A DNA stretch of 64,000 nt from the NCBI GenBank assembly GCA_964617815.1, contig CAZTXY010000001.1, forward strand, positions 67,120-131,119, in the 5' to 3' direction. A program made the position numbers and the translations under genes. Below the pieces are notes generated by a model. The model did no database searches. It saw nothing but the letters and a program-made list of their open reading frames with translations, and was not told where the DNA came from. Positions 1 through 64,000 of this stretch are shown here, one piece after another. Origin of the DNA: an uncultured Candidatus Saccharibacteria bacterium. Lineage in GTDB: Bacteria > Patescibacteriota > Doudnabacteria > UBA920. Each line of letters starts with the position of its first letter. Within the stretch, counting starts at the first letter, position 1.

Positions 1-363
1 CACCTCAAATTTTGCAACGTTAATATCAGCTTGGTGCAAAAGCCTTTTCGTAACATCCTTATCCATAGAAATAGCGGAGCCCAAAATATCTGGACCAACA
101 TACGGAAGATCAAGCATTTTAAGCATTCCCTGTATACTGCCATCTTCGCCATAGGTTCCATGCATTACAGGAAAAATAATATCAAACTTTTTTGAAAGAT
201 TAAATGGATTTGACTCCCAATTGCCTTGCTTATCTATACGAAGCATACTTACAGCAAATTTTGTTTTATCTATTGCCCTATAAACACTTTGCGCAGACTG
301 CACAGATACTTCGTGTTCTGCAGACTTACCACCAAAAACAATACCCACTCTTATTTTTTTCAT
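1..363 (-). CDS. ddl: D-alanine--D-alanine ligase, N-terminal part (gene continues beyond the window's left edge)
   Basis: Reverse-complement translation from the ATG at 361-363 gives MKKIRVGIVFGGKSAEHEVS...MHGTYGEDGSIQGMLKMLDLPYVG, a typical Ddl N-terminus. It lies next to murF. Confidence 0.8.
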   Translation of the reverse strand, partial: MKKIRVGIVFGGKSAEHEVSVQSAQSVYRAIDKTKFAVSMLRIDKQGNWESNPFNLSKKFDIIFPVMHGTYGEDGSIQGMLKMLDLPYVGPDILGSAISMDKDVTKRLLHQADINVAKFEV

Positions 364-1133
364 TTTTTATCCTTATGCAAACTCCAGAGTTGTTCGAACA
401 TAAAACGCTGTGACTGAGCAAATGGTTTTGAAGTAACAATAAAACCGAACATTATTCCATCAAAACTTAGCATGGCTACTTTATCCCCATAAATATATGT
501 CTCGCTTGTAAAGGGAGGGTCGCCTGCAATAATGCAAGTTTGTCTTAAGTTTTGCTTATCACTTTTTTGTAACCGATAGGCTTCGGGTGTATCGGTGGCC
601 AAAACACGTATCGAAATTCCTTTTGCAAACCGTCGTTGAATAAAGTCTTTATGATCATGGTCAGAAAAAACTTTATGCTCTTCTGCCTGATTAGACAGCA
701 AGAGAATTTCTTTTACATCACTTTGCAAAACATCATTGGAAATTTCATTCAAACCATCTTGGCCTGAAAAAAATTGCAAAACTGGTTTACTGTCTATCTG
801 CTTATACTCAGCTAACAATTTAGGTAAAGACTGTTCAATAGCCTCATGCTGGCCTCGAAATTGACGAATCTTCGTTCGCATTTTTGCCATTACCGTTTGA
901 GGAGGCTCTGCCCAAATAAGTTTACGACCAACTGTTAAATCTTGTTCTATTAGACCAAGATCGATTAATTGCTGGCAAGCTAAGTATGCAGAAGACCTGT
1001 CCATACGCACCGTGGTTGCAACCCGACCAATACTTGCTTTTCCTAACTTAAAACTAGTTAGATAAAAATCTATAGCATTTGACGTACAACCCAACAACTC
1101 TAAAGCTTCTTTAATTGTTTTGAGCTCATTCAT
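360..1133 (-). CDS. HTH transcriptional regulator, TrmB-like
   Basis: 257-aa ORF. The N-terminal winged-HTH resembles TrmB family regulators. Confidence 0.45.
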   Translation of the reverse strand: MNELKTIKEALELLGCTSNAIDFYLTSFKLGKASIGRVATTVRMDRSSAYLACQQLIDLGLIEQDLTVGRKLIWAEPPQTVMAKMRTKIRQFRGQHEAIEQSLPKLLAEYKQIDSKPVLQFFSGQDGLNEISNDVLQSDVKEILLLSNQAEEHKVFSDHDHKDFIQRRFAKGISIRVLATDTPEAYRLQKSDKQNLRQTCIIAGDPPFTSETYIYGDKVAMLSFDGIMFGFIVTSKPFAQSQRFMFEQLWSLHKDKK

Positions 1134-1300
1134 AGCATATCTATTAGAATAAATACTGTCTATAAATAGTATACATATTTTTATTTTCCTTGTAAAATGC
1201 TTTAAATATAGTCATATTAAACAAAAACTTTGTAGAAGAATTATCTACAAAGTTCTACTATATCCACAATCACTCTAATACACCAGTGTATTAGAGTGAT

Positions 1301-2575
1301 TTAAGTATTAAGCCAGGTTCCGTACTGACGACAAAGAAGTTCTTTTGCCCTCATTGGCTCAGCCATTATTTCTTTGGTGATTTTTTCCATGCGGACATAC
1401 TGAGATCCTTTAAGCCAAATCAAACCATCCGGTTGCAAAAGATCTTGGACATTTCGTTTTGCGCTGTCAGAATCTGGAAATGACAAAACTTTTTCTGCTG
1501 GGAATCCAGTCAAGACAGCACTTTCAGCAATCTGCTTTCCACCATCTCCAATAGTGATTAAATAATCCATTACAACAGTGCTAAGCATTTTTCCAACCAT
1601 ATCATGTGATTCATCTGATAAGTCACCAAGTTCGCGCATTGTCCCAAGCACTGCAATTTTATGAAGACCAGGAAGACGATCAAACACTGCTAAACCCTCA
1701 ATAACCCCCTGAGGATCTGCGGCATTATAGGTGTCATCAATAATAGTGCTGTGCTTAATGCCACCAATAATATTTAAACGGCCGGGTGCAGGTCTATATT
1801 CCTGCAACCCACTTATGACAAGGTCTGTTTCTATTTTTAAATACTCTGCTACTGCAATTGCAGCAGCTACTGCAGCTAGGTGCGGCCGGCCAATTGCATT
1901 TACCGTCGCTTCAAATTGTCTACTTATCGTCCTAGCTTCAAATATTGTTTGCGCTGATGCATCAACTAATTCAGTTTTTACTACAATACTGATATCTGCT
2001 TCACCGATAGTACCATATGACAAGCTGGAACCTTTAGACTTTTGCTTTTGCGCCAAAGCTTTGGAATTATCTGCATTAACAATAACCACGCCAGTTGATG
2101 CTACTGCTTCTGCAAGTTTACCTTTTTCAAACTCTATAGCCTCAGCATCATTAAAAAATTCGTAATGCGATACACCAATACTAGTAATAATTGCAATATC
2201 TGGTTTAGCAATAGAAACTAAATGATCCATATCACCTGGCTTGTCGATGCCATATTCCAAAATCAAAATTTCTGGAAACTTAGTTCGTAACAAAATAAGT
2301 CTGATAGCACGAAAAAAAACTCGAAGCCATAAAAGAGGATTCTTCTGAGGATTGTCATTGTAACCTATAATCGCCAAAGGTAATCCAAGCTCGTCGTTAA
2401 AATTCTTAGCGGCGCGGTAGCTTCTAAATTTTTGGCTGACCACGGCAAACACAGCCTCTTTTGCAGAGGTTTTCCCAACACTCCCCGTAATCCCAATTAT
2501 TTTGGGCTTGTATTTTTTTATAATCGCCCTGGCCAAAAAAGCGAAAATATTTTGTAAAATTTTTTTCATAATCAA
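1301..2575 (-). CDS. murF: UDP-N-acetylmuramoyl-tripeptide--D-alanyl-D-alanine ligase (Mur ligase family)
   Basis: Has the Mur ligase P-loop GITGSVGKTS. It is adjacent to ddl. Confidence 0.8.
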   Translation of the reverse strand: MIMKKILQNIFAFLARAIIKKYKPKIIGITGSVGKTSAKEAVFAVVSQKFRSYRAAKNFNDELGLPLAIIGYNDNPQKNPLLWLRVFFRAIRLILLRTKFPEILILEYGIDKPGDMDHLVSIAKPDIAIITSIGVSHYEFFNDAEAIEFEKGKLAEAVASTGVVIVNADNSKALAQKQKSKGSSLSYGTIGEADISIVVKTELVDASAQTIFEARTISRQFEATVNAIGRPHLAAVAAAIAVAEYLKIETDLVISGLQEYRPAPGRLNIIGGIKHSTIIDDTYNAADPQGVIEGLAVFDRLPGLHKIAVLGTMRELGDLSDESHDMVGKMLSTVVMDYLITIGDGGKQIAESAVLTGFPAEKVLSFPDSDSAKRNVQDLLQPDGLIWLKGSQYVRMEKITKEIMAEPMRAKELLCRQYGTWLNT

Positions 2576-2929
2576 CTAGTTCCTGTCGCCTACTTTGGCA
2601 TAAGACTCAAAATGAATATCGGAATCATTAAACACTTCTACAACCTTATAAAGACCCTTTGTAAAAACCTCGCCACTCTCTATAAAATGAGTTGCCTCAG
2701 TGATTATGATACTAGCTTTAGGCCTTGATAAAACTTCTCCCCCTTGTGTTTCCAAAAGAGGTATCTCGCCATGAAGCCAATAGTTCCTTTGTCCGCGTTT
2801 TAAAAAACCATAAGACTGGCCTTGTTCTAAGGGCACGGGTATACATTCCAGCTCTTTTTTGCTACCAGATCTAAATTCGGCAATATTTCGCAAAGCCAAA
2901 TCAGGATTAAACTCTACCTGTATACCCAT
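2576..2929 (-). CDS. hypothetical protein
   Basis: 117-aa ORF tightly packed between murF and serS. No recognised motif. Confidence 0.45.
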   Translation of the reverse strand: MGIQVEFNPDLALRNIAEFRSGSKKELECIPVPLEQGQSYGFLKRGQRNYWLHGEIPLLETQGGEVLSRPKASIIITEATHFIESGEVFTKGLYKVVEVFNDSDIHFESYAKVGDRN

Positions 2930-2932
2930 ATT

Positions 2933-4288
2933 TTATTTCTTAGGCTTAATTACATCAACGCCAACATATTTTCGCAAGACTTCTGGCACCACGATACTAC
3001 CGTCTGCCTGCTGATAATTTTCAAGCAGAGGGATGAGGATGCGAGGACTGGCGACCGCAGTATTATTTAATGTATAAGCAAATTTTGTTTTGCCTTCACT
3101 GTCGCGATAGCGAATATTAAGGCGTCTGGCTTGCCAGTCCGTAAAACTCGAGTCGCTGTGAGTCTCTCCGTAACCGCTCCGCGATGGCATCCAAGTTTCA
3201 ATGTCATACATTTTATATTTTGCAGCACCCATATCCCCTGTGCAAATATTGAGTACGCGATATGGCAATTTTAAATCCTGCAGTATTTCTTCGGCAATTT
3301 GACGCAGGGTCTCCAGCCATTTTTCACTTTCATCCAAATCAGCTTTGCAAATAACCATCTGCTCCACTTTAACAAATTCGTGGATTCGATAAATCCCACG
3401 AGTGTCTTTACCATAACTACCAATTTCACTGCGATAACAAGTACTCACCCCAGAGACGGTAATTGGTAACTGTTTTTCGTCCAAGATTTGATCAGCATAA
3501 TAAGCCAAGAGTGAGGGTTCAGAAGTTCCACCTAAATATAATGACTCTTTGCCACTATCGTCTTCGTTATCAGACTGCTGTGAATTGGCGATGCGATAAA
3601 TTTCATCTCGCCCAGCCGGAAAATGGCCGCTACCAACAAGCGCAAACTCTTTGACTAAGGTTGGAGTAGACATAACCGTAAAACCGCGTCCTCGTAATTT
3701 TTCCAAGGCATACATAAGCAGACCTTGCTGTAACATTACCGCTTCATTTTTAAGATAATACCCGCGAAAACCAGACGTCGCCACACCACGTTCAGTATCA
3801 ATCAAATCCAGTTCCTGGCCAAGTGTCATATGATCTTTAATGGCAAAGTCAAACTTGGTTGGCACCTCTGAGACCTTAGCTTCGTCTTTAGGGTCTACGT
3901 GGCCCACAGTTGGCCCCCAATATGCCCAGGGCACATTACCACTGCTGTCCGGACCAATTGGGGTCTCTGGAGCAGGGACATTTGGGACTAACAACAACAG
4001 ATTTTCGTAGTCATGCTCAACTGTTTTTAATAACCCTTTTAGCTCAGTTTGTCTGCTGTCGATTTCCTGCATTTCTAAAATCTTAACTTTCTTTTCTTCC
4101 TCTGAAAGTTTAGGAATTTCTTTAGACACAGAATTTTTTGTAGCTTGAAGAGTTTCTGTTTCCGCTAACAACGAGCGTCTGCGCTCATCAAGAGCAAGCA
4201 ATTCGTCTAAATTAAGATTAATGCGCTTATCAACGATGGCTTTTTTCACCACCTCGCTATTTTCCCGAATATATTTGATGTCGAGCAT
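2933..4288 (-). CDS. serS: seryl-tRNA synthetase
   Basis: N-terminal coiled-coil followed by class II aaRS motifs. The start was trimmed to MLDIKYIREN. Confidence 0.9.
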   Translation of the reverse strand: MLDIKYIRENSEVVKKAIVDKRINLNLDELLALDERRRSLLAETETLQATKNSVSKEIPKLSEEEKKVKILEMQEIDSRQTELKGLLKTVEHDYENLLLLVPNVPAPETPIGPDSSGNVPWAYWGPTVGHVDPKDEAKVSEVPTKFDFAIKDHMTLGQELDLIDTERGVATSGFRGYYLKNEAVMLQQGLLMYALEKLRGRGFTVMSTPTLVKEFALVGSGHFPAGRDEIYRIANSQQSDNEDDSGKESLYLGGTSEPSLLAYYADQILDEKQLPITVSGVSTCYRSEIGSYGKDTRGIYRIHEFVKVEQMVICKADLDESEKWLETLRQIAEEILQDLKLPYRVLNICTGDMGAAKYKMYDIETWMPSRSGYGETHSDSSFTDWQARRLNIRYRDSEGKTKFAYTLNNTAVASPRILIPLLENYQQADGSIVVPEVLRKYVGVDVIKPKK

Positions 4289-4343
4289 GTGAGTAGTTCC
4301 TAGTTCCGCCATCTGGCGGATAGTCTTTAGAAATTATCTAAAA

Positions 4344-4781
4344 TTAATTTTGTTCAAATGACATTTGTAGCATTTCTTTTTCTCGTAATCCAATAAATTC
4401 ATAATCATCAATTTCTGCTTTACTGATAAAACGTAACTCTGCTATTTTCTCGTCAAATTTTTCGGTATGCAATTTTCCACCAATAATTTTACATTCATAC
4501 GGTATTAAAAAAACTTGATGTTGGTCACCGGCTTTTTCCCAAATCCGACTAATAATTTTTGGCATTACTCTGAGTGTCTTTACTTCCAAGCCTGATTCTT
4601 CTTTTACTTCTCGAATTATTGCGTCTTCTGGATTTTCACCAAATTCTATTTTTCCTCCAACAAGTTCCCATTTATTATGGCCACCTTCTAAATCAGGATC
4701 ATTTCGCTTAGCAATTAATAATTTTCCTTGATCGTCTTTTATTAACGCAACGACAATGGGAATCTGTTTTTTCACAGGCAT
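4344..4781 (-). CDS. NUDIX hydrolase
   Basis: Contains the Nudix box GGKIEFGENPEDAIIREVKEESGL. Confidence 0.8.
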   Translation of the reverse strand: MPVKKQIPIVVALIKDDQGKLLIAKRNDPDLEGGHNKWELVGGKIEFGENPEDAIIREVKEESGLEVKTLRVMPKIISRIWEKAGDQHQVFLIPYECKIIGGKLHTEKFDEKIAELRFISKAEIDDYEFIGLREKEMLQMSFEQN

Positions 4782-5071
4782 TAGAGTACAGTTACAGCGA
4801 GCTTCTCAGCTTCTTTAGCAATCGTAAAATCAAAATCTGTAATCCCGTCTTCATCATGTGTAAAAAGAGCAATGGTGACTTTATTATACTTAACCCGCAT
4901 GTCGGGATGGTGATTTTCCTGTTCAGCCGTGACTGCTAACTTATTAATAAAGTCCAAAGCTTTCATAAAACCGTCAAAGCTGTAAGTTTTTTGAAGCTGT
5001 CCGTCTACAATGCCCCAGCCTCGCAAAGTCTGAAGATTTGCTTTGATTTTTTCTTCCGTTAAAATTGCCAT
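4781..5071 (-). CDS. pterin-4a-carbinolamine dehydratase (PCD/DCoH)
   Basis: Contains the EQENHHPD signature. 96 aa. Confidence 0.8.
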   Translation of the reverse strand: MAILTEEKIKANLQTLRGWGIVDGQLQKTYSFDGFMKALDFINKLAVTAEQENHHPDMRVKYNKVTIALFTHDEDGITDFDFTIAKEAEKLAVTVL

Positions 5072-5135
5072 AATAAAATGCCTAAAAACTTCAAAAACTC
5101 TTAGTTCTAAAATCTAAGATATGGCTGAATTATAA

Positions 5136-5175
5136 CAAAAAACCATTCCAGTGTACACTGGAATGGTTTTTATAA
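5136..5175 (-). terminator. Rho-independent terminator after greA
   Basis: 13-bp perfect palindrome aaccattccagtg/cactggaatggtt, with a T-run on the minus strand. Confidence 0.7.
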
Positions 5176-5178
5176 ACT

Positions 5179-5646
5179 TTAATTAATTGCGACAACTTTA
5201 TAGTCCATGTCGCCGGCTGGAGTACTGACCGTAACCACATCACCCACTTTTTTACCTAGTAAGGCTTTTCCAACCAAAGACTCATTTGAAATTTTTCCTT
5301 CCAAAGGATTGGCTTCATTACTACCAACTATAGCATAAGTTTTTTCGGTGTCTTTAACAGAAATTGTAACTGTTGAACCAATTGAAACTGTATTGTGCTG
5401 ACCAGATGCTGTGATAATTTCAGCATTCTTGATCATATCTTCGATTTCTTGAATTCGACCCTCAATAAATGACTGCTCTTCACGAGCTTGGGCATAGTCA
5501 GCATTCTCAGAAAGATCTCCGTGTGCTGCGGCTTCACGAATGCGCTCAATAACTTCCTTGCGCTTATCGGTGATTAAAAGTTTTAACTCATCATTTAGTT
5601 TCGCCAACCCTTCATGGGTCAGCAGATATTTTTTACTCATGTTCAA
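5179..5646 (-). CDS. greA: transcription elongation factor GreA
   Basis: 155 aa. Has the coiled-coil N-domain and the FKBP-like C-domain typical of GreA. Confidence 0.9.
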   Translation of the reverse strand: MNMSKKYLLTHEGLAKLNDELKLLITDKRKEVIERIREAAAHGDLSENADYAQAREEQSFIEGRIQEIEDMIKNAEIITASGQHNTVSIGSTVTISVKDTEKTYAIVGSNEANPLEGKISNESLVGKALLGKKVGDVVTVSTPAGDMDYKVVAIN

Positions 5647-5705
5647 AATTTAATATATAGTTGCCTTATTGTAATGAAAATTACCAACCATGTCAAGAAG
5701 CGAGC

Positions 5706-6530
5706 CTATTTAGATTCAGCTACCACAATAACATTCTCTAGAAGTTTTGCCACTGTCACAGGCCCAACCCCACCAGGCACAGGTGAAATCCAGGAAGCTT
5801 TTGGCGCAACTGAAGCAAAATCAACATCGCCCGAAATTCCAGCGTTACTTTCCGCAGTGCCAGCATCAATAACCACGGCTCCTTCTTTAACCATATCTCC
5901 TGTAATCAAAGAAACCTTACCAGTACCTGAAACAATCACATCCGCATCGGAGCACAAGCTCGATAAATCACTTGTTGATTGGTCTGCTGTCAATACAGAA
6001 AGGCCTTTTGATGCAAGCAACATCGCAACTGGTTTTCCCACAAGCTCACCCTGCCCCACCACGACAAATTTTTTATTAGTTTGATTCGGCACGGCCGTGT
6101 CCAAAATATGAACAACTGCGTTAGCTGTTGGCGGGACTAAAGAAAAATCGCCCTGATAAAACTTTTTAGTATTTTGCGAATGCAGCACATCCACATCAAG
6201 TTCTGGGGTAATTGCATTTAACGCAGTCTGCCGGTCAATATGATTAGGTAGTGGGAGCTGTAATATCAACCCGCACATATTTGGCAGAAGATTTAATTTT
6301 TGAATTTCCGAAACTAAGTCTTGAGTTGTAATGTCAACTGGAAATTGGCTACGACGAAACTCAATACCAATACTCTCAGCCTTTTTTGCTTTAATGGAAA
6401 CATAAGACAACGAGACTGGGTCATTACCAACAATGACATCGCAAAAAACTGGTTGAAAAGGTAAGCGCTTTACCCGTAACCGTAAGTCCTCTAAAATTTG
6501 ATCTGCAATTTTTTTTCCGTCTATAACCAT
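5706..6530 (-). CDS. folD: bifunctional methylenetetrahydrofolate dehydrogenase/cyclohydrolase
   Basis: Typical FolD sequence. The preferred start is ATG giving MVIDGKK. The ORF track begins at a GTG 12 nt upstream, at 6542. Confidence 0.85.
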   Translation of the reverse strand: MVIDGKKIADQILEDLRLRVKRLPFQPVFCDVIVGNDPVSLSYVSIKAKKAESIGIEFRRSQFPVDITTQDLVSEIQKLNLLPNMCGLILQLPLPNHIDRQTALNAITPELDVDVLHSQNTKKFYQGDFSLVPPTANAVVHILDTAVPNQTNKKFVVVGQGELVGKPVAMLLASKGLSVLTADQSTSDLSSLCSDADVIVSGTGKVSLITGDMVKEGAVVIDAGTAESNAGISGDVDFASVAPKASWISPVPGGVGPVTVAKLLENVIVVAESK

Positions 6531-6539
6531 GAAGTAAGT

Positions 6540-6574
6540 CACTAGGCACTAGCTACTAGGAACTAGCGACTATT
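6540..6574. repeat. tandem heptamer array NACTAGN x5
   Basis: Reads cactagg cactagc tactagg aactagc gactatt. It overlaps the stop codon of the PBP2 gene. Confidence 0.7.
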
Positions 6575-8519
6575 TATTATATCTGTTCTCTGCCCACCAT
6601 TGTAGCGTGCTATTTACAATTGGTACAGCGGCTACATCTCCACCTCCACCTGCCTCAACTAACACTGTCATAACTATTTCTGGATTTTCAAAAGGCGCAT
6701 ATGCTGTAAACCATGCATGAGTACGACTTGGATCACTGCCGTCAAACTGCGAAGTCCCAGTTTTTCCCGCACTACTAATAGGCAAGGTGTTAAGTCTTCT
6801 TCCAGAGCCAGCCAAAATTGTCTGCCTCATTCCTTCTTGAATAATCTTAATATTTTTATCACTGGCAAATTTTTCAATTCCAACTGCTGACTCAAATTTT
6901 TTAATAACTTGTTCGTTTGCATCAACCACTGAGAAGAGCAACTGTGGGCGCATCCCGACTCCATTATTTGCAAATAAAGCTGTCATTGTCGCAATTCGAA
7001 GTGGCGTTACAAGCATATCCCCCTGCCCAATTCCCACATGATAGGTGTCACCTAAATACCACTTTCCTGCAATTGGATCATTTTTATAGTACTCACCTTT
7101 CCACTGCGGATCAGGAACAAGTCCAAATTTTTCCCCTTCTAGATCTAAGCCTGTTGTTTTTTGTAATTCAAACTTACGATAATAATCTGATAACTGAACA
7201 ATCCCCATACCAGAAACCGGCGAACTTGGATGGCCCCCACTCACGGTATAAAAATATATATCGCTACTCTGGGCAATCGCACTCCTAACTGTCATTGGTC
7301 CAAGTCCATCGCGCTTCCACCCATAAAAATTATAACTTTGTGCAGGATTAAACTGATTAGGAATAACCAACACGCCTCGGTCAACTATTGTTGTATTTTC
7401 TGTGACAATGTTATTTTCTAGCGCAGCCAATCCCACCATTGGCTTGACCGTTGAACCAGGTGGGTAGGTTCCACTAATTGCTCTGTCAAAAAGTGGTAAA
7501 GTTTTGTCGGTAATTAAACTTTGATAGTCTGCCTGTGATATTCCATGAGCAAAAAGATTATTATTAAACCCGGGGAGGGAAAGCAGTGCTAACACAGCTC
7601 CAGTTCTTGGATCTAATGCAATAGCTGCTCCACGAATACGAGGAGAAAGCTTGATGAATTCTTGATAGATATGTTCCTGTAATTCTTTGTCTATTGTTAA
7701 ACTAATTGTATTGCCTGGTTTTGGGTCTAACGTTCCAAGAACATTTACCGGACGCCCAAGGGCGTTAACTTCAACACGCTCTTGACCATTGGTACCACGT
7801 AAATATTTTTCATAACTCAACTCAATCCCTGCCTTACCTATATAATCAGAAGCTTGATAGCCTTGGTCGCGAAGATCCTTAAGCTCGTTTTCATTTACGA
7901 TCCCCGCATAACCAAGAACATGTGAAAACATTTCAGGATTTTTATAGTCACGCACAGGAATGCTCTTAATAGAAAAGCCAGGAAATTCAAGAGCTCTTGT
8001 TTCAAATAATATTGCTTCTTGCACCGCGACATCTTGCTTTATAACTACTGGTTCAAGGGAACTATTTCCAGACCGGGCGACAAGAGTTTTTGCCTCTTGT
8101 TCATCAAAGTTAAAAACGCCAGACAAGAGAGTTACTAATTCCGGCACCCCTTCTTTGGGTAAATCGAAAGGGGTTGCGACTAAGTTAAAACTAGCTGTAT
8201 TTTCAGCTAAAGTTTTTCCAAAACGGTCGAGCAGCAGCCCCCGCGGAGCCAAGATTACTCCAGAGCGCAACCGGTTTTCTTCAGCCATAACTCGATAGGT
8301 AGAACCTTCAATAATTTGCAGACCAAAAAGTCTTATAACTAAGACCGAAACAGAAGCAAAAAAGATTCCAATTATCCAAAAGGTGCTTTGCTTCGTCCGT
8401 ATTCCTTCGTAGAAGCCTTCAACTTGAGATAGGCTGTCTACTGCGGCTTCATCAAAATCCAAACCAGAATGCTCTGGTGTTTGGCCAAGGGTTGATTGTG
8501 TCTTGAAAGGATCAGTCAT
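6570..8519 (-). CDS. mrdA: penicillin-binding protein 2 (peptidoglycan D,D-transpeptidase)
   Basis: TM anchor, dimerisation domain, and a transpeptidase domain with the STVK motif. It lies downstream of mreBCD. Confidence 0.85.
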   Translation of the reverse strand: MTDPFKTQSTLGQTPEHSGLDFDEAAVDSLSQVEGFYEGIRTKQSTFWIIGIFFASVSVLVIRLFGLQIIEGSTYRVMAEENRLRSGVILAPRGLLLDRFGKTLAENTASFNLVATPFDLPKEGVPELVTLLSGVFNFDEQEAKTLVARSGNSSLEPVVIKQDVAVQEAILFETRALEFPGFSIKSIPVRDYKNPEMFSHVLGYAGIVNENELKDLRDQGYQASDYIGKAGIELSYEKYLRGTNGQERVEVNALGRPVNVLGTLDPKPGNTISLTIDKELQEHIYQEFIKLSPRIRGAAIALDPRTGAVLALLSLPGFNNNLFAHGISQADYQSLITDKTLPLFDRAISGTYPPGSTVKPMVGLAALENNIVTENTTIVDRGVLVIPNQFNPAQSYNFYGWKRDGLGPMTVRSAIAQSSDIYFYTVSGGHPSSPVSGMGIVQLSDYYRKFELQKTTGLDLEGEKFGLVPDPQWKGEYYKNDPIAGKWYLGDTYHVGIGQGDMLVTPLRIATMTALFANNGVGMRPQLLFSVVDANEQVIKKFESAVGIEKFASDKNIKIIQEGMRQTILAGSGRRLNTLPISSAGKTGTSQFDGSDPSRTHAWFTAYAPFENPEIVMTVLVEAGGGGDVAAVPIVNSTLQWWAENRYNK

Positions 8520-8522
8520 ATT

Positions 8523-9050
8523 TTAGAGCCTAAACCGGTTAGTAAAACGAGTAGAAAATTGCGTAGCTTTCAAAACCAAAAAATATAAAGGATAAACTAA
8601 TAATAAATGATACAACGTTTGCCACAACAGCACTCTCACAATTAATCCAAAGGTTATAGTAATCACTGGGATATGCAGTACTGCTAATAAAAGTGAGATG
8701 AGCCAAAAACCTAAAATTCCTAATACACTGCTAACTGCGGTAACAACCAATAAATACTTCCCAGCATTGCTTGGCAACAAGACCTGGCTAAACAACCAAT
8801 GCACTCCTAGCGCAATGAGTGTAAAAATCACCGCAAATACTCCGGGTAAACCACCGCTAGCAAAGTCTAACCATATGCCAAGCAAAAAGGCAATGACTAA
8901 GCTTTCTCTTTGAGTTCCAACAATTGCTATTAAAATTGCTAAAACTAAAAATATATTTGGTGCTATCGAAAAAAGCGGCAAGTAAATAAAAACACTTGAC
9001 TGCAAAATTACACAAAAAAGAAAAATTAATGTATAAATTATATACTTCAT
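8523..9050 (-). CDS. mreD: rod shape-determining protein MreD
   Basis: Polytopic membrane protein positioned between mreC and mrdA. Confidence 0.65.
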   Translation of the reverse strand: MKYIIYTLIFLFCVILQSSVFIYLPLFSIAPNIFLVLAILIAIVGTQRESLVIAFLLGIWLDFASGGLPGVFAVIFTLIALGVHWLFSQVLLPSNAGKYLLVVTAVSSVLGILGFWLISLLLAVLHIPVITITFGLIVRVLLWQTLYHLLLVYPLYFLVLKATQFSTRFTNRFRL

Positions 9051-9056
9051 TAAAAA

Positions 9057-9851
9057 CTATTTAACTACAAATACAAAATCAAGATCGTTAAAACGAATTG
9101 GACTTTTCACTGTCATTTTTTTAAATAAATCGCTAGGCCGAGAAACTAACTCCCCCAACTCTCCCACAATAATATTTTTTGGAATCTGACTTATTCCTGC
9201 AGTCACCAATATTTCTCCTGACTTTAATTCTGAATTTTGTGGCACAAGATCAAAAACTAAACTGCTTCCAAGAGTTCCTCTGACAACTCCTGAAACTTCT
9301 CCCCCACTAACCACTGCATCAACAGATGATTGCGAGCTTGAAAGCAATACCACTGTGCTAGTTAGGTTGCCTACATAAATAATTTTGCCTACTAAATAAT
9401 TACTAGAAACAACAGGCATACCAACTTGGATATTTTTATTTTTTCCACAGTTAATAATCATCGCATCTGTAACTGACTGCGGGTCGATAGATAAAACACT
9501 ACAAGGCTCTAAACTAAAACGATTTTCTCTCACAAATCCTAACTCCACCCTTAGAGTATCGTTTTCTTGCTTGTATTGATTAAGTAAGACTACCGTATTT
9601 TGAAGTTCACTAACCTTAGCTCTAAGTTCTCCGTTTTCATTTGCAATACTTCGCAATCTATATATTGTTGAAAAGAAATTTTGTATTGGTCTTGCAACCT
9701 TGCTAGTCACCCTTGTGATAGGACGCGGAACTGCCAATATTGCGTATCTAACAGGATCCAGCCAGCCCACTCGATACAACAACCCTAAAATGACGAGGAG
9801 CACCAAGCACCCAAAGACGACAGCAAAAGTTTTTGAGTAAATAAAATTCAT
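9057..9851 (-). CDS. mreC: rod shape-determining protein MreC
   Basis: TM anchor, a coiled-coil, and a beta-rich C-terminal domain. It follows mreB. Confidence 0.8.
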   Translation of the reverse strand: MNFIYSKTFAVVFGCLVLLVILGLLYRVGWLDPVRYAILAVPRPITRVTSKVARPIQNFFSTIYRLRSIANENGELRAKVSELQNTVVLLNQYKQENDTLRVELGFVRENRFSLEPCSVLSIDPQSVTDAMIINCGKNKNIQVGMPVVSSNYLVGKIIYVGNLTSTVVLLSSSQSSVDAVVSGGEVSGVVRGTLGSSLVFDLVPQNSELKSGEILVTAGISQIPKNIIVGELGELVSRPSDLFKKMTVKSPIRFNDLDFVFVVK

Positions 9852-9856
9852 TAACG

Positions 9857-9923
9857 AGTCCTTAGTTCTTAGTGCTTATTACTTAGTCGCACTGTATCTC
9901 TGAGGACTGAGGACTAAGCACTT
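9857..9923. repeat. tandem heptamer array (CTTAG/CTGAGGA units)
   Basis: Reads agtccttag ttcttag tgcttat tacttag ... ctgagga ctgagga ctaagca. The two halves are partly inverted relative to each other. Confidence 0.6.
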
Positions 9924-9928
9924 TGTAT

Positions 9929-10984
9929 CTACCTTGGGATCTTACCAAAGTCTGTTGGAACCAAAACATCTTTAAGCATTTCCAGATCTTCCACCACTAC
10001 TCCAGTTCCGCGCACTACACATGTTAGGGGGTCGTCGGCCACAGTAACTAAAATTTTTGTCTCTTCATGAAGAAGTGTATCTAGTCCACGCAATAACGCC
10101 CCGCCACCAGCAAGGACAATCCCCTTATGCATAATATCAGAAATTATTTCTGGAGGAATTTCTTCAATAACTGATTTCACACTATTAACAATGGTTCGCA
10201 CCGATGTAGACAAAGCCTCCCTGACTTGCGAATCTGTAATTGTAACTTCTTTTGGTAGTCCTGTAACTAAATCTCTGCCCCGCATATGAGCAGATAAAGG
10301 CTCTGGCAATGGAAAAGCCGAACCAACTTGAATTTTAATGTCCTCGGCCGTGCGCTCACCTAATAATAAATTAAAATTATCACGCGCATACTGAATAATA
10401 TTTTGGTTCATCTCATCACCTGCAACCCGAACGCTCTTTGCCACCACCACGCCACCAAGGGACAGTACTGCAATTTCCGAAGTGCCACCGCCAATGTCGA
10501 TAATTAAACTTCCTTGCGCATCTTGCACTGGCAGACGCGCGCCAATGGCCGCAGCCATTGGTTCCTCAATTAGAAAAGCTTGGCGCGCTCCAGCATTTAT
10601 AGTTGCGTCTTGTACAGCACGTTTTTCTACCTCAGTCACGCCTGAAGGAATTCCTACCACCACTCGCGGACGTCTCAAAAAAGTATAAGTTTTATTGTGA
10701 ACTTTATCGATAAAATATCGAAGCATAGCTTCAGTAACTTCAAAGTCAGAAATTACTCCATCAACAAGCGGGCGAGTTGCCACAATATGGCTTGGCGTAC
10801 GGCCAACCATCCGGCGAGCTTCACTACCAATAGCCACAATCTGTTTAGTACGCTGGTTAACCGCCACCACAGATGGTTCATTGATAACAATACCCTTGCC
10901 TTTAACGTAGACGAGGGTATTGGCAGTTCCAAGATCTATACCAATGTCCTTGGAAAATCGGCTGAATAATGGGTCAAGAATCAT
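9929..10984 (-). CDS. mreB: rod shape-determining protein MreB
   Basis: Actin-like ATPase with the DLGTANT and LAGGGALL motifs. Confidence 0.95.
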   Translation of the reverse strand: MILDPLFSRFSKDIGIDLGTANTLVYVKGKGIVINEPSVVAVNQRTKQIVAIGSEARRMVGRTPSHIVATRPLVDGVISDFEVTEAMLRYFIDKVHNKTYTFLRRPRVVVGIPSGVTEVEKRAVQDATINAGARQAFLIEEPMAAAIGARLPVQDAQGSLIIDIGGGTSEIAVLSLGGVVVAKSVRVAGDEMNQNIIQYARDNFNLLLGERTAEDIKIQVGSAFPLPEPLSAHMRGRDLVTGLPKEVTITDSQVREALSTSVRTIVNSVKSVIEEIPPEIISDIMHKGIVLAGGGALLRGLDTLLHEETKILVTVADDPLTCVVRGTGVVVEDLEMLKDVLVPTDFGKIPR

Positions 10985-12240
10985 GTTTGAAGGTTTTTAA
11001 AATAATCTAATACAGTTGCTAATGGAATACGCGTTGAACTCTCTTGATTACGAAGTTTTATTTCAACTTCAGCATCTGCCAAAGTTTTACTCGAAACAAT
11101 GACGCGATATGGGATGCCGATTAAATCGCTGTCTGCAAATTTTTCCCCGGCCGATTTATCACGGTCATCGTACAACACTTCAATGCCGGCAGTTTGCAAA
11201 TCCCTATAAAGAGCGTCCGAAGCTGTTGTGACTTCTGCGCCATCCTTGCCAGCAATAGCTACAATATGCACTTTAAACGGAGCTAAGCTTTCTGGCCAAA
11301 TAATTCCATTGTCGTCATGAGAAACCTCCACGACCGTACCCATAACACGGCCAAGGCCAATTCCGTAAGAGCCCATCACTACAAAATTTTGCTTACCAGT
11401 TTGATCAGTGTATTTTAAATTAAAAGCTTCAGAGTATTTTGTTCCCAAAGGAAAAATATTTCCCACTTCAACCGATTTCTTCTTGGTTACTTTTGCACCA
11501 CATTTTGGGCATGGACTATCTTCAGATAATTTTGAGACCTCATGATTTTCAGCATAGTCGCAAGACTCGCAGGCAAAAATAGTATCCTCACCCACTTCTG
11601 TCTCAACTTGAAATTCATGGGTGAAATTTGCAGTAAACTCTCCGCCCGGAGCAAGGGTGTAGTATGCTTTCAAACCACAGCGTTTAAAAATATTACTGTA
11701 CGCCTTAGCAACTCTTTCATAATAGTTCATCAGATCGTCATCGCTATCATGAAAACTATATAAATCTTTCATCATAAACTCGCGCCCGCGAAGCAAACCA
11801 GATTTTGCACGGGCCTCATTCCTAAATTTAGTTTGAATTTGATAAGCTGAGAATGGCAAATCTTTATACGAATTTATAAAACCAGTGGCAATTTCTGCAA
11901 TAATTTCTTCATGAGTCCAGCTGATATTATAATTTGGTTCTTTATCTTTTCCTTCTACAACTTTAAACACAACATCCACATCCCAGCGACCAGTCGCCTG
12001 AAGATAATGTTTATCGTGCAGAGCAGGCATGAACATTTCCTGCCCGCCAATGGCATTCATTTCTTCGCGAATAATTGCAGCAATTTTTTGCATCACGCGC
12101 CAACCAATTGGTAAATAAGAATAAATCCCAGCGGAATTTTTATAAACAAAACCACCCTGCTCAAGCAGTCTGGCGTTTACAGAAACGTCATCTTTTGGTG
12201 ATGTTTTGCTAGTTTTTAAAAAATATGATGATTGTCGCAT
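10981..12240 (-). CDS. proS: prolyl-tRNA synthetase
   Basis: Class II aaRS catalytic core plus a C-terminal anticodon-binding domain. It overlaps mreB by 4 nt. Confidence 0.9.
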   Translation of the reverse strand: MRQSSYFLKTSKTSPKDDVSVNARLLEQGGFVYKNSAGIYSYLPIGWRVMQKIAAIIREEMNAIGGQEMFMPALHDKHYLQATGRWDVDVVFKVVEGKDKEPNYNISWTHEEIIAEIATGFINSYKDLPFSAYQIQTKFRNEARAKSGLLRGREFMMKDLYSFHDSDDDLMNYYERVAKAYSNIFKRCGLKAYYTLAPGGEFTANFTHEFQVETEVGEDTIFACESCDYAENHEVSKLSEDSPCPKCGAKVTKKKSVEVGNIFPLGTKYSEAFNLKYTDQTGKQNFVVMGSYGIGLGRVMGTVVEVSHDDNGIIWPESLAPFKVHIVAIAGKDGAEVTTASDALYRDLQTAGIEVLYDDRDKSAGEKFADSDLIGIPYRVIVSSKTLADAEVEIKLRNQESSTRIPLATVLDYFKNLQT

Positions 12241-12246
12241 GAATAA

Positions 12247-12280
12247 AGTACTCTGTACTAAGTACTAGGTACTCAGTACT
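12247..12280. repeat. tandem heptamer array AGTACTN x5
   Basis: Reads agtactc tgtacta agtacta ggtactc agtact. It lies between the proS start and the rseP stop. Confidence 0.7.
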
Positions 12281-12287
12281 ATAATAT

Positions 12288-13445
12288 TTAACTACCAAAT
12301 AATTTACTGATAATTCGGCCAACCCCACCAAGACTACTTACATCTTTGACTGTGATAACGGCCATGAGTAGTAATAGTAGCAAAAATCCGGCAGTGTTCG
12401 CTAGTTGCTCAAATTTTTGATTATTTCTCTTTCGCCTAATTTTCTCAATAATTAAGAACAAAACTCGACCACCGTCTAAGGCAGGAAAAGGTAAACTGTT
12501 AAGAATAGCTAAATTAAGCGATAAAAAAGCTGTAAACTGGACTAGATAAATAAAGCCCAGATCTGCCACCTGCCCTGTAAGCTGGGCAATTTTCACTGGC
12601 CCACCTAAACTATCTAAGCCCACGCCTTTGCTAAAGAGCTGATACATCCCTGTAAAAATGGCGCCGAGCTGAGAAATAGTTGTTCGGCCACCCTCCCAAA
12701 TAGCTTGCACTACAGGAAACTTTAACTTCCCAATCGTAGCAAGGGCAATTCCTGTTGGTCCCTGACCAGCTGGAGGTTCACTATTCGACTGCACTACTAA
12801 TTTTTGCTCTTGAGTAATACGCTTAATATTAAACTCAAAGGCCTGCCCTTTATTTGAAAAAATATATTCCTTTAACTCTGGTACCGTCGCAAATTTTTCG
12901 CCGTTAACTCCAGTGACAATATCACCAGCCAAGAGTCCGGCTCGACTTGCTGGTGAGTCTGGGCTAACTTCAATAATTGCCAGCTGAGCATCCCTAACTT
13001 GCGCATGTTTTCCTAAATCCTGCGTGTCATCGTAAGCTACTGGCAGTCCATACATGTAGCCTGCACTAAACAGCACCCAAGCGAGTACAACATTCATTAA
13101 TACTCCGCCAAGTAAAGTAAGCAACCTTGGGAAAAAAGGTTTGTTGATAAAACTTTTTGGATCGCTTTCTGATTCATTATTTTCACCAACAATTTTTACA
13201 AACCCGCCAAGTGGAATCCAGTTAATTGAATAAACTGTTTTTTCTTTGTCGATTGGATCTTTGTGACCCCACAGAAATTTAAATTTTCCACCCAACTTTT
13301 GAATACCAACTAAACGTGGCGGAAAACCAAATCCAAACTCATCAACTTTCATGCCACTTTTTTTGGCAATCAAAAAATGCCCTGCTTCGTGGACAAAGAC
13401 TAATACCCCCAAGATTATTATAAAAATCAAAATTGTTATTAACAT
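12288..13445 (-). CDS. rseP: site-2 protease (RseP-like M50 metalloprotease with PDZ domain)
   Basis: Has the HEAGHF zinc motif and a PDZ domain, and is polytopic. Confidence 0.85.
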   Translation of the reverse strand: MLITILIFIIILGVLVFVHEAGHFLIAKKSGMKVDEFGFGFPPRLVGIQKLGGKFKFLWGHKDPIDKEKTVYSINWIPLGGFVKIVGENNESESDPKSFINKPFFPRLLTLLGGVLMNVVLAWVLFSAGYMYGLPVAYDDTQDLGKHAQVRDAQLAIIEVSPDSPASRAGLLAGDIVTGVNGEKFATVPELKEYIFSNKGQAFEFNIKRITQEQKLVVQSNSEPPAGQGPTGIALATIGKLKFPVVQAIWEGGRTTISQLGAIFTGMYQLFSKGVGLDSLGGPVKIAQLTGQVADLGFIYLVQFTAFLSLNLAILNSLPFPALDGGRVLFLIIEKIRRKRNNQKFEQLANTAGFLLLLLLMAVITVKDVSSLGGVGRIISKLFGS

Positions 13446-13454
13446 AAAGGCTCC

Positions 13455-13473
13455 GAGTACTTAGTACTTAGTT
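13455..13473. repeat. tandem heptamer AGTACTT x2
   Basis: Reads gagtacttagtacttagtt. It lies between the rseP start and the frr stop. Confidence 0.55.
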
Positions 13474-14029
13474 AAACAGTCATTACTTCTTTTTCTTTAT
13501 CTTCGGCAACAGACTTAATCTCGCTATTATAGCTATCAATCATATCTTGAACTTTTTTTTGAGCATGGACAACATCGTCCTCGCCAATATGACCATCTGT
13601 TTCGGCTTTTTTAATAGCCTTCATTAAATCTTCACGGGTTTTGCGCACACCAATCTTAGCCTGTTCGGCAATTTGCCCTAACAGCTTAACCATCTCTTTT
13701 CGACGCTCTTCGGTCATTGCCGGTAAATTAATCCTAATTACAATTCCATCATTGCTTGGTGTAAAACCTAAATTAGCTACCATTATCCCTTTTTCAATGG
13801 CTTGCATCTGACTTTTATCCCAAGGACTAATGGTTAAAGTTTTTGCATCGCTTGCAGTGACGCTGGCAACTTGCTGAAGTGGAACTTTCGTCCCATAACT
13901 TTCCACCATAACTGTTGCAAGCAAAGCTGGATTAGCACGACCCGTGCGAATACTAGAGAGCTCATGATGGTAATGGTCTAGGTGCTTTTGGAATTCTTGT
14001 TTATGCTCGTTTATTATAGATTCAATCAT
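13472..14029 (-). CDS. frr: ribosome recycling factor
   Basis: 185 aa with typical RRF sequence. Confidence 0.9.
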   Translation of the reverse strand: MIESIINEHKQEFQKHLDHYHHELSSIRTGRANPALLATVMVESYGTKVPLQQVASVTASDAKTLTISPWDKSQMQAIEKGIMVANLGFTPSNDGIVIRINLPAMTEERRKEMVKLLGQIAEQAKIGVRKTREDLMKAIKKAETDGHIGEDDVVHAQKKVQDMIDSYNSEIKSVAEDKEKEVMTV

Positions 14030-14056
14030 ATTTTGTAATTAGTAGCTTAATTAGTA

Positions 14057-15115
14057 TTACTGTATATATATACCAGCAAACGCCTTTTGAGGCAACCTTG
14101 GATCAACTAAAATCACTTGAATATATCCAGTTGTTGGAATGCTCTGAGTTTGCCAAGACGAACCGTCGTCTATAGTTTTATAGATAGTCGCTCCTGCACC
14201 TACATACAAAACATTTGGACTAGACTGGCTTACCGCCAAACTTCGTATCACCACCCCTTTAGTATTTAAGGGTAAGTTTAAGGCTTCCCAACTGTTTCCA
14301 CCATCCACGCTTCGAAGTAGAGCAGTTTCAGCAGCAAGATAAATTCTTTGCCCACTACTATCTATTGCGGCTTGATAAAATGGACCAGCTTGCTTGTTTG
14401 CTAAAAATTGCGAAACCTGACTTCCTTGCGCAAATAGTGACGTTGTAAGATCAGAGACTGTAGCCCCTCCATCAACCGACTTCAGTAATCCTTTTCTCTG
14501 TAAGAGAATAAATAAACCACTGTCATTCCAATACAACCGCTGAATTTGAGTTTGAAGTTTTTGCAAAAGTTTCCAATGCTGGCCACCGTCCGTGCTAGAT
14601 ATAAGTTGTCCCGACTGCAGACCAATTACCACTTCACTAGAATTTCGCGGATTAATCACCACGGTTCGCACAGGATCACTTTTTGCCTCTTCATTATATA
14701 TTTCTTGCCAAGACTTTCCCCCGTCGCGCGTTACTAAGGCTTTACCATGTCCACCAAATGTCCCAGCCGCATAAATAACACTACTGTCGGTTGGATGAAA
14801 AGCAATGTCATAGACAATAATTTTTGACAAAATTTGTTGCCAAGTACCACCACCGTCGTCACTTTTATAAACTGCTCCGGCAAAACTACCAAGCACAAGC
14901 TTATTACTGTCGAAGGGATCGAACACTAAGGACGACACAGCAACTCCGCTTAAACTTGCATCACTATCTTTTAATTTATTTGAAAATTGCCAGTCTGCGC
15001 CACCATTGGTAGTTAAAACAAGCCCTGCTCCACTAACCGAACGAAAACTGTTGCACCCAGCAGACAACAACAGTAGTGGAACTATTAGTATAGCAAATTT
15101 TAGACCCTTAGACAT
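14057..15115 (-). CDS. BNR/Asp-box repeat beta-propeller lipoprotein (Ycf48/sortilin-like)
   Basis: Lipobox LLLSAGC. It has repeated S/T-x-D-G-G-x-x-W Asp-box motifs. Confidence 0.6.
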   Translation of the reverse strand: MSKGLKFAILIVPLLLLSAGCNSFRSVSGAGLVLTTNGGADWQFSNKLKDSDASLSGVAVSSLVFDPFDSNKLVLGSFAGAVYKSDDGGGTWQQILSKIIVYDIAFHPTDSSVIYAAGTFGGHGKALVTRDGGKSWQEIYNEEAKSDPVRTVVINPRNSSEVVIGLQSGQLISSTDGGQHWKLLQKLQTQIQRLYWNDSGLFILLQRKGLLKSVDGGATVSDLTTSLFAQGSQVSQFLANKQAGPFYQAAIDSSGQRIYLAAETALLRSVDGGNSWEALNLPLNTKGVVIRSLAVSQSSPNVLYVGAGATIYKTIDDGSSWQTQSIPTTGYIQVILVDPRLPQKAFAGIYIQ

Positions 15116-15125
15116 AAATTTTATT

Positions 15126-15974
15126 TTAGTGCATTAATAATTTTTGCAACACTAACTTCTTATTCAAATTTGCCTTAAGCCCATTTAGGGCTAAAAGGCA
15201 ACCGGACATTAAGCTAACTAATTGGGTGTTTGTCTTTAACATTGTCCGTGTCTTTGCCAACAACCTTGCTAAAATAGCAGCTAAATCTTCTTGCTCTAAG
15301 TCCGCCAATTGATTGATCGTTAAAATTTTTGTGGCCGCATCGCTCATGTAAGCATCAAATAATAAATTTGCTTTCTGTTCAATAATACTAGAAGCTTCTG
15401 GATTAGTAACTAACTCTCGCAAACAAGATGCTCTTCCCTGACTTTGGGCTAAGGCATCCTCGGAGGCCTGCCAACCCTTGAGCAAAGCAATAGCGCGTAA
15501 ATTACTACTAGAAAGTTCCGAAAAAATAACAACCTGACAACGTGACACGATGGTAGGTAAAAGATTTTTCTTATTTGAAATCAAAATTAGCACAGTACTT
15601 GGACTTGGTTCTTCAAGTGTCTTTAAAAGCGTATTGGCGGAAGTGAGATTTAAGTTCTCAGCACCATCAATAATAATAACTTTATACTGGCCCACAAATG
15701 GACGGCCACCTAATTCGGAAATAACTACTCTAATATGTTCGACGCTAGTGTCGTCTGTGACAGTGACTAACTTAAAATCTGGGTGAGCTAATAGATTATC
15801 TGCCGCAAGAAGCTGTGCGGCAAAGTCCTGCGCTAAACAAAGCTTTCCAACCCCTTCTGGCCCGGCAAATAAAAATGCATGCGAAATTTGCCCAGAGTTA
15901 AGCTGTAACTCCAAATTTTGCTTCACAAATTCATGCCCAATGACATTCCAAGACAAATTACCAGAAGATTTCAT
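15126..15974 (-). CDS. holB: DNA polymerase III subunit delta prime
   Basis: Clamp-loader AAA+ fold with GPEGVGK. Its size (282 aa) fits delta prime. Confidence 0.7.
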   Translation of the reverse strand: MKSSGNLSWNVIGHEFVKQNLELQLNSGQISHAFLFAGPEGVGKLCLAQDFAAQLLAADNLLAHPDFKLVTVTDDTSVEHIRVVISELGGRPFVGQYKVIIIDGAENLNLTSANTLLKTLEEPSPSTVLILISNKKNLLPTIVSRCQVVIFSELSSSNLRAIALLKGWQASEDALAQSQGRASCLRELVTNPEASSIIEQKANLLFDAYMSDAATKILTINQLADLEQEDLAAILARLLAKTRTMLKTNTQLVSLMSGCLLALNGLKANLNKKLVLQKLLMH

Positions 15975-16053
15975 ATCTTCATTATATCACCATTTATTGT
16001 TTAAAAAAACCTCTTTTTAAGAAAGTTTTCACTTATTGAGTAACATTTATAAT

Positions 16054-16590
16054 TTACTCACTAACAGTAATTGACCCTGTACTTGATGGGCTCAAGTGGT
16101 CGTGAAATTTCCAAGTCCCAAGCTTGGTAAATTTAAAATCAAAAGACTTTCCAGGAGCAATGGCGGCCTTGGCGTCAAACTCGGGATACTCGGTATGAGT
16201 TGGGTGGTCGCTGGATGCTGGCCAAAAATCCTGCTGGCTCTTATTGCGAAAAATTACAATGTCACCAAGTTTAATAGAAACTGTTGCAGGAGAAAAACTC
16301 TTTCCATTAAAATCTATTTCTGTGACTTGAATATCCAACCCTTCAATATCTGATTCATCACTAAAACGAGTTTCGTTTGGAAAAGACGGTGCATCTTTTG
16401 GAGCATCTGCTGTTAAAGGCATTTCTGGGGATTGTTTTTTTTCACTCGAACTATCGCTTTTAGCAGATGAGTTTTCTAAAGAGTCTTCAGTCGTCGGAGC
16501 CAATACTTTATTTTTTTGCTGGTCATAGAAATAATATCCTCCAAAAATTATAGCAAGAGCAAAAAAACCAACTATCAGTTTTGTTTTCAT
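16054..16590 (-). CDS. secreted cupredoxin-like domain protein
   Basis: N-terminal TM or signal peptide followed by a low-complexity linker. The C-terminal beta-sandwich carries His-rich HTEYPEF...HDH motifs. Confidence 0.4.
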   Translation of the reverse strand: MKTKLIVGFFALAIIFGGYYFYDQQKNKVLAPTTEDSLENSSAKSDSSSEKKQSPEMPLTADAPKDAPSFPNETRFSDESDIEGLDIQVTEIDFNGKSFSPATVSIKLGDIVIFRNKSQQDFWPASSDHPTHTEYPEFDAKAAIAPGKSFDFKFTKLGTWKFHDHLSPSSTGSITVSE

Positions 16591-16661
16591 ATAATTGTTA
16601 AGCTTTACTAATAAAAGGTATACTATAGTGTAACATAATTAAACTTTAAAGCTTAGAAATT

Positions 16662-17639
16662 ATGGGAGTTCGAACTAAAATTATTGCTATTATCGGACCA
16701 ACTGCCAGCGGAAAAAGTGAGTTGGCTGTAGAAATTGCCAAAAAACTCAACGGTGAAATTATTTCAGCAGATAGCCGTCAAGTCTATCGCGGCATGGATA
16801 TTGGAACTGGTAAAGTGACGGGAGCCTGGCATAGCATTCCATGCTCCTGTCATCCTGAGCTTGTCGAAGGATCTCTCCATAATTCTCAAAGCTCTAAAAA
16901 AATATACCTTTACAAATCTATTCCTCATTACGGTATTGATATCGCCAGTCCTAGCACCCAATGTTCAGTAGCGAAGTTTCAAAGTTACGCCAAAAAAACT
17001 ATCGCTGAAATTATTGCTCAAGGAAAAATTCCAATAATTTGCGGGGGCACTGGTCATTGGGTAGATGCAGTATTGTTCGATCAAAACTTGCCAGCTGTTA
17101 AACCCGACCTTAAACTTAGAAAAAAGCTTGAAAAACTTAATACTGCCCAGCTTTTTAATAAATTAACAAAACTAGATCCGCGCCGCGCAGAAAATATTGA
17201 CGCAAAAAATCCACGGCGTTTAATTCGCGCGCTTGAAATTATTGCGAGCACCGGAAAACCAGTTCCGGCATCAAATGCAGAAACAAAATACGATGTGCTC
17301 TGGCTTGGTATTGCTCACGACAAAATCATCTTAGATAAACGAATCGATAAACGATTGGATGGATGGCTAAAATCTGGCATGATCAAAGAAGTAACAAACT
17401 TACATGCAAATGGCTTGTCTTGGAAACGGCTTGAGGAATTTGGCTTAGAATACAAATTTGTTGCACAATTTCTTCAACACAAACTTTCCATAATTGAAAT
17501 GAGGACTTTAACCGCTACCGCAATCAAACAATACGCCAAACGACAGATGACTTGGTTTAAGCGCAATAAAAATATTCACTGGATAAAATCAAAACTAGAG
17601 GCCTTATCCCGAGCCAAAAACTTTTTACATCACAATTAA
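16662..17639 (+). CDS. miaA: tRNA dimethylallyltransferase
   Basis: P-loop GPTASGKS and IPHYGIDI. It contains an extra segment of about 25 aa encoded by a MITE-like repeat fragment. Confidence 0.9.
   Translation: MGVRTKIIAIIGPTASGKSELAVEIAKKLNGEIISADSRQVYRGMDIGTGKVTGAWHSIPCSCHPELVEGSLHNSQSSKKIYLYKSIPHYGIDIASPSTQCSVAKFQSYAKKTIAEIIAQGKIPIICGGTGHWVDAVLFDQNLPAVKPDLKLRKKLEKLNTAQLFNKLTKLDPRRAENIDAKNPRRLIRALEIIASTGKPVPASNAETKYDVLWLGIAHDKIILDKRIDKRLDGWLKSGMIKEVTNLHANGLSWKRLEEFGLEYKFVAQFLQHKLSIIEMRTLTATAIKQYAKRQMTWFKRNKNIHWIKSKLEALSRAKNFLHHN
16847..16875 (+). repeat. MITE-like element fragment (left half) inside the miaA coding sequence
   Basis: ctgtcatcctgagcttgtcgaaggatctc matches the element at 31287 at 27 of 29 nt. 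Confidence 0.7.
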
Positions 17640-17656
17640 AAAAGCAAATCAAAAAA

Positions 17657-17695
17657 CCATCTCTAATTCGCGCGGATTAGAGATGGTTTTTGTTT
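17657..17695 (+). terminator. Rho-independent terminator after miaA
   Basis: 11-bp stem ccatctctaat/attagagatgg followed by tttttgttt. Confidence 0.8.
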
Positions 17696-17696
17696 A

Positions 17697-17819
17697 CAGA
17701 ACTTATGGGCTTGGATTGAGTACGAGGCATTTTGCGAGGACTTTTGGAGGCGTAGTCAGACTACGGCGACAAAAACCTCAGCAAAATAACAAAGTAATCG
17801 GCCAAGCCCATAAGTTCTG
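17697..17819. repeat. 123-bp element with perfect 18-bp terminal inverted repeats
   Basis: cagaacttatgggcttgg at 17697-17714 is the exact reverse complement of ccaagcccataagttctg at 17802-17819. Confidence 0.85.
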
Positions 17820-17821
17820 TT

Positions 17822-19321
17822 TTATTCTGATAATTTTTTCTTAAGCAGTTCATTAACCACAGAAGGATTACCTTTTCCTTTTAACTCCTTCATTGCCATT
17901 CCAACCAGAAAACCAAAACTTTTCTCTTGCCCAGCTTTATAGTCAGTCACGGCTTTTTCGTTTTCTAAAATAACTTTTTCCACGGCTTGCAAAATTGCAC
18001 CTTCGTCGCTAACTTGCTCGAGCCCTAAATCCAAAACAATATTATCTGGCTCGCCGCCTTTTTCATACATTACTTTAAAAACTTGCTTGGCTGCACTACC
18101 AGAGATTTTTCCTTGTTCAATCAATTTCACCAATTCTGCCATATTTTCTGCACTAACAAGTGATTCATCTGGATTTTTATGTTCTGCGTTCAATAATGCG
18201 CTAAAATCCTGCAAACACCAGTTTGCCGCTGTTTTAATCAACTTAGATCTATCTAAACCATCACCATCTTGCTCTATCCACTCGTCAAGCTCACTAATCA
18301 CATCTTCAAAGTAATAGTTAAGGTCTTTCCACACAAGCAAGTTCTCAATATCTGCTTCCGGCAAACTATATTCATCTTTAAAACGAATTCGCTTGCTAGC
18401 CGGCAATTCCGGTAAGTTGCTACGCAAATCATCTAAATATTCTTTTGTGAAATGCAAAACTGGTAAATCTGGATCTGGGAAATAACGATAATCGTTGGCC
18501 TCTTCTTTACTTCGTTGTTCAACGGTGATGTTATCTTTTTCGTTCCAACCCATAGTAACCTGTTTTGGCATGCCGCCATTTTCCAAAATTTCTGTCTGGC
18601 GTTTAATTTCGTAATTAATTGCGCTTTCTGCAAATTTAAACGAGTTGATATTTTTGACTTCAACTTTGTACTTAGGAAGAGTTGTCTCCCCTGGCTTACG
18701 CACCGAAATGTTTGGCTCACAGCGCATTGTCCCTTTTTCCATATCTGCGACACCTGCTCCAACGTAACGAACAATACTGCGAAGTTCCTGCAAAAAAATT
18801 CGTGCTTCTTCAGCACTTTCAATATCCGGCTCGGTGACAATTTCCAAAAGTGGACAACCAGCGCGGTTATAGTTTACTAAAGAATACGGCAAGCCCTCAG
18901 GATGAATATTCTTTCCTGCATCTTCTTCTAGGTGAGCACGAGTAATCCGAATGCGCTTAGGTTTTCCTTGTACCATAATATCAACATAACCTGCTTGCGC
19001 AATTGGCTCATCGTACTGAGAAATTTGATACCCTTTTGGAAGGTCTGGATAAAAGTAATGCTTACGGTCGAACTTCGAATATTCGTCAATTCTACAATTA
19101 AGTGCCAAGCCAACCATAACACCCAAGCGCACAGCTTCTTGGTTCACAACTGGAAGTGTTCCAGGTTCGGCAGTCACCACCTCATCTATATTTACGTTTG
19201 GCTCAACAGTGTCAGGATTATTTGGCGCGCTCGAAAACATCTTGCTCTTGGTAGCAAGCTGAACGTGAATTTCCATGCCAATCACCGGCCTATATGTATT
19301 TAATTCTTTTTCTTCTGCCAT
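17822..19321 (-). CDS. gatB: Asp/Glu-tRNA amidotransferase subunit B
   Basis: 499 aa with typical GatB sequence and a C-terminal YqeY-like domain. Confidence 0.95.
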   Translation of the reverse strand: MAEEKELNTYRPVIGMEIHVQLATKSKMFSSAPNNPDTVEPNVNIDEVVTAEPGTLPVVNQEAVRLGVMVGLALNCRIDEYSKFDRKHYFYPDLPKGYQISQYDEPIAQAGYVDIMVQGKPKRIRITRAHLEEDAGKNIHPEGLPYSLVNYNRAGCPLLEIVTEPDIESAEEARIFLQELRSIVRYVGAGVADMEKGTMRCEPNISVRKPGETTLPKYKVEVKNINSFKFAESAINYEIKRQTEILENGGMPKQVTMGWNEKDNITVEQRSKEEANDYRYFPDPDLPVLHFTKEYLDDLRSNLPELPASKRIRFKDEYSLPEADIENLLVWKDLNYYFEDVISELDEWIEQDGDGLDRSKLIKTAANWCLQDFSALLNAEHKNPDESLVSAENMAELVKLIEQGKISGSAAKQVFKVMYEKGGEPDNIVLDLGLEQVSDEGAILQAVEKVILENEKAVTDYKAGQEKSFGFLVGMAMKELKGKGNPSVVNELLKKKLSE

Positions 19322-19386
19322 ATATTTATCTTAAATTTTAGGATAGTTCTTCTGACAACTTTTCCATAGCTCTTAATTACTTATTC

Positions 19387-19839
19387 TTAGACCAGGCATA
19401 ATGTTATAAATTGATACCAATCTTTACAATTTTGAGAAAAGAAAATATAAAATACGAGGCCCAAAATAACAGCTATGACCAGAATGCCCAAATATCCCAA
19501 TGCCTTTTTCCACATAACTGTATTATTTGTTAGCTTTAATAAGAAGATCATAACGGGATACAACACAAATAAATTAATCACTGCGCCTACGTATGGCAAT
19601 AATACTGATACCTCTCCAAGACTAAGTTTTTCAGTAATAACTATTACTAAAGTCCAAGGTAAACCCAATATAACAAGAACAAATAAAGCCGCAGCTCCAT
19701 CCAGCCCATCCTGACCTGTAGCTTTCATAAAATAAATAGTCAAAAATACAAGTGAGACAAAAAATGGTAACGGAATCCATTTCTTCAGCCCGAGACTACT
19801 CTTAACTGCTACTGGTTTTAAAATATTTTGTTCTTCCAT
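19387..19839 (-). CDS. hypothetical polytopic membrane protein
   Basis: Start trimmed to MEEQNIL. It has 4-5 TM helices and lies between gatA and gatB. Confidence 0.45.
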   Translation of the reverse strand: MEEQNILKPVAVKSSLGLKKWIPLPFFVSLVFLTIYFMKATGQDGLDGAAALFVLVILGLPWTLVIVITEKLSLGEVSVLLPYVGAVINLFVLYPVMIFLLKLTNNTVMWKKALGYLGILVIAVILGLVFYIFFSQNCKDWYQFITLCLV

Positions 19840-19849
19840 ATTTGACCAA

Positions 19850-21307
19850 TTATAATTTAGGATGTTTCTTGTGCCAATCAGTAGCTTGTTGATAGGCATA
19901 ACCCACATTAAAGATTTTCTGTTCGCCCCACTGCGGTCCAATAATCTGCAAACCAACTGGTAAGTCTTCGCTGAATCCACAAGGAACTGACAATGCTGGA
20001 AGGCCTGCGAGGGACCCCGGAATGTTCAGCTGATCTGCAATATAACCAAATAATGGATCCTGCGCCGCATGTCCAAGCTTTGCCGCAACGCTTGGTGTAG
20101 ACGGGCAAGCCAAGACATCAACCTGCTTAAAGACTTCCTCAAACTCATTGATAATCAAACGTCGAACTCTTTGAGCTTTTTTATAATACGCATCATAGTA
20201 ACCAGCACTCAAAACATAGGTGCCTGTCATAATTCTGCGCTTAGCTTCATCACCAAAACCTTCTGCACGAGACTTTTGGTAAACTTCCATCAAATCTTTG
20301 GCTTCGTCAGTAACATGACCGTAACGAATGCCATCGTAGCGCGCCAAGTTAGAGCTAACCTCACTTGGGCAAACAATCGCATAGACTAAGGATCCGTATT
20401 TGGTGTTGGGCAAATCAACTTCAACCAAAGTTGCTCCTTGTTTTTCCAGTTCTTTGATCGCATCCATAACAGCCTGCTTAACGCCTGCTTCCATGCCTTC
20501 TATAAAGTACTGTTTAGGGATACCAACTTTTACTCCTTTTAAGTCTGTGTTTAAATTTTTGAAATAATTTTCTACGTCCCGATGTCCAGTCGTGCCATCT
20601 TTAGGATCCTGTCCAGACATTATTTCTGCAATAATCGCCAAGTCACTAACAGAGTAAGCCACCGCACCAATGCTGTCTAAAGACGAACCCATGGCCGCAA
20701 CCCCGTAACGACTAACTCGGCCGTAGGTTGGTTTCCAGCCAGAAATTCCAGTTAAGCTGGCTGGCTGGCGAATACTGCCACCGGTTTCAGTGGCTAATGC
20801 CCACGGACTAAGTCCCGCACTAACGCTTGCTGCCGAACCACTAGAAGAACCACCAGGCATGCGAGTGGTGTCCCATGGATTTTTTGTCGCGCCATAAGCA
20901 GAAGTTTCTCCGCTCGAGCCATGCGCAAACTGATCAAGATTAGTTTTACCAAGCAAAACTGCTTTTTGTTCTTTAAGTTTGGCGATAACCGTAGCGTCGT
21001 ATGGAGGAATGTAACCTTCTAAAATCTTTGAAGCTGCGGCGGTTTGAATACCTCGAGTCATAAATAAATCTTTTGCAGCAAACGGGATTCCGGTTAGAGG
21101 GAAATTCTCGCCAGGACTTGCGATAAATTCATCTGCTTCTTTAGCCTGCTCCAAAGCTTCTTTTTCTGTCACTGTAATAAAACTGTTTAACTTTGGATCA
21201 AGTTCTTTTATGCGTGCCAAAAAATACTTCGTCAATTCTTGTGACGAAACTTTTTTCTCATCAAGAAGTTTGCGTAATTCAGTTAATTCAAGAAATTCGT
21301 AATTCAT
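19850..21307 (-). CDS. gatA: Glu-tRNA(Gln) amidotransferase subunit A
   Basis: Amidase signature GGSSSGSAA. Confidence 0.95.
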   Translation of the reverse strand: MNYEFLELTELRKLLDEKKVSSQELTKYFLARIKELDPKLNSFITVTEKEALEQAKEADEFIASPGENFPLTGIPFAAKDLFMTRGIQTAAASKILEGYIPPYDATVIAKLKEQKAVLLGKTNLDQFAHGSSGETSAYGATKNPWDTTRMPGGSSSGSAASVSAGLSPWALATETGGSIRQPASLTGISGWKPTYGRVSRYGVAAMGSSLDSIGAVAYSVSDLAIIAEIMSGQDPKDGTTGHRDVENYFKNLNTDLKGVKVGIPKQYFIEGMEAGVKQAVMDAIKELEKQGATLVEVDLPNTKYGSLVYAIVCPSEVSSNLARYDGIRYGHVTDEAKDLMEVYQKSRAEGFGDEAKRRIMTGTYVLSAGYYDAYYKKAQRVRRLIINEFEEVFKQVDVLACPSTPSVAAKLGHAAQDPLFGYIADQLNIPGSLAGLPALSVPCGFSEDLPVGLQIIGPQWGEQKIFNVGYAYQQATDWHKKHPKL

Positions 21308-21317
21308 GTCTGTGCAA

Positions 21318-21348
21318 CTAGTACTGAGTACTAAGTACTTAGTACTTG
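21318..21348. repeat. tandem heptamer array AGTACTN x4
   Basis: Reads ctagtactg agtacta agtactt agtactt gg. It lies between the gatA start and the gatC stop. Confidence 0.7.
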
Positions 21349-21352
21349 GGAT

Positions 21353-21634
21353 TTATAATATCGCTTTAACTTTATAATACCCATCTTTAATTTCCGGCGC
21401 ACTCTTTAAAATCTCATCGCGATTATTGGCAGAGCCCACCACATCTGGACGCTGAACATTTTCAAGCCCTGTGACTGAAGCGACAATTTCTAAGCCTTCA
21501 GTGTCAACTTTTTTTAACTCTTCGACATAGTCTAAAACAGCAGATAAGTCTTTTTGAAACTTTTCCACTTCTCCCTCGCGAAGTTCTATCCGCGCAAGCT
21601 TTGCAATTTTTTGGACTTCTTCTGTCGATAACAT
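21353..21634 (-). CDS. gatC: Asp/Glu-tRNA amidotransferase subunit C
   Basis: Start trimmed to MLSTEEVQKIAKLARIEL. Confidence 0.85.
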   Translation of the reverse strand: MLSTEEVQKIAKLARIELREGEVEKFQKDLSAVLDYVEELKKVDTEGLEIVASVTGLENVQRPDVVGSANNRDEILKSAPEIKDGYYKVKAIL

Positions 21635-21654
21635 GGACAAAGTATAACAAATTG

Positions 21655-21695
21655 CTGGAAAAATCAAAAGCCCCCCATTTGGAACTTGGAGGGCT
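21655..21695 (-). terminator. Rho-independent terminator after ORF 21715..22236
   Basis: Stem agccctcc/ggggggct followed by tttgattttt on the minus strand. Confidence 0.55.
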
Positions 21696-21714
21696 TTAAA
21701 TTAATCAGCTCAAT

Positions 21715-22236
21715 CTATTTTGTTTCAGCACTAGGTGCTTCTTGGGTTACAGAGACATTAATCTCAATTGTACTTACTGTTTCTGACTTGTTCATCACTA
21801 TTGTAATTTGAGAGTCGCCTTTGCTTGCAACCAAAATTTTGCGAGTAGCTTCATTTATATCATTTTCAATTGACCATGAAGCTTTCTTAAAGTAATCCTT
21901 ATATATTTTATAATTCTCGTCTAAAGTTTTTTTGGTTTCAAAAACTCGTGTTGACTGCATCACTCCACTAACAGTAGTGGCATTGTAATTTTGTGTAACT
22001 TTTGCTCCCGACTCAAGTGGTAAATCGGTTGGAAACTTTTCTGGGAGTTTGCTTGACTCGACAGCAGTTTGGCTTACCTGAATTTTTGGCGTTTGGTTAT
22101 TTACCGACTTCCCACCAACATCCACCTTGTCACTATTTTTATAAAACTTATTAAAAGCCAACGCCCCGCCTGCTAAAATAACCATAAAGATTATCAACCA
22201 AACGAATTTTTTTGTTTGGGGTGATTGTTCGAGCAT
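21715..22236 (-). CDS. hypothetical membrane-anchored secreted protein
   Basis: 173 aa with an N-terminal TM helix. Confidence 0.5.
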   Translation of the reverse strand: MLEQSPQTKKFVWLIIFMVILAGGALAFNKFYKNSDKVDVGGKSVNNQTPKIQVSQTAVESSKLPEKFPTDLPLESGAKVTQNYNATTVSGVMQSTRVFETKKTLDENYKIYKDYFKKASWSIENDINEATRKILVASKGDSQITIVMNKSETVSTIEINVSVTQEAPSAETK

Positions 22237-22304
22237 ATTAATCTCCTTATTAAATGAACTTTTGTTTCTTAATTTTGTAAAACTTTATAAATAATTATAA
22301 CACC

Positions 22305-22358
22305 TTTATCAAAAATATCCAAAAATCAAAGGAGGGAGTCGTTTCAAACGACTCCCTC
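22305..22358 (-). terminator. Rho-independent terminator ending the high-GC two-gene unit
   Basis: 10-bp perfect stem gagggagtcg/cgactccctc followed by a T-rich run on the minus strand. Confidence 0.7.
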
Positions 22359-22447
22359 ACAGGTTCTGTAGTCCCTACCTAAGACAGGCAGACACCGGTT
22401 GCTGCACAGATCCTTCCTGTCAGTAGAATGATCATGCAAATCCTCCT

Positions 22448-22633
22448 TCATGAATTTGTTACTCCACCCACGGCACCACTGACCTTGGGTGTGTGATGAT
22501 GATTTACTCCCCCTCTGGGAAGCCTTCTTGATGCAAGCTTCTGCATCTGTTCTTCGAGCCGTCTACGTGCTTCCTTGCTGCCGTTTTTCTTTGCAACAGC
22601 TCGAGCCACGTTCTTCCCCCTCTTAATGTTCAT
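22448..22633 (-). CDS. small basic protein (61 aa), high-GC
   Basis: GGGGGG 4 nt upstream of the ATG. Arg/Lys-rich. It directly follows the Cys-rich ORF. Confidence 0.4.
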   Translation of the reverse strand: MNIKRGKNVARAVAKKNGSKEARRRLEEQMQKLASRRLPRGGVNHHHTPKVSGAVGGVTNS

Positions 22634-22642
22634 ACGGCCCCC

Positions 22643-23113
22643 CTAGTTGCGGACAAAGTACGACCGAGCCGAGCACCTCGGACCCGTAGAATCGAATGTC
22701 TCCTTTGGCGATGTGCTCGAGGACTTCGGTGAGACCTCAACTCGCCTGGTGTATGTCCCATTCTTGAAATCATCAGGAGTGAGTGCGCCGCTGTCGCGTG
22801 CAGCTTTGAATTCCGTGCAGTCGAAGGCCAAAAGCGTCTCCCTAGCCCCTCGAATCCCGCAAGCCGGGCACTGGTGACGATGCCTTCGCGCTGAGATCGT
22901 CTCCTGGTGACTGCCTATTTCCTTGCTTCTCGTCTCGCACTCATTCTCGCAAAAATGAGTCGCCAGAAATCCGAATGATCCGAAGACTTTACAGTCTTCG
23001 CATCGAAAACCCCAAGCATTGACGTGACAGTTACCATGGCTGGCAACACGAAATGGTATTGAATTACGCATTGGGCGTGCGCCAGTCGACTCGCTCGCAG
23101 TTCCTGATGACAT
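22643..23113 (-). CDS. Cys-rich zinc-finger-like protein, high-GC
   Basis: CxxC pairs at CEDC, CENEC and CPAC. AGGAGG sits immediately upstream of the ATG. Confidence 0.5.
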   Translation of the reverse strand: MSSGTASESTGARPMRNSIPFRVASHGNCHVNAWGFRCEDCKVFGSFGFLATHFCENECETRSKEIGSHQETISARRHRHQCPACGIRGARETLLAFDCTEFKAARDSGALTPDDFKNGTYTRRVEVSPKSSSTSPKETFDSTGPRCSARSYFVRN

Positions 23114-23164
23114 TCCATCTCCTCCTGCTGAAAATAGAATCCACGCCGTCTTTGACCCACAAAA

Positions 23165-23207
23165 TGTCGGACAAAAGAAAACTCGCTACTTTTTGAAGTA
23201 GCGAGTT
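23165..23207 (-). promoter_or_regulatory. terminator-like hairpin in the 5' leader of the Cys-rich gene (possible attenuator)
   Basis: 11-bp stem aactcgctact/agtagcgagtt. On the minus strand it is followed by tttcttttg, 52 nt before the ATG. Confidence 0.4.
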
Positions 23208-23418
23208 AACCTTTGTACAAAATTCTGCGTTTATATCAGTACGAGGTTGCTACTTCATTTTCCCAAAACTTAATGACACCAACAATGGAGGCCATTGCTA
23301 GAGTAGTGTAAGTAATTTGGTTACGATGAGTAGCTATATTCATATTTGTAAATCAAAATAAGCTTAAACAAAGTCCAAACATCTGTCAAATAATTTATCC
23401 ACAGCCTTAAACTACTAA

Positions 23419-23548
23419 CTAGTTCCGCCAGCCGGCGAATAGTGACTAGTGACAAGGATTTTGCTATAATAAATCCATATTAATATGTTCTGCGTGCTTT
23501 GTATCTTTACTTGGCTACTTGGAACTGTCCGCCGGCTGGCGGAACTAG
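23419..23548. repeat. 130-bp element with perfect 19-bp terminal inverted repeats; contains the lemA promoter
   Basis: ctagttccgccagccggcg at 23419-23437 is the reverse complement of cgccggctggcggaactag at 23530-23548. The extended -10 tgctataat is inside the loop. Confidence 0.85.
23462..23470 (+). promoter_or_regulatory. extended -10 (TGnTATAAT) promoter for lemA-htpX
   Basis: tgctataat lies 89 nt upstream of the lemA ATG. Confidence 0.5.
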
Positions 23549-23558
23549 GAACTAAAAT

Positions 23559-24104
23559 ATGATTTTCATCTATATTATCGGAGCTTTGGCTATCATTGCC
23601 ATCGTGCTCTACAACTCACTTATCAAAAGCCGTAACCGCGTTGATGAAGCTTGGAGCGATATTGAAGTCCAGCTCAAACGTCGCTATGACCTCATCCCCA
23701 ACTTAGTTGAAACAGTTAAAGGTTACGCTAAGCAAGAAAGTTCTGTCCTTGAGAACGTCACACGTGCTCGTTCTGCTGCTATGGGTGCTGGTTCTATGGA
23801 AGAAAAACTTAAAGATGAAAACCAGCTTTCTGGGGCGTTAAAAAGCCTGTTTGCAGTTGCTGAAAGTTATCCTGACTTGAAATCAAACCAAAACTTTATG
23901 CAAATGCAAAGCGATCTCACCGACACTGAAGATAAAATTCAAGCTAGCCGTCGCTTCTACAACGGCACTGTTCGTGACTTTAATACTAAACTTCAAGTCT
24001 TCCCAACTAATATTTTTGGAAGCATGATGGGTTTTAAAGTTCGCGAATTCTTCGATATCGACGAGAAAGGCCCAGAAGGCCAAAACGTCAAAGTCCAGTT
24101 TTAG
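23559..24104 (+). CDS. lemA: LemA family protein
   Basis: N-terminal TM helix plus a conserved LemA domain. Confidence 0.85.
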   Translation: MIFIYIIGALAIIAIVLYNSLIKSRNRVDEAWSDIEVQLKRRYDLIPNLVETVKGYAKQESSVLENVTRARSAAMGAGSMEEKLKDENQLSGALKSLFAVAESYPDLKSNQNFMQMQSDLTDTEDKIQASRRFYNGTVRDFNTKLQVFPTNIFGSMMGFKVREFFDIDEKGPEGQNVKVQF

Positions 24105-24193
24105 AAAAACTGAATTAAGAAGTAAGAATAAAGGATTATGAATTTATTACAATATCATAATTCATACTTCATCATTCCTAATCTTTCTCACTT

Positions 24194-25096
24194 ATGATCA
24201 CCTACAGCGAAATTGCCAAAAATAAACGCGAGTCAATTTACTTAATTTTTGGCTTTCTGATTGTAATTTCTGCACTCGGCTGGGTTTTCGCGCAAGTTTA
24301 CGATAATCCATTCATCCTTATCGGCGCTGTGGCCTTTAGCTTTGTAAGCGCCTTCATTTCCTACTTCTTTTCAGACTCAATCACCCTAACCCTTTCCAAA
24401 GCCAAGGAAGTTTCTAGGCAAAGCGCCCCAGAACTGTTTCGACTTGTTGAAAACTTAACCATTAGCGCAGGTCTGCCACTTCCGCGAATTTATATTATAG
24501 AAGACAGTGCCCCCAATGCATTTGCCACTGGCCGTGACCCAAAGCACGCCGTGGTTTGTGTAACCACAGGAATTTTACAAAAACTTGAAAAAACTGAACT
24601 TGAAGGGGTGCTAGCCCATGAACTTTCACATATTGGAAACTACGACATTCGGGTAATGACACTTGTAGTTGTACTAGTTGGAACTCTGACACTAATGTCT
24701 GACTGGTTTTTGCGCGCCTCTTTTTTTGGTGGCAAACGAAGTCGCGACGACAAAGGTTTAGGACAATACTTAGGATTAATTGGTTTAATCCTCGCACTAC
24801 TCTCTCCTATAATAGCAACCTTAATTAAACTGGCTGTTAGTCGAAAAAGAGAATATTTAGCCGACGCCAGTGGTGCTCTACTTACTCGCTACCCCGAAGG
24901 CTTAGCACGCGCTTTAGAAAAAATTGGAAATGACCAAGAACCACTGGAAGTTGCCAACAAAGCCACTGCACATTTATATATTATCAATCCGCTCAAAGCC
25001 CACAGTGCTGACAGCACTGGCTGGTTTGCGGGATTGTTTAACACTCACCCACCTCTTGCCGACCGCATAAAAAAACTTCGCGAAATGAATTTATAA
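24194..25096 (+). CDS. htpX: zinc metalloprotease HtpX (M48)
   Basis: HELSH zinc motif and 4 TM helices. Confidence 0.9.
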   Translation: MITYSEIAKNKRESIYLIFGFLIVISALGWVFAQVYDNPFILIGAVAFSFVSAFISYFFSDSITLTLSKAKEVSRQSAPELFRLVENLTISAGLPLPRIYIIEDSAPNAFATGRDPKHAVVCVTTGILQKLEKTELEGVLAHELSHIGNYDIRVMTLVVVLVGTLTLMSDWFLRASFFGGKRSRDDKGLGQYLGLIGLILALLSPIIATLIKLAVSRKREYLADASGALLTRYPEGLARALEKIGNDQEPLEVANKATAHLYIINPLKAHSADSTGWFAGLFNTHPPLADRIKKLREMNL

Positions 25097-25103
25097 AAAT
25101 GTA

Positions 25104-25135
25104 GAGGCCGTCCCGAAGTGAATCGGGACGGCCTC
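25104..25135. terminator. bidirectional terminator hairpin between htpX (+) and the paralog-1 gene (-)
   Basis: 13-bp perfect stem gaggccgtcccga/tcgggacggcctc. Confidence 0.65.
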
Positions 25136-25149
25136 ATTGCTGGAAAGCG

Positions 25150-25710
25150 CTATTCTGCACTCTCCGGTTTCGCCAGTTGCCGCGCGTTGTACTCGTCCAC
25201 ACAGCGATCGAAGAACTCATCTGCCCTCTCTGGGCCCGAATGAAAATCTGAAAAGCTGAACTGCCCAGCGCAAATGATCTCTAGGTGCTCATGAGATTTT
25301 ACGGTAAGACGCGAAGGACTGAGAGTCCCCGAAGCCATCTCGTCGTAAATCTTCTTGCCTTTGGCAAACAGCTCCTCACGCTGGAGTACACGAACGTGCC
25401 TTTGCATATGCCAAAGGTACGACCGATACCTTTCACGGATAACTCGCTCAACGCGGACTTCCCCCTCGCTCCAGTGAGTGGGAATTTTCGGCATTGAGTC
25501 AAGAGCGATCTCAAAGCCCTTTGCGATCTCGGCCCAGAAAGCCACACTCTCTGATTCCGGATGGAACCCTTTGCTCACAAGCGCCGCAACCATATAAACG
25601 TAAGGGTCAGTCCGACGCTCAAAGTTTATGGTCATAAGTTTGAAAGTCACAAACCAAGTCGCGAAGGCTGTGACTCCGATAATCAAAAAAACGCTGCCAA
25701 TCTCAAACAT
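25150..25710 (-). CDS. membrane-anchored protein of unknown function, paralog 1
   Basis: Start trimmed to MFEIGSV, with GGAGG 8 nt upstream. It has an N-terminal TM helix. It is about 40% identical to the protein at 27373..27951, sharing GFHPE and YxEMASGTLxPSxL. Confidence 0.7.
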   Translation of the reverse strand: MFEIGSVFLIIGVTAFATWFVTFKLMTINFERRTDPYVYMVAALVSKGFHPESESVAFWAEIAKGFEIALDSMPKIPTHWSEGEVRVERVIRERYRSYLWHMQRHVRVLQREELFAKGKKIYDEMASGTLSPSRLTVKSHEHLEIICAGQFSFSDFHSGPERADEFFDRCVDEYNARQLAKPESAE

Positions 25711-25716
25711 GGCGAA

Positions 25717-25738
25717 TTCCTCCGGCTGAAATGTCGAC
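25717..25738 (-). promoter_or_regulatory. conserved 22-nt 5' leader including the SD (copy 1)
   Basis: ttcctccggctgaaatgtcgac is identical to 27959-27980. Confidence 0.7.
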
Positions 25739-25743
25739 GCCCT

Positions 25744-25772
25744 AGTATAGTTATTCTTGCAATCCGAGTCAA
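25744..25772 (-). promoter_or_regulatory. sigma70-type promoter TTGACT-17-TATACT for paralog 1
   Basis: On the minus strand, ttgact then 17 nt then tatact. Confidence 0.7.
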
Positions 25773-25788
25773 TGCCTAACTTTGTAAT

Positions 25789-25837
25789 ATAAAAAAATCG
25801 AGGGGCAGACAAAACGCGAAAGCGTTCGCCTGCCCCT
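25789..25837 (-). terminator. Rho-independent terminator after purC
   Basis: GC-rich stem ggggcag...ctgcccc followed by ttttttt on the minus strand. Confidence 0.7.
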
Positions 25838-25842
25838 TTGCC

Positions 25843-26691
25843 TTACCGAATTGGATGTTTGAAAGCAAACCGACTGGTTTGCTCAGCGACCCAAGCATAG
25901 TTCTCCGCCAGCTTTTCCAAGTCACCGTCAGTGACCTTGGCCAAATCGCGGTAGACTTGCTTGTCTTTGAATTCTTGCTCATCGCGGAAGCGAATCCGCC
26001 AGGAGTCGTTGGTGATGTCGTCGGCAACCAGGATCTTCCCTGTAGCCGAATCGTACCCACACTCGATCTTCATGTCCCACAGGACAATTTCGAGTTCGTA
26101 CAACGCCACCTCCAGAATGCAAAACACGGCGATGGCAAGGTTGCCCAACTTCTGGACGTCATCGGCCGAAACAGTTCGGCCGCCGCGAGTCACAATTGCC
26201 GGAAGTTCACAGAGGAATCCTTGTTCCAAAGGCTTCGAAGCCACGTACATGTCCCAAGTTTGAGACACGTAGTCGTAGACGACCATCGGATCGTGATTAG
26301 CGTCATCCTTGAGGTAAAACTCAGGAGTCAATACTTCAAAGCGAGTGCCTTGAGCAACGTCGGGGTGGCGTTTGCAGTGCGACCCCGTAGCCAACCGCCG
26401 AATCACAATCTCAGCGGGGATCATGTCAACGCGATGCGCAATCATCCCCGTCAATCCAAACTCCCGAATGAAGTGAGTCGGCACACCGTGGTCGTTGAGA
26501 TGCCCCAAACAGTTCATGCTCGTTTGGTTGCACCACACGCCCTTCCCAGGCAAGGTATCGTGCCGAGCGCCGTCACCAGCGGTGATGTCATCTTTCTGGA
26601 AGATGACGACTCTGTTCGGATTTTCTGAAGTTCGGACCACTTTGGTCTTTCCTTCAATGAGAATCCTGCTCTTGTTCATCAAGTCATCCAT
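25843..26691 (-). CDS. purC: phosphoribosylaminoimidazole-succinocarboxamide (SAICAR) synthase
   Basis: LIEGKTKVV, GVPTHFI and KDDANHDPMV align with E. coli PurC. The start is MDDLMNK, with GGAGGG upstream. High-GC. Confidence 0.9.
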   Translation of the reverse strand: MDDLMNKSRILIEGKTKVVRTSENPNRVVIFQKDDITAGDGARHDTLPGKGVWCNQTSMNCLGHLNDHGVPTHFIREFGLTGMIAHRVDMIPAEIVIRRLATGSHCKRHPDVAQGTRFEVLTPEFYLKDDANHDPMVVYDYVSQTWDMYVASKPLEQGFLCELPAIVTRGGRTVSADDVQKLGNLAIAVFCILEVALYELEIVLWDMKIECGYDSATGKILVADDITNDSWRIRFRDEQEFKDKQVYRDLAKVTDGDLEKLAENYAWVAEQTSRFAFKHPIR

Positions 26692-27214
26692 CTTGCTTCC
26701 CTCCGTTTGAACTTTGAACCCCCACTTGCACTGACTTCCGATGAGTTTCGGAATATGTGAGAAGGTTACTGCTAACTGCTGGGTCCACCAGACCAACAGC
26801 AGTGCAAGCTGCTAAGCCGGCGTTGTGCAGTCCAGCTGAGTCAAGACCCAGCACGCAAACTGGCACACCTGGCGGCATTCGGACCATCGAAAGAAGTGAA
26901 TCCATGCCAGAAAGAATGTCAGCGCTTAGCGCCACACCAAAAACCTGCGCTCGGTTTGAAACATGCGAAGCAATTGCTCCGGGTAAGGCCGCCGCCATTC
27001 CAGCAACAGCAATAAACACGACCGTACCAGTCTGGAGCTTGTGCTCGCAGTACTGGCGCAAATCTTCGGGATTGCGGTGAGCGGAAATGATCGAAAGTTC
27101 CCAAGTGACTCCAACCCCGTTGAGGATTGGAAACAACTGAGACAATTTTACCATCTCCAAATCACTTGCACTCCCCAAAACAACAACCACGCTATGGCAA
27201 GCATCCAGAGACAC
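26684..27214 (-). CDS. purE: PurE-family mutase/carboxylase (N5-CAIR mutase or AIR carboxylase)
   Basis: VVVLGSASD, SAHRNP and AGMAAALPG align with PurE. The GTG start has AAGGAGG 5 nt upstream. Its TGA overlaps the purC ATG in ATGGATGA. Confidence 0.85.
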   Translation of the reverse strand: MSLDACHSVVVVLGSASDLEMVKLSQLFPILNGVGVTWELSIISAHRNPEDLRQYCEHKLQTGTVVFIAVAGMAAALPGAIASHVSNRAQVFGVALSADILSGMDSLLSMVRMPPGVPVCVLGLDSAGLHNAGLAACTAVGLVDPAVSSNLLTYSETHRKSVQVGVQSSNGGKQDG

Positions 27215-27266
27215 AACGCCCTCCTTGCTTCGCAGAGTTGCTCCTTGGAGCAGTAGAACCTGCCCT

Positions 27267-27295
27267 ATAGTAGAACACTGGCTTAAAAAAGGCAA
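27267..27295 (-). promoter_or_regulatory. candidate promoter TTGCCT-17-TACTAT for purE-purC
   Basis: It sits between the upstream terminator and the purE SD. Confidence 0.5.
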
Positions 27296-27309
27296 GATTC
27301 TCCTTCTTT

Positions 27310-27357
27310 TTTATTAAAAATGAAATGCGGCCGTCTCGATTTCTCGAAACGGCCGCC
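27310..27357 (-). terminator. Rho-independent terminator after paralog 2
   Basis: Stem gcggccgt...acggccgc followed by a T-run on the minus strand. Confidence 0.65.
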
Positions 27358-27372
27358 TAAAACCAAAGCCGA

Positions 27373-27951
27373 CTAGATGTCAGATTCACCCTCGCCCTCA
27401 TCCTCCGCACCGGTGGCTTGACTTGCCAAGTACTTCTCGACGCACTCATCGAAGAACTCAGAAAGCCCTCCCAAGCCAGAATGAACAGCGGAAAAACCGA
27501 AGTTCCCCGCATCCATGGCCCCTGTCAGTTCATTGGACTTTGTTCGCAGTTGGGACGGCTTCAACGTTCCCGAAGCCATCTCGTTGTAAAGACCCGTGGC
27601 CTTTACAAACATTTCCTCGTACCTGAGTAAGCTAATCCGACCCTTCAGTCCATTGAAGTAGAGGCCGTAAACATCACGTGCGTTCTGCTCGGCCAGCCGT
27701 TTCTCCTTAGACCAAGTGTCAGGAATTGGGCGCAAAGAATTGAAAGCCTTGCCAAACCCCTCTGCTTGCTTGGTCCAGAACTCAATGCTCCTCTGCTCGG
27801 GATGAAAGCCACTTGCCACAAGGGCCGAAAGCATGTCCATGCACGGCTTGTGCTTCCCTTGAAAGTGCCACTTGGCAAGTTGCCACGTTGCCATACACAC
27901 CACCATTACAAGAATAGTAGTGACTACTGCGACCTGGTCAGTCTGTAACAT
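27373..27951 (-). CDS. membrane-anchored protein of unknown function, paralog 2
   Basis: 192 aa with an N-terminal TM helix. GGAGG lies 7 nt upstream. It is the paralog of 25150..25710. Confidence 0.7.
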   Translation of the reverse strand: MLQTDQVAVVTTILVMVVCMATWQLAKWHFQGKHKPCMDMLSALVASGFHPEQRSIEFWTKQAEGFGKAFNSLRPIPDTWSKEKRLAEQNARDVYGLYFNGLKGRISLLRYEEMFVKATGLYNEMASGTLKPSQLRTKSNELTGAMDAGNFGFSAVHSGLGGLSEFFDECVEKYLASQATGAEDEGEGESDI

Positions 27952-27958
27952 CGCTTAT

Positions 27959-27980
27959 TTCCTCCGGCTGAAATGTCGAC
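27959..27980 (-). promoter_or_regulatory. conserved 22-nt 5' leader including the SD (copy 2)
   Basis: Identical to 25717-25738. Confidence 0.7.
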
Positions 27981-27985
27981 CACCA

Positions 27986-28014
27986 AGTATAGTTTAAAAA
28001 AACGCCAAAGTCAA
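27986..28014 (-). promoter_or_regulatory. sigma70-type promoter TTGACT-17-TATACT for paralog 2
   Basis: On the minus strand, ttgact then 17 nt then tatact. It matches the paralog-1 promoter hexamers exactly. Confidence 0.7.
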
Positions 28015-28032
28015 TAACCTTGGCGCGAAAAA

Positions 28033-28494
28033 CTACATAAATTTTTTAATGGTATCCAAGCGAAATCCTCGCGCTTGCAGACGTTGCCCCAGTTTTTGTT
28101 TCTCTAACCCTTTCCCAATTTTCTCAACCAACCGCTTGGCTACGACCAACTCATCTTCTAAACTAAAAAAATCTGACAAAGCCCGTTCAATCAAAACACT
28201 CGCCAGCCTACGCTCTAGTAATTTTTTTTTCAACATATAAAACCCATAGCTTTTATATTTTTTACAATTATCGACAAAAATTTCCGCATACCGAATGTCA
28301 TCAATCAAGCGTTCCTCAGTTAACTGAGAAATGACCTCATCAATAACTTTTTGGTTATAACCCCGTTCTTGCATTTTATGACGAATCTCCCCTTCAGTTC
28401 GTAATTTTATATTTAACAAAAACAAAGCATAGTTATGCCCATGCGAAGTTGAGTCAGGCTCTCTGAGTGGCGATGATTTTTTCTTAAAATACAT
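28033..28494 (-). CDS. recX: RecX-like regulatory protein
   Basis: 153 aa with repeated helical motifs. The RYAEIF and GFYMLKKKL segments resemble RecX. Confidence 0.55.
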   Translation of the reverse strand: MYFKKKSSPLREPDSTSHGHNYALFLLNIKLRTEGEIRHKMQERGYNQKVIDEVISQLTEERLIDDIRYAEIFVDNCKKYKSYGFYMLKKKLLERRLASVLIERALSDFFSLEDELVVAKRLVEKIGKGLEKQKLGQRLQARGFRLDTIKKFM

Positions 28495-28584
28495 ATTATT
28501 TATAGTATAAATGTGTTAGTATATAGTTAGCAAACAAAAGGTTTTTTGAAAATTATTTGAGCTTTGTTTTCAAAATTATACGGG

Positions 28585-28613
28585 TTGACAATTAGCACTC
28601 TAACCATTAGACT
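28585..28613 (+). promoter_or_regulatory. clpC promoter TTGACA-17-TAGACT
   Basis: -35 at 28585-28590 and -10 at 28608-28613. Confidence 0.55.
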
Positions 28614-28618
28614 GCTAA
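28592..28618 (+). promoter_or_regulatory. CIRCE-like inverted repeat (candidate HrcA operator)
   Basis: TTAGCACTC-N9-GACTGCTAA, against the CIRCE consensus TTAGCACTC-N9-GAGTGCTAA. One mismatch. Confidence 0.55.
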
Positions 28619-28650
28619 TATAGTTCCTGCATTAATTCCCTTTAATTCAC

Positions 28651-31185
28651 ATGGCCAATTTTGCTTTTATTTTAGAACGACTTTCTAGTCGCGCAAAGAA
28701 CGCGCTTATTGCAGCGCAACTTCTGAGCGAAGAACTCGGTCACGACCATATCGGCACCGAGCATCTTTTGTATGGCATTGTCGCTGAGCGAAGTTCGTTT
28801 GCTGCTGAAATTTTAACTAAAGCTCAACTCTCTGCCGATATTCTCAAAGAAGAATGTAACCAAGTTAATAAAAATAATATAATTCCAAGCTGGAAACCAA
28901 TTCTCTCTGAGAATTTAAAAGCTGCGATTGAACGCTCGGCTATTATCGCCAGCCAATACAACTATCAATTCATTGGCACTGAGCATTTTTTGTACGGCTT
29001 AGTTAATGTGCCAACTAACAAAGCTAAAGTAATTCTCTCTAAACTTGGTATCGACATTACTGAACTTGAAAATAATCTGATTAGTGTTTTTGAAAATATT
29101 TCTAAATTCCCAGAGGTCCCGAGCCACGAAGGAGCTAATGGCGAGCGTCCAATGAGCATGCCTTTTGAAGGCAAAAAAAATAGCACGCTCGAATATTTTA
29201 CCACCGACCTCACAAAAAAAGCGCTAGATGGTTTAGTAGACCCTGTCATTGGTCGCAAGCCAGAAATTGAACGACTAGTTAGCATCCTTGGCCGTCGTAC
29301 CAAAAATAATCCTGTCCTTATTGGTGAAGCTGGAGTTGGTAAAACCGCTATCGTCGAAGGCTTAGCTTTAGCCATCTCTAAACGCGAAGTTCCAGATACA
29401 CTGCTCGACAAGCGCATTTTAAGTTTAGACCTTGCTCTAATTGTGGCAGGTTCAATGTTCCGCGGAGAATTTGAAAATCGCCTCAAGCAAATTATCGACG
29501 AAGTTAGACAGTCCCCCAACACCATCCTCTTCATCGACGAGCTCCACACAATGGTTGGCGCAGGTGCCACTACTGGAAGCTTGGATGCTGCCAATATCTT
29601 GAAGCCGGCACTCGCGCGCGGTGAACTCCATGCAATTGGCGCAACCACTTTGGCAGAATATAAAAAACATATTGAGCACGACGCTGCACTCGAGCGCCGC
29701 TTTCAACCAATCCTAGTTGAAGAGCCATCTCCTGCCGAAGCTGTTGCCATTCTCAAAGGGCTCAGGCCAAATTACGAAAAGCATCATTCTATTAAAATTA
29801 CAGATGAAGCGATTTTTGCAGCAGTTGAACTCTCCGACCGCTACATTCAAGACCACTTCTTGCCAGACAAGGCTGTCGACTTAATTGACGAAACAGCCGC
29901 ATTCTTGCGCTCTATTTCGAGTAATTCCAAAGTTTTAAAACTTAAGAAAAAATTGGAAAATGATCTGTTAGCTTTGGAAGAAGAAAAAACCAAAGCCGTG
30001 CTTGACCAAGACTTCACCACCGCCCTTCATTTACGAACGCAAGAAGAAAAACTCATCAAGCAAAAACAAGAAGTCGAAAGCTCAATGAGACAAGAAACTG
30101 GTGGCCCTGTAAAGTCCATTTCGGCAGAAGACATTGCCCACACTGTCTCTATCATGACAAAAATTCCACTGACCAAACTTGCCGGCAATGAAATTGGCAA
30201 ACTGGTTAATTTGGAAAAAACTTTAAAAGTGCGGATTGTCGGACAAGACGAGGCTGTCACAGAAATTGCTAAAACCATTCGTCGCTCACGCGCTGGTATT
30301 ACCGATCCTGCCCGCCCAATTGGCTCATTTATTTTTCTTGGACCAACTGGGGTTGGAAAAACTGAAACAGCAAAAGTTATTGCCAAAGAAGTTTTTTCGG
30401 ACTCTGAAGCGCTTATTCGAGTCGACATGTCTGAGTTTATGGAACGACATAACGTCGCTCGTCTTGTGGGCGCACCAGCTGGCTACATTGGTTACGAAGA
30501 AGGCGGAAGATTGACCGAAGCTGTACGCAGAAAACCTTATGCCGTGGTGCTGTTCGATGAAATTGAAAAAGCACACCCAGACGTATTTAATATTCTCTTA
30601 CAAATTTTAGAAGATGGCCAACTCACCGACGCTTCTGGAAAAAAAGTAAATTTTAGAAACACCGTCATTATTATGACTTCGAACTTAGGAATGCAGGAAC
30701 TCACTCAGCAAGCTGCCAAAATTGGTTTTGCCGACAAAGATGACAAAGCAACTAAAAAACATCAACTTGAATTAGAATACGAAAAAATTAAAGGCTCTGT
30801 TATTGAAACCTTAAAACAAACCTTCCGACCAGAACTTTTAAACCGCATTGATAAAACGATTGTCTACAAGCCTCTCGGTTTTGAACAACTCAAAAAAATT
30901 ACCGCTCTCCAGATTAGTGACTTACAAACCAGACTCGCCAAACAACACGTGGCTTTAAAGACCAGTCCAGCGGTAGTGAAGTTTATTTCGGAAAAAAGTT
31001 TTGATCCAGCGCAGGGTGCTCGTTTTATTCGCAAAAATATTCAGGACTTGCTAGAAGACCCGTTAGCTGAAAAAATCATCTCTGACCATAAACTCGCAGG
31101 TAGCTTAATTACTGCCGACATCAAAAAAGACGCGATTACTTTTCAAGTCCAGCGCAAAAAAGAAAGAGCCTTAGCCGCGGCCTAA
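28651..31185 (+). CDS. clpC: ATP-dependent Clp protease ATP-binding subunit ClpC-like (two AAA+ modules, Clp_N repeats)
   Basis: Clp N-repeats, GEAGVGKTAI, a short middle domain, GPTGVGKTE, and a C-terminal ClpB_D2-small domain. Confidence 0.9.
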   Translation: MANFAFILERLSSRAKNALIAAQLLSEELGHDHIGTEHLLYGIVAERSSFAAEILTKAQLSADILKEECNQVNKNNIIPSWKPILSENLKAAIERSAIIASQYNYQFIGTEHFLYGLVNVPTNKAKVILSKLGIDITELENNLISVFENISKFPEVPSHEGANGERPMSMPFEGKKNSTLEYFTTDLTKKALDGLVDPVIGRKPEIERLVSILGRRTKNNPVLIGEAGVGKTAIVEGLALAISKREVPDTLLDKRILSLDLALIVAGSMFRGEFENRLKQIIDEVRQSPNTILFIDELHTMVGAGATTGSLDAANILKPALARGELHAIGATTLAEYKKHIEHDAALERRFQPILVEEPSPAEAVAILKGLRPNYEKHHSIKITDEAIFAAVELSDRYIQDHFLPDKAVDLIDETAAFLRSISSNSKVLKLKKKLENDLLALEEEKTKAVLDQDFTTALHLRTQEEKLIKQKQEVESSMRQETGGPVKSISAEDIAHTVSIMTKIPLTKLAGNEIGKLVNLEKTLKVRIVGQDEAVTEIAKTIRRSRAGITDPARPIGSFIFLGPTGVGKTETAKVIAKEVFSDSEALIRVDMSEFMERHNVARLVGAPAGYIGYEEGGRLTEAVRRKPYAVVLFDEIEKAHPDVFNILLQILEDGQLTDASGKKVNFRNTVIIMTSNLGMQELTQQAAKIGFADKDDKATKKHQLELEYEKIKGSVIETLKQTFRPELLNRIDKTIVYKPLGFEQLKKITALQISDLQTRLAKQHVALKTSPAVVKFISEKSFDPAQGARFIRKNIQDLLEDPLAEKIISDHKLAGSLITADIKKDAITFQVQRKKERALAAA

Positions 31186-31201
31186 TCTTAATTCCTCATA
31201 A

Positions 31202-31243
31202 ACACACTCCAATACTACCTTTGTATTGGAGTGTGTTTTATAT
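31202..31243 (+). terminator. Rho-independent terminator after clpC
   Basis: 13-bp stem acacactccaata/tattggagtgtgt followed by tttatat. Confidence 0.75.
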
Positions 31244-31286
31244 GATACCACCCTGAGCCGGCCTACTTTCAGGCAAGCCATCCTAA

Positions 31287-31360
31287 CTGTCATCCCGAGC
31301 TTGTCGAGGGATCTCTGAGCCATGATTAAGATCCTTCACTTCGGTCAGGATCACAGTGAC
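31287..31360. repeat. MITE-like palindromic element (copy 2)
   Basis: Reads ctgtcatcccgagcttgtcgagggatctc ... gatccttcacttcggtcaggatcacag. Confidence 0.65.
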
Positions 31361-31444
31361 GTAAGATACACTTGCTATAAATAGGTTCTTTCGACAACTT
31401 TTTTCTTTAGGAATATTTTATCTGCAACCTGCTAGAATGCGTTT

Positions 31445-32140
31445 ATGCTTTCTACTATTTGGAAATTCATTCTAGAGACTATTGCACCAGTTACCTGTGT
31501 AAGCTGTGGAAAACACGGCCAACACCTCTGCTTTATTTGCCAGTCAAATTTACCAATAGCCAAACAGTTTTGCATTGTCTGTGGCAAAATTAGCTTGCTT
31601 GGCATTACCCATAATAAATGCAAGATCAAAAAAGATCCATACGGAGTTCTAGCTATTTTTGAATACAAAAATCCTAGCATTACTAAGCTAATTATTCGTG
31701 GAAAATATTACTTCATTCCCGACTGCTACTTCACTTTAGGAAGTGCGCTGTGTGAATACTTAAAACAACAGCATCTAGAAATATACTTTAAAAATTATAT
31801 TTTATGTCCCATCCCGTTAAGTAACGCAAGAGAACGTTGGCGCGGATTTAACCAATCCCAAATTATTGCTCAAGTTATAGCTAATAAATTAAATTTACAG
31901 ATGGAGCCAGCCTTAGTACGAACACGTTGGACTAAAACGCAAAAAAATCTAAAACAAGCGGCTCGGCAGAAAAATGTTACAGGGTGTTTTGGCCTAAATA
32001 ATCATATCTCTGTTTCTGGAAAATCAATTCTATTAATTGATGACGTGGTTACAACTGGTGCCACACTTCGCGAAGCTACTCTCACTCTCAAACTAGCGGG
32101 CGCCAAAAACGTATGGTGCCTTGCAGTCGCCCGCGACTAA
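31445..32140 (+). CDS. comF: ComF family phosphoribosyltransferase (competence protein F-like)
   Basis: N-terminal Cys4 zinc ribbon and a C-terminal PRTase motif LLIDDVVTTGATL. Confidence 0.8.
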   Translation: MLSTIWKFILETIAPVTCVSCGKHGQHLCFICQSNLPIAKQFCIVCGKISLLGITHNKCKIKKDPYGVLAIFEYKNPSITKLIIRGKYYFIPDCYFTLGSALCEYLKQQHLEIYFKNYILCPIPLSNARERWRGFNQSQIIAQVIANKLNLQMEPALVRTRWTKTQKNLKQAARQKNVTGCFGLNNHISVSGKSILLIDDVVTTGATLREATLTLKLAGAKNVWCLAVARD

Positions 32141-32191
32141 CATTGACCAAATACATTTATTTCACTATAATTACTGAGCAATTTCAAGTTT

Positions 32192-32253
32192 GGAGAGGTC
32201 GCATAGTGGGCAGTAGCAGCGGTTTGCTAAACCGCTGTACGATTGTAAAGCTG
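32192..32253 (+). pseudogene. truncated copy of the tRNA-Ser(GCU) 5' half
   Basis: ggagaggtcgcatagtgggcagtagcagcggtttgctaaaccgctgtacgattgtaaagctg matches the first ~60 nt of the intact gene 13 nt downstream at about 85% identity. Confidence 0.7.
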
Positions 32254-32266
32254 AATATGTTAATTT

Positions 32267-32360
<94 letters not shown>

Positions 32361-32370
32361 GAGAATTTAT

Positions 32371-32392
32371 CCGCCTAAAGGCGGTTTTTTTA
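32371..32392 (+). terminator. Rho-independent terminator after tRNA-Ser(GCU)
   Basis: ccgcctaaaggcgg followed by ttttttt. Confidence 0.8.
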
Positions 32393-32582
32393 ATGTTATG
32401 CAAAATTTTCTAGCCCCATTTACTTGTTACTTTAAAAACATGGTAAATCAATGCTTCTTAGTATACCTAGGCCTCTATTTTTGATACAATTACAGAGTAG
32501 TATTCTTTTGTGGCCACTTTCAGTGGTCATAATTTTGGATTTTACTTTTTTTGTGTTCTAATATAAATAATTTTTGTAACAA

Positions 32583-33176
32583 ATGGCCTTGTCCCCCGTC
32601 TTTACTAGTAGCGAATCTAACTTTGAAACTTTGCCAGAAAAGATTGTGGCGCTGTTAGATAAGGCTTGCCGTGGTGACGAAGGCGCATTTAGCCAACTCT
32701 ATCAAGCCTATTTTGAAAAAATTTATAAATTTCTCTACTACAGAGTCAACCATAAAGAGACAGCGGAAGACCTGACTGAAGATGTTTTTATAAAGGCATA
32801 TCAAAATATAACAAATTTACAGAATGTAAATTTGTTTGAAGGCTGGCTATTCCAAATTGCTCGTAACCGGCTCATTGACCATTACCGAAGCAAAAAACAA
32901 ACTGTTGACCTAGATGAAGTTATTGAAATTCTGGAATACGAAGATGCCACGGTTGATGTCCTAGACCTAGAAAGTAAACAAAAAATTCTACTTGAACTTC
33001 TCAAAGAATTAACCACAGAGCAAAGACAAGTAATCCGCCTTAAATTTTTTGAAGACTTGTCCAATTCAGAAATCGCCAGTTTAATTAACAAAACAGAAGT
33101 TGCGGTGAGAGTTATCCAACACCGTGCAATGACTAGACTTAAAGAATTAATTTCAAATTTAACAAACAAGCAATGA
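32583..33176 (+). CDS. ECF-type sigma-70 family RNA polymerase sigma factor
   Basis: Sigma70 region 2 (EDLTEDVFIKAY) and a region 4 HTH (LSNSEIASLINKTEVAVRV). Confidence 0.85.
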   Translation: MALSPVFTSSESNFETLPEKIVALLDKACRGDEGAFSQLYQAYFEKIYKFLYYRVNHKETAEDLTEDVFIKAYQNITNLQNVNLFEGWLFQIARNRLIDHYRSKKQTVDLDEVIEILEYEDATVDVLDLESKQKILLELLKELTTEQRQVIRLKFFEDLSNSEIASLINKTEVAVRVIQHRAMTRLKELISNLTNKQ

Positions 33177-34261
33177 AAGAGTTCTCGGGCGAAAATATTT
33201 TTAACGAAGCGTTACTTGCACTCAAAAAGGGTGAAAGTATTGCTGATATTACCTCAAAATACCCAGAAGAATATGCTGAGGATCTTTTGGTATTCATGTC
33301 TATCAGTGCTGACTTATTCGCCATTCCCAAAATTTCTATCCCCTCTCCTACCAAGCGCTTCTCTTACCTAAAGCTGAGTAATAACTCAAAGCCTGCTTGG
33401 TATAAACTTACTTGGGTCAAAGTTGCGCTAATGCCACTGTCTGCACTCTTAGTTCTTGGAAGTACAATATATGCCGGGACCTTAAGCAGCCCAGGAGACA
33501 ACTTATTTGTAGTTAAGAAAACTACCGAATCTATTCAACTGGCTTTAATTAAAAACCCAGAAAAAGAATTGCGAACTAAGTTAGCCATTACCCAAGACAG
33601 ACTGCAAGAAGCAGAAACTGCAGTTTTAACTCGCGACCCCAACACTGCTGCAGTTCTTAACGAATTGTCCATTCAAACTCAAAGTACTATAGAGGCCGTT
33701 AAAAAAGTTGCGCAAGCTGACAGCAGTCTCAAAAGCGACCCTTCAGTTATCACATCTTTAAAAGATATAGCTAAAAAACAAAAAGAACTGCTCAGCAGTA
33801 TTTCAAATAGTAATAATGATGAGGCTACTTCTGCAATTACAGAAGCAAGAAAAATGCTTGTTGCAGTAAACGACCAAACCTTAACCACCCTAGATGAAGA
33901 AAGTGACGTGGTTACCATAACTGGTTTTGTGACAACATTAGAAAAAACTTTTCTGTTAGTCGACAAGCAAACTCTTAGCATCGACAGTCGAACTAAAGTA
34001 ATTAAAGATAACGATGTAGTTTCTCTATCATCTTTATCCGTAAAATCTAAAGTCACAGTCGAAGGGCTAAAGGCTCAAGATGGATCCATAACTGCGAAGC
34101 TTGTCACCATTGTAGAAACAAAAGTTAAAGAAACAGTAAAAGGCGTCTCTACAAAGAAACCGGCAACAGAAGCCCCAGAGATTGTGACACCAGAAATAGA
34201 CCCAAACACAGCTACTGGCTCTTACATTATAGAAACACCAGAACCATTATATACACCGTAA
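33173..34261 (+). CDS. membrane protein co-transcribed with the ECF sigma factor (candidate anti-sigma factor)
   Basis: It overlaps the sigma gene by 4 nt. It has an N-terminal cytoplasmic segment, one TM helix, and a long extracytoplasmic S/T-rich domain. Confidence 0.45.
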   Translation: MKEFSGENIFNEALLALKKGESIADITSKYPEEYAEDLLVFMSISADLFAIPKISIPSPTKRFSYLKLSNNSKPAWYKLTWVKVALMPLSALLVLGSTIYAGTLSSPGDNLFVVKKTTESIQLALIKNPEKELRTKLAITQDRLQEAETAVLTRDPNTAAVLNELSIQTQSTIEAVKKVAQADSSLKSDPSVITSLKDIAKKQKELLSSISNSNNDEATSAITEARKMLVAVNDQTLTTLDEESDVVTITGFVTTLEKTFLLVDKQTLSIDSRTKVIKDNDVVSLSSLSVKSKVTVEGLKAQDGSITAKLVTIVETKVKETVKGVSTKKPATEAPEIVTPEIDPNTATGSYIIETPEPLYTP

Positions 34262-34349
34262 TCGGCGCATGTCAGACCGGGATTAGTGCAGGAAGGATCC
34301 TGCCTTGAACTCGGTTTGACAAAGTGTCTAGCCGATTTTTAACAAAAAA

Positions 34350-34383
34350 ACGACCCAAGTCTAGAGCGCGGGTCGTTTTTGTA
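34350..34383 (+). terminator. Rho-independent terminator after the sigma/anti-sigma operon
   Basis: Stem acgaccc/gggtcgt followed by ttttt. Confidence 0.65.
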
Positions 34384-34531
34384 TTGCCTCTAAAAATGCT
34401 ATACTAAGATAGTATTTGTGCGCCAAATAATAGTATTTATTCTATATTCTTTAGGAAGTGAGCGACAACTCTGTTGACGCGAACGAGGAGTGGGCAGTCC
34501 GCCGTTGGCGGATGATCCACGACCAAATAAT

Positions 34532-34620
<89 letters not shown>

Positions 34621-34819
34621 GTGGCATGAAAGACATCTGTAAGATGGCTGCCAGGCCACTGGTTTTGATAGGTGGGATGAGAAGAATCCTGACATCAATA
34701 ATAAAAGCTTCCGAAGGAAGCGAATAGATAGGAAATACATAGCGAAGCGGATGTCCGCCATGGAAATGTTGAGATACAAAGCATGTCGACAATTCCATGC
34801 CATTAAAAAAAAATAAATT

Positions 34820-35215
34820 ATGTCTACTTACTCATGGTATGAACAACTTATTAAACCCTCATGGGCGCCACCTTCTTGGCTGTTTGGCCCAGTTTGGTCA
34901 GTTCTCTATTTAATCATCGCCATTACCTTTACTTATGCAGGAACTCTTTATTGGAACAAGAAAATTCCATTTATTGTCTTACTCCCCTTTCTGCTAAATT
35001 TAGTATTTAATTTCATTTTTACTCCAATCCAATTTGGTTTAAAAAATAACTTTTTGGCTTCAATAGATATTCTCTTGGTTTTAACTACCATTATTTGGTT
35101 TATGTGGGCAATTTGGCCTTATGCAAGGACTATTGCATATGCGAACATCCCTTACTTACTATGGGTTTTATTTGCAAGCGTGTTACAATTAACTATAACA
35201 ATCAAAAACTGGTAA
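34820..35215 (+). CDS. tspO: TspO/MBR family tryptophan-rich sensory protein
   Basis: LIKPSWAPPSWLFGPVWSVLY with a Trp-rich polytopic fold. Confidence 0.75.
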   Translation: MSTYSWYEQLIKPSWAPPSWLFGPVWSVLYLIIAITFTYAGTLYWNKKIPFIVLLPFLLNLVFNFIFTPIQFGLKNNFLASIDILLVLTTIIWFMWAIWPYARTIAYANIPYLLWVLFASVLQLTITIKNW

Positions 35216-35216
35216 T

Positions 35217-35684
35217 ATGCCAAACGAAAATAATATTTCTTGGGAAGCACCTGAGTTTAAAGACTATCAAAAAAATCCAGCCTGGTACGCCACACTAATA
35301 ATTATCGCAGGCCTTATTGTGGCCTACGAAATTTTTCAACAAGATTGGTTTGGTGCAGTTAGTATCGCCATAATTGCAGGCTTTATTTTTGGGTTTGCTA
35401 GACAAAAACCAAACATTATACCAATTGTAATAGACAGCAAAGGAATCTCAGTTAATAACGTGGAGGTCCCTTACACCACCATGAAGCATTTTTGGATTGT
35501 CGAAGACGCCAATCATCGCACCCTTAATATTGAAACCAACGCTTACATTAACCGAACAGTGATTGTTGAGCTAGAAAACCAAGATCGCGAATTAATTAGA
35601 GAAATATTAAAAACTAAAGTCTCGGAGCATGAAAGTGCCGAGCCAACCTTTGCCCAAAAAATTATGCATCGAATTGGATTTTAA
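35217..35684 (+). CDS. hypothetical membrane protein
   Basis: 155 aa with two TM helices. Unknown function. Confidence 0.45.
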   Translation: MPNENNISWEAPEFKDYQKNPAWYATLIIIAGLIVAYEIFQQDWFGAVSIAIIAGFIFGFARQKPNIIPIVIDSKGISVNNVEVPYTTMKHFWIVEDANHRTLNIETNAYINRTVIVELENQDRELIREILKTKVSEHESAEPTFAQKIMHRIGF

Positions 35685-35705
35685 TTCCTCCCTACCGATA
35701 ATTTT

Positions 35706-37790
35706 ATGCCTGACCTAAAAGATCAAGTCAGCTCCATCCCGCGCATTCGCAAGTCCACGGTTGCTTCCTTAACCAAATTAGGAATTACCACAATAGAGGA
35801 CCTGCTTTTTTATTATCCTTACAAATATATAGACTTTAGTAAACTTAGTTTGATTAAAGATATCCGCGATGGTCAAACTGTGACCATTAAAGCAACTCTT
35901 AAAAGCATAAACAACCGTTTTTCATTTCGTAGTCGCCTCTCAGTCTGCGAGGCTCTAGTCACAGACGCCACAGGTTCAATTAAAGTCATTTGGTTTAACC
36001 AACCGTACATAAAAAATTACTTGCTTGAGGGAACTGAAGTTCTGCTATCTGGCAAAGCGAGTTTTTACAAAACTTTGCAACTCCAAAATCCAGTTTATGA
36101 GAAAGCCGAAGGCGAGACCATTCACACTGGTCGTATTGTCCCGGTTTACCACCAAACACAAAACCTTCCCAACCGTACTATCCGGCGGTTTATTTGGCAC
36201 GCAATTCCAAGCCTCAGCGAAGTAATAGACCCACTCCCATTGCCAATTCAAAAAACCCATAAATTACTAACCCTATCAGAAGCTCTAAGACAAGTTCATT
36301 TTCCAGATACACCACAAAAACTAGAGCAAGCTAAAGCTCGCATTACTTTTGATGAAGCCTTTGTTCAACAATTAGCTGTGGCAAAACACAAACAAACTCT
36401 GAGACAGCTTCCAGCGCCTGCCATTCCCGTAAACGTCCCCCTAATTAAAAAAGCGCTCCAAACTCTACCTTTTCAATTGACCAACGGACAAAAAAAAGCC
36501 CTGTGGCAAATTGTCCAAGACATGGAGTTCAAGCACCCTATGCATAGGCTTCTTGAAGGTGACGTGGGTAGCGGCAAAACTTTAGTCGCCCTCATTGCAG
36601 GTCTTGTGTGTATGAATGAAAATTTTCAAGCTATCCTTTTGGCCCCAACAGAAATTCTAGCCAAACAACACTACGACAGTCTTCGAGAATTCTTAACACA
36701 GTTACCAAAACCATACAACAACATTCAAACTGGACTGCTAACCAATCAATATCGCTTAGTTGATAATATCAGCACAACCAAACCTTTACTTAATAAAAAA
36801 ATACAAACTGGCAAGATAGAGTTTTTAGTCGCTACCCATGCTATTTTTTACTCAACACTTAAATTTTACAACTTAGGGCTTGTTATTATTGACGAGCAAC
36901 ATCGTTTTGGCGTACAACAACGCGCTGAACTGGCAAAACCTTTTCAAAGTCATAAACAAAAAAAACTTCAAGCCCCCCATTTACTGTCTATGACAGCAAC
37001 TCCTATTCCAAGAACCTTAGCACTCACTGCCTTTGGTGATCTTGATATTTCTATCCTTGACGAATTACCCCGTGGTAGAAAACCAATTACCACCACAATA
37101 GTTAAAAATGACCAGCGCACTCAAACTTACGAGTTAATTAAGGCGCAACTAAAACTTGGCCGCCAAGCCTTTATTATTGCTCCCAGAGTTGAAGAAGATT
37201 CACAAAGCATCAAAGCTTCGGTCAAGCAAATGTTTGATGAGATGAGCAAAATTTTTACAGGCCATAAACTTGGCCTGCTATATGGCAACATGAAAGGCGC
37301 TGACAAAGAAGCAGTTATGACTAGCTTTAACGCAGGAGAAATTAACATATTAGTGGCAACTTCGGTTATTGAAATTGGCATAGACGTTCCCAATGCCACA
37401 GTTATGGTTATTGAAGGAGCAGAAAATTTTGGTCTTGCCCAACTACATCAACTTCGCGGCCGTGTTGGCCGAAGCCAGCACCAATCTTACTGCTTTCTAT
37501 TTAGCTCAAATAACGAACCAGAAAATAACCAGCGCCTACAATTTTTTGCCACTACCACTGACGGTTTTGCATTGGCCGAATTTGACCTCAAAAATAGAGG
37601 GATGGGGAGCCTTTTTGGCGAACAACAAACTGGCTTTGCTTTTAAATTCTCCCAGTACTTAACCGTAGAAACTCTAAAAATGGCCAAGCTATCGGCCACA
37701 GAAGTGTTGAAGGATGATCCAGAACTAGCTAACTATCCAGCCCTTCAAACCCTAATAGAACCTTATTTAAATAAAATCCATCTGGAATAA
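35706..37790 (+). CDS. recG: ATP-dependent DNA helicase RecG
   Basis: Wedge domain, DExH helicase motifs GDVGSGKT and DEQHRFG, and QLRGRVGR. Confidence 0.95.
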   Translation: MPDLKDQVSSIPRIRKSTVASLTKLGITTIEDLLFYYPYKYIDFSKLSLIKDIRDGQTVTIKATLKSINNRFSFRSRLSVCEALVTDATGSIKVIWFNQPYIKNYLLEGTEVLLSGKASFYKTLQLQNPVYEKAEGETIHTGRIVPVYHQTQNLPNRTIRRFIWHAIPSLSEVIDPLPLPIQKTHKLLTLSEALRQVHFPDTPQKLEQAKARITFDEAFVQQLAVAKHKQTLRQLPAPAIPVNVPLIKKALQTLPFQLTNGQKKALWQIVQDMEFKHPMHRLLEGDVGSGKTLVALIAGLVCMNENFQAILLAPTEILAKQHYDSLREFLTQLPKPYNNIQTGLLTNQYRLVDNISTTKPLLNKKIQTGKIEFLVATHAIFYSTLKFYNLGLVIIDEQHRFGVQQRAELAKPFQSHKQKKLQAPHLLSMTATPIPRTLALTAFGDLDISILDELPRGRKPITTTIVKNDQRTQTYELIKAQLKLGRQAFIIAPRVEEDSQSIKASVKQMFDEMSKIFTGHKLGLLYGNMKGADKEAVMTSFNAGEINILVATSVIEIGIDVPNATVMVIEGAENFGLAQLHQLRGRVGRSQHQSYCFLFSSNNEPENNQRLQFFATTTDGFALAEFDLKNRGMGSLFGEQQTGFAFKFSQYLTVETLKMAKLSATEVLKDDPELANYPALQTLIEPYLNKIHLE

Positions 37791-37888
37791 AAAACCCTTG
37801 ACGGTACGGCCTAACTGTGCAAAAATGGGAGTTAGTTACGGACGAAAAGTGATGCCTCCAAAAATCGCCACAACAGGAGAATATTCCG

Positions 37889-38182
37889 ATGGCAACTCAA
37901 GCATCATCTGTCGCCGTGGAACAGCGCCCCACAACAACCCGCAGCAAACAGGAGGACGGAAGTATCGGTTATGGGACCCTCAAAGAAGGGCCCCGAGAAA
38001 TCGGAATCCGCGTCTTTGGGTTCGTTGGAGTAAACAACGTGGTTGTTTGCATCAATGAAACCACGACGCTCAGGACAGTGAGCATCAACAAGACCTGCCT
38101 TCGGGACAGTGACCCGAAAAGGTACGGCGATGTTCTGAAGCCACTGCCGACAAATCAGTACACGTTCCCCGAACAGGACTGA
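37889..38182 (+). CDS. small hypothetical protein (97 aa) in a GC-rich insert
   Basis: AGGAG 9 nt upstream of the ATG. A strong terminator follows. The local GC is clearly above the surroundings. Confidence 0.35.
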   Translation: MATQASSVAVEQRPTTTRSKQEDGSIGYGTLKEGPREIGIRVFGFVGVNNVVVCINETTTLRTVSINKTCLRDSDPKRYGDVLKPLPTNQYTFPEQD

Positions 38183-38190
38183 TTCCATTG

Positions 38191-38252
38191 CCGGTGCACA
38201 CAGATTTTGGAGACCCGCTCCAGAAGAAGTGTGCACCGGCTCTCTTCTTTTT
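38191..38252 (+). terminator. Rho-independent terminator (long GC-rich hairpin)
   Basis: 11-bp stem ccggtgcacac/gtgtgcaccgg with an inner stem, followed by ctctcttcttttt. Confidence 0.65.
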
Positions 38253-39588
38253 AAAATAATTTTTGAACGTCAATAATCTGTTTTACAGAAAGTTGAGAGA
38301 TATCCGTCTTTAAACCTTTGGTCACAGTATTTGAGACAATTTCAGAAAACCCAAGCTTTACTGCTTCCTTGGCTCGCTTTTCACTTTGAGTCACCCCACG
38401 AACCTCACCAAGCAAACCAATTTCTCCAAAGGCCAAGAGACCTTCACTGAGGGCTTTATTTTTAAATGAAGATAAAATAGCCAACGCCACTGGTAAGTCT
38501 GCTGCTCGTTCACTAATATTAAAACCTCCAGCAACGTTTACATAAACATCGTGACTACTTAAATTTATTTGTAGAGACTTTTGCAGGATCGCTAAAATTA
38601 ACTGAAGGCGATTGAGGTCGAAGCCAGAAGTTGTTCTTCGTGGATACCCAAACTGCGATGGGTTTGTCAGTGCCTGAATTTCTAAGATAAGCACTTTGTT
38701 GCCTTCTAAAATTGCAGCAGCACAACTTCCCGGAAGTCCAGTCAAGCGATTTTCCAAAAACATAGCCGAGGGATTTTTGACTTCAATCATACCTTGTTCG
38801 GTCATCGCAAATACCCCAACTTCCCCACTGCTACCAAATCTGTTTTTACTTGAACGAAGCAATCGCAAACTTAAAAAACGTTCCCCTTCTAAATATAAAA
38901 CTACATCTACCATATGTTCCAAAGTTTTTGGCCCTGCTAACATTCCATCTTTTGTCACGTGGCCAATAATTAAAATGCTGGTGTGCTGTTGTTTGGCCAC
39001 GCGCATAAGTGTATTTGTGGCAAACGCAACTTGGCTAACACCTCCCACAACACCACTAACTTCACCAGAACTAATAGTTTGAATAGAATCAATGACGGCA
39101 AGAGTTGGCTGTTGGGCAATTAAAGTCGCAACTATCGTTTCTAAATTGGTTTCAGGAAAAACCAGCATGTCACCACTATTTTCTAACCGCGCGCTTCGAA
39201 GCTTTATCTGTTGAGCAGACTCTTCGCCAGAAATATACAACACCTTTTTGTTCGTGCCAGCAATATTCACCGCCGCCTGCAGTGCCAAAGTAGACTTACC
39301 AATTCCAGGGTCGCCGCCTAAAAGCACAAGAGCCCCAGGCACTAAACCGCCTCCTAGCACACTATCTAACTCAGAAATGCCAGTGCTAAACCTCGCGGTT
39401 TTTTGGTCCTCTAATTCTGACAACAATAAAACTTTTCCGGCCGTTGCGCCCAAAGCCGACTTAGTCAAACCAGAAAAAGCCTGTTCGGCCAAAGTATTCC
39501 ATTGGCTACAAGTGGGGCATTTCCCCTGCCAGCGCGAAGAGGTAGCCCCGCAATTACTGCAAATAAATTGAGTGGTTGGTTTAGCCAT
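38251..39588 (-). CDS. radA: DNA repair protein RadA/Sms
   Basis: N-terminal C4 zinc finger, RecA-like GDPGIGKST, and a Lon-like C-terminal domain. Confidence 0.95.
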   Translation of the reverse strand: MAKPTTQFICSNCGATSSRWQGKCPTCSQWNTLAEQAFSGLTKSALGATAGKVLLLSELEDQKTARFSTGISELDSVLGGGLVPGALVLLGGDPGIGKSTLALQAAVNIAGTNKKVLYISGEESAQQIKLRSARLENSGDMLVFPETNLETIVATLIAQQPTLAVIDSIQTISSGEVSGVVGGVSQVAFATNTLMRVAKQQHTSILIIGHVTKDGMLAGPKTLEHMVDVVLYLEGERFLSLRLLRSSKNRFGSSGEVGVFAMTEQGMIEVKNPSAMFLENRLTGLPGSCAAAILEGNKVLILEIQALTNPSQFGYPRRTTSGFDLNRLQLILAILQKSLQINLSSHDVYVNVAGGFNISERAADLPVALAILSSFKNKALSEGLLAFGEIGLLGEVRGVTQSEKRAKEAVKLGFSEIVSNTVTKGLKTDISQLSVKQIIDVQKLF

Positions 39589-39709
39589 ATAAAGACAGTA
39601 TATCTATGATTAAAGATAAATCAACTCTTGTACAAAAGGGATTCTTTACCCTTTCGTAGGTTCAGAATGACGCCCAGAGAATTTAAAAGCCCTATTAAGG
39701 GCTTTTAAA

Positions 39710-39751
39710 TACTAGGCACTAGGAACTAGTTACTAAATGCTACTGACTCAC
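39710..39751. repeat. tandem heptamer array NACTAGN x4-6
   Basis: Reads tactagg cactagg aactagt tactaaa tgctact gactcac. It overlaps the stop codon of the ORF ending at 39740. It is preceded by the palindromic hairpin aaaagccc/gggctttt. Confidence 0.65.
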
Positions 39752-40900
39752 ATCTATATAATATAACCCCTCATCCTGCATATTCTTAAAAAACAACTTA
39801 TCGTTAGTCAAATTCAAAAACATTTCACGTGCATCTACAGCCAATCCTGGGTCAATCTGTTTTTGCGTGGCAGTTTGTGAATCAATTTCGTAAATAATAT
39901 CTTCAGTTAAACCTTTATCTGGCAGGCCTCGCGTTGGTACTGCAGCATAAAGTTTTTGGCTATTGTTAGCCCAAACTACTTTATCAACCGTTGTAAAAAC
40001 CCCCAAATTTTTTGTCTCACCAGAAACTACGTCGCCAACCCAAAGCTGATACCTCTGGCCATCACTATCCCTGCGACCAAAAACAAACTTCTGACTGTCG
40101 GGTGCCCAAAGCACTCCAAAGTTATAACCTTCTTTAACTACAGACTTAAAAATTTGTCCATCCGAAGTTGTTAAGTTAATCGCGTTACGCGAATCTGTAC
40201 TTGCAAGCCGATAAAATAAAATTGTTCGGCCATCAGGAGAAATATTTAATTCATCATCATTCTCCCATATATCTGCTATCGTCGTATAATTAGTACTGTC
40301 GGGGTCAGCAATACTCAACGTAGACTTCCCCTCTTCATCTAACCAAATATAAATTATTCGATCCCCAGTCGGCATCCAATTCACCGAGGTAATTTGACTT
40401 GGCAAATCTGTAAAACCACCCTTTAGACTGTCGTACACGCTCCAGGTTCTACTTGTTCCACTTCCAGACTGAACCATAAAGTTATTACCAGAAAGTGGCC
40501 AAATAACTTTTGAGCCTCCAGACTTTTGAGGAATTACCAACTCTTTTTTATTTGCCAACAACACTACCCCATTGCCAATCTGCAAATCACTTTGAAATAA
40601 TTGCCCTTGCTTATTAAAATAAGTAATTCCGTTACCTTGATAAAACAATACCGGACTGACAACCTGGTCTTCAGTTAAGCGAATTGCCTTAACCCCAGTG
40701 TTAAAACCAGAACCAGAGTTATTAGGGATTTCATCTTGCGGAGGCTGATTTTGAGTGTCGTCTGTATTTGCCTGAGTATCACTAGGTGTATTTGCATTTT
40801 CTTCATCACCAGATTTACTGCGTTGAAAAATCAACACTGCTAGTGTAATAACTATAAGTAAAAATATGCCGCCTAAAATCGCAATCGCTTTTTTATTCAT
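39740..40900 (-). CDS. secreted beta-propeller protein (TolB/PD40-like repeats)
   Basis: N-terminal TM helix or signal peptide, a low-complexity linker, and repeated beta-strand-rich units with recurring W/Y-x-P-D-G motifs. Confidence 0.5.
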   Translation of the reverse strand: MNKKAIAILGGIFLLIVITLAVLIFQRSKSGDEENANTPSDTQANTDDTQNQPPQDEIPNNSGSGFNTGVKAIRLTEDQVVSPVLFYQGNGITYFNKQGQLFQSDLQIGNGVVLLANKKELVIPQKSGGSKVIWPLSGNNFMVQSGSGTSRTWSVYDSLKGGFTDLPSQITSVNWMPTGDRIIYIWLDEEGKSTLSIADPDSTNYTTIADIWENDDELNISPDGRTILFYRLASTDSRNAINLTTSDGQIFKSVVKEGYNFGVLWAPDSQKFVFGRRDSDGQRYQLWVGDVVSGETKNLGVFTTVDKVVWANNSQKLYAAVPTRGLPDKGLTEDIIYEIDSQTATQKQIDPGLAVDAREMFLNLTNDKLFFKNMQDEGLYYIDVSQ

Positions 40901-41007
40901 TATATCCTGTTGATTTTTGTATCAAGATACCCATAAATCTTTAACCATATTATATCACACAAGCTCAAATTTCACCAAATATTATGATCTTCAACCAATC
41001 TATCCCA

Positions 41008-41087
41008 CTGTCATCCTGAATAAAATGAAGGATCTCAATAATAGGCTCAGAGATTCCTCTCCGCCAGTCGGCGGATCGGAATGACAG
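41008..41087. repeat. MITE-like palindromic element (copy 3)
   Basis: ctgtcatcctga ... gaaggatctca ... gagattcctc ... tcggaatgacag. The terminal inverted repeat is CTGTCATCC/GGAATGACAG. Confidence 0.75.
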
Positions 41088-41116
41088 TAGAATAGTTATA
41101 TAATTCTAAAAATCTA

Positions 41117-41932
41117 CTACTTTAAAGCCTCTTCAATCGCTTGTTTAAAAGTCGCGTAACTTTGGGCTCCCTCAAAACGTTTACCATTTACAAATACAGT
41201 TGGAGTTGCCTGCACACCATACTGAGTACCACCTTGTGTTTCAGTCTCCACATCTACTTTATGAATTCGGCTGTCAACACAAGTATTAAAGTCAGTAGCG
41301 TTTAAGCCGATGGCTTTGCCAAACTTTTTTAAATTAACTTGAGAAAAAGCTCCTTCATTTTCTCCACCTTGGTTGTCGTACAAATAATTATGAAATTCCC
41401 AAAACTTCCCTTGATCTTGCGCACACTTCGCCGCTTCTGCAGAAAAATGTGATTCTTCTCCCAAGAAAGCATAATCCTGATATGAAAATTTAACTTTACC
41501 AGTATCTACATAGTCAATTTTCAACTGTTTATAAACAGTATCGTATAATTTTTTGCAAAATGGACACTGGAAGTCTGCGTACTCCACAACTGTAACTTTT
41601 GCGTCCTTATTTCCCAAAATAGGCGCAGTGTCAGGAAGTTTCAAGTCAACTTGTTGTGGAACCACTGGTGCCTGCTGACCTGCCGGAACAACGCCAAGTT
41701 TAGTTTGACTTGTAAGAACAGTGTCTAATTTTGTAGAAATTGTTTTAGTGCTATACCAGACCACTCCACCAATAACCCCAGCTCCAATAATAATTGCCAA
41801 GAAGGCAAACAGGCCAATTATCAAAGCCACGCCAAATAACCTACGGTCCTGTGGTGTTAAATTTATTTTTTTTGCCGTAGCAATCTCTTCGGCAACTGGT
41901 TCACTAACTACATCATCATTTTCGTTTTGCAT
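41117..41932 (-). CDS. DsbA-like thiol:disulfide oxidoreductase (membrane-anchored)
   Basis: N-terminal TM helix and a thioredoxin fold with the CPFC active site. Confidence 0.8.
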   Translation of the reverse strand: MQNENDDVVSEPVAEEIATAKKINLTPQDRRLFGVALIIGLFAFLAIIIGAGVIGGVVWYSTKTISTKLDTVLTSQTKLGVVPAGQQAPVVPQQVDLKLPDTAPILGNKDAKVTVVEYADFQCPFCKKLYDTVYKQLKIDYVDTGKVKFSYQDYAFLGEESHFSAEAAKCAQDQGKFWEFHNYLYDNQGGENEGAFSQVNLKKFGKAIGLNATDFNTCVDSRIHKVDVETETQGGTQYGVQATPTVFVNGKRFEGAQSYATFKQAIEEALK

Positions 41933-41941
41933 AAATCTCCT

Positions 41942-42436
41942 TTATCGAATATTAATTGATTGTTCATTTTCAACTGCTTCTTCTGGAATTATATCATATG
42001 GAGGACAAAAACTAAGTCCATAATTTTTTTGATTATCTTGTTTAGAACTACCTGGTAAAGACAAGCCTAATGATACTGACAACTTACAAGCATCGGCTTT
42101 TTCAATATCAAGTCTTTTTAAAAAATCCACTTCAGCAAGTTTTCTATTTTCTAAAATAGGTTTAGCCATAATTAAAATGTAGAAAGTTTGGTTATCATCA
42201 TCAAAAAATGTAATATATTTATCATTTTCTTCTATAAATACATCGCCAGTCTCTTTTGAAAGAACCGAGGGCAATTGATGAAAATCATTTACAGCAACGA
42301 TTGCACCAGAAGATGTTTCTAATTTTAGTTTCGCAGTTTTTTCTGAATCCTTGCTAAGATAGTAAAAGACACTCGCTAAAACTAAGAGCAACAAAATTAT
42401 TATCCCTATTATTATAATTATGTTTTTTTTAGTCAT
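41942..42436 (-). CDS. small membrane-anchored protein in the T4SS-like cluster
   Basis: Start trimmed to MTKKNIIIIIG. One TM helix. Confidence 0.45.
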   Translation of the reverse strand: MTKKNIIIIIGIIILLLLVLASVFYYLSKDSEKTAKLKLETSSGAIVAVNDFHQLPSVLSKETGDVFIEENDKYITFFDDDNQTFYILIMAKPILENRKLAEVDFLKRLDIEKADACKLSVSLGLSLPGSSKQDNQKNYGLSFCPPYDIIPEEAVENEQSINIR

Positions 42437-42438
42437 AT

Positions 42439-44673
42439 TTATTGTCCGCACTTTCCAGAGGAATACTCTAAATAATAACGTGAACCAGTAACAACATAAT
42501 TGCGGGTTTGGCAATAAGTCGCGCTTGCCGCACAATCATTGGTCACATTACTTCCAGGTATACAGGCTGTTTGAGCACCGCTCGTAAAAGGACATTCCCA
42601 AAAGAATTTTCCTGGACAAGAATTACTTGATCTCCAAGGGCCTCCAGGACCTTCACCAGCATTGTAGGCAGCCAAAATATTCCCAATATTATTCCCAATA
42701 TGTGGTTGGTTTGGAATTTGTGATAAATATTTAGTACCACAAAAAATATTTGCTCGCGGGTCACAAGCATCACTAAACGAACCGCATCCTAATCCAGCCC
42801 ATGTTCCTGGTATAATTTGCATTAAACCTTTAGCCCCAGCGGAGCCGTATCCAGTCTGACAATTTCTCCAACCACTTTCTTTTTGAATTACTGCCCTAAT
42901 TAAACTAATATCAACACTATATGCGCGGGAAGCCTCAGCAACAATTCTATCTAAATCGCCATGATTACAAGTAGCAGTTCCCCCTAAATCACATCCGCCA
43001 CTACAAACACCACCGCCAGAACCCTGAACAATTACACACTGTCCTGATCCAGGACCAGGCTCAACACCGCCACCCCCACCTGTCCCGCCACCGCCGAAGA
43101 GTCCTCCGCCGCCAGCACTAAGCGATAACTTTCCACAAATTTCGCTGAGAGCTTGAAATTTTTCTAAACCGGGAACAAAATAAGTAGCGCCGGGAACGTA
43201 AGAAGTTATATTGCCTGCTGTAGAAATCCACTGCGCTCCAGGCAAATTACAAATGACAACAAAAAATAATGCAATCCAAAGAGCTATCCCTATTAAGTAT
43301 ATCGCATTTAGCACTCCTGTGATAAGCATTTTTATCCACCCCATTGGCTGACGAATCCCAATAATAGAACCAACTAAAAATGCATCTAAAACAATTAGCG
43401 GGAGAAAGCCGATGGGGATAAGCACAATAGAAAGTAAACACAAAATGCATATAGCAATCAACCACACCGCCATATCGTCAAGGCCAGACTTAATGACAGC
43501 CTTAGCACTTTCGATAGCAATATTAATAGCAACACCAACACCGGGTGCAACATTGGCGGCAGTAGCCGCTGTTTCAGCAACTGCAGCTGCGGCATCAATA
43601 GCAATATCGGCACCTAACTTAGCAGTCTCTGTAACTTTACCAAGACCACTTGCTTCTTCTATCTTATGTTTGCGATTTGCAATGTCAGCACCTGCATCAA
43701 TTACAGCGCCACCAATGGACAATGCCCCAGAAATATTCGCAGCTTTACTCCCAGCTTCTGCCCCCGCTACACCAGCTTTTATAGCATTACCAGTAATTCC
43801 AACTCCGGCTTTAGCAGCTGTTCCAGCCACTTCTGCAGCCTCAGCTCCACCACGAATAGCTCCTGCAGCCGCACGTTCGGCCCCGGCTCCCCGGCCCACA
43901 GTCCGAGCAGCTCCGCCTAAGCGAGCTGCATCTTCAACACCTTCTTCAGCTAACTCTTCGCCTGCTTTAACAGATGCTTTTCCCGGAGCACCGGGCTGCC
44001 CTTCAACAGTTTCTGATTTTGGAACGTCATCTGGAGACTCAGCCTTTGCTTTTGCTTGATCACGCTCTTTTACGCGCTTATCGTAATCTTTCTTGTGACG
44101 CTCTGCAAATTCAACCGGGCCTTCCTTTTCCTCTTTTTGTTGCCCTTGTTGTGCGTCGTTTCCTGTTTCTGCTTTTTTTTCTGAACCATCTCCTTCTTCA
44201 TCCGGACTTTTTAGCCGATCTTCAGTTAAACTTTGATCATTTTTTTGTGCTTGGTCGTCTAGAGCATTTTCTTTAGAAAAAGATTCATTGTTCGAAGAAG
44301 TTTGTTGTTGATTAATATTTTGATTATCATTGAAAGCTGATGCATTATCTCCGCCTGTATTGCTAGGTGTGGTCTTGCCACGAAAAGGACTAACTGTGCC
44401 AGGTTGTGAAGAGGACCCCCCATTTCCTTTTTGCTTAAAATCAACTTGAGTAACCTTAGTTTTTACTTTTGGATCATTAGAAACAACCGTGACAGGTTTA
44501 TCACTTTCTGCATCTCCACTTTTTTTTGGCACAACGCGCATAGCAGCGCGGGGCTGGCCATCACCCTGACTGCCTCCTTGAATAACAGAAAAGCCTGGCT
44601 GCTCTCCAGCCGATTGTTCTTCGTTATCTACATCGGAGTCGGTTGGCAGTCTTGCCAGGTTATCATTCGCCAT
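42439..44673 (-). CDS. VirB1-like lytic transglycosylase fusion protein
   Basis: Disordered N-terminal region, Ala-rich region, TM helices and a Gly-rich linker. The Cys-rich C-terminal domain carries SLT motifs QKESGW, GLMQI and AYNAG. Confidence 0.7.
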   Translation of the reverse strand: MANDNLARLPTDSDVDNEEQSAGEQPGFSVIQGGSQGDGQPRAAMRVVPKKSGDAESDKPVTVVSNDPKVKTKVTQVDFKQKGNGGSSSQPGTVSPFRGKTTPSNTGGDNASAFNDNQNINQQQTSSNNESFSKENALDDQAQKNDQSLTEDRLKSPDEEGDGSEKKAETGNDAQQGQQKEEKEGPVEFAERHKKDYDKRVKERDQAKAKAESPDDVPKSETVEGQPGAPGKASVKAGEELAEEGVEDAARLGGAARTVGRGAGAERAAAGAIRGGAEAAEVAGTAAKAGVGITGNAIKAGVAGAEAGSKAANISGALSIGGAVIDAGADIANRKHKIEEASGLGKVTETAKLGADIAIDAAAAVAETAATAANVAPGVGVAINIAIESAKAVIKSGLDDMAVWLIAICILCLLSIVLIPIGFLPLIVLDAFLVGSIIGIRQPMGWIKMLITGVLNAIYLIGIALWIALFFVVICNLPGAQWISTAGNITSYVPGATYFVPGLEKFQALSEICGKLSLSAGGGGLFGGGGTGGGGGVEPGPGSGQCVIVQGSGGGVCSGGCDLGGTATCNHGDLDRIVAEASRAYSVDISLIRAVIQKESGWRNCQTGYGSAGAKGLMQIIPGTWAGLGCGSFSDACDPRANIFCGTKYLSQIPNQPHIGNNIGNILAAYNAGEGPGGPWRSSNSCPGKFFWECPFTSGAQTACIPGSNVTNDCAASATYCQTRNYVVTGSRYYLEYSSGKCGQ

Positions 44674-44691
44674 AAATTTGTACTAACCTAA

Positions 44692-46536
44692 TTATCCTGC
44701 AAACTGGTCTTTGCTTTCTTGAATTTCCAGTAACTGTTTCGGGTCTGTTGTAATTATTTGGTCTTCCATGTAGGAAGCGTAAATTTTGATAGCCGCATGC
44801 TTAAGTCCAGCAAAAAATATTCCTTCACCAACATCACTTTCAAGTAATAAATATTTCTCACCTTCAGTTAAAAAGAAAGTTTCAGCCACAATATCCACAG
44901 ACGCAGGACTTTGCTTAAGAAGTAACTGAATTGAAGAGTTTGTGACAATTGGTTTGCCGTACGGACTACTCATAAAATCTGCGACATCCTGAGTGATTGT
45001 TGTAAGACCAAGATAATATTTACGAGCGCGCTTGGCAATTCCATACACAAACCGAGCGGAGTCTTCGTGTTGCATAAGTATCCAAGCTTCATCAAGTACT
45101 AAGATACGGCGCTTCAGCTCGCTTCTAACCACATTCCAAATATGTCCTAAAATTAAATACATTGCCACTGGCCTTAGCTCGTCTTCTAAATCGCGAATTG
45201 AAAAAACTAAAAGCTGATTATTTAAAACAACGTTGCTTGGCTGGTTAAGAAGCCCAGCAAAAGTTCCTTCGGTAAACTTCGAGAGACGCTGAGCTAAACT
45301 TTCCGCACCCACCATATCACCTAAGACAGAAACTAAATCACTCATCACCGGATAGTCAGTGGTCTTAAGTTCCATGCCAGGAGTAATATCTTTGTTCGCA
45401 TACGCCTGCCAAATAGCTTTATCAAGTAGCGCTTCTTCAGTTGGATCTAGTTTACCTAAAACTAAATTCATCAGCCCCAAAAGTCCAATCACCGCACTGC
45501 GCATGGTGTCACTACTGTCTTCACCTTCAAGACCAATAGGTAAGTCAAAAGGATTAATGCGGTAGTCTGAGTTAAGCGAGATGCTTAAATATGTTCCACC
45601 AACCGCGTCGGCTAAATGTTTATATTCATTTTCAGGATCCACAATTAAAACTTCAATGCCAACCATCAAAGAACGCAGGACTTCTAATTTCACCGCATAC
45701 GATTTTCCGGCACCAGACTTAGCAAAAATTACAAAATTAGCATTTTCCATCTTAAACCGGTCAAATAAAATTAAACCGTTGTTGTGCCGGTTAATCCCGT
45801 AAAGTACTCCATCATTTCCAGTTAAATCCGAAGACACAAAAGGAAAAGTTGTCGAAAGGGGGCTGGTATTTAGATTATTTGCTACACCTAAATCGTCTAA
45901 TTGCATTGGCAATGTCGAGTTAAACCCAGGTTGCATTTGCATTAAGGCTCTCTTTGTAACCACGAGCTTCGCACCAAGTGCACTTTCAAGAATAGTTGAC
46001 TCTTTGTCGAGTTCGCGAAGATCTTTAGCATACAAAGTAAAATACAAAGCAAAACGAAAATACTTTTCAGTACCTTGCAATAAATTATCGCGCAATTCCT
46101 CGACGTCGTGATATCCTGTTTCCAGTAATGGATCACGTACCAAACCTTTTTCTCGGTTAATCATCATTTGTGAACCAATCTCTCCAACCTTCCCTTTCAA
46201 CTTTCTCAAGATTGTTCCAGAGTCAATTGGGTAAATAAACATTGAGACATCTAATGCCCCTTGAGAGTTGATAACAAACGACAACCAGTTCGAAGATAAA
46301 TAACGTGGGTAGGTTAAGACAAAAAAACTACGCGCAAATTTTCCATTCAACTCAAAATGGTCAGCCTCAAACTTCAAGCTTGCAGGCGCTATAAGGTCTT
46401 TAAGCGAAGTTAAACCTTGCTTATAGCTATCTTCAAGAGTACTAAGCTCTTTTCGAGTCGCCTCTTTACTCTTGCGCTCCTCAAGCTCATGCTTTTTCGC
46501 TTCTAATTGTTCTTCTGAAAGGTTAAACCAAGACAT
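44692..46536 (-). CDS. VirB4/TraC-like conjugal transfer ATPase, C-terminal ATPase part
   Basis: Walker A FAKSGAGKS and the Walker B region VLDEAW. Family-level resemblance to VirB4/TrsE. Confidence 0.8.
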   Translation of the reverse strand: MSWFNLSEEQLEAKKHELEERKSKEATRKELSTLEDSYKQGLTSLKDLIAPASLKFEADHFELNGKFARSFFVLTYPRYLSSNWLSFVINSQGALDVSMFIYPIDSGTILRKLKGKVGEIGSQMMINREKGLVRDPLLETGYHDVEELRDNLLQGTEKYFRFALYFTLYAKDLRELDKESTILESALGAKLVVTKRALMQMQPGFNSTLPMQLDDLGVANNLNTSPLSTTFPFVSSDLTGNDGVLYGINRHNNGLILFDRFKMENANFVIFAKSGAGKSYAVKLEVLRSLMVGIEVLIVDPENEYKHLADAVGGTYLSISLNSDYRINPFDLPIGLEGEDSSDTMRSAVIGLLGLMNLVLGKLDPTEEALLDKAIWQAYANKDITPGMELKTTDYPVMSDLVSVLGDMVGAESLAQRLSKFTEGTFAGLLNQPSNVVLNNQLLVFSIRDLEDELRPVAMYLILGHIWNVVRSELKRRILVLDEAWILMQHEDSARFVYGIAKRARKYYLGLTTITQDVADFMSSPYGKPIVTNSSIQLLLKQSPASVDIVAETFFLTEGEKYLLLESDVGEGIFFAGLKHAAIKIYASYMEDQIITTDPKQLLEIQESKDQFAG

Positions 46537-46540
46537 ATAG

Positions 46541-47245
46541 TTAACTCACTTCATTATTATTTCCAACAATCGCTATTTCTCCTAATTTTCCAGCATCGAT
46601 TAGCGGTCCCGACTCAAAATTATACGAATTATAAAATAGCTCAATCAGCTGTTCGGTATTTAGTCGCACTGCACGCAAACTCATCCCACCTAAGTTATTG
46701 GCAACACTACCAGCCCGTTCATCAAGTAAAGTTCTAACTTTTTCAAAATTTTCCAGCCTTTGGGCAATTTCCCGTGTTTTAGTACTTTTAAATAATCTTG
46801 CAAAAAATCCCGCTTTAGGAGGAAAAATATTTTGGGGCAATGAAATAATAATGTAAAAATTTTTATTCATTATATTTGCGCTCTCAACTAAATGGCTAAT
46901 AAACTCAATGTACTCACCAGTTTGAATGCGTAGCAATTCATTAGGCTGTTTTTCCATTAAGTGTTTTAAACTTTCGGTGTAGTCACCAATATCCATTCTT
47001 CGACTCTGCATTAAAACTTGGATTGGAAAATCCAACGAATTAATAAACCGCTGATATGCAACAATTAAAGCATCTTGTTCATCCTGACTCTTAAGATCAA
47101 AGTTTGTGCTTGAAACAGCCACCACGGCACGCAGGGTTCCGTCTTCCATAACAACACAGTCGTTGCGAATTTCATAAAATCGCAAAAATGATTGCGTTGG
47201 TTTTAAAATTGGTTTATTTGATTTTTTGTTTGAAAAAAGTCCCAT
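46541..47245 (-). CDS. VirB4-like N-terminal domain encoded as a separate ORF
   Basis: TAA-CTAT-ATG junction with the downstream ATPase ORF. The sequence pattern resembles the VirB4 N-domain of Gram-positive T4SS. Confidence 0.5.
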   Translation of the reverse strand: MGLFSNKKSNKPILKPTQSFLRFYEIRNDCVVMEDGTLRAVVAVSSTNFDLKSQDEQDALIVAYQRFINSLDFPIQVLMQSRRMDIGDYTESLKHLMEKQPNELLRIQTGEYIEFISHLVESANIMNKNFYIIISLPQNIFPPKAGFFARLFKSTKTREIAQRLENFEKVRTLLDERAGSVANNLGGMSLRAVRLNTEQLIELFYNSYNFESGPLIDAGKLGEIAIVGNNNEVS

Positions 47246-47253
47246 AAAATAAA

Positions 47254-47700
47254 TTAAAGTGGTTTATCTGCCAAAGCTGTCTCTGCAGCACCTTGCTGTG
47301 AAAGAGTGTAATTAAGTTTATGAAGCCTGACCGTTGCACTTTCCTGCTCTATTTTTGGAAGAGTAGTATCTGCTTGTTTTGTTTCTTGATCCATTAAAAT
47401 TTGGTGAGAAGAATCTAGCCCTTGTTTTGAAAAAATTAGAACTCTTGGGCTGACCATATACTGCAAATACGGGTAGAAGGTTGAATATAAAGGCCGACCG
47501 TTAATTTTTGCGAAAGTCAAAATTAACGCTGGCATTCCAAAAATTAAAAAGGCAAAGATGCCAACAATAATACTTTTTGTTCCTGTATAAAGCAAAAATG
47601 TCAGTGCGGCACCTGCACCTAAAATACCAAACTGCTTTAAAGTCAGTCCAGCTATGATTTTGTCTTCTACATCTGTAAATTGTGGGACGCTATATTGCAT
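47254..47700 (-). CDS. VirB3/PrgI-like small membrane protein
   Basis: 148 aa with two adjacent TM helices, sitting directly upstream of virB4. Confidence 0.4.
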   Translation of the reverse strand: MQYSVPQFTDVEDKIIAGLTLKQFGILGAGAALTFLLYTGTKSIIVGIFAFLIFGMPALILTFAKINGRPLYSTFYPYLQYMVSPRVLIFSKQGLDSSHQILMDQETKQADTTLPKIEQESATVRLHKLNYTLSQQGAAETALADKPL

Positions 47701-47744
47701 TCGTCTCTTTTTAGTATATCACACTATTTGCTTAATTGATCGCT

Positions 47745-48707
47745 CTAATTTACTTGAGTAGCACGCAAGACATCAATAACTGCTTCAAAATCTGTTTTAG
47801 ACATCCCGCCTAAATTTGCTGTAGTATTTGGGTCTGAATGCATCAATGCTTGCTGGCCTGCTTTCATATACTCTTCATACAAAGGACTTTTTTCTAACAA
47901 AAATAAAACTGAAAAATATCCAAACTTTTTAACTAAGGACCTCATGGCTTCAAGTAAATCATCTTTCCCAAGTGACATCACTGTCGACCGATTTAAGTGC
48001 TCTACATCTTCTAAGGATTTAAGCTCGAGCGGAACTTCACTTGAAAAATTAGTTTTCGCCACTTCCATTTTCTGGGGCAACTCACTTAAAGAGCTATGCT
48101 TAAGCAAAGCGCTATAGTCAGTCTGCTTAGTGACAACTTTTTGCAAATGAACAGGGGTTATTGGCTTCAACCCTGCTTTCACCAAAGGTAGGCCTGCGGT
48201 AGGGTTAGGACGAGCATTTATTGATGCCAAAGGCGCTGTCGCAATACTAGGTCTTGCAGGAGAGTTAAGTTGATGATCAAAATCTTCTTGACCACTTTCC
48301 AATTCTTTTTCTGTCATGACCTGTGCCAAACTTTTTGCAAAAGCCCCTGTAGTTTGACCCTTGTCTTCGTGCCTAAATGTTTTCACCTGAGAACTTAAAG
48401 TTTGCTGAGGAGCACCCAAATTATTTGGTAAATTAGTTATATGATGAAGGCGGTTTGCAGTTAGAGGAGCAGAAGCCACTGGCTTAAGAGATGCTGAAAT
48501 TGGCCCAGGTTTTGGGCGCTGTTGTGTTTCTGGTAATTTTGCAATGACCACGCTAGAAGACGGCGCAGATAAAATAGTGACTAAGTCACTTAGCTGTTTG
48601 TCATTCATCACCGGCAAACTCTCAAGCCATGTTGTTTTTTCATCGGGCTGGAGTAATTTTGAAAAGGCAATAAGATTTTTAATTTTTTCTAGCGGTATAG
48701 AAGTCAT
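47745..48707 (-). CDS. hypothetical protein in the T4SS-like cluster (P/S/T-rich)
   Basis: 320 aa with no recognised domain. Confidence 0.4.
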   Translation of the reverse strand: MTSIPLEKIKNLIAFSKLLQPDEKTTWLESLPVMNDKQLSDLVTILSAPSSSVVIAKLPETQQRPKPGPISASLKPVASAPLTANRLHHITNLPNNLGAPQQTLSSQVKTFRHEDKGQTTGAFAKSLAQVMTEKELESGQEDFDHQLNSPARPSIATAPLASINARPNPTAGLPLVKAGLKPITPVHLQKVVTKQTDYSALLKHSSLSELPQKMEVAKTNFSSEVPLELKSLEDVEHLNRSTVMSLGKDDLLEAMRSLVKKFGYFSVLFLLEKSPLYEEYMKAGQQALMHSDPNTTANLGGMSKTDFEAVIDVLRATQVN

Positions 48708-48715
48708 TGTTTGCC

Positions 48716-50095
48716 TTATAAATCTTGAGACTCTTTACGTTTTTTTAAATCCTGTAACCGTTGCTCAATTTGCGAAGCTTCTAGCGCTCGCTTTTCTTGG
48801 CTTTGTTTTTTCATCTTTTCTATATCTACACTCCCTGCTCCACCACCAAGACCAACACCAGAAGATGGCACAACATTTCCAGCTAAGTCAATTGATTGCC
48901 TAGTAGTTCGATTATTAAGCAGGTCTTGCAAATTTACAGTTGGACCAAAAGGATTAGCCCGAGAAACTCCACTCATTGGCTCTGACTCTGTCTCTGGACT
49001 TATTTCTGCAACTGAAGCTTCAGCTTTTTGTTCATCTTGTTTTACTTCCGAAGCTGTATCTAAGTTTATAGAAGACAGTGGCTGAATATTTTGTAATAAC
49101 TCTGGGGGAAGACGAACTGGTTTTGGCGGTGTGGGAACTTGTTCCAAAATTGAGGCAGCTTTAGCATTTATTTTGGCTTTTGGTGGTTCTGGCGGAGTTG
49201 GTAATTCCACTGGACTAAACTCGGAGTCTGTCAAAGAAAAATCTTTGGCTTTTGAAGCGAGAAGCACATCTCTTGTGTCTTCGTACTTTTCAATTTCATC
49301 AGGATCAACTTCCGGCTTAAGTAGCCACTTATAAAATTTTATCAACTCAGTTAATAACTTTTTATCCTGTGGTGATAAACTCGCAACATTACTAGACTTT
49401 GTCATGTAGGCCGCTTCATCAAATACAGATGTAGCAGAGAGTGGTTTAGCAATAAAATCACCGTAATCTAAAATCCAATTTTTAATTACTGGTTGATACT
49501 GCTTACCGGAAATAACTAACGCTTGCGTTCCTAATTGTTCTTCATTTTGTTTAAGACTAGAGACAAGCGGTAGACCCCAATTTTCTTTATTCTCACCATA
49601 CTGATAATAATAAACCCGCTTAAATTCCATGCGCACATCGCCTGCATGCATTAAGTAGAGTAGGTTGTACCGAATTAAACCAGAGAGCTCCTCCAGTGGA
49701 AATTCTTTAAACAGCTTGACTTCAAACTCAAGCATGGCCTGCAGTAAAGAAAGATCTGCGCGAATTTTGCCCTTGTTTACAAGCGTCTTTACATCAACAA
49801 CCATTGGTACCAAATACTTCCCAAAGTCATAATTTGGATCATCAAGTCCTGACACTAACAACTCCGTTAAAAATTCTGGTTCATTGCCAATTGCCAATTC
49901 CGGTAACTCTACGGAGTCTTTCATAACTTGGAAGATATAGCGGTGCATTCGAGGAAGATCTACCTTATGAAGCCACATATACAAAAACTTTTTTGTATAT
50001 GTTCCCATAGAAAGAACATGCGAAACTAACCACTGTTTTTCAGTGTCACTAAAGCCTGATGCTGCTATAGCAGTTGTTAGTTCTTTATCATCCAT
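48716..50095 (-). CDS. hypothetical protein in the T4SS-like cluster
   Basis: 459 aa with a structured N-terminal half and a disordered Pro-rich C-terminus. Confidence 0.4.
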   Translation of the reverse strand: MDDKELTTAIAASGFSDTEKQWLVSHVLSMGTYTKKFLYMWLHKVDLPRMHRYIFQVMKDSVELPELAIGNEPEFLTELLVSGLDDPNYDFGKYLVPMVVDVKTLVNKGKIRADLSLLQAMLEFEVKLFKEFPLEELSGLIRYNLLYLMHAGDVRMEFKRVYYYQYGENKENWGLPLVSSLKQNEEQLGTQALVISGKQYQPVIKNWILDYGDFIAKPLSATSVFDEAAYMTKSSNVASLSPQDKKLLTELIKFYKWLLKPEVDPDEIEKYEDTRDVLLASKAKDFSLTDSEFSPVELPTPPEPPKAKINAKAASILEQVPTPPKPVRLPPELLQNIQPLSSINLDTASEVKQDEQKAEASVAEISPETESEPMSGVSRANPFGPTVNLQDLLNNRTTRQSIDLAGNVVPSSGVGLGGGAGSVDIEKMKKQSQEKRALEASQIEQRLQDLKKRKESQDL

Positions 50096-50098
50096 AGA

Positions 50099-53000
50099 CT
50101 ATAATCCTGCGATTACTTGATTAACCATATTATCTATCGTAGTTGTATTTATTGGGGCGCCAGAAATTGTGCGAGTCGCAAATTTCCCACCAAGCAAAGT
50201 TTCCAAATCACTTTTTAAGAGAGCTCTCTTTGCTGGATCCTTCAAATCCTCACCGGCGTGAGTCGAACGAACTGTATTAACACTTTTAATAATATCTTCT
50301 GTTAAATCTTCCTCTTCGGCTTTACTAATTGTTGGAATGCCTGCATCCCTAGTGTTTAACCGATCTGCAAAACTATTATGCACAAATGTCTTTGCAGAAT
50401 CGAGCATTGCATCTCGAGCTTTAGTATCTGCAACCCCACTAAATGCATCCGCTAACTCTGTATCATTAAAATGACTAATTTTACTCAAAACTCTATTAGC
50501 TTTATTCTGAACTTTGCCACGAACCTTACCCTCTAACCCATCATAGGCTATTCCAAATTGTTCATATTTATCATCCTTAGCTAACACACTTGCCACTGGA
50601 TCTTTAAGTTTTTCTGGAATTTTTGAATAACTATTACCACTGAAGTTTACCTTTGCATAACTCCCTGCAAAAGCTCTAAAATTCCTTTCAGCCTCATCCT
50701 TAACATCAGCTTCGGTAAAGTTTTTCCCTTTCTTTCTATACTCCTTAACCAATTTCTTTTGCATGCGATTGATAAATTCATTTCTCTTAGTTTCATCGCG
50801 TAATGCATCTCCAATTGCTTCCTGCTGATCTGCTCTAATATGAGTATTTTCCATTTCAGCTTTTCGTGCATCAGCAGTCAAGGCTAATTCAACAAGTCTG
50901 TCATTTGCCTCTACATCACCACTAGCCGTAGTAGCAACAAATGTAGATGCTGGGGTGTCTTCAGCAAGGGCCTTTGGAGACATTTTAGCTACAGCTTTAG
51001 CCTGATTTTTACTCATAAGAAATGCCGCTTCACCATTACGCCACTGTTCACGTTCTTCGGGAGTTTTAAGTTTTTTATACTCTTCAGCAAACTTTTCTTT
51101 GCGAATAGACTCAAGTTTTGCCTCAGAAACATTTGGGTCTCTTAGTCTCTCTGCATCTGCCTCTGCGTCAGCCGCTGTTTTTGCAGAATCAAACAAAGAT
51201 GCTCCACCAGCCGGTCCAACATTATCGCCAATATGTGCCAACCTTTTACTCTCATCATAACGAAATGCTCCTCTGATCCATTGCTCACCACTCTTACCAC
51301 CAATTTCATCAAGTTTTTTACCCAACACACCTGTTGAATAAGAATCCAACTGACCGTTATTAACCATGCCTTGCATAAACCCTCTCATGCCCTCGTCCGT
51401 AGCTGCAAATTTGAGTGCTTGAGCTAATTCTTTCATTCCACCTTGCTCAGCAATTACTTTAATAGTAGCCTGAAGTTTTGTGCGATCTTCCTGGTTTAAA
51501 TTCTTTTTCTCAGAAAGTTCTTTAACCCTTGCAATGTTTCGAGCAACATCCTCCTTTGTCGCCTCTTCTTGTTGTTTATCTACAGACTGTTGCATAAGCT
51601 CAGCGAGTTTGTATGTTTCATCACCTCGAGTAAATGGAAGTCGTGAAGCAACGTCTGTAGCCGCAGCACGAATTTTTTCTTGATCTTGTTTTTTTGCATT
51701 TGTCCAATTATCAAGAACTGCTTTTCCCGATGAAATTGGGTTAAACAAAGCTGAAATAGTGCGTCGTTTTCGTGAATCTGGGTCTACTGCTAAATACTCA
51801 GCGGTCTTTTTGCCTTTGTAGGTATTTGCTATTTCTCCACCCTTCTTAGCTACCCAAAGTGGACTTTTAAATCCTTTTTCTGCAAAGTCACCAATGGCTT
51901 TAGACCCAATCAAAGACAACGAGGAAGTGGCCTTCATTCCAATAATCAAAAATATCATCACAAGCAAGTTTGAGCCAATGGTAAATACAAAATCTGAAAT
52001 ATTTTGATACTGCGTCGCAAACCCAGGATTGCTTCCACCACTAACTAAATCTGCCATGATTGATTTGCTTAAACTAATATCAACTTCTGTACTCCCATTC
52101 GATGAAATAAACGCGGCGATGTTTAAAAAGAAAGCTAAAATAACCGCATAAAAAGCATACTTAAGAAACTTATCCCACCACATTTTTTGAAAACTTTTTG
52201 TGTTTGGCAAAACTCCTGCCACATAAGCCAAAGGTGACAGCATGAGTAAAATCCACAGCGCAATAATCCTAATAAACAACATTGCTGCTACGGCAACAAA
52301 CAACACGCCTGTTCCCAAAGCCATCGCCAAACTAACAAATGGTAAAAATAAATTTCCAACACCTTGTCCTGCTGTACCTGGTGTTATAATATTTTTATAA
52401 GACTTACTTAAATTATTTAATGACGGACCAGCAATAAGCACATAGGCCAGTCGGCGCACTGGCGTATATTCAAATGTCCCATCAGTTTTTGGGGGTGGGA
52501 GGAGCTGAGTCTGAACTGTATCGGCAAGACCCAAAATAGACTGCCCAATAACCAAACTAAAGTTAACTAGGACAGCTGCAATTATTAAGTTAACCAATAA
52601 CTGCTTATACTGGTATCCTTGCACACGAAAAATTGTGGCTAGTCCAATAACTAACAAAACAAGGATGAAGAAAATGTTACTAAGATTTCGCAGGACAATC
52701 CAGCCGGGCAAAATCACCGCAACAAAAGAGTCTTTGTAAGTTTGAATTCCAATTAATGCTTCTATCAGTGGAACGACTAAACTTAGTACCACAAAGGCTA
52801 CAAGACTAGATACAACCGCAATAACTGTACTAAAAATAGCTGTTAAAGTATCCAGTAAAGTATTAGCAATCACGCTCCCAAGACTTGGTCCTCCACTGGC
52901 AGGCGGAACAACTGGTGGAGTACCAACATCTTCTAAGGGTGTCGTTACAGGGTGATCATTACTTGTCTGGTCAATCTTTATTGTTACATTTTCACCAATT

Positions 53001-54118
53001 TTATGAGCCGTGCCTCCTTGCGGTGTAACAGTAGCGGAAAGAACCATTTCAGCTGGCGGAGAAGTGCTTCCAAGGGCTTGTTGAGTTGTAACTGTATTCC
53101 CAGCACGATATGCATAGGCCGGCTTACCGTCAACTTGAATGAGAACTGCTTTATTGACTGAGTAAGAGATTGTAATGCCAGGAGTAAAGGTAAGCGCAAA
53201 AACAACATTATCTAAATTTTGACATTCAGTTGATGCATCACCTGGTAGTATCACTTCTGCCCTAATTATAAATTGTTCAGTAAGCCCTACCACAGCTTTA
53301 TTTGTTTGAACCTGAGAACTTGCAATATTTGCAAAACAGTCTGTGCCCGTAGCACCACCCTTAGGCAAAATAAAAACATTATACGCTTTTGTGACTGTTT
53401 GATTTGTAGAATCTTTTAACGTTACTGTGAAATCTACTTTCTTATTTACATCACCTTCTGGTGGAATTCCACCAACTTTACCAGTGCTATCAATTCCAAG
53501 CCAAAAAGGTAAGGCGGGTTCTAAAGTCCAAGTATAAGGTGTCGTTCCTCCAGCTCCTGATAGCTGAGTACTATATTCCTTACCTACCTCGGCCTCAGGC
53601 AAGCGCTCTGCATCAGGTTGAATTGCTAAACCTTCTGCTACTGAAACAATAACTGTTTCTGGCAAGACTCTCGTAAAACCAAACTCTTTTACTGTCACTT
53701 TTAAGGTATAAGCGCCTATGGCATTAATTGACATATTTGCCTCACCACTAAATCCTTGCGGACTTGTATTCCTGTATACAGAGCCAGAAGTCGCCTCTGC
53801 AATGTTTGTAGGCTGATTAGTACCTTGTTCTAAAAATTTATAACTAAAACTAATATTAGATGCGGCATTTGCTGTACAGCCTGGTGGTGATACGTTTGGT
53901 TCCACAAATACGTCGGCCTTAAAAGATTGGCCTTTACTTACTTTTACTGGCCCCTTAGAACCATTAATAAAAATATTGCTTGTTTTAAATGGAGGCGTTG
54001 TAACTGAACACAATGCTAAAGCCAATTTGGGTGGAACAAGAAAAGTGCCTAATCCAATAAGCAAAAAGGCTAGAAAGGAAAGGGCTGATTTTGTTTTAAA
54101 TTTTTGTTTCAAAAGCAC
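50099..54118 (-). CDS. giant VirB6-like polytopic membrane protein (1339 aa)
   Basis: Signal peptide, N-terminal Ig-like beta-rich domains, a central block of 6 or more TM helices, and a long charged coiled-coil C-terminus. Confidence 0.55.
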   Translation of the reverse strand: MLLKQKFKTKSALSFLAFLLIGLGTFLVPPKLALALCSVTTPPFKTSNIFINGSKGPVKVSKGQSFKADVFVEPNVSPPGCTANAASNISFSYKFLEQGTNQPTNIAEATSGSVYRNTSPQGFSGEANMSINAIGAYTLKVTVKEFGFTRVLPETVIVSVAEGLAIQPDAERLPEAEVGKEYSTQLSGAGGTTPYTWTLEPALPFWLGIDSTGKVGGIPPEGDVNKKVDFTVTLKDSTNQTVTKAYNVFILPKGGATGTDCFANIASSQVQTNKAVVGLTEQFIIRAEVILPGDASTECQNLDNVVFALTFTPGITISYSVNKAVLIQVDGKPAYAYRAGNTVTTQQALGSTSPPAEMVLSATVTPQGGTAHKIGENVTIKIDQTSNDHPVTTPLEDVGTPPVVPPASGGPSLGSVIANTLLDTLTAIFSTVIAVVSSLVAFVVLSLVVPLIEALIGIQTYKDSFVAVILPGWIVLRNLSNIFFILVLLVIGLATIFRVQGYQYKQLLVNLIIAAVLVNFSLVIGQSILGLADTVQTQLLPPPKTDGTFEYTPVRRLAYVLIAGPSLNNLSKSYKNIITPGTAGQGVGNLFLPFVSLAMALGTGVLFVAVAAMLFIRIIALWILLMLSPLAYVAGVLPNTKSFQKMWWDKFLKYAFYAVILAFFLNIAAFISSNGSTEVDISLSKSIMADLVSGGSNPGFATQYQNISDFVFTIGSNLLVMIFLIIGMKATSSLSLIGSKAIGDFAEKGFKSPLWVAKKGGEIANTYKGKKTAEYLAVDPDSRKRRTISALFNPISSGKAVLDNWTNAKKQDQEKIRAAATDVASRLPFTRGDETYKLAELMQQSVDKQQEEATKEDVARNIARVKELSEKKNLNQEDRTKLQATIKVIAEQGGMKELAQALKFAATDEGMRGFMQGMVNNGQLDSYSTGVLGKKLDEIGGKSGEQWIRGAFRYDESKRLAHIGDNVGPAGGASLFDSAKTAADAEADAERLRDPNVSEAKLESIRKEKFAEEYKKLKTPEEREQWRNGEAAFLMSKNQAKAVAKMSPKALAEDTPASTFVATTASGDVEANDRLVELALTADARKAEMENTHIRADQQEAIGDALRDETKRNEFINRMQKKLVKEYRKKGKNFTEADVKDEAERNFRAFAGSYAKVNFSGNSYSKIPEKLKDPVASVLAKDDKYEQFGIAYDGLEGKVRGKVQNKANRVLSKISHFNDTELADAFSGVADTKARDAMLDSAKTFVHNSFADRLNTRDAGIPTISKAEEEDLTEDIIKSVNTVRSTHAGEDLKDPAKRALLKSDLETLLGGKFATRTISGAPINTTTIDNMVNQVIAGL

Positions 54119-54259
54119 AGAATTTATAGCTAAAAAGTCTTAAAATTAGACCAAAAGTTAGCTTTATTATATCACAACAACTCCATTTTTTCCAAATTTT
54201 AACAAAAAAGCACCGAGAAGTCTCTCGCGTGCCAAAAAACTCAAATATTGCAAAGCACT

Positions 54260-54550
54260 TTAGCCTCGTGGGCGAATAAATTGCGTTTTAATTTTTGGAA
54301 CAATCTCAGTTTGTTGAGACTCCGGAATTTTGTTTTCAATAACTGGTTTGGAAATAGGTTTAGTAACTGCAGGTTGAATTGTCGTAGTATTTGACGAAGC
54401 CGACGCCCCCACACCCTGCAATTTTGCTTTACCACCTGGTAAGCTAAAACCATTTTGCACCATTACAAACAAAACCAAAATAGCCGCACTCCCCCCAATT
54501 GCTAAAAGATGGGTAAGCCCAAAACCAAATTTTGTGTTACTACTCATCAT
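54260..54550 (-). CDS. small membrane protein (candidate pilin-like subunit)
   Basis: 96 aa with one hydrophobic helix (KFGFGLTHLLAIGGSAAILVLFVMV). It is the first gene of the cluster on the minus strand. Confidence 0.35.
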   Translation of the reverse strand: MMSSNTKFGFGLTHLLAIGGSAAILVLFVMVQNGFSLPGGKAKLQGVGASASSNTTTIQPAVTKPISKPVIENKIPESQQTEIVPKIKTQFIRPRG

Positions 54551-54587
54551 ATTTTATTGTTTTTTTGTTTCGGAAAACTTTACTTTC

Positions 54588-55454
54588 CTATAGTATAGCA
54601 TATTTATCGTCTTTCTGCAAGCTTTTACTCGCAACAAGGTTTTTATATAACGCTATCCACTGCTCCAGCGACAATTCTTGCGGACGCGCCTGGGGCTTAA
54701 CTTCAATTGTGTCTAGTAATTTTAAAACAACATCTTTTTCAAGTCCATAATTATTCGTTAAAGTATTATGAATTTGTTTTCTTTTTCCAGCAAAACAACT
54801 GCGCACAAGTCTAAAAAACTTTTTACTGTCCAAATCTTTAATTTTACTCTCCCCTTGCAAATGAATTTGCAAAATACTACTGGTAACTTTCGGTACCGGA
54901 AAAAAATCTCGCGCAGGAACAGTTTGCAAGATTTTAGCACTGCCATACAACTGAATAGACAAACTTAATAAATTGTTTCTCCCCGCTAATGCTACAGCAT
55001 TTTGAGCAACTTCTTTTTGAATCAGTATTGTTATCGTAATAGGCTTATGCTTTGCTAAAAGCAAAAGTTGGATAATTTTTCCTGTAATATAGTAAGGAAT
55101 ATTAGCCACCACATGATAGCGCGGGTAATCGGCCAAGGCATCCTCAAAATTAAAACGGAGTGCATCTGCAATTTCATATTGAAAATTTTTGTGCGCTTTT
55201 TTTAGGCCTTTTAAAATTGACAAAAAACGTTTATCTTTTTCAATAGCCAAAACAAATGCCGACGTATCCAGTAACCTACTCGTCAAATTTCCAATCCCGG
55301 GACCAATCTCCAAAACTGCATCCCCTGACTGCCTTGGCACGCTGTCAACCATATCTTGTAGTACAAAATCGTTAAGCAAAAAATTCTGCCCAAAAGTTTC
55401 ATTTGGTTTAAGCTGATAGCGTTTTAATAGGTCTTTTAATTGCTCAATGGTCAT
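54588..55454 (-). CDS. rsmA: 16S rRNA (adenine1518-N6/adenine1519-N6)-dimethyltransferase
   Basis: SAM-binding motif LEIGPGIGNLT. KsgA family. Confidence 0.9.
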   Translation of the reverse strand: MTIEQLKDLLKRYQLKPNETFGQNFLLNDFVLQDMVDSVPRQSGDAVLEIGPGIGNLTSRLLDTSAFVLAIEKDKRFLSILKGLKKAHKNFQYEIADALRFNFEDALADYPRYHVVANIPYYITGKIIQLLLLAKHKPITITILIQKEVAQNAVALAGRNNLLSLSIQLYGSAKILQTVPARDFFPVPKVTSSILQIHLQGESKIKDLDSKKFFRLVRSCFAGKRKQIHNTLTNNYGLEKDVVLKLLDTIEVKPQARPQELSLEQWIALYKNLVASKSLQKDDKYAIL

Positions 55455-55490
55455 AGGTATTTGTTATGCATTACTATAACTGTCTACTTA

Positions 55491-55579
55491 CTGTCATCCT
55501 GAATGAAATGAAGGATCTCAAAATGTAGATTGAGATTCCTCGACAAGCCTGCCTGCCGGTAGGCAGGCTCGGAATGACA
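55491..55579. repeat. MITE-like palindromic element (copy 4)
   Basis: ctgtcatcctgaatgaaatgaaggatctca ... gagattcctcgacaagcctgcctgccggtaggcaggctcggaatgaca. Confidence 0.75.
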
Positions 55580-55606
55580 ATGCGGATGGAAGACATCACA
55601 AAATAA

Positions 55607-57778
55607 TTAAAACGGCATAGCTTCATAGCTAAGTTGCCCGTCACCGCCACGCAAATGATTCGTATTATTACTTTGAACATGCTCTAGCGGGAGAACTGCT
55701 AAAATACGCGACGGACTATTTGTTTGAACTGTCCCGTAGAGCTGTCTTGTCTGCGCATAAACTAAGTATAACTGTTTTCTTGCTCTAGTCACACCAACAT
55801 ATGCCAACCTCACTTCTTCTGCCAATTGAGTTGGGTCAAGGAGGCTTCGACTATGTGGCAAGACTCCTTCCTCAAGCCCTACAAAAAATACCGTATCAAA
55901 CTCCAAACCTTTTGCGCTGTGAAGAGTCATTAGCGTTACCGCATCTTTTGAATGCTCTAAGCTGTCTATATCCGTAACCAAAGCAACTTCTTCCAAAAAC
56001 GAAGGTAAACTCTCTTTCCAACTTTGCCCAGAAAATTTTGTTGCGACTGTAAACAATTCTCTAACATTATCAACTCGAGTTGCTCCTGACTCAGTCCCGT
56101 CATCTAGCCAAACTTCCATGCCAGTTTTTTTGAAAATTAACTCCATTAAATCCAATAATTCAAACTCCAAAGCCAATTGACCAAAACTTTCAATGAGTTG
56201 AAAAAACTGCTTTGTTCCTTGATGTTGCTTTGCCGGCAAACTAATTTTTTCTAAAGCGACTCTGAATAAAGGCAAGGTAATAGTTTCCTCGGCTTTTTCT
56301 TGGATGGGGCTGGAAGCAAAATCTAAAATGAATTTTTTAATAACTTGGTAAGACTTGTCACCAATGCCACGAGCTGGCTCGTTTATGACGCGCTTTAAAC
56401 TTACTAAATCACGAAAGTTCATAACAAGACGTAAATACGCCAACATGTCTTTAATTTCTTTGCGTTCATAAAACTTTAGCCCACCGATAATCTGGTATGG
56501 AATTCCCGAGGAAACCAAAGCTTCTTCAATGCTACGAGATTGCGCATGGGTACGATAGAGCACCGCAAACTGATCAAGTGGCTTGTGGTCCAGCGGTAAT
56601 TGAAGACTAGATATTGCCCCAAGGTCACTGCTAGCTCCAAGCTTGCGTTGCTTTTGCAAAAATCGGTCTAAAATAGAAACGGGTTGGTCTCCACTTTCAT
56701 CTTCCATGGGTTCGTACTCAATTTCTGGAGCATCTGTAACACTTCTAATAATAGTTCTGGCTACAAAAAAACTTTCAGCACGTTCATCTTGCACTTGTCG
56801 CAAACTAACTTTTGGGCCATCGTCATTTTCTGTCCACAGTTTTTTTGGTTTTTGCTCACTGTTAAGTGCTATGACTCGATCAGCCACTGCTAATATATTT
56901 TTAGACGACCGGTAATTCTGCTCTAACTTAATCACCAAACTTTTGGGATAGTCTTTTTCAAAATTTAAAATATTAGCAATCGTGCTACCACGAAAACCAT
57001 AAATACTCTGGGCGTCATCTCCCACCACAAAAATATTATCGCTACTAATTAAAAGCTGAAGCAAAGCGTACTGCGCTGGATTAGTATCTTGATACTCATC
57101 AACTAAAATATATTGAAACAGTTGTTGGTATTTCTGTTTCATATCTGGTCTTGCCGATAAAAGTTTAATTACCAACATTAAAAGATCATCAAAGTCTACG
57201 GCATTTTGGGAATATAAATAGTTTTGATATCTACTATAAACGCTTTGCACTAATTCGTGCAAAGAATTGTCCAAACCAATATTAAACTCTGTGGGGGTTT
57301 GTACATTATTCTTAGCCATACCAATATATGCGCGAAATAAACTAGGAGGGAAACGTTTGCCAATTTCTAACTCATCACATATTTCACGCAAAATCTTAAG
57401 TTGATCATCACTATCAAAAATTACAAAATCTGAGGAGTAACCCAATGCGCCAATTTCTTTACGCAAAATTTTGGCGCAAACAGAATGAAACGTTCCCAAA
57501 GTCGGCAGGACAACAGTTACTTTATCCTTCCTACTTTCTGCATTTAACTCCGGATTCACCAACTGATAAACACGATTTTTCATTTCCTTTGCCGCTTTAT
57601 TCGTAAATGTTAACGCTAAAATATGTTCAGCAGAAATTAAACCTTGCTCTATCAGATAGGCAATTCGGTAGGTCAATACTCGTGTTTTACCAGAGCCAGC
57701 ACCAGCTAAAACAAGCACCGGACCCAAAGGCGCGGTGACGGCTTGCTTTTGCATATCATTGAGAACTTTTAGATCCAT
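55607..57778 (-). CDS. pcrA: ATP-dependent DNA helicase UvrD/PcrA family
   Basis: GAGSGKTR, the DEYQDTN Walker B motif, and UvrD C-terminal motifs. Confidence 0.9.
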   Translation of the reverse strand: MDLKVLNDMQKQAVTAPLGPVLVLAGAGSGKTRVLTYRIAYLIEQGLISAEHILALTFTNKAAKEMKNRVYQLVNPELNAESRKDKVTVVLPTLGTFHSVCAKILRKEIGALGYSSDFVIFDSDDQLKILREICDELEIGKRFPPSLFRAYIGMAKNNVQTPTEFNIGLDNSLHELVQSVYSRYQNYLYSQNAVDFDDLLMLVIKLLSARPDMKQKYQQLFQYILVDEYQDTNPAQYALLQLLISSDNIFVVGDDAQSIYGFRGSTIANILNFEKDYPKSLVIKLEQNYRSSKNILAVADRVIALNSEQKPKKLWTENDDGPKVSLRQVQDERAESFFVARTIIRSVTDAPEIEYEPMEDESGDQPVSILDRFLQKQRKLGASSDLGAISSLQLPLDHKPLDQFAVLYRTHAQSRSIEEALVSSGIPYQIIGGLKFYERKEIKDMLAYLRLVMNFRDLVSLKRVINEPARGIGDKSYQVIKKFILDFASSPIQEKAEETITLPLFRVALEKISLPAKQHQGTKQFFQLIESFGQLALEFELLDLMELIFKKTGMEVWLDDGTESGATRVDNVRELFTVATKFSGQSWKESLPSFLEEVALVTDIDSLEHSKDAVTLMTLHSAKGLEFDTVFFVGLEEGVLPHSRSLLDPTQLAEEVRLAYVGVTRARKQLYLVYAQTRQLYGTVQTNSPSRILAVLPLEHVQSNNTNHLRGGDGQLSYEAMPF

Positions 57779-58119
57779 AGTTATTGTAGTATAGCAAACT
57801 TATACCAAGACCTTTACTTTAGGTAGGAAATCTTAATTATGCTGATTTTGCTTAAATATAAGCCAAAAGTTATTTTAAATGCCTAAAATATGGGGGCAAT
57901 GGGCAGGTGTAACCCAAAACTCTTGATAGACAAAATAGGCTTTGCTAAACTACTTAAGTAGTAACCACAACCAGTCGCAAAACTCAAGCTTTTTTTGTTA
58001 ATTGGAGGTAAAAGCTAACAGAAATGCGACTTGGTATCTAACACTTTATAGCGCCATTTAGGCGTCAGTAAAAATGCAAATTTTTACTAAAAGATAATAT
58101 AGACTAGAAGTCTATAAAA

Positions 58120-59376
58120 ATGTTAGGTAAAGGAGACTGTATCTTACAAGTTAGTCACTGGGTATCTGTATTCTCGCGCAAGGCCAAGACCGCTTGGTTT
58201 GTCACCCAATATTTTGCCAAAAAATTTCTGGTGGTTTTAAACTCAAGACTTCCAGGTATCACTAAACATTACGCTAACAACTTTCCAGCAGTCCATCTTC
58301 GAATGGATCGTTGGTTTTATTTTTCTAACTTTTCCAGTGAACTCGTTTTTATAGCGCTTGTAGTTTTTGTTTCTATATTTAGCATTTGGAATTTTCAAAT
58401 AAGCTCCGCTTCAACTGATCAAAGCTTAGCAATGAAACTACTGTCTTATCACAGCGATCTAAACCCAAAACTCTACGCTCAAAGTAACACTATTAAAACA
58501 GTTGTTGTGGGCAATAATAGGTTTGTTTCTGAAGCCTATGCGGAAGAAAGCCTCACTCCACAAATCTCTGAAGAAACAACTGTCAACTTAGTCGAAGAAG
58601 AAGAGGACGTAATTGTAGACAATGCCATCACCAATCCAAATGGTTCTGATGCCCAAAAACTTCTCCACAAACAAATTCAAATTTATACTACGCAGCCTGG
58701 AGACACATTAGCTAAAATTTCCAAACAATTTGGCATAAGCATGAACACTATTATGTGGGCCAATGGTTTATCTGGTAGCACTATTAAACCTGGTTGGTAT
58801 TTGAAAATTTTGCCTTCAAATGGAATTTTAATACAAGCAGGACCAAACACAAGTTTAGCCGAAGTTGCTAAAAAGTATAACGGCGACCTTGCCACTCTTA
58901 TTGCTTACAATGGTCTTGAAGATGAAGAAGACTTACGCCAAGGAGATTTAATTATGTGTGTAAGTTGTAGCATACCCGCCCCACCAACCGCAGCCAAGCC
59001 TGCAGCCAAAAAAACTATCACCCCATCAATTCCTACCAACCTTGCCAAAGCTTCTGGTAATAACTTTGCTAAAGGACAATGCACAGACTATGTTGCTCGA
59101 GTTTTCTCTACTATGGGCAAAGAAATCCCTTGGCGCGGCAACGCCGGCAAGTGGGATAAAACCGCTCCCAAATTTGGCGCTTTGGTTAATCATCTCGCAA
59201 GTGTAGGGGCAATTATCCAGACAACTGACTCACCATATGGCCATGTAGGAGTAGTCGAATCAGTGAGCGGTAGCACCGTGACCTTCAGCGAATGGAATTA
59301 CGCCGGTAAATACAAAAAAACAGTCAGGACACTCTCTCTGAGCGATAAGAGCATTCGAAACTATATACATTACTAG
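58120..59376 (+). CDS. LysM-domain CHAP-family peptidoglycan hydrolase (start codon uncertain)
   Basis: LysM repeats (YTTQPGDTLAKISKQFG) and a CHAP domain (GQCTDYV ... PYGHVGVV). The N-terminal TM helix is around MDRWFYF. Confidence 0.7.
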   Translation: MLGKGDCILQVSHWVSVFSRKAKTAWFVTQYFAKKFLVVLNSRLPGITKHYANNFPAVHLRMDRWFYFSNFSSELVFIALVVFVSIFSIWNFQISSASTDQSLAMKLLSYHSDLNPKLYAQSNTIKTVVVGNNRFVSEAYAEESLTPQISEETTVNLVEEEEDVIVDNAITNPNGSDAQKLLHKQIQIYTTQPGDTLAKISKQFGISMNTIMWANGLSGSTIKPGWYLKILPSNGILIQAGPNTSLAEVAKKYNGDLATLIAYNGLEDEEDLRQGDLIMCVSCSIPAPPTAAKPAAKKTITPSIPTNLAKASGNNFAKGQCTDYVARVFSTMGKEIPWRGNAGKWDKTAPKFGALVNHLASVGAIIQTTDSPYGHVGVVESVSGSTVTFSEWNYAGKYKKTVRTLSLSDKSIRNYIHY

Positions 59377-59383
59377 ATATAAC

Positions 59384-59418
59384 AGTACTTGGTACCTAGT
59401 ACTGAGTACTTAGCACTA
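59384..59418. repeat. tandem heptamer array AGTACTN x5 (left arm)
   Basis: Reads agtactt ggtacct agtactg agtactt agcacta. Confidence 0.7.
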
Positions 59419-59447
59419 ACTTATATAATACTAAACTTTAACAAAAA

Positions 59448-59484
59448 TCCCTGCGCCAAAGGCGCAGGGATTTTTGTTATTTTT
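59448..59484 (+). terminator. Rho-independent terminator after the CHAP hydrolase gene
   Basis: Stem tccctgcgcc/ggcgcaggga followed by tttttgttattttt. Confidence 0.8.
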
Positions 59485-59487
59485 AAA

Positions 59488-59523
59488 CTAAGTACCAAGT
59501 ACTATTTACTAAGTACTTGAGCT
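59488..59523. repeat. tandem heptamer array (right arm, inverted relative to 59384-59418)
   Basis: ctaagtaccaagtactatttactaagtact is approximately the reverse complement of the left-arm array. Confidence 0.7.
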
Positions 59524-59525
59524 CA

Positions 59526-61331
59526 CTATTTTACCACTCGACCCTTCGCTCCTGCATTTGGAATATCGCCAGTAGAAATATCTTCGGCTTTTAAACTAAT
59601 CTTCTGGCCGGTAAAACTGTCGGTGCCAGAAAAAACAATTGTTTTTAACAACAAGACTTCTTGGTTAACCTGATCACTAGACGGATTAATTTGAACATTA
59701 AACGACAGTTTTCGAATAGGCTTAAACCCACCACTATGAGCGTCTAGTTTACCCACTTTCCAAGTTAACTTGCCTGTGGCTGAATCATAACTAACGCTTC
59801 TGGCTTCAGAAGCTAGAACACTGCTTGCATCAAATGCATTTGCAGAGAGTGGCAAAAACGCACTTAAAATAGAGTCACTATAATCGTTGGTCGCATTTTT
59901 CAAAGATAAAGTAATCCGGTAAGTTGTGACTTTACCAACTGCAGGTGGCAGACTTCCTGAGACATAATCCACACTGCCGGCAAGTGAGCTTGGACTGGAA
60001 ATTTTTACAGATAAATCATTCCCTGGCAAAAAAGTTTGATATTCATTTGATTTAATCTTAACTCTTGTAGTGACTAAAATATTAGTACTACTGTCTTTTA
60101 CTGCTGGATTTCGAACGCCAACTGAAAAAGTAACCGTTCCACTTTCACTTGGATTTAGAGTTTCCAAGTTTGGCATTGCTGATGCATTCCAAGAAATTGT
60201 ATCATTATTAACTTCCGCACCTTGAGCTTTAATCGTCGATAAATCTAAAGCCTTTGAGTCTAAACTAATAACAATATTGACTCCTTGCGCCACCACAGTC
60301 CCATTATTTTGATATTTAATGGTATATTGCAGGGTGTCCCCTGGTTTTGCAATTCCATCCTTAAACTGACTAGAAAGTTCTTGGGTGACCACAAGAGGCA
60401 AGCTACTTATTGTTGTTGTAAACTCACCAGTGCCTTGTGTATAGTAACTTCCATTTTCATCTAAGACTAACAGGGATGCTACAAATGGTTTTTGTTCGCC
60501 TGGTTGCGAGTCCTTAAAATTCCCTTGAAAAGTAATTGTGCCGCCAGCATCCTTTGCTAAACGACCAATATTCCATATGTCTTTACCTAAATCTGGTTTT
60601 GGCACGCTGTCTGCATAAACAAACCCGCTTGGATATTTAATTTGAATACGCGCATTCTCAATATCAGCGTCTGAGTTATTTTTATATTCCAGTGAATACT
60701 CTACCAATTGTGCATTATTTGTTGTACTTGGTCCTGTTAGCTCTAAAGTCACGTCTGACGCCACAAGTCTGGTTGTGCTTTCCGTCTCTGCTGTAAAGTC
60801 AGAATTAAAACTACGATATCGGTAATGCAACCTCGCGAGAAACTTTTTTTCATCATTAATATTACCTTGCAAACGAACTTTTATAATTACAACGGCATTT
60901 TGCCCAGAAATTAAGTCTGGAATAGTAAACACTGTACCTGATAAAGTATCAGCTGAAGGCTGACTTGAAAGATAACTTGCCCCTTGTGGATATATAGCCT
61001 CCACTTGCATATTAGTCAAAGTGCTACTGTCTTTATTTTCTATCTTAATTTTATAGACCGCTTCCCCACCACTTGCTGCGGTCTCAGGACCATCTATGCT
61101 AAAATCAACTTTTGCAGCTGTCGGATTAACTGCCCGTGGCCTAAAAGCAAAAAAAGCTAGAGCGCCAATAACTGCTAGTCCAATAATAATGGCCCAAACA
61201 TAATATTTATTACTCGTGTAAAATTGCCCTAAAGCAACTAAAAAACCTTTAAAGCCCGAAGGTTGAAGCCTCAGTTTTGTTGTTTGATCAAGTAAAGATT
61301 GCGGTACAGGTTTTTGTTTAAAATCATCCAT
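59526..61331 (-). CDS. large surface-anchored repeat protein (DUF11/CARDB-like Ig-fold repeats)
   Basis: N-terminal TM anchor followed by multiple beta-rich repeats about 100 aa long. Confidence 0.5.
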   Translation of the reverse strand: MDDFKQKPVPQSLLDQTTKLRLQPSGFKGFLVALGQFYTSNKYYVWAIIIGLAVIGALAFFAFRPRAVNPTAAKVDFSIDGPETAASGGEAVYKIKIENKDSSTLTNMQVEAIYPQGASYLSSQPSADTLSGTVFTIPDLISGQNAVVIIKVRLQGNINDEKKFLARLHYRYRSFNSDFTAETESTTRLVASDVTLELTGPSTTNNAQLVEYSLEYKNNSDADIENARIQIKYPSGFVYADSVPKPDLGKDIWNIGRLAKDAGGTITFQGNFKDSQPGEQKPFVASLLVLDENGSYYTQGTGEFTTTISSLPLVVTQELSSQFKDGIAKPGDTLQYTIKYQNNGTVVAQGVNIVISLDSKALDLSTIKAQGAEVNNDTISWNASAMPNLETLNPSESGTVTFSVGVRNPAVKDSSTNILVTTRVKIKSNEYQTFLPGNDLSVKISSPSSLAGSVDYVSGSLPPAVGKVTTYRITLSLKNATNDYSDSILSAFLPLSANAFDASSVLASEARSVSYDSATGKLTWKVGKLDAHSGGFKPIRKLSFNVQINPSSDQVNQEVLLLKTIVFSGTDSFTGQKISLKAEDISTGDIPNAGAKGRVVK

Positions 61332-61340
61332 AAACTATGG

Positions 61341-61368
61341 TTACTAGTTTCTAGTAGCTAGCCACTAG
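61341..61368. repeat. tandem heptamer array NNNCTAG x4
   Basis: Reads ttactag tttctag tagctag ccactag. Confidence 0.65.
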
Positions 61369-61381
61369 CCGCTTTCTGCAA

Positions 61382-62107
61382 TTATAACACTTTGTTTTGA
61401 TTCTGGAAAAATTTCTCAACCTTCATCTCTCGTTCCAATTGATGCTCAACAAATTCTGAAAGTAAAACTTTGAGACCACTGGCCTCTAAGCTGTCTATCA
61501 TATTAAGCTCTGCAAAAGAATGCTCTCCTAAATTTTTGGCTAAAGATACCAAACCTAAGCTCACAGGGATACCTGCGGGACTTTCTACAGAAGCGCAAAA
61601 ACCTCTGTCTGGATTAAACACTAACCCCTCAGAAGGTTTGGGAATTTGCATTCCAAACCCTAAGCTTTGACATGCCAGCATTCTAAACTTAAGATCTACT
61701 AAAATAATAACATTTTCGGGTAGGTTATCTTGATTTAAAAAATTTAAACACTCTGTAACTGCTTGAAATAAGGCAAGGTTTTTTTGACCGTCAGGAGTTG
61801 CTTTTAACAAAAGTTCAGCTATGCCAAACCAGACTTCAACAATTCTGTTATTGCTTCGGACTAAAGCAAAGTGGTTAATAACTTCAGCGTGAATTATTTT
61901 TGGCAACTGGCTTTGGCCAGCTACAGTAACTGCACACAAAAACATAGGCTGTAGAGCATGTTGGAGCTTACTTTTGGAAATTTTACTGCTTTTGGCCATC
62001 ACCCGAATTTTTCCTAACTCTTCTGTAAATAGAGTGATAATTTCATCAGCTTCACCAAAGGACTGTTTTTTTATAATAAATGCTGTGTATTTTTTTTCCC
62101 GTGACAT
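61382..62107 (-). CDS. recO: DNA repair protein RecO
   Basis: N-terminal OB fold (FIIKKQSFGEADEIITLFTEELGKIRV). Start trimmed to MSREKKYT. Confidence 0.65.
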   Translation of the reverse strand: MSREKKYTAFIIKKQSFGEADEIITLFTEELGKIRVMAKSSKISKSKLQHALQPMFLCAVTVAGQSQLPKIIHAEVINHFALVRSNNRIVEVWFGIAELLLKATPDGQKNLALFQAVTECLNFLNQDNLPENVIILVDLKFRMLACQSLGFGMQIPKPSEGLVFNPDRGFCASVESPAGIPVSLGLVSLAKNLGEHSFAELNMIDSLEASGLKVLLSEFVEHQLEREMKVEKFFQNQNKVL

Positions 62108-62196
62108 AGCTGTAGTGTACCATAACAATACACACTCTAATACGGTGCTGTATTAGAGTGTGTATTTATTTTTAATTACGGCTAGGCTCGCCTGTT

Positions 62197-62565
62197 TTAC
62201 TCTATACTATTTGTCCAAAGGAATTGCGGATACAACACATAAATATCGTCGCCTTTGTAAAAAGTATTAGTTATAAAGTCAAAATGACCAGTAGCATTAT
62301 TTTCCGTCACTCCGGGCAACAACCTTGTTCCGTTACTTAAAATAACTGGGTTTTTAGAATCCAAAATTACCGATTTAAAACTCCCTAAATTATTCCCAGA
62401 ACGTCCATAAATAGCAACCGAGACGGCTTTATTACTGGCATCACCACGAAGTGGGTGCAGACCTGCGCCCTGTAGCAATAAAGAGATCATTGCAAGTAAT
62501 AGGGCAGTAATTGCTACTGACCCAAAGATAATGTCTTTTTGGCTTAACATAAATTTTTGTTTCAA
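62197..62565 (-). CDS. hypothetical membrane-anchored protein
   Basis: 122 aa with an N-terminal TM helix. Confidence 0.4.
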   Translation of the reverse strand: MKQKFMLSQKDIIFGSVAITALLLAMISLLLQGAGLHPLRGDASNKAVSVAIYGRSGNNLGSFKSVILDSKNPVILSNGTRLLPGVTENNATGHFDFITNTFYKGDDIYVLYPQFLWTNSIE

Positions 62566-62575
62566 AAATTTTTCC

Positions 62576-64000
62576 TTAGACTTTTACTAATCCTAACCAA
62601 ATTGGTTGCCCACCGACTTCTGCTTGAATTTCAAAGTCGACTTCAACTTCAAGGCTTTTACTAACCTGATTAACAAATGTTTTTTTACGGTCTAGCAATG
62701 TAGTCGTGACAACTTCCAACTGACTGTCAGTGGTATTATAGTACAAATCAACTAGCTCGCCAATCTGCAAACCGCTTTTTTTGCGCAAATCTTGGACCTG
62801 ACGCTCTAATTCGCGAGCCAACCCTTCAAGTGCTAATTCTGGTGTAATTTCCAAATCTAAATAAAACTTAGCAATATTTTGATTTCCAGAAAATACTTTA
62901 ATAGTTTCAGGGCGAAGACCAGCCTTGTCAGACAATGCCGAGTCTACAACTTTTACGTTCAATTCTTCTAAAGCGATGGCCAATAGGTCTTCCGATAATT
63001 CATGCTTATTGTCTTTGAGCATAACAGCAATAGCTCGCAGGGGCTGGCGCACTGGCAAAACCAAATCTTTACGGGCATTGTGTCCAATACTAACTATTTC
63101 GCGAACAATATCCATTTCAGCCAACAATGGGTCAACTTCAACATTTTCAGAAACTTTTGGCCACGATACTAGGTTCACAGATTCTTTACCTGTAACATCG
63201 CGATAAATTCGCTCTGCTAAAAATGGCATAAATGGCGCAAATAACTTAGCGCTCTCTGCTAAGACATAGCCAAAAGTCTCTTTAGCCTCCAGTGCTTCTT
63301 GGCCGTCGGCTTTAATTCGGCCGCGACTGCGACGAACATACCAAGTAGAAAGGTCGTTGATAAAATCGACAAGAAGTTTAGCTGCTTTAACAGTATTATA
63401 GTTATCAAGCTGAAAAGTCACACCGCTCGTAACACGCTGAAGTTCTAGCATAATCCACCGGTCCAAAACATGGCTACTTTCTGGCTTAACTTCCGAGATA
63501 GGATTTTTCGCATAGAGTTTATACAAAGACAACATGTTCCAAAACAATCCCGAAACTTTGCGACTTAACTCCATAACCTGCTTTTCAGAAAAATTGATAT
63601 CATCACCATTCATAACTGGACAAGACAACAAATAGAATCTGACCACATCTATACCATATTTTTCAATCAAGACCCACGGATCAGGATAATTCTTTTTTGA
63701 CTTGGACATTTTATTACCATCTTCAGCTAAAATGTTGCCCGTTGTCACTACATGGCGAAATGGCTCGCGGTCAAAAATTGTACCACTGACTACATGCATT
63801 ACATAAAACCATGCTCTTGTTTGAGCAATATACTCAGCCACAAAATCTGCTGGGAAACGGTTCGAAAATAAATCTTTATTTTCAAACGGGTAATGAAGCT
63901 CAGCAAAAGGCATAGAAGCAGACTCAACCCAACAATCAACAACTTCAGGAACTCGGGTCATGGTTGCTTTACATTTTTCACAACTCAATTTTATTTCATC
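62576..64000 (-). CDS. ileS: isoleucyl-tRNA synthetase, C-terminal part (gene continues beyond the window's right edge)
   Basis: KMSKS motif and FPADFVAEYIAQTRAWFY. A C-terminal zinc-binding CxxC lies near the end. Confidence 0.85.
   Translation of the reverse strand, partial: DEIKLSCEKCKATMTRVPEVVDCWVESASMPFAELHYPFENKDLFSNRFPADFVAEYIAQTRAWFYVMHVVSGTIFDREPFRHVVTTGNILAEDGNKMSKSKKNYPDPWVLIEKYGIDVVRFYLLSCPVMNGDDINFSEKQVMELSRKVSGLFWNMLSLYKLYAKNPISEVKPESSHVLDRWIMLELQRVTSGVTFQLDNYNTVKAAKLLVDFINDLSTWYVRRSRGRIKADGQEALEAKETFGYVLAESAKLFAPFMPFLAERIYRDVTGKESVNLVSWPKVSENVEVDPLLAEMDIVREIVSIGHNARKDLVLPVRQPLRAIAVMLKDNKHELSEDLLAIALEELNVKVVDSALSDKAGLRPETIKVFSGNQNIAKFYLDLEITPELALEGLARELERQVQDLRKKSGLQIGELVDLYYNTTDSQLEVVTTTLLDRKKTFVNQVSKSLEVEVDFEIQAEVGGQPIWLGLVKV

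Follow-up and report, generated by a model that had tools for sequence, protein, structure and literature searches.

The T4SS locus

The window, by which we mean the whole 64-kb stretch of DNA analysed here, encodes a VirB4-like ATPase of a type IV secretion system (T4SS) at 44692..46536 (Pfam TraG P-loop, AAA_10 and CagE_TrbE_VirB), taken here as the anchor gene, which is 52-100% identical to its counterparts in metagenome loci. All features described below lie, like virB4, on the (-) strand. The remainder of the T4SS operon occupies 46541..54550 (Pfam PrgI and TrbL; NCBIfam TrsD and CD3337/EF1877), and includes a TrsD-like gene (46541-47245, NCBIfam TrsD), a PrgI/VirB3-like gene (47254-47700, Pfam PrgI), a gene for a VirB6-like protein of 1339 aa (50099-54118), a small TM protein gene (54260-54550) and two genes without an assigned identity; KsgA and UvrD bound the operon. 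Since the VirB4, PrgI, TrsD-like and VirB6-like genes match the published Patescibacteria repertoire (PMC12102498), the locus is, judged by its gene content, the known chromosomal, monoderm-type (MPF_FATA-like) T4SS of Patescibacteria, and the host genome, that of an ultrasmall bacterium, appears Doudnabacteria/ABY1-like.

LT744 starts 18 nt after virB4, in the position where related loci encode their hydrolases. In S. epibionticum, the hydrolase genes downstream of virB4 are reported to be essential (PMC12102498). With its gene inside the T4SS cluster and beside core genes, LT744 is a candidate member of the T4SS-associated hydrolases of the functional VirB1/PrgK/TraG class. A TM-anchored protein follows virB4 in all 21 loci scanned (the window and 20 relatives), and every one of these consists of a long N-terminus, a block of TM segments and a domain at the C-terminus. 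In 13 of the 21 this last domain can be recognised as a wall hydrolase (SLT, SLT_3, M23, SLT+M23, SLT+C39_2 or phage lysozyme), and the other eight have no Pfam match. Monoderm T4SS hydrolases are also described as large and multi-domain (PMC12102498). The build of LT744, which an earlier note on this DNA had called unusual for a VirB1-like enzyme, is therefore ordinary for its lineage. LT744 is followed by p164, dsbA and a gene for a TM-anchored PD40/TolB-like beta-propeller (39740..40900, 386 aa, no Cys; Pfam PD40, NCBIfam TolB-like) whose place behind the hydrolase cassette is kept in almost every related virB4 locus.

The lytic transglycosylase LT744

LT744 (42439..44673, 744 aa) is predicted to be a membrane-anchored lytic transglycosylase. 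Its family-1 SLT domain, in a Cys-rich framework that we call type A, spans residues 570-744 (42442..42966) and matches Pfam SLT (PF01464) over residues 578-684 with 62.9 bits against a cutoff of 21.3 (E 2.6e-17). The catalytic motifs named in the earlier note are all present, with ES at 599, GLMQ at 616 and AYNAG at 669, and these columns are invariant in an alignment of 61 SLT proteins. The codon of the predicted catalytic Glu599 lies at 42877..42879, residues 599/600 corresponding to the invariant E94/S95 of alignment A3. In the AF2 model the SLT core has a lysozyme-like alpha-helical fold (pLDDT 85-97), with the Cys-rich insert at low confidence (pLDDT <50), and the best Foldseek matches are Slt70, Slt, MltC, MltF and MltE (probability 1.0). 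Profile, motifs and modelled fold all point to a family-1 lytic transglycosylase domain.

Residues 1-230 (43984..44673) are polar, charged and of low complexity, lack a signal peptide, match no Pfam or NCBIfam model and are probably cytoplasmic. At about 230 aa this part is shorter than the roughly 300 aa of disorder first claimed. The Ala-rich region is also there, as an Ala/Gly-rich stretch of about 170 aa (residues 231-395, 43489..43983; 51 Ala and 28 Gly in 176 residues), and leads into a hydrophobic block at residues 401-475 (43249..43473). The Kyte-Doolittle peaks of this block read as three TM helices at about 401-420, 422-441 and 448-475. Lys and Arg are confined to the part preceding TM1 and the 441-448 loop, with none in the TM1-TM2 turn or after TM3, and hydropathy together with the positive-inside rule favours an N-in, three-TM, C-out topology. 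In other proteins (P0001, P0124-127) a signal peptide and a pilin-like anchor of two TM segments precede the same type of SLT domain. This placement and the distribution of Lys and Arg suggest that the SLT domain of LT744 is most likely extracytoplasmic, as the earlier note had supposed.

LT744 has 18 Cys, three of them in membrane segments (409, 412 and 475) and 15 between residues 513 and 742, so that a previous count of about 16 was fair. The patterns CSGGCD (at 557), CQTGYG (605), CGSFSDAC (630), CPGKFFWEC (686) and CIPGSNVTNDC (704) were all found. Cys make up 6.3% of residues 505-744, against a mean of 0.73% in the proteins of the window, and generic SLT homologues have a median of one Cys compared with the 15 in the LT744 ectodomain; the enrichment is far above chance expectation. 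Other exported proteins of the window have 0-3 Cys, and the VirB6-like ectodomain has four. Among type-A members at about 38-40% identity, about 8-9 Cys positions are kept in six out of six (C557, C569, C630, C645, C686, C694, C704 and the C-terminal Cys), and a further six Cys occur in the LT744 sequence only. The conserved positions presumably form disulfides.

p164 and the exchangeable cassette

p164 (41942..42436, 164 aa) starts 2 nt past the LT744 stop, and its product has two invariant Cys (C117 and C144) behind a TM anchor at the N-terminus. It was overlooked in the earlier note, which had placed the DsbA just downstream of LT744; the DsbA is downstream, with p164 intervening. The p164 family is large (1464 representative clusters of two-cysteine proteins) and has no Pfam model, and its members also occur in tandem or within big proteins. 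A PDB profile search with p164 gave no match, and it has no resemblance to known lysozyme or lytic transglycosylase inhibitors by fold or profile. Homologues of p164 come after type-A SLT genes in six other loci (L001, L145, L146, L147, L155 and L156), suggesting that p164 is the cognate partner of the type-A, and also the type-D, hydrolase domain.

By blastn the DNA of the window and of the related locus L083 is collinear and 85-92% identical, except at 41925-43062. The replaced segment (41925..43062) holds LT744 from about residue 537, in a Gly-rich linker, to its end and the whole of p164; at the same spot L083 carries another SLT domain, likewise Cys-rich, and a small gene that is unrelated. 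Residues 1-515 of LT744 are 87% identical to the L083 orthologue, and the sequences are unalignable beyond. The flanking proteins are 87-100% identical (VirB4 99.8%, DsbA 91.5%) and the T4SS core 99-100%. The SLT domain and p164 are thus a unit that is exchanged as a block.

Hydrolase type and partner type are matched. Types A and D are followed by the p164 family, type B by the family of L083_195 and L149_213, and type C by that of L004_183. The three partner families are unrelated and each stays with its own hydrolase types, and all partners are membrane-anchored ectodomains. The pairing is the same in both genomic contexts, post-virB4 and pilin-anchored, and the same domain/partner pairs occur in another Patescibacteria clade, fused to T4SS-pilin-like anchors. 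When close relatives are compared, the N-terminal module is constant while the C-terminal domain and a small downstream gene vary together; such a layout is characteristic of polymorphic toxin loci. LT744 itself has no Pfam pre-toxin or trafficking domain, and a PT-TG domain was found only in the positional orthologue L087.

DsbA and cassette type

The DsbA (41117..41932, 271 aa) is of the BdbD type and predicted to be membrane-anchored, and its gene is separated from p164 by a 9-nt spacer, suggesting that the two are co-expressed. It matches Pfam Thioredoxin_4 (125.8 bits, E 2.4e-36) and DSBA (57.3 bits, E 2.4e-15), as expected of a thioredoxin fold with an inserted helical domain. A CPFC active site at residues 123-126 and a single hydrophobic segment at about residues 32-58, preceded by four Lys or Arg, agree with the TM-anchored thioredoxin-fold protein that had been described. 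Of solved structures, B. subtilis BdbD is nearest (3eu3, E 9.6e-24, over residues 103-271), and its ATPT sequence lines up with the cis-Pro of the window DsbA (T243-P244). C170 and C218 make up a further conserved Cys pair, and the Cys spacing is kept in nine orthologues. In B. subtilis, BdbD together with BdbC is the oxidase on which the competence proteins ComGC and ComEC, both disulfide-bonded, depend. No multi-TM protein with the Cys pattern of a re-oxidising partner (DsbB/BdbC or VKOR) was found in the 64-kb window.

A DsbA directly follows the Cys-rich cassette types A, B and D in 10 of 11 loci (A 7/7, B 2/2, D 1/2) and the Cys-poor type C in one of nine. With the window and the loci ascertained by DsbA left out, the counts are 8/9 and 0/8 (Fisher p = 4e-4), a test that overstates independence because the loci are related. 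By GltX/M23 identity each type-C locus is nearest to a type-A or type-B locus, giving at least three independent sister-locus contrasts. The DsbA-Cys-rich hydrolase tie has exceptions. The type-D hydrolase of L092 and its p164-like partner have no DsbA, other Cys-rich post-virB4 hydrolases (L085, L114, L129 and L132) have none adjacent, and in L004 a DsbA adjoins a Cys-poor type-C cassette. In type-C loci that lack DsbA, the neighbouring pilin-fused hydrolases carry 8-16 Cys, so those genomes must oxidise them otherwise. The L004 genome bin has a second DsbA paralogue on another contig (L005), and the T4SS-linked copy is therefore not necessarily the sole oxidase.

Among about 50 related virB4 loci the window, L083 and L004 are the only ones with a DsbA, and among 80 DsbA-anchored loci only L004 has T4SS genes nearby. 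In a survey of 32 of the closest DsbA-anchored loci (from the range L003-L040, in which six further loci gave no DsbA call), the neighbours within two genes were heterogeneous and included ZIP transporters, thioredoxin reductase, thioredoxin and Fur. DsbA homologues in relatives are thus mostly unlinked to T4SS genes, which tells in part against the earlier proposal that the oxidoreductase is a dedicated folding catalyst for the secretion-system hydrolase. The proposed pairing does hold in relatives when read by cassette type. A functional tie between the DsbA and Cys-rich hydrolases is supported by the gene neighbourhoods; it is to the hydrolase cassette type and not to the T4SS, and 'dedicated' is unproven, as the DsbA beside a Cys-poor cassette in L004 illustrates.

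Comparison with known systems

LT744 resembles PrgK of pCF10, TraG of pIP501, the CwlT/TcpG class and the Patescibacteria post-virB4 hydrolases (PMC12102498) in lying beside virB4 in an MPF_FATA-like locus. Like other monoderm T4SS hydrolases, whose hydrolase domains vary between systems, it is large, multi-part and membrane-anchored with an SLT-type domain. It differs in having a single SLT domain without a CHAP, M23 or LytM partner domain, in a very long N-terminus (about 400 aa) that would be cytoplasmic under the favoured topology, in its 15-Cys ectodomain, and in the joint exchange of its domain and a cognate small gene between genomes sharing 85-92% DNA identity.

Thioredoxin-fold proteins are known from diderm T4SSs, such as TrbB/TraF of the F plasmid, DsbA of R27, Legionella DsbA2 and four thioredoxin-like genes in ICEclc, where the lytic transglycosylase (VirB1) gene has one of them on either side (PMC10018362). 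These are likewise encoded in or beside the T4SS operon and are thought to fold exported T4SS parts. Here, however, the DsbA is BdbD-like, has a Gram-positive-type N-terminal membrane anchor, lies in a monoderm-type system and follows the hydrolase cassette type instead of the T4SS itself. Neither DsbA nor thioredoxin is mentioned in the published account of Patescibacteria T4SSs (PMC12102498). BdbD shares with the window DsbA a membrane-associated DsbA fold, a CxxC site and a cis-Pro loop, and it too serves an envelope-spanning machine; the differences are the CPFC active site, the second Cys pair and the lack of a BdbC, DsbB or VKOR partner within the window.

The Xanthomonas X-Tfe/X-Tfi pairs, in which T4SS effectors carry peptidoglycan-hydrolase domains (PMC10933484), also join a variable enzyme at the C-terminus to an N-terminal module that stays constant, with a small gene downstream that co-varies and encodes an envelope-located partner. 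In contrast to these effectors, LT744 is encoded in the operon of the machine itself and predicted to be an integral membrane protein; it carries neither an XVIPCD-type nor another secretion signal, orphan modules were not found, and a toxic role for LT744 and an immunity role for p164 are putative. New here are the exchangeable SLT/p164 cassette, its recurrence on pilin-like anchors, and the association of DsbA with Cys-rich cassette types.

Proposed role of the locus

The reading that we consider probable, taken jointly, is that LT744 is a T4SS wall hydrolase with an exchangeable SLT/p164 unit whose disulfides are made by the adjacent BdbD-type DsbA. The long N-terminal region would lie in the cytoplasm beside VirB4, and three TM helices and the Gly-rich linker would place the family-1 SLT domain outside the membrane, where Glu599 may cut glycan strands in the wall of the cell itself, of its host, or of both. 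About 8-9 conserved Cys would hold this outer domain together. p164 would be a membrane-anchored ectodomain; it has one invariant Cys pair and is exchanged en bloc with the SLT domain. At the same site close relatives carry other hydrolase/partner types, and a separate hydrolase cluster mounts the same pairs on T4SS-pilin-like anchors. The DsbA, last gene of the virB4-LT-p164-dsbA run, would make the disulfides of these exported Cys-rich proteins.

There is perhaps one chance in a few that the DsbA is instead a general extracytoplasmic oxidase, placed here by descent and with no special tie to the hydrolase or the T4SS. It is a conserved flank between the window and L083, outside the swapped block, it is kept with the Cys-poor cassette of L004 and absent from most related T4SS loci, its neighbours elsewhere are heterogeneous, and the VirB6-like ectodomain also offers Cys. 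The DsbA nevertheless tracks the Cys-rich types in two unrelated genomic contexts and across the sister-locus contrasts, the L004 bin has its second paralogue, and the short p164-dsbA spacer suggests co-expression. A different alternative is that p164 is a structural T4SS subunit, an analogue of VirB8 or PrgL that adjoins the hydrolase gene through operon order, as in prgK-prgL. Its size and N-terminal TM anchor are VirB8-like, and in Patescibacteria only a few VirB8 homologues are recognised so far (PMC12102498), but this is very improbable: hydrolase clusters with no virB4 nearby also have p164 homologues behind the same SLT type, p164 was swapped with the hydrolase domain while the T4SS core stayed 99-100% identical, and the PDB profile search returned nothing for it.

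It is also possible, though doubtful, that the SLT domain and p164 are an effector/immunity-like (enzyme/inhibitor) pair directed against the wall of a host or competitor, with p164 shielding the producer's peptidoglycan and the DsbA only aiding folding. The polymorphic toxin signature, the fidelity of the three partner families, the membrane-anchored ectodomains of all partners and the PT-TG pre-toxin domain of L087 (E 1.5e-8) are consistent with this, as are the cognate immunity proteins that Xanthomonas has for T4SS-delivered peptidoglycan hydrolases (PMC10933484) and a T4SS that is essential for epibiotic growth in a role that is not known (PMC11665869). Toxicity or inhibition is, however, a conjecture from the locus layout. 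LT744 is membrane-anchored and not obviously deliverable, orphan cassettes were not found, and the size of the p164 family, with its tandem and embedded copies, fits a general regulatory or binding domain equally. p164 is also unlike known inhibitors of these enzymes.

As a tentative extension of the proposed role, Patescibacteria may mount swappable hydrolase and partner cassettes on the post-VirB4 protein and on T4SS-pilin-like anchors, as polymorphic effector/immunity-like modules at the epibiont-host interface, with Cys-rich versions travelling with their own BdbD-type DsbA for oxidative folding. If this is true, the hydrolase and its partner would determine host range or self-protection as parts of an essential secretion system.

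The transglycosylase gene and its neighbors

LT744, a 744-aa membrane-anchored lytic transglycosylase, is encoded at 42439-44673 (-), after virB4. It is followed by p164 (41942-42436, -), encoding a 164-aa membrane-anchored protein, and then by dsbA (41117-41932, -), whose product matches Pfam Thioredoxin_4 (E 2.4e-36) and also DSBA. The spacers are 18 nt between virB4 and LT744, 2 nt between LT744 and p164, 9 nt between p164 and dsbA, and 216 nt between dsbA and the next gene, that of a PD40 protein; no terminator was predicted in this last gap. The earlier note had put the DsbA just downstream of LT744, and it is indeed downstream, but not directly adjoining, as p164 lies between the two genes. 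It is a TM-anchored thioredoxin-fold protein with a CPFC site, as described, the site being at 123-126 and the one hydrophobic segment at 32-58.

The SLT domain spans LT744 residues 578-684 (Pfam, E 2.6e-17), with ES at 599, GLMQ at 616 and AYNAG at 669. These motifs and all five of the Cys patterns first noticed are present in LT744, and E599/S600, GLMQ and AYNAG form invariant columns in a 61-sequence SLT alignment. LT744 has 18 Cys, three in its hydrophobic block and 15 between residues 513 and 742. Cys makes up 6.3% of the last 240 residues versus a mean of 0.73% over all window proteins, and the median is one Cys in 152 generic SLT homologs. The Cys-rich insert has pLDDT <50 in the predicted structure.

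By hydropathy, three helices are the best reading of the hydrophobic block (401-475). K/R residues are confined to the stretch ahead of the first helix and to the 441-448 loop, and are lacking from the first turn and from the 25 residues past the last helix, a distribution that favors N-in, C-out. Independent support comes from five homologs (P0001, P0124-127) in which the same SLT type is preceded by a signal peptide and a two-TM T4SS-pilin-like anchor. By analogy with VirB2-type pilins, the C-terminus of a protein with such an anchor should lie outside. From these sequence features, we infer with good support that the SLT domain lies outside the membrane.

The T4SS locus and its lineage

The genes upstream, on the same strand, encode a VirB4-like ATPase, TrsD-like and PrgI/VirB3-like proteins, two unknown proteins, a VirB6-like 1339-aa membrane protein and a small TM protein. 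KsgA/UvrD border this T4SS run at one end, and a PD40 propeller, RadA and RecG at the other. The remaining genes in the window are housekeeping (PBP2, MreCD, RseP, Clp), and an Rfam scan of the window gave two tRNAs only. The locus is a chromosomal, monoderm-type T4SS of the kind previously described for Patescibacteria. At species level, a Candidatus Doudnabacteria MAG (locus L004) is the nearest relative, with VirB4 78% and RadA 65% identical. Hydrolases encoded after virB4 in Patescibacteria are already published, and in S. epibionticum those directly downstream of virB4 are essential (PMC12102498). Epibiotic growth of the sole genetically tractable Patescibacteria requires the T4SS, whose role has been called completely unknown (PMC11665869).

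A virB4-anchored metagenome scan gave 62 loci with VirB4 identity of 52-100%; all compared loci are metagenomic and related to one another, and the window genome was covered over 64 kb. The conserved order is virB4, a variable 200-1300-aa membrane protein, sometimes a small TM protein, the PD40 propeller and RadA. In the window and 20 relatives, Pfam recognizes a wall-hydrolase domain in 13/21 post-virB4 proteins (SLT, SLT_3, M23, SLT+M23, SLT+C39_2 or phage lysozyme) and has no match in the other eight. Pfam was used for the SLT calls, a custom SLT HMM having missed divergent domains such as that of locus L083. The build of LT744 had been thought unusual, but in relatives with VirB4 identity ≥74% the hydrolase is likewise preceded by a long N-terminus that lacks a signal peptide and by a TM block, so the architecture is a lineage trait.

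The PD40/TolB-like beta-propeller (39740-40900, -) is TM-anchored with 0 Cys, and nearly every related virB4 locus has it after the hydrolase cassette and before RadA. It may be an unrecognized T4SS-associated component, and section 13 of the Patescibacteria T4SS paper (PMC12102498) does not list it. A second wall hydrolase, a TM-anchored LysM + CHAP protein (58120-59376, +; 418 aa, 4 Cys), is encoded on the opposite strand, just beyond the T4SS operon.

A swapped hydrolase cassette

The window and L083 align collinearly, sharing 85-92% of their DNA sequence, except at window positions 41925-43062, where there is no similarity. The swapped interval comprises LT744 from about residue 537, in a Gly-rich linker, to its end, and the whole of p164. 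LT744 residues 1-515 are 87% identical to their L083 counterpart, and identities are 99.8% for VirB4, 100% for the TrsD-like protein, 99% for PrgI and 91.5% for DsbA. At this interval L083 has a different SLT domain (PF01464, E 5e-7) with 17 Cys after the last TM, and its partner gene encodes an unrelated protein of 195 aa that has 5 Cys, a signal peptide and, at its C-terminus, a TM anchor. L004 has a third, Cys-poor SLT type and another small protein with 0 Cys. Between the window and L083, DNA identity returns at the start of dsbA, which rules out movement of DsbA with the cassette in this pair.

Besides the cassette, the T4SS locus has one more hypervariable part, the VirB6-like protein (50099-54118, -; L083 1143-4847). 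This protein shares only 50% identity with its L083 ortholog over residues 399-1261, and its N-terminal ectodomain (~43-398, 4 Cys) is unalignable, with VirB4, TrsD and PrgI at 99-100%. The G+C content of the swapped cassette (41942-43062) is 0.367 versus 0.461 in the conserved N-terminal part of the LT744 gene, and is similar to that of dsbA (0.393) and virB4 (0.398); the Ala/Gly-rich composition of the N-terminal part probably explains its high value.

Hydrolase types and their partners

The only close relatives of the window SLT domain (38-40% identity) are ~375-aa fusions to a T4SS-pilin-like N-domain, which sit in a conserved cluster of another Patescibacteria clade in the order GltX, M23 peptidase, pilin-SLT, small protein, sometimes DsbA, and pilin-M15_4 or similar. 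Type A hydrolases (the window and P0001-like proteins) have a partner of the p164 family, as do the SLT_3-like type D (L006, L085, L092). Type B (L083, P0176) is paired with the L083_195/L149_213 family, and type C (L004, P0130, P0177) with the L004_183 family. This pairing is the same in virB4 loci and in pilin-hydrolase clusters, and the three partner families are unrelated to one another; homology of the p164 family with type-C partners was ruled out by hhalign. No partner type gave anything significant in Pfam or NCBIfam, nor did type-C partners match in a profile search of PDB sequences.

At least 80 proteins (P0128-P0205) fuse a T4SS-pilin-like N-domain, with a signal peptide, a conserved Cys pair and two TM helices, to SLT, M23, M15_4, VanY-type M15 or CHAP wall-hydrolase domains. 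The fusions mostly carry 10-17 Cys (clusters L001, L145-L152, L155 and L156, of one Patescibacteria clade).

An exhaustive HMMER search found 1464 representative clusters of the p164 family at E ≤ 1e-3 and 206 at E ≤ 1e-10. Two Cys, in the motifs DACKL and YGLSFCP, are the sole invariant columns. Among the best 148 matches, 124 have exactly two Cys and 137 an N-terminal TM segment. Some members of the family (P0239-P0386) are arranged in tandem (P0242, P0244), and large proteins may end in such a domain (P0240, 1084 aa); the size of the family and these occurrences indicate a widespread, uncharacterized extracytoplasmic domain. p164 itself has no Pfam, NCBIfam, PDB or fold match and no tblastn match in PLSDB plasmids, and a profile search of PDB sequences gave nothing for the family. 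The strict pairing argues that p164 may interact directly with the hydrolase domain.

DsbA and the cassette type

Among solved structures, B. subtilis BdbD is the closest to DsbA (E 9.6e-24). The window DsbA carries a cis-Pro (T243-P244) as well as a second pair of Cys, which keeps a constant spacing across nine orthologs. DsbA directly follows the partner gene in 7/7 type A, 2/2 type B and 1/2 type D loci (the contig of a third ends), and in 1/9 type C loci. Without the window and the two loci to which DsbA itself had led, the counts are 8/9 versus 0/8 for type C (Fisher p = 4e-4, the loci being related to one another). That type-C loci form one clade, making the association a single event, was ruled out by GltX/M23 identities. 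The M23 peptidases of L148_C and L001_A share 87% identity; the nearest loci to L151_C are L146_A and L149_B, and those to L152_C are L145_A and L001_A. Since type-C loci are thus scattered among A/B relatives, there are at least three independent contrasts.

Further cases of DsbA beside pilin-fused Cys-rich proteins are found in L006 and L070. In L070 (5207-7388, a Candidatus Uhrbacteria MAG), a DsbA homolog is followed at once by a 485-aa pilin-domain protein with 26 Cys, another independent pairing of DsbA with a Cys-rich exported protein. One MAG (Cand. Doudnabacteria La1_metabat2.020; L004 and L005) has two DsbA paralogs, 48% and 45% identical to that of the window; one is T4SS-linked, and the contig of the other has T4SS-pilin-like genes ~7 kb away.

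Proposed function and alternatives

The best reading of these sequences is that LT744 acts as the wall hydrolase of the T4SS, that its ectodomain and p164 would be stabilized by disulfides, and that these would be supplied by the probably co-transcribed DsbA, possibly with some specificity for them. The chief alternative is a DsbA that serves as general oxidase and stays at this site through descent. Several loci speak against a strict link: L004 retains DsbA beside a type-C cassette, L092 (type D with a p164-like partner) is without it, and other Cys-rich hydrolases also lack it; in DsbA-less loci the adjoining pilin-fused hydrolases still have 8-16 Cys. Among 80 DsbA-anchored loci, only L004 has T4SS genes near DsbA, the neighbors being mostly metal and redox genes. 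The proposal that DsbA may serve as a dedicated folding catalyst is partly supported: DsbA tracks the Cys-rich cassette types, but its T4SS linkage does not extend across its homologs. No DsbB/VKOR was found within the 64-kb window.

The DsbA role would also fit a more novel reading, in which hydrolase and partner would be an effector/immunity-like pair. The locus has a polymorphic-toxin signature, and the ortholog in L087 (12118-14124, +), a post-virB4 hydrolase, has a Pre-toxin TG domain (PT-TG, PF14449; residues 41-83, E 1.5e-8), otherwise known from polymorphic toxin proteins. That p164 is instead a VirB8-like structural subunit is unlikely, as its family occurs without virB4 nearby and p164 is swapped while the T4SS core is constant.

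Thioredoxin-fold proteins encoded by T4SS are established in the diderm systems of F, R27, ICEclc and Legionella (PMC10018362, PMC12624023), whereas the window has a BdbD-type DsbA in a monoderm-type locus. No description was found, in the papers searched, of a link between BdbD-type DsbA and Cys-rich hydrolase cassettes in this monoderm-type T4SS, of cassette exchange together with cognate partners, or of the p164 family, and the Patescibacteria T4SS paper (PMC12102498) does not mention DsbA, thioredoxin or immunity.

The DsbA link marks disulfide bonding as a likely requirement for these hydrolases, which matters for their expression. The p164 family is a large two-Cys domain without a Pfam model, for which a role as hydrolase partner is now a concrete hypothesis. 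The wall hydrolase beside virB4 is a fast-swapping module with a cognate partner. It and the VirB6-like ectodomain are the two most divergent parts of a machine whose core is otherwise 99-100% conserved, pointing to a surface that may decide host specificity or self-protection.

Follow-up and report, generated by a model that had tools for sequence, protein, structure and literature searches.

An extended VirB6-like protein with hypervariable N- and C-terminal extensions in a chromosomal type IV secretion locus of Doudnabacteria-like Patescibacteria

The window analyzed here, a stretch of DNA of 64 kb, carries on its minus strand an extended virB6-like gene (50099..54118) which encodes 1339 aa from a GTG start. 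The original prediction had described an open reading frame (ORF) of this length, and it was indeed found to be uninterrupted, with zero internal stops. The database copy of the protein has 1337 aa and probably starts at a TTG two codons downstream, at 54112. Adjoining the 5' end of the gene is a sigma-70-like promoter (TTGGAA-18-TATAAT plus an extended TG; 54166..54195, minus strand) preceded by a terminator-like hairpin (54214-54227), both of them consensus matches only and no commoner than in shuffled sequences. The DNA from the promoter through the signal peptide was 92.7% identical to that of locus L081. Because the protein is unusually long and its three regions differ strongly in composition, an artifact was considered in which several genes had been fused through missed stops or misassembly. 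This has a negligible probability and was rejected, since the gene is one unbroken ORF, a 148-kb NCBI contig encodes the identical protein, and the same three-part single ORF recurs across several clades and samples in assemblies independent of one another. Comparison of the homologs, which had been proposed as a check, found this architecture in L001, L002, L003, L006, P0002, and P0063.

The operon has the order virB6, g459, g320, prgI/virB3, trsD-like, virB4, SLT hydrolase, g197, dsbA, all on the minus strand. The g459 gene (48716..50095) starts 4 bp past the virB6 stop and encodes a soluble 459-aa protein of no known family with neither a signal peptide nor a transmembrane (TM) segment; g320 (47745..48707) encodes a soluble 320-aa protein, also of no known family, which is conserved in the closest loci. 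These are followed by genes for a PrgI/VirB3-like protein of 148 aa (47254..47700; PF12666, 42.7 bits), a TrsD/TraC-like protein of 234 aa that resembles the VirB4 N-terminal domain (g234, 46541..47245; the identical protein is annotated with PF26593, and there were weak matches to TrsD and to the VirB4 N terminus), and a 614-aa VirB4-family ATPase of the CD1110/MPF-FATA type (44692..46536; 326.2 bits for NF045971, the NCBIfam CD1110 model, whose cutoff is 325). Further downstream are a VirB1-like membrane protein of 744 aa with a C-terminal SLT lytic transglycosylase domain (42439..44673), whose exported C-terminal part is hypervariable, the small membrane-anchored exported protein g197 (41942..42436), which is hypervariable as well and for which an ATG start at 42436 is likelier than the listed TTG at 42535, and a DsbA-like thiol:disulfide oxidoreductase anchored through its N terminus (41117..41932). 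The location of the PrgI, TrsD-like, and VirB4 genes 2.4 to 7.6 kb downstream of virB6 on the same strand, in an operon shared with the lytic transglycosylase, supports the predicted assignment to a type IV secretion system (T4SS). The same gene order was present in 51 of 80 related loci, all 80 of which were from metagenome-assembled genomes of CPR bacteria. No coupling protein (T4CP) or relaxase was found among all ORFs of at least 445 aa scanned in the 64-kb window, no VirB5 was recognized among its T4SS genes, and an unsystematic look beside the locus revealed no VirB2-like pilin cluster. The flanking genes are housekeeping genes, including recG and radA.

The hydrophobic core of the protein (aa 416 to 760; 51839..52873, minus strand) is a VirB6/TrbL homolog. 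Where six or more TM helices had been expected, six hydrophobic segments were found between aa ~415 and 738, both in the query and in a 40-sequence family average, and AF2 modeled them as helices with a pLDDT of ~90. Within the core, G472, W473, N481, N519, F520, and W622 were invariant, and R477 and R617 nearly so. The TrbL profile PF04610 scored 22.5 to 23.2 bits against the query (E values of 7e-5 to 1e-4), under the Pfam cutoff of 25.9; it matched the same region in five of five long homologs, exceeding the cutoff in P0005 (28.5 bits). The precomputed records of both the identical protein and P0002 carry PF19590 (TrbL_3), a family to which our own Pfam scan gave no match, and the CD3337/EF1877 NCBIfam matched the core weakly (21 bits, cutoff 120). 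A profile of the core family had TrwI/VirB6 as its sole PDB match (E value of 2e-3), and in a Foldseek search the best seven matches were all TrwI chains (E value of 7e-4, probability of 1.0, TM-score on target of 0.44 to 0.56), with scores falling sharply afterwards. The VirB6/TrbL-like nature of the TM block was thus backed by sequence, profile, and fold.

The N terminus exhibits the features of a signal peptide (aa 1 to 35; 54014..54118, minus strand), as originally predicted: a K-rich n-region (aa 4 to 10), a hydrophobic stretch at aa 9 to 39 with aa 12 to 30 as its h-region, and an A33-L34-A35 motif after which, judging by these features, cleavage would occur. They are kept in P0002 and other homologs, and the signal peptide was 65% identical to that of P0002, whereas the ectodomain following it was without conservation. 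This predicted exported ectodomain (aa 36 to 415; 52874..54013, minus strand) is hypervariable, contains two Cys pairs (C37/C81 and C261/C299), and is closed by a Pro-rich linker at aa ~385 to 415. About 400 aa of Ig-like sequence had been proposed. The claim held for one He_PIG domain (PF05345; aa 173 to 247; 53378..53602, minus strand), which scored 34.7 bits (cutoff of 24) in a scan restricted to the N-terminal region; it did not hold for the remainder, which had no family match in the profile scan. In BLAST searches the region matched many He_PIG repeat proteins, and alignments to tandem He_PIG proteins reached back to aa ~80 to 135, hinting at a second, degenerate Ig repeat. The suggested AlphaFold check was of limited help, since the AF2 pLDDT was <50 for aa 27 to 408 and most of the region had no confident fold. 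The He_PIG domain was absent from the P0002 allele. Among the CPR homologs, large N-terminal ectodomains were limited to the Doudnabacteria-like clade, and the ectodomains of related clades were unrelated to one another. All large ectodomains had even Cys counts, and the N-terminal extensions overall contained 1.9% Cys. The paired Cys and the recognized Ig-like domain suggest that the ectodomains are folded, and an adhesin function, as originally proposed, may be envisaged.

The C-terminal hydrophilic tail (aa 761 to 1339; 50102..51838, minus strand) is hypervariable and probably cytoplasmic. In agreement with the charged, helix-prone tail of about 600 aa that had been anticipated, it comprises 579 aa with 33% charged residues and 0 Cys, and AF2 modeled it as entirely helical, with a pLDDT of only ~50 and no helix longer than 26 aa. 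The coiled coil predicted for it was not borne out. By a crude home-made measure, neither COILS nor Marcoil, its heptad periodicity peaked at 0.52, compared with a mean of 0.51 for shuffled sequences, 38% of which equaled it, and 0.5% of its windows exceeded the threshold compared with 36% for the tropomyosin control. Tails of 224 to 1079 aa were present in all 74 complete CPR homologs, with charge and Cys exclusion kept (5 Cys among 40,735 tail residues), and a long tail is therefore common to the whole CPR family and not peculiar to the present gene. This family-wide occurrence, and the hypervariability of both extensions, had been missed in the original prediction.

To assess modularity, the window was compared with P0002, L081, and L087. 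VirB4 and the TrsD-like protein were 100% identical in all, and the VirB6 core was ~93% identical between lineages with a dN/dS of 0.07. Between lineages with identical VirB4, in contrast, the N-terminal ectodomain was only ~16% identical and the tail ~26%, values based on two VirB6 alleles in three lineages. The ectodomain and tail cassettes were without blastn similarity and saturated in both dN and dS (dN/dS of 0.48 to 0.57 and dS of 1.6 to 2.0, compared with a locus-wide dS of ~0.7), suggesting that they were replaced by old alleles that have been maintained. The N-terminal ~90 aa of g459 (49826-50095) co-varied with the VirB6 tail, and in L087 the g459 protein is mosaic, its first 90 aa tracking the tail allele. 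Three modules have thus been swapped between close lineages, namely, the ectodomain, the tail with the g459 N terminus, and g197 with the exported domain of the hydrolase, while the motor (VirB4, TrsD-like protein, VirB3, and VirB6 core) is nearly frozen. Divergent extensions on a near-constant core suggest that both determine partner specificity.

We also considered that the extensions might be fast drifting and weakly constrained with no role in specificity, the N-terminal one being a wall or S-layer spacer and the tail a disordered-like charged linker, under relaxed constraint with occasional recombination. The poor models, the lack of any family or fold match for the tail and most of the ectodomain, the mutually unrelated ectodomains of related clades, and the cassette dN/dS below 1 are consistent with such drift. 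However, a locus-wide dS of ~0.7 cannot give 16 to 26% identity beside a 93% identical core, and the saturated cassette dS points to old maintained alleles. The three tail alleles also align colinearly with 40 invariant positions, and the maintenance of tail length (224 to 1079 aa), charge, and Cys exclusion over the family, together with the signs of folding in the ectodomain, likewise argues against drift, which we regard as very unlikely.

With regard to membrane topology, an N terminus outside the cell is suggested by the signal-peptide features, the He_PIG domain, the even Cys counts, and the Cys-rich exported neighbors, and a tail inside the cell by the segment following the core, which was net positive in 96% of the family (median of +5), and by the near absence of Cys. 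The tail resembles the cytoplasmic proteins of the locus in this respect, since VirB4, g459, and g320 have no Cys while the exported parts have 4 to 18. The loop charges alternate as a C-in orientation would predict, and the co-varying N terminus of g459 sits in a protein without signal peptide or TM segment. Six segments is nevertheless the wrong parity for N-out/C-in, as with an outside N terminus and each segment crossing once, the C terminus would be outside. The tail might then be extracellular or pass by way of the channel into the host cell, with contact to host factors driving its hypervariability, in which case it may be likened to the extended VirB6 paralogs that Anaplasmataceae expose at their surface. 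Of the hydrophobic helices of TrwI, just two span the membrane in the solved structure, the rest forming a periplasmic dome (PMC9259494), and hence the VirB6 tail could conceivably lie outside. The other hypervariable parts of the locus (N-terminal ectodomain, SLT C terminus, and g197) are all exported, which would favor an exposed tail, and among 1.84 billion representatives just two relatives of the tail could be detected. Such an arrangement would also be comparable to what is proposed for donor TraG, namely, contact with TraS or Eex of the recipient; the TraG determinants in question are cytoplasmic and are thought to contact a recipient protein (PMC11493245). On balance, given the charge, Cys, and g459 data, we consider an outside tail rather unlikely.

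The explanation we favor, and hold to be probable as a whole, is that the product of the ORF is VirB6, the channel or stalk-base subunit, in a chromosomal T4SS of the Gram-positive (MPF-FATA-like) type from Doudnabacteria-like Patescibacteria, with an exported ectodomain and a cytoplasmic tail that recombination has reassorted as exchangeable specificity modules. The N-terminal ~380 aa would be exported by Sec, folded by disulfide formation, as the dsbA gene within the operon suggests, and held outside on the Pro-rich linker. This would place the ectodomain on the outward side of the VirB6 oligomer, where VirB5 is found in diderm systems; monoderm systems normally use a separate adhesin. The ectodomain, including He_PIG, would probably be a module by which the channel subunit itself recognizes or attaches to the host cell. 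The 579-aa tail would remain cytoplasmic, next to VirB4 and the TrsD-like protein, and probably dock the soluble g459 product to create a platform for substrate or partner selection where no coupling protein is encoded nearby. More speculatively, both appendages may be the specificity determinants of the T4SS, recombined on an invariant motor: the ectodomain in place of the separate adhesin or VirB5 tip, which the published survey did not find in these systems, and the tail with the g459 N terminus as an allele-matched lock and key that chooses the cargo or itself enters the host. If true, the reassortment of modules would explain how these obligate epibionts switch or track hosts. The frozen motor and swapped modules would single out candidate parts for host specificity and substrate selection, and the locus offers a concrete handle on T4SS cargo, on host recognition, and on the role played in extended VirB6 proteins (PMC12857230) by their hydrophilic domains.

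The earlier proposal of a cell-attachment or epibiotic lifestyle fits the organism, which belongs to the ultra-small Patescibacteria/CPR, a group known to be epibiotic (PMC12102498). The chromosomal T4SSs of Patescibacteria described by Wang et al. (2023; PMC10633639) and Quinonero-Coronel et al. (2025; PMC12102498) have the same gene set (VirB6, PrgI/VirB3, TrsD, VirB4, and wall hydrolase) and likewise lack a relaxase or coupling protein nearby, virB6 is essential for epibiotic growth of Southlakia epibionticum, and PrgB-type adhesins were reported as not found; for class ABY1, the same chromosomal recG/radA context has been reported (PMC12102498). This is the first T4SS on which its carrier's own growth has been shown to depend (PMC10633639, PMC12857230). 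In the searched passages of Wang et al. and Quinonero-Coronel et al., VirB6 was detected by profile and its domain architecture was not described, and the family-wide tail, clade-restricted ectodomain, and hypervariability appear to be undescribed there. Compared with TrwI of plasmid R388 (PDB 7o3v/8rt9; 342 aa), the present VirB6 is four times longer and only 16 to 18% identical, and relative to TrwI and Agrobacterium tumefaciens VirB6 it adds the exported ~380-aa N-terminal domain and the 579-aa tail; its host system, unlike that of TrwI, is monoderm, with no recognized VirB5 in the window. Among monoderm VirB6-like proteins, the gene for PrgH of pCF10 likewise lies upstream of prgI and virB4 (PMC12857230), although PrgH, CD3337/EF1877, and Tn916 Orf15 belong to conjugative elements with relaxases, and the CD3337/EF1877 match was far below its cutoff. 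Extended VirB6 proteins, a class of Alvarez-Martinez and Christie, are defined by a VirB6 core to which at least one large hydrophilic domain, central or C-proximal, is added (PMC12857230), and the hydrophilic tail after the core places the present protein among them. With RvhB6a-e of Rickettsia (674 to 1154 aa; PMC2653234) and the TraG proteins of F-type and SXT systems it shares a core of at least five hydrophobic helices and a large C-proximal hydrophilic domain, while its tail has no sequence similarity to these or other extended VirB6 proteins and its system, unlike theirs, is chromosomal and nonconjugative. In TraG, cytoplasmic residues set specificity groups jointly with an adjacent gene (PMC11493245), which parallels the co-varying VirB6 tail and g459 N terminus, except that g459 is soluble whereas exclusion proteins are membrane proteins. 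A further difference is that the published definition includes no N-terminal ectodomain led by a signal peptide, such as the present protein has.

The virB6-like gene lies on the reverse strand at window positions 50099..54118 and, from a GTG start, encodes 1339 aa with zero internal stops. The identical protein on record, from a 148-kb NCBI contig, is 1337 aa long; this version probably starts at a TTG two codons downstream, in agreement with P0002, the closest homolog, which begins MKQKFKT. A promoter-like motif (TTGGAA-18-TATAAT with an extended TG) about 50 nt upstream of virB6 and a terminator-like hairpin preceding it were found, each as a consensus match only. By composition the protein comprises four parts: a K-rich, hydrophobic N terminus with an A-L-A site at aa 33 to 35; a polar stretch of ~380 aa containing four Cys; six hydrophobic segments from aa ~415 to 738; and a 579-aa tail, 33% charged and with no Cys. 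This agrees with the original prediction of a block of six or more transmembrane helices followed by about 600 aa of highly charged sequence. The predicted signal peptide is consistent with the K-rich N terminus and the A-L-A site, with cleavage itself deduced from the sequence. That the ORF is an artefact of assembly, or a fusion of several genes through missed stops, was rejected, as the reading frame is single and uninterrupted and the same plan occurs in related loci.

The core was matched to Pfam TrbL/VirB6 at aa 512 to 671 with an E value of 1e-4 and 22.5 to 23.2 bits against a curated cutoff of 25.9. Every long homolog was matched in the same TrbL region, and P0005, a Doudnabacteria homolog named "type IV secretion system protein" by NCBI, exceeds the cutoff. 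NCBIfam gave a weak match to the CD3337/EF1877 mobilome membrane protein, and PF19590 (TrbL_3), present in the precomputed records of the identical protein and of P0002, was not reproduced in our own Pfam scan. A core profile built from seven homologs had a sole match in the PDB, TrwI, the VirB6 of plasmid R388 (E = 2e-3). The AlphaFold2 (AF2) model built on 40 homologs was confident between aa 410 and 770 (pLDDT ~90), and the best seven Foldseek matches to the core model were without exception TrwI/VirB6 chains (probability 1.0), with scores falling off sharply thereafter. The profile, PDB profile and fold evidence combined identify the core as a divergent VirB6, supporting the predicted identity of the membrane block.

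Directly downstream on the same strand are, in order, genes for two soluble proteins of no known family (g459 and g320), PrgI/VirB3, a TrsD/TraC-like protein of 234 aa (g234), the VirB4 ATPase, which scores above the cutoff of NCBIfam model CD1110, a membrane protein of 744 aa (SLT744) whose SLT domain is exported, g197 and a DsbA-like protein. From its listed TTG start, g197 (window 41942-42535) shares 97 bp with the SLT gene; the likelier start is the ATG at 42436 (MTKKNIIII...), giving ~164 aa directly after the SLT stop and an N terminus as in the homolog of locus L087. No coupling protein or relaxase was found among all window ORFs of at least 445 aa. The neighbouring genes have housekeeping functions (KsgA, UvrD, RecO, IleRS, RadA, RecG, ClpB, GatAB, MreBC, PBP2 and others). 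A plasmid or ICE origin was rejected, as the scanned ORFs contained no relaxase, T4CP or integrase and housekeeping genes flank both sides. Related loci in species-representative genomes all came from Patescibacteria MAGs (80/80), the nearest of which (VirB4 identity of 77 to 79%) carry a Doudnabacteria label. The system is the chromosomal, relaxase-less, MPF-FATA-related T4SS known for Patescibacteria, including its recG/radA neighbourhood, which has been noted for class ABY1 (PMC12102498).

The ksgA/rsmA gene (window 54588-55454) was found upstream of virB6 in 27 of the 80 CPR loci, and the retention of this arrangement in many CPR lineages supports an ancient place for the T4SS in the chromosome. 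Just upstream of virB6 is g96 (window 54260-54550), a 96-aa protein with a single TM segment and no family match that is 78% identical in L081, the locus of P0002; it is unlike a VirB2 pilin because it has one hydrophobic segment only. L081 also carries a gene of 179 aa with a PaaX_M-like match (L081 422-961), which lies between the g96 homolog and virB6 and is absent from the window. Further predicted surface or wall-acting proteins are encoded nearby (window 58120-61331, 14057-15115 and 39740-40900), namely, a LysM+CHAP hydrolase, a 601-aa DUF11-repeat protein, a BNR/sortilin-like protein and a PD40 beta-propeller protein, the last being conserved where the T4SS cluster ends. PurC (SAICAR synthetase) and PurE (AIR carboxylase), at window 25843-27295, form a patch of 52% GC versus ~40% elsewhere. 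Since purine-synthesis genes are unusual in Patescibacteria, this patch may have been acquired horizontally.

The N-terminal ectodomain (aa 36 to 415) had been predicted to consist of about 400 aa of Ig-like sequence, which held for part of the region. A He_PIG Ig-like domain at aa 173 to 247 scored above threshold when scanned alone, and BLAST alignments to tandem He_PIG proteins begin as early as aa ~80-135, a hint of a second, degenerate repeat; outside He_PIG there was no family match and no PDB match by sequence search. An AF2 model of the ectodomain, proposed as a check, was unreliable (pLDDT <50 from a 40-sequence alignment) because the homologs fail to align there. Within the ectodomain, domains 1 and 3 look alike by eye; their interpretation as repeats of one disulfide-bonded domain was rejected, as BLASTP found no similarity. 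Among the 80 loci, an N-terminal extension of >250 aa was found only in the window's own clade (L001 to L006 and L026), most homologs having 5 to 95 aa before the core. The ectodomains are mutually unrelated, those of seven relatives matched no Pfam family, and the large ones all have even Cys counts (4, 10, 4, 6, 4, 8 and 14). These even counts, together with the signal peptide, the operon DsbA and a Pro-rich linker before the core, support a module that carries disulfide bonds and is exposed on the outside of the cell.

The tail was predicted by AF2 to contain helices only, at low confidence, in keeping with its expected helix propensity. The coiled coil that had also been proposed was rejected, since heptad periodicity scored no better than in shuffled sequence, tropomyosin as a positive control scored strongly, and the longest predicted helix was at most 26 aa. 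The tail had no internal repeats by self-BLAST, no match in Pfam or NCBIfam, only chance matches in a PDB profile search (flavodoxin, E ~1), and nothing at E <= 0.001 when its low-confidence model was searched with Foldseek. When 1.84 billion representatives were searched exhaustively with HMMER, two relatives were returned, both VirB6 tails: a P0002-type fragment and that of P0063, a 1363-aa homolog that shares the three-part plan. The tail is a real but very divergent domain, because the three alleles share 40 invariant positions in a colinear alignment. Complete CPR homologs all have 224 to 1079 aa after the core (median, 32% charged); a long tail is a general CPR trait, not peculiar to this gene.

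Loop charges averaged over the family alternate, and past the last hydrophobic helix 96% of homologs have a net-positive segment (median, +5). Cys is nearly absent from tails (5 in 40,735 residues) and makes up 1.9% of N-terminal extensions; the cytoplasmic VirB4, g459 and g320 have none, and the exported parts of the locus have 4 to 18. The loop charges and Cys distribution favour an N-out/C-in arrangement, and the tail is quite probably cytoplasmic. The rival reading is that the tail is exposed or delivered to the host, and six single-pass segments do give the wrong parity for N-out/C-in. In the TrwI structure, only two helices cross the membrane, the others forming a dome (PMC9259494). For both reasons we infer the topology of VirB6 rather than derive it from a count of hydrophobic segments, a method rejected here as unreliable for this family.

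Two further sets of loci were fully syntenic with the window: L081/L086, the closest relative, from three ENA samples, and L087/L095, a third lineage. A metagenome scan for additional alleles recovered the same relative again and, beyond it, a single distant short contig; when g234 and VirB4 were looked up by exact match, one more full locus (L087/L095) appeared among otherwise short contigs, and the exact look-up of protein P0001 found nothing on record. Identity to the window was 100% for VirB4 (exact match in L095) and the TrsD-like protein, 99% for RadA, 96 to 99% for PrgI and 93% for the VirB6 core, versus 16% for the VirB6 N-ectodomain and 26% for the tail. The backbone DNA is 85 to 92% identical between window and relative, and blastn similarity was absent across three stretches: 54040-52871 (ectodomain), 51867-49828 (tail and first ~90 codons of g459) and 43062-41925 (exported part of the SLT protein and g197).

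By the Nei-Gojobori method, VirB4 had a dN of 0.003 and a dS of 0.71, and the VirB6 core a dN/dS of 0.07. The ectodomain and tail cassettes had a dN of ~0.93 and a dS of 1.6 to 2.0; because both are saturated, replacement by old alleles fits better than in-place positive selection alone. The history of the tail is decoupled from that of the core, because the P0063 tail is about as close to the window (24%) as that of P0002 (26%) despite core identities of 42% versus 93%. In L087, g459 (L087 3871-5250) is a mosaic: residues 1 to 90 (window counterpart, 49826-50095) are identical to L086 and accompany the shared P0002-type tail, whereas residues 91 to 360 are 97 to 100% identical to the window versus 83 to 90% to L086. 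This mosaic gives direct evidence for a recombination breakpoint at the module boundary, and shows that the tail and g459 N terminus travel together. In a less likely rival reading, the extensions would be weakly constrained spacers that play no part in specificity. The dS versus L081 was also uneven, at ~0.1 in prgI and the TrsD-like gene (46541-47700) and ~0.7 in the adjacent virB4 (44692-46536) and virB6 core, suggesting a tract of recent gene conversion within the operon.

A second hypervariable block (window 41925-43062) covers SLT744 beyond aa 500, including the SLT catalytic domain, and g197. The exported SLT domain and g197 have three alleles, 14 to 28% identical, in three lineages with identical VirB4. 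The whole SLT744 protein has 18 Cys, and its 689-aa version in L087 has no SLT match on record. This variation may reflect differing host cell walls.

The analysis shows that this CPR T4SS operon encodes a VirB6 core flanked by an N-terminal module of exported type, which includes an Ig-like domain, and by a charged tail of the kind found throughout the family. Hypervariability is modular and accompanied by recombination, and for the VirB6 ends it rests on two alleles. We suggest that the ectodomain would extend from the outer side of the VirB6 oligomer and serve host recognition or attachment, possibly substituting for VirB5 or a separate adhesin. Epibiotic growth of Southlakia requires the T4SS (PMC10633639), and a published survey detected no adhesins of the PrgB type in Patescibacteria (PMC12102498). 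The tail, if cytoplasmic, may dock g459 and so serve as a platform for selection, no coupling protein being encoded nearby.

VirB6 proteins extended by C-proximal hydrophilic domains form a recognised class, their function being stated as unknown (PMC12857230); Rickettsia RvhB6a-e range from 674 to 1154 aa (PMC2653234), and the T4SS and VirB6 homologs of Patescibacteria have already been published (PMC12102498). The searched passages of these three papers contain no description of an N-terminal ectodomain led by a signal peptide on VirB6, of universal Cys-free charged tails in CPR VirB6, or of cassette-like hypervariability of both VirB6 ends on an invariant motor. A precedent for the proposed specificity of the tail and g459 is TraG with TraS or Eex, where specificity lies in cytoplasmic parts of the VirB6 homolog and in the adjacent gene (PMC11493245).
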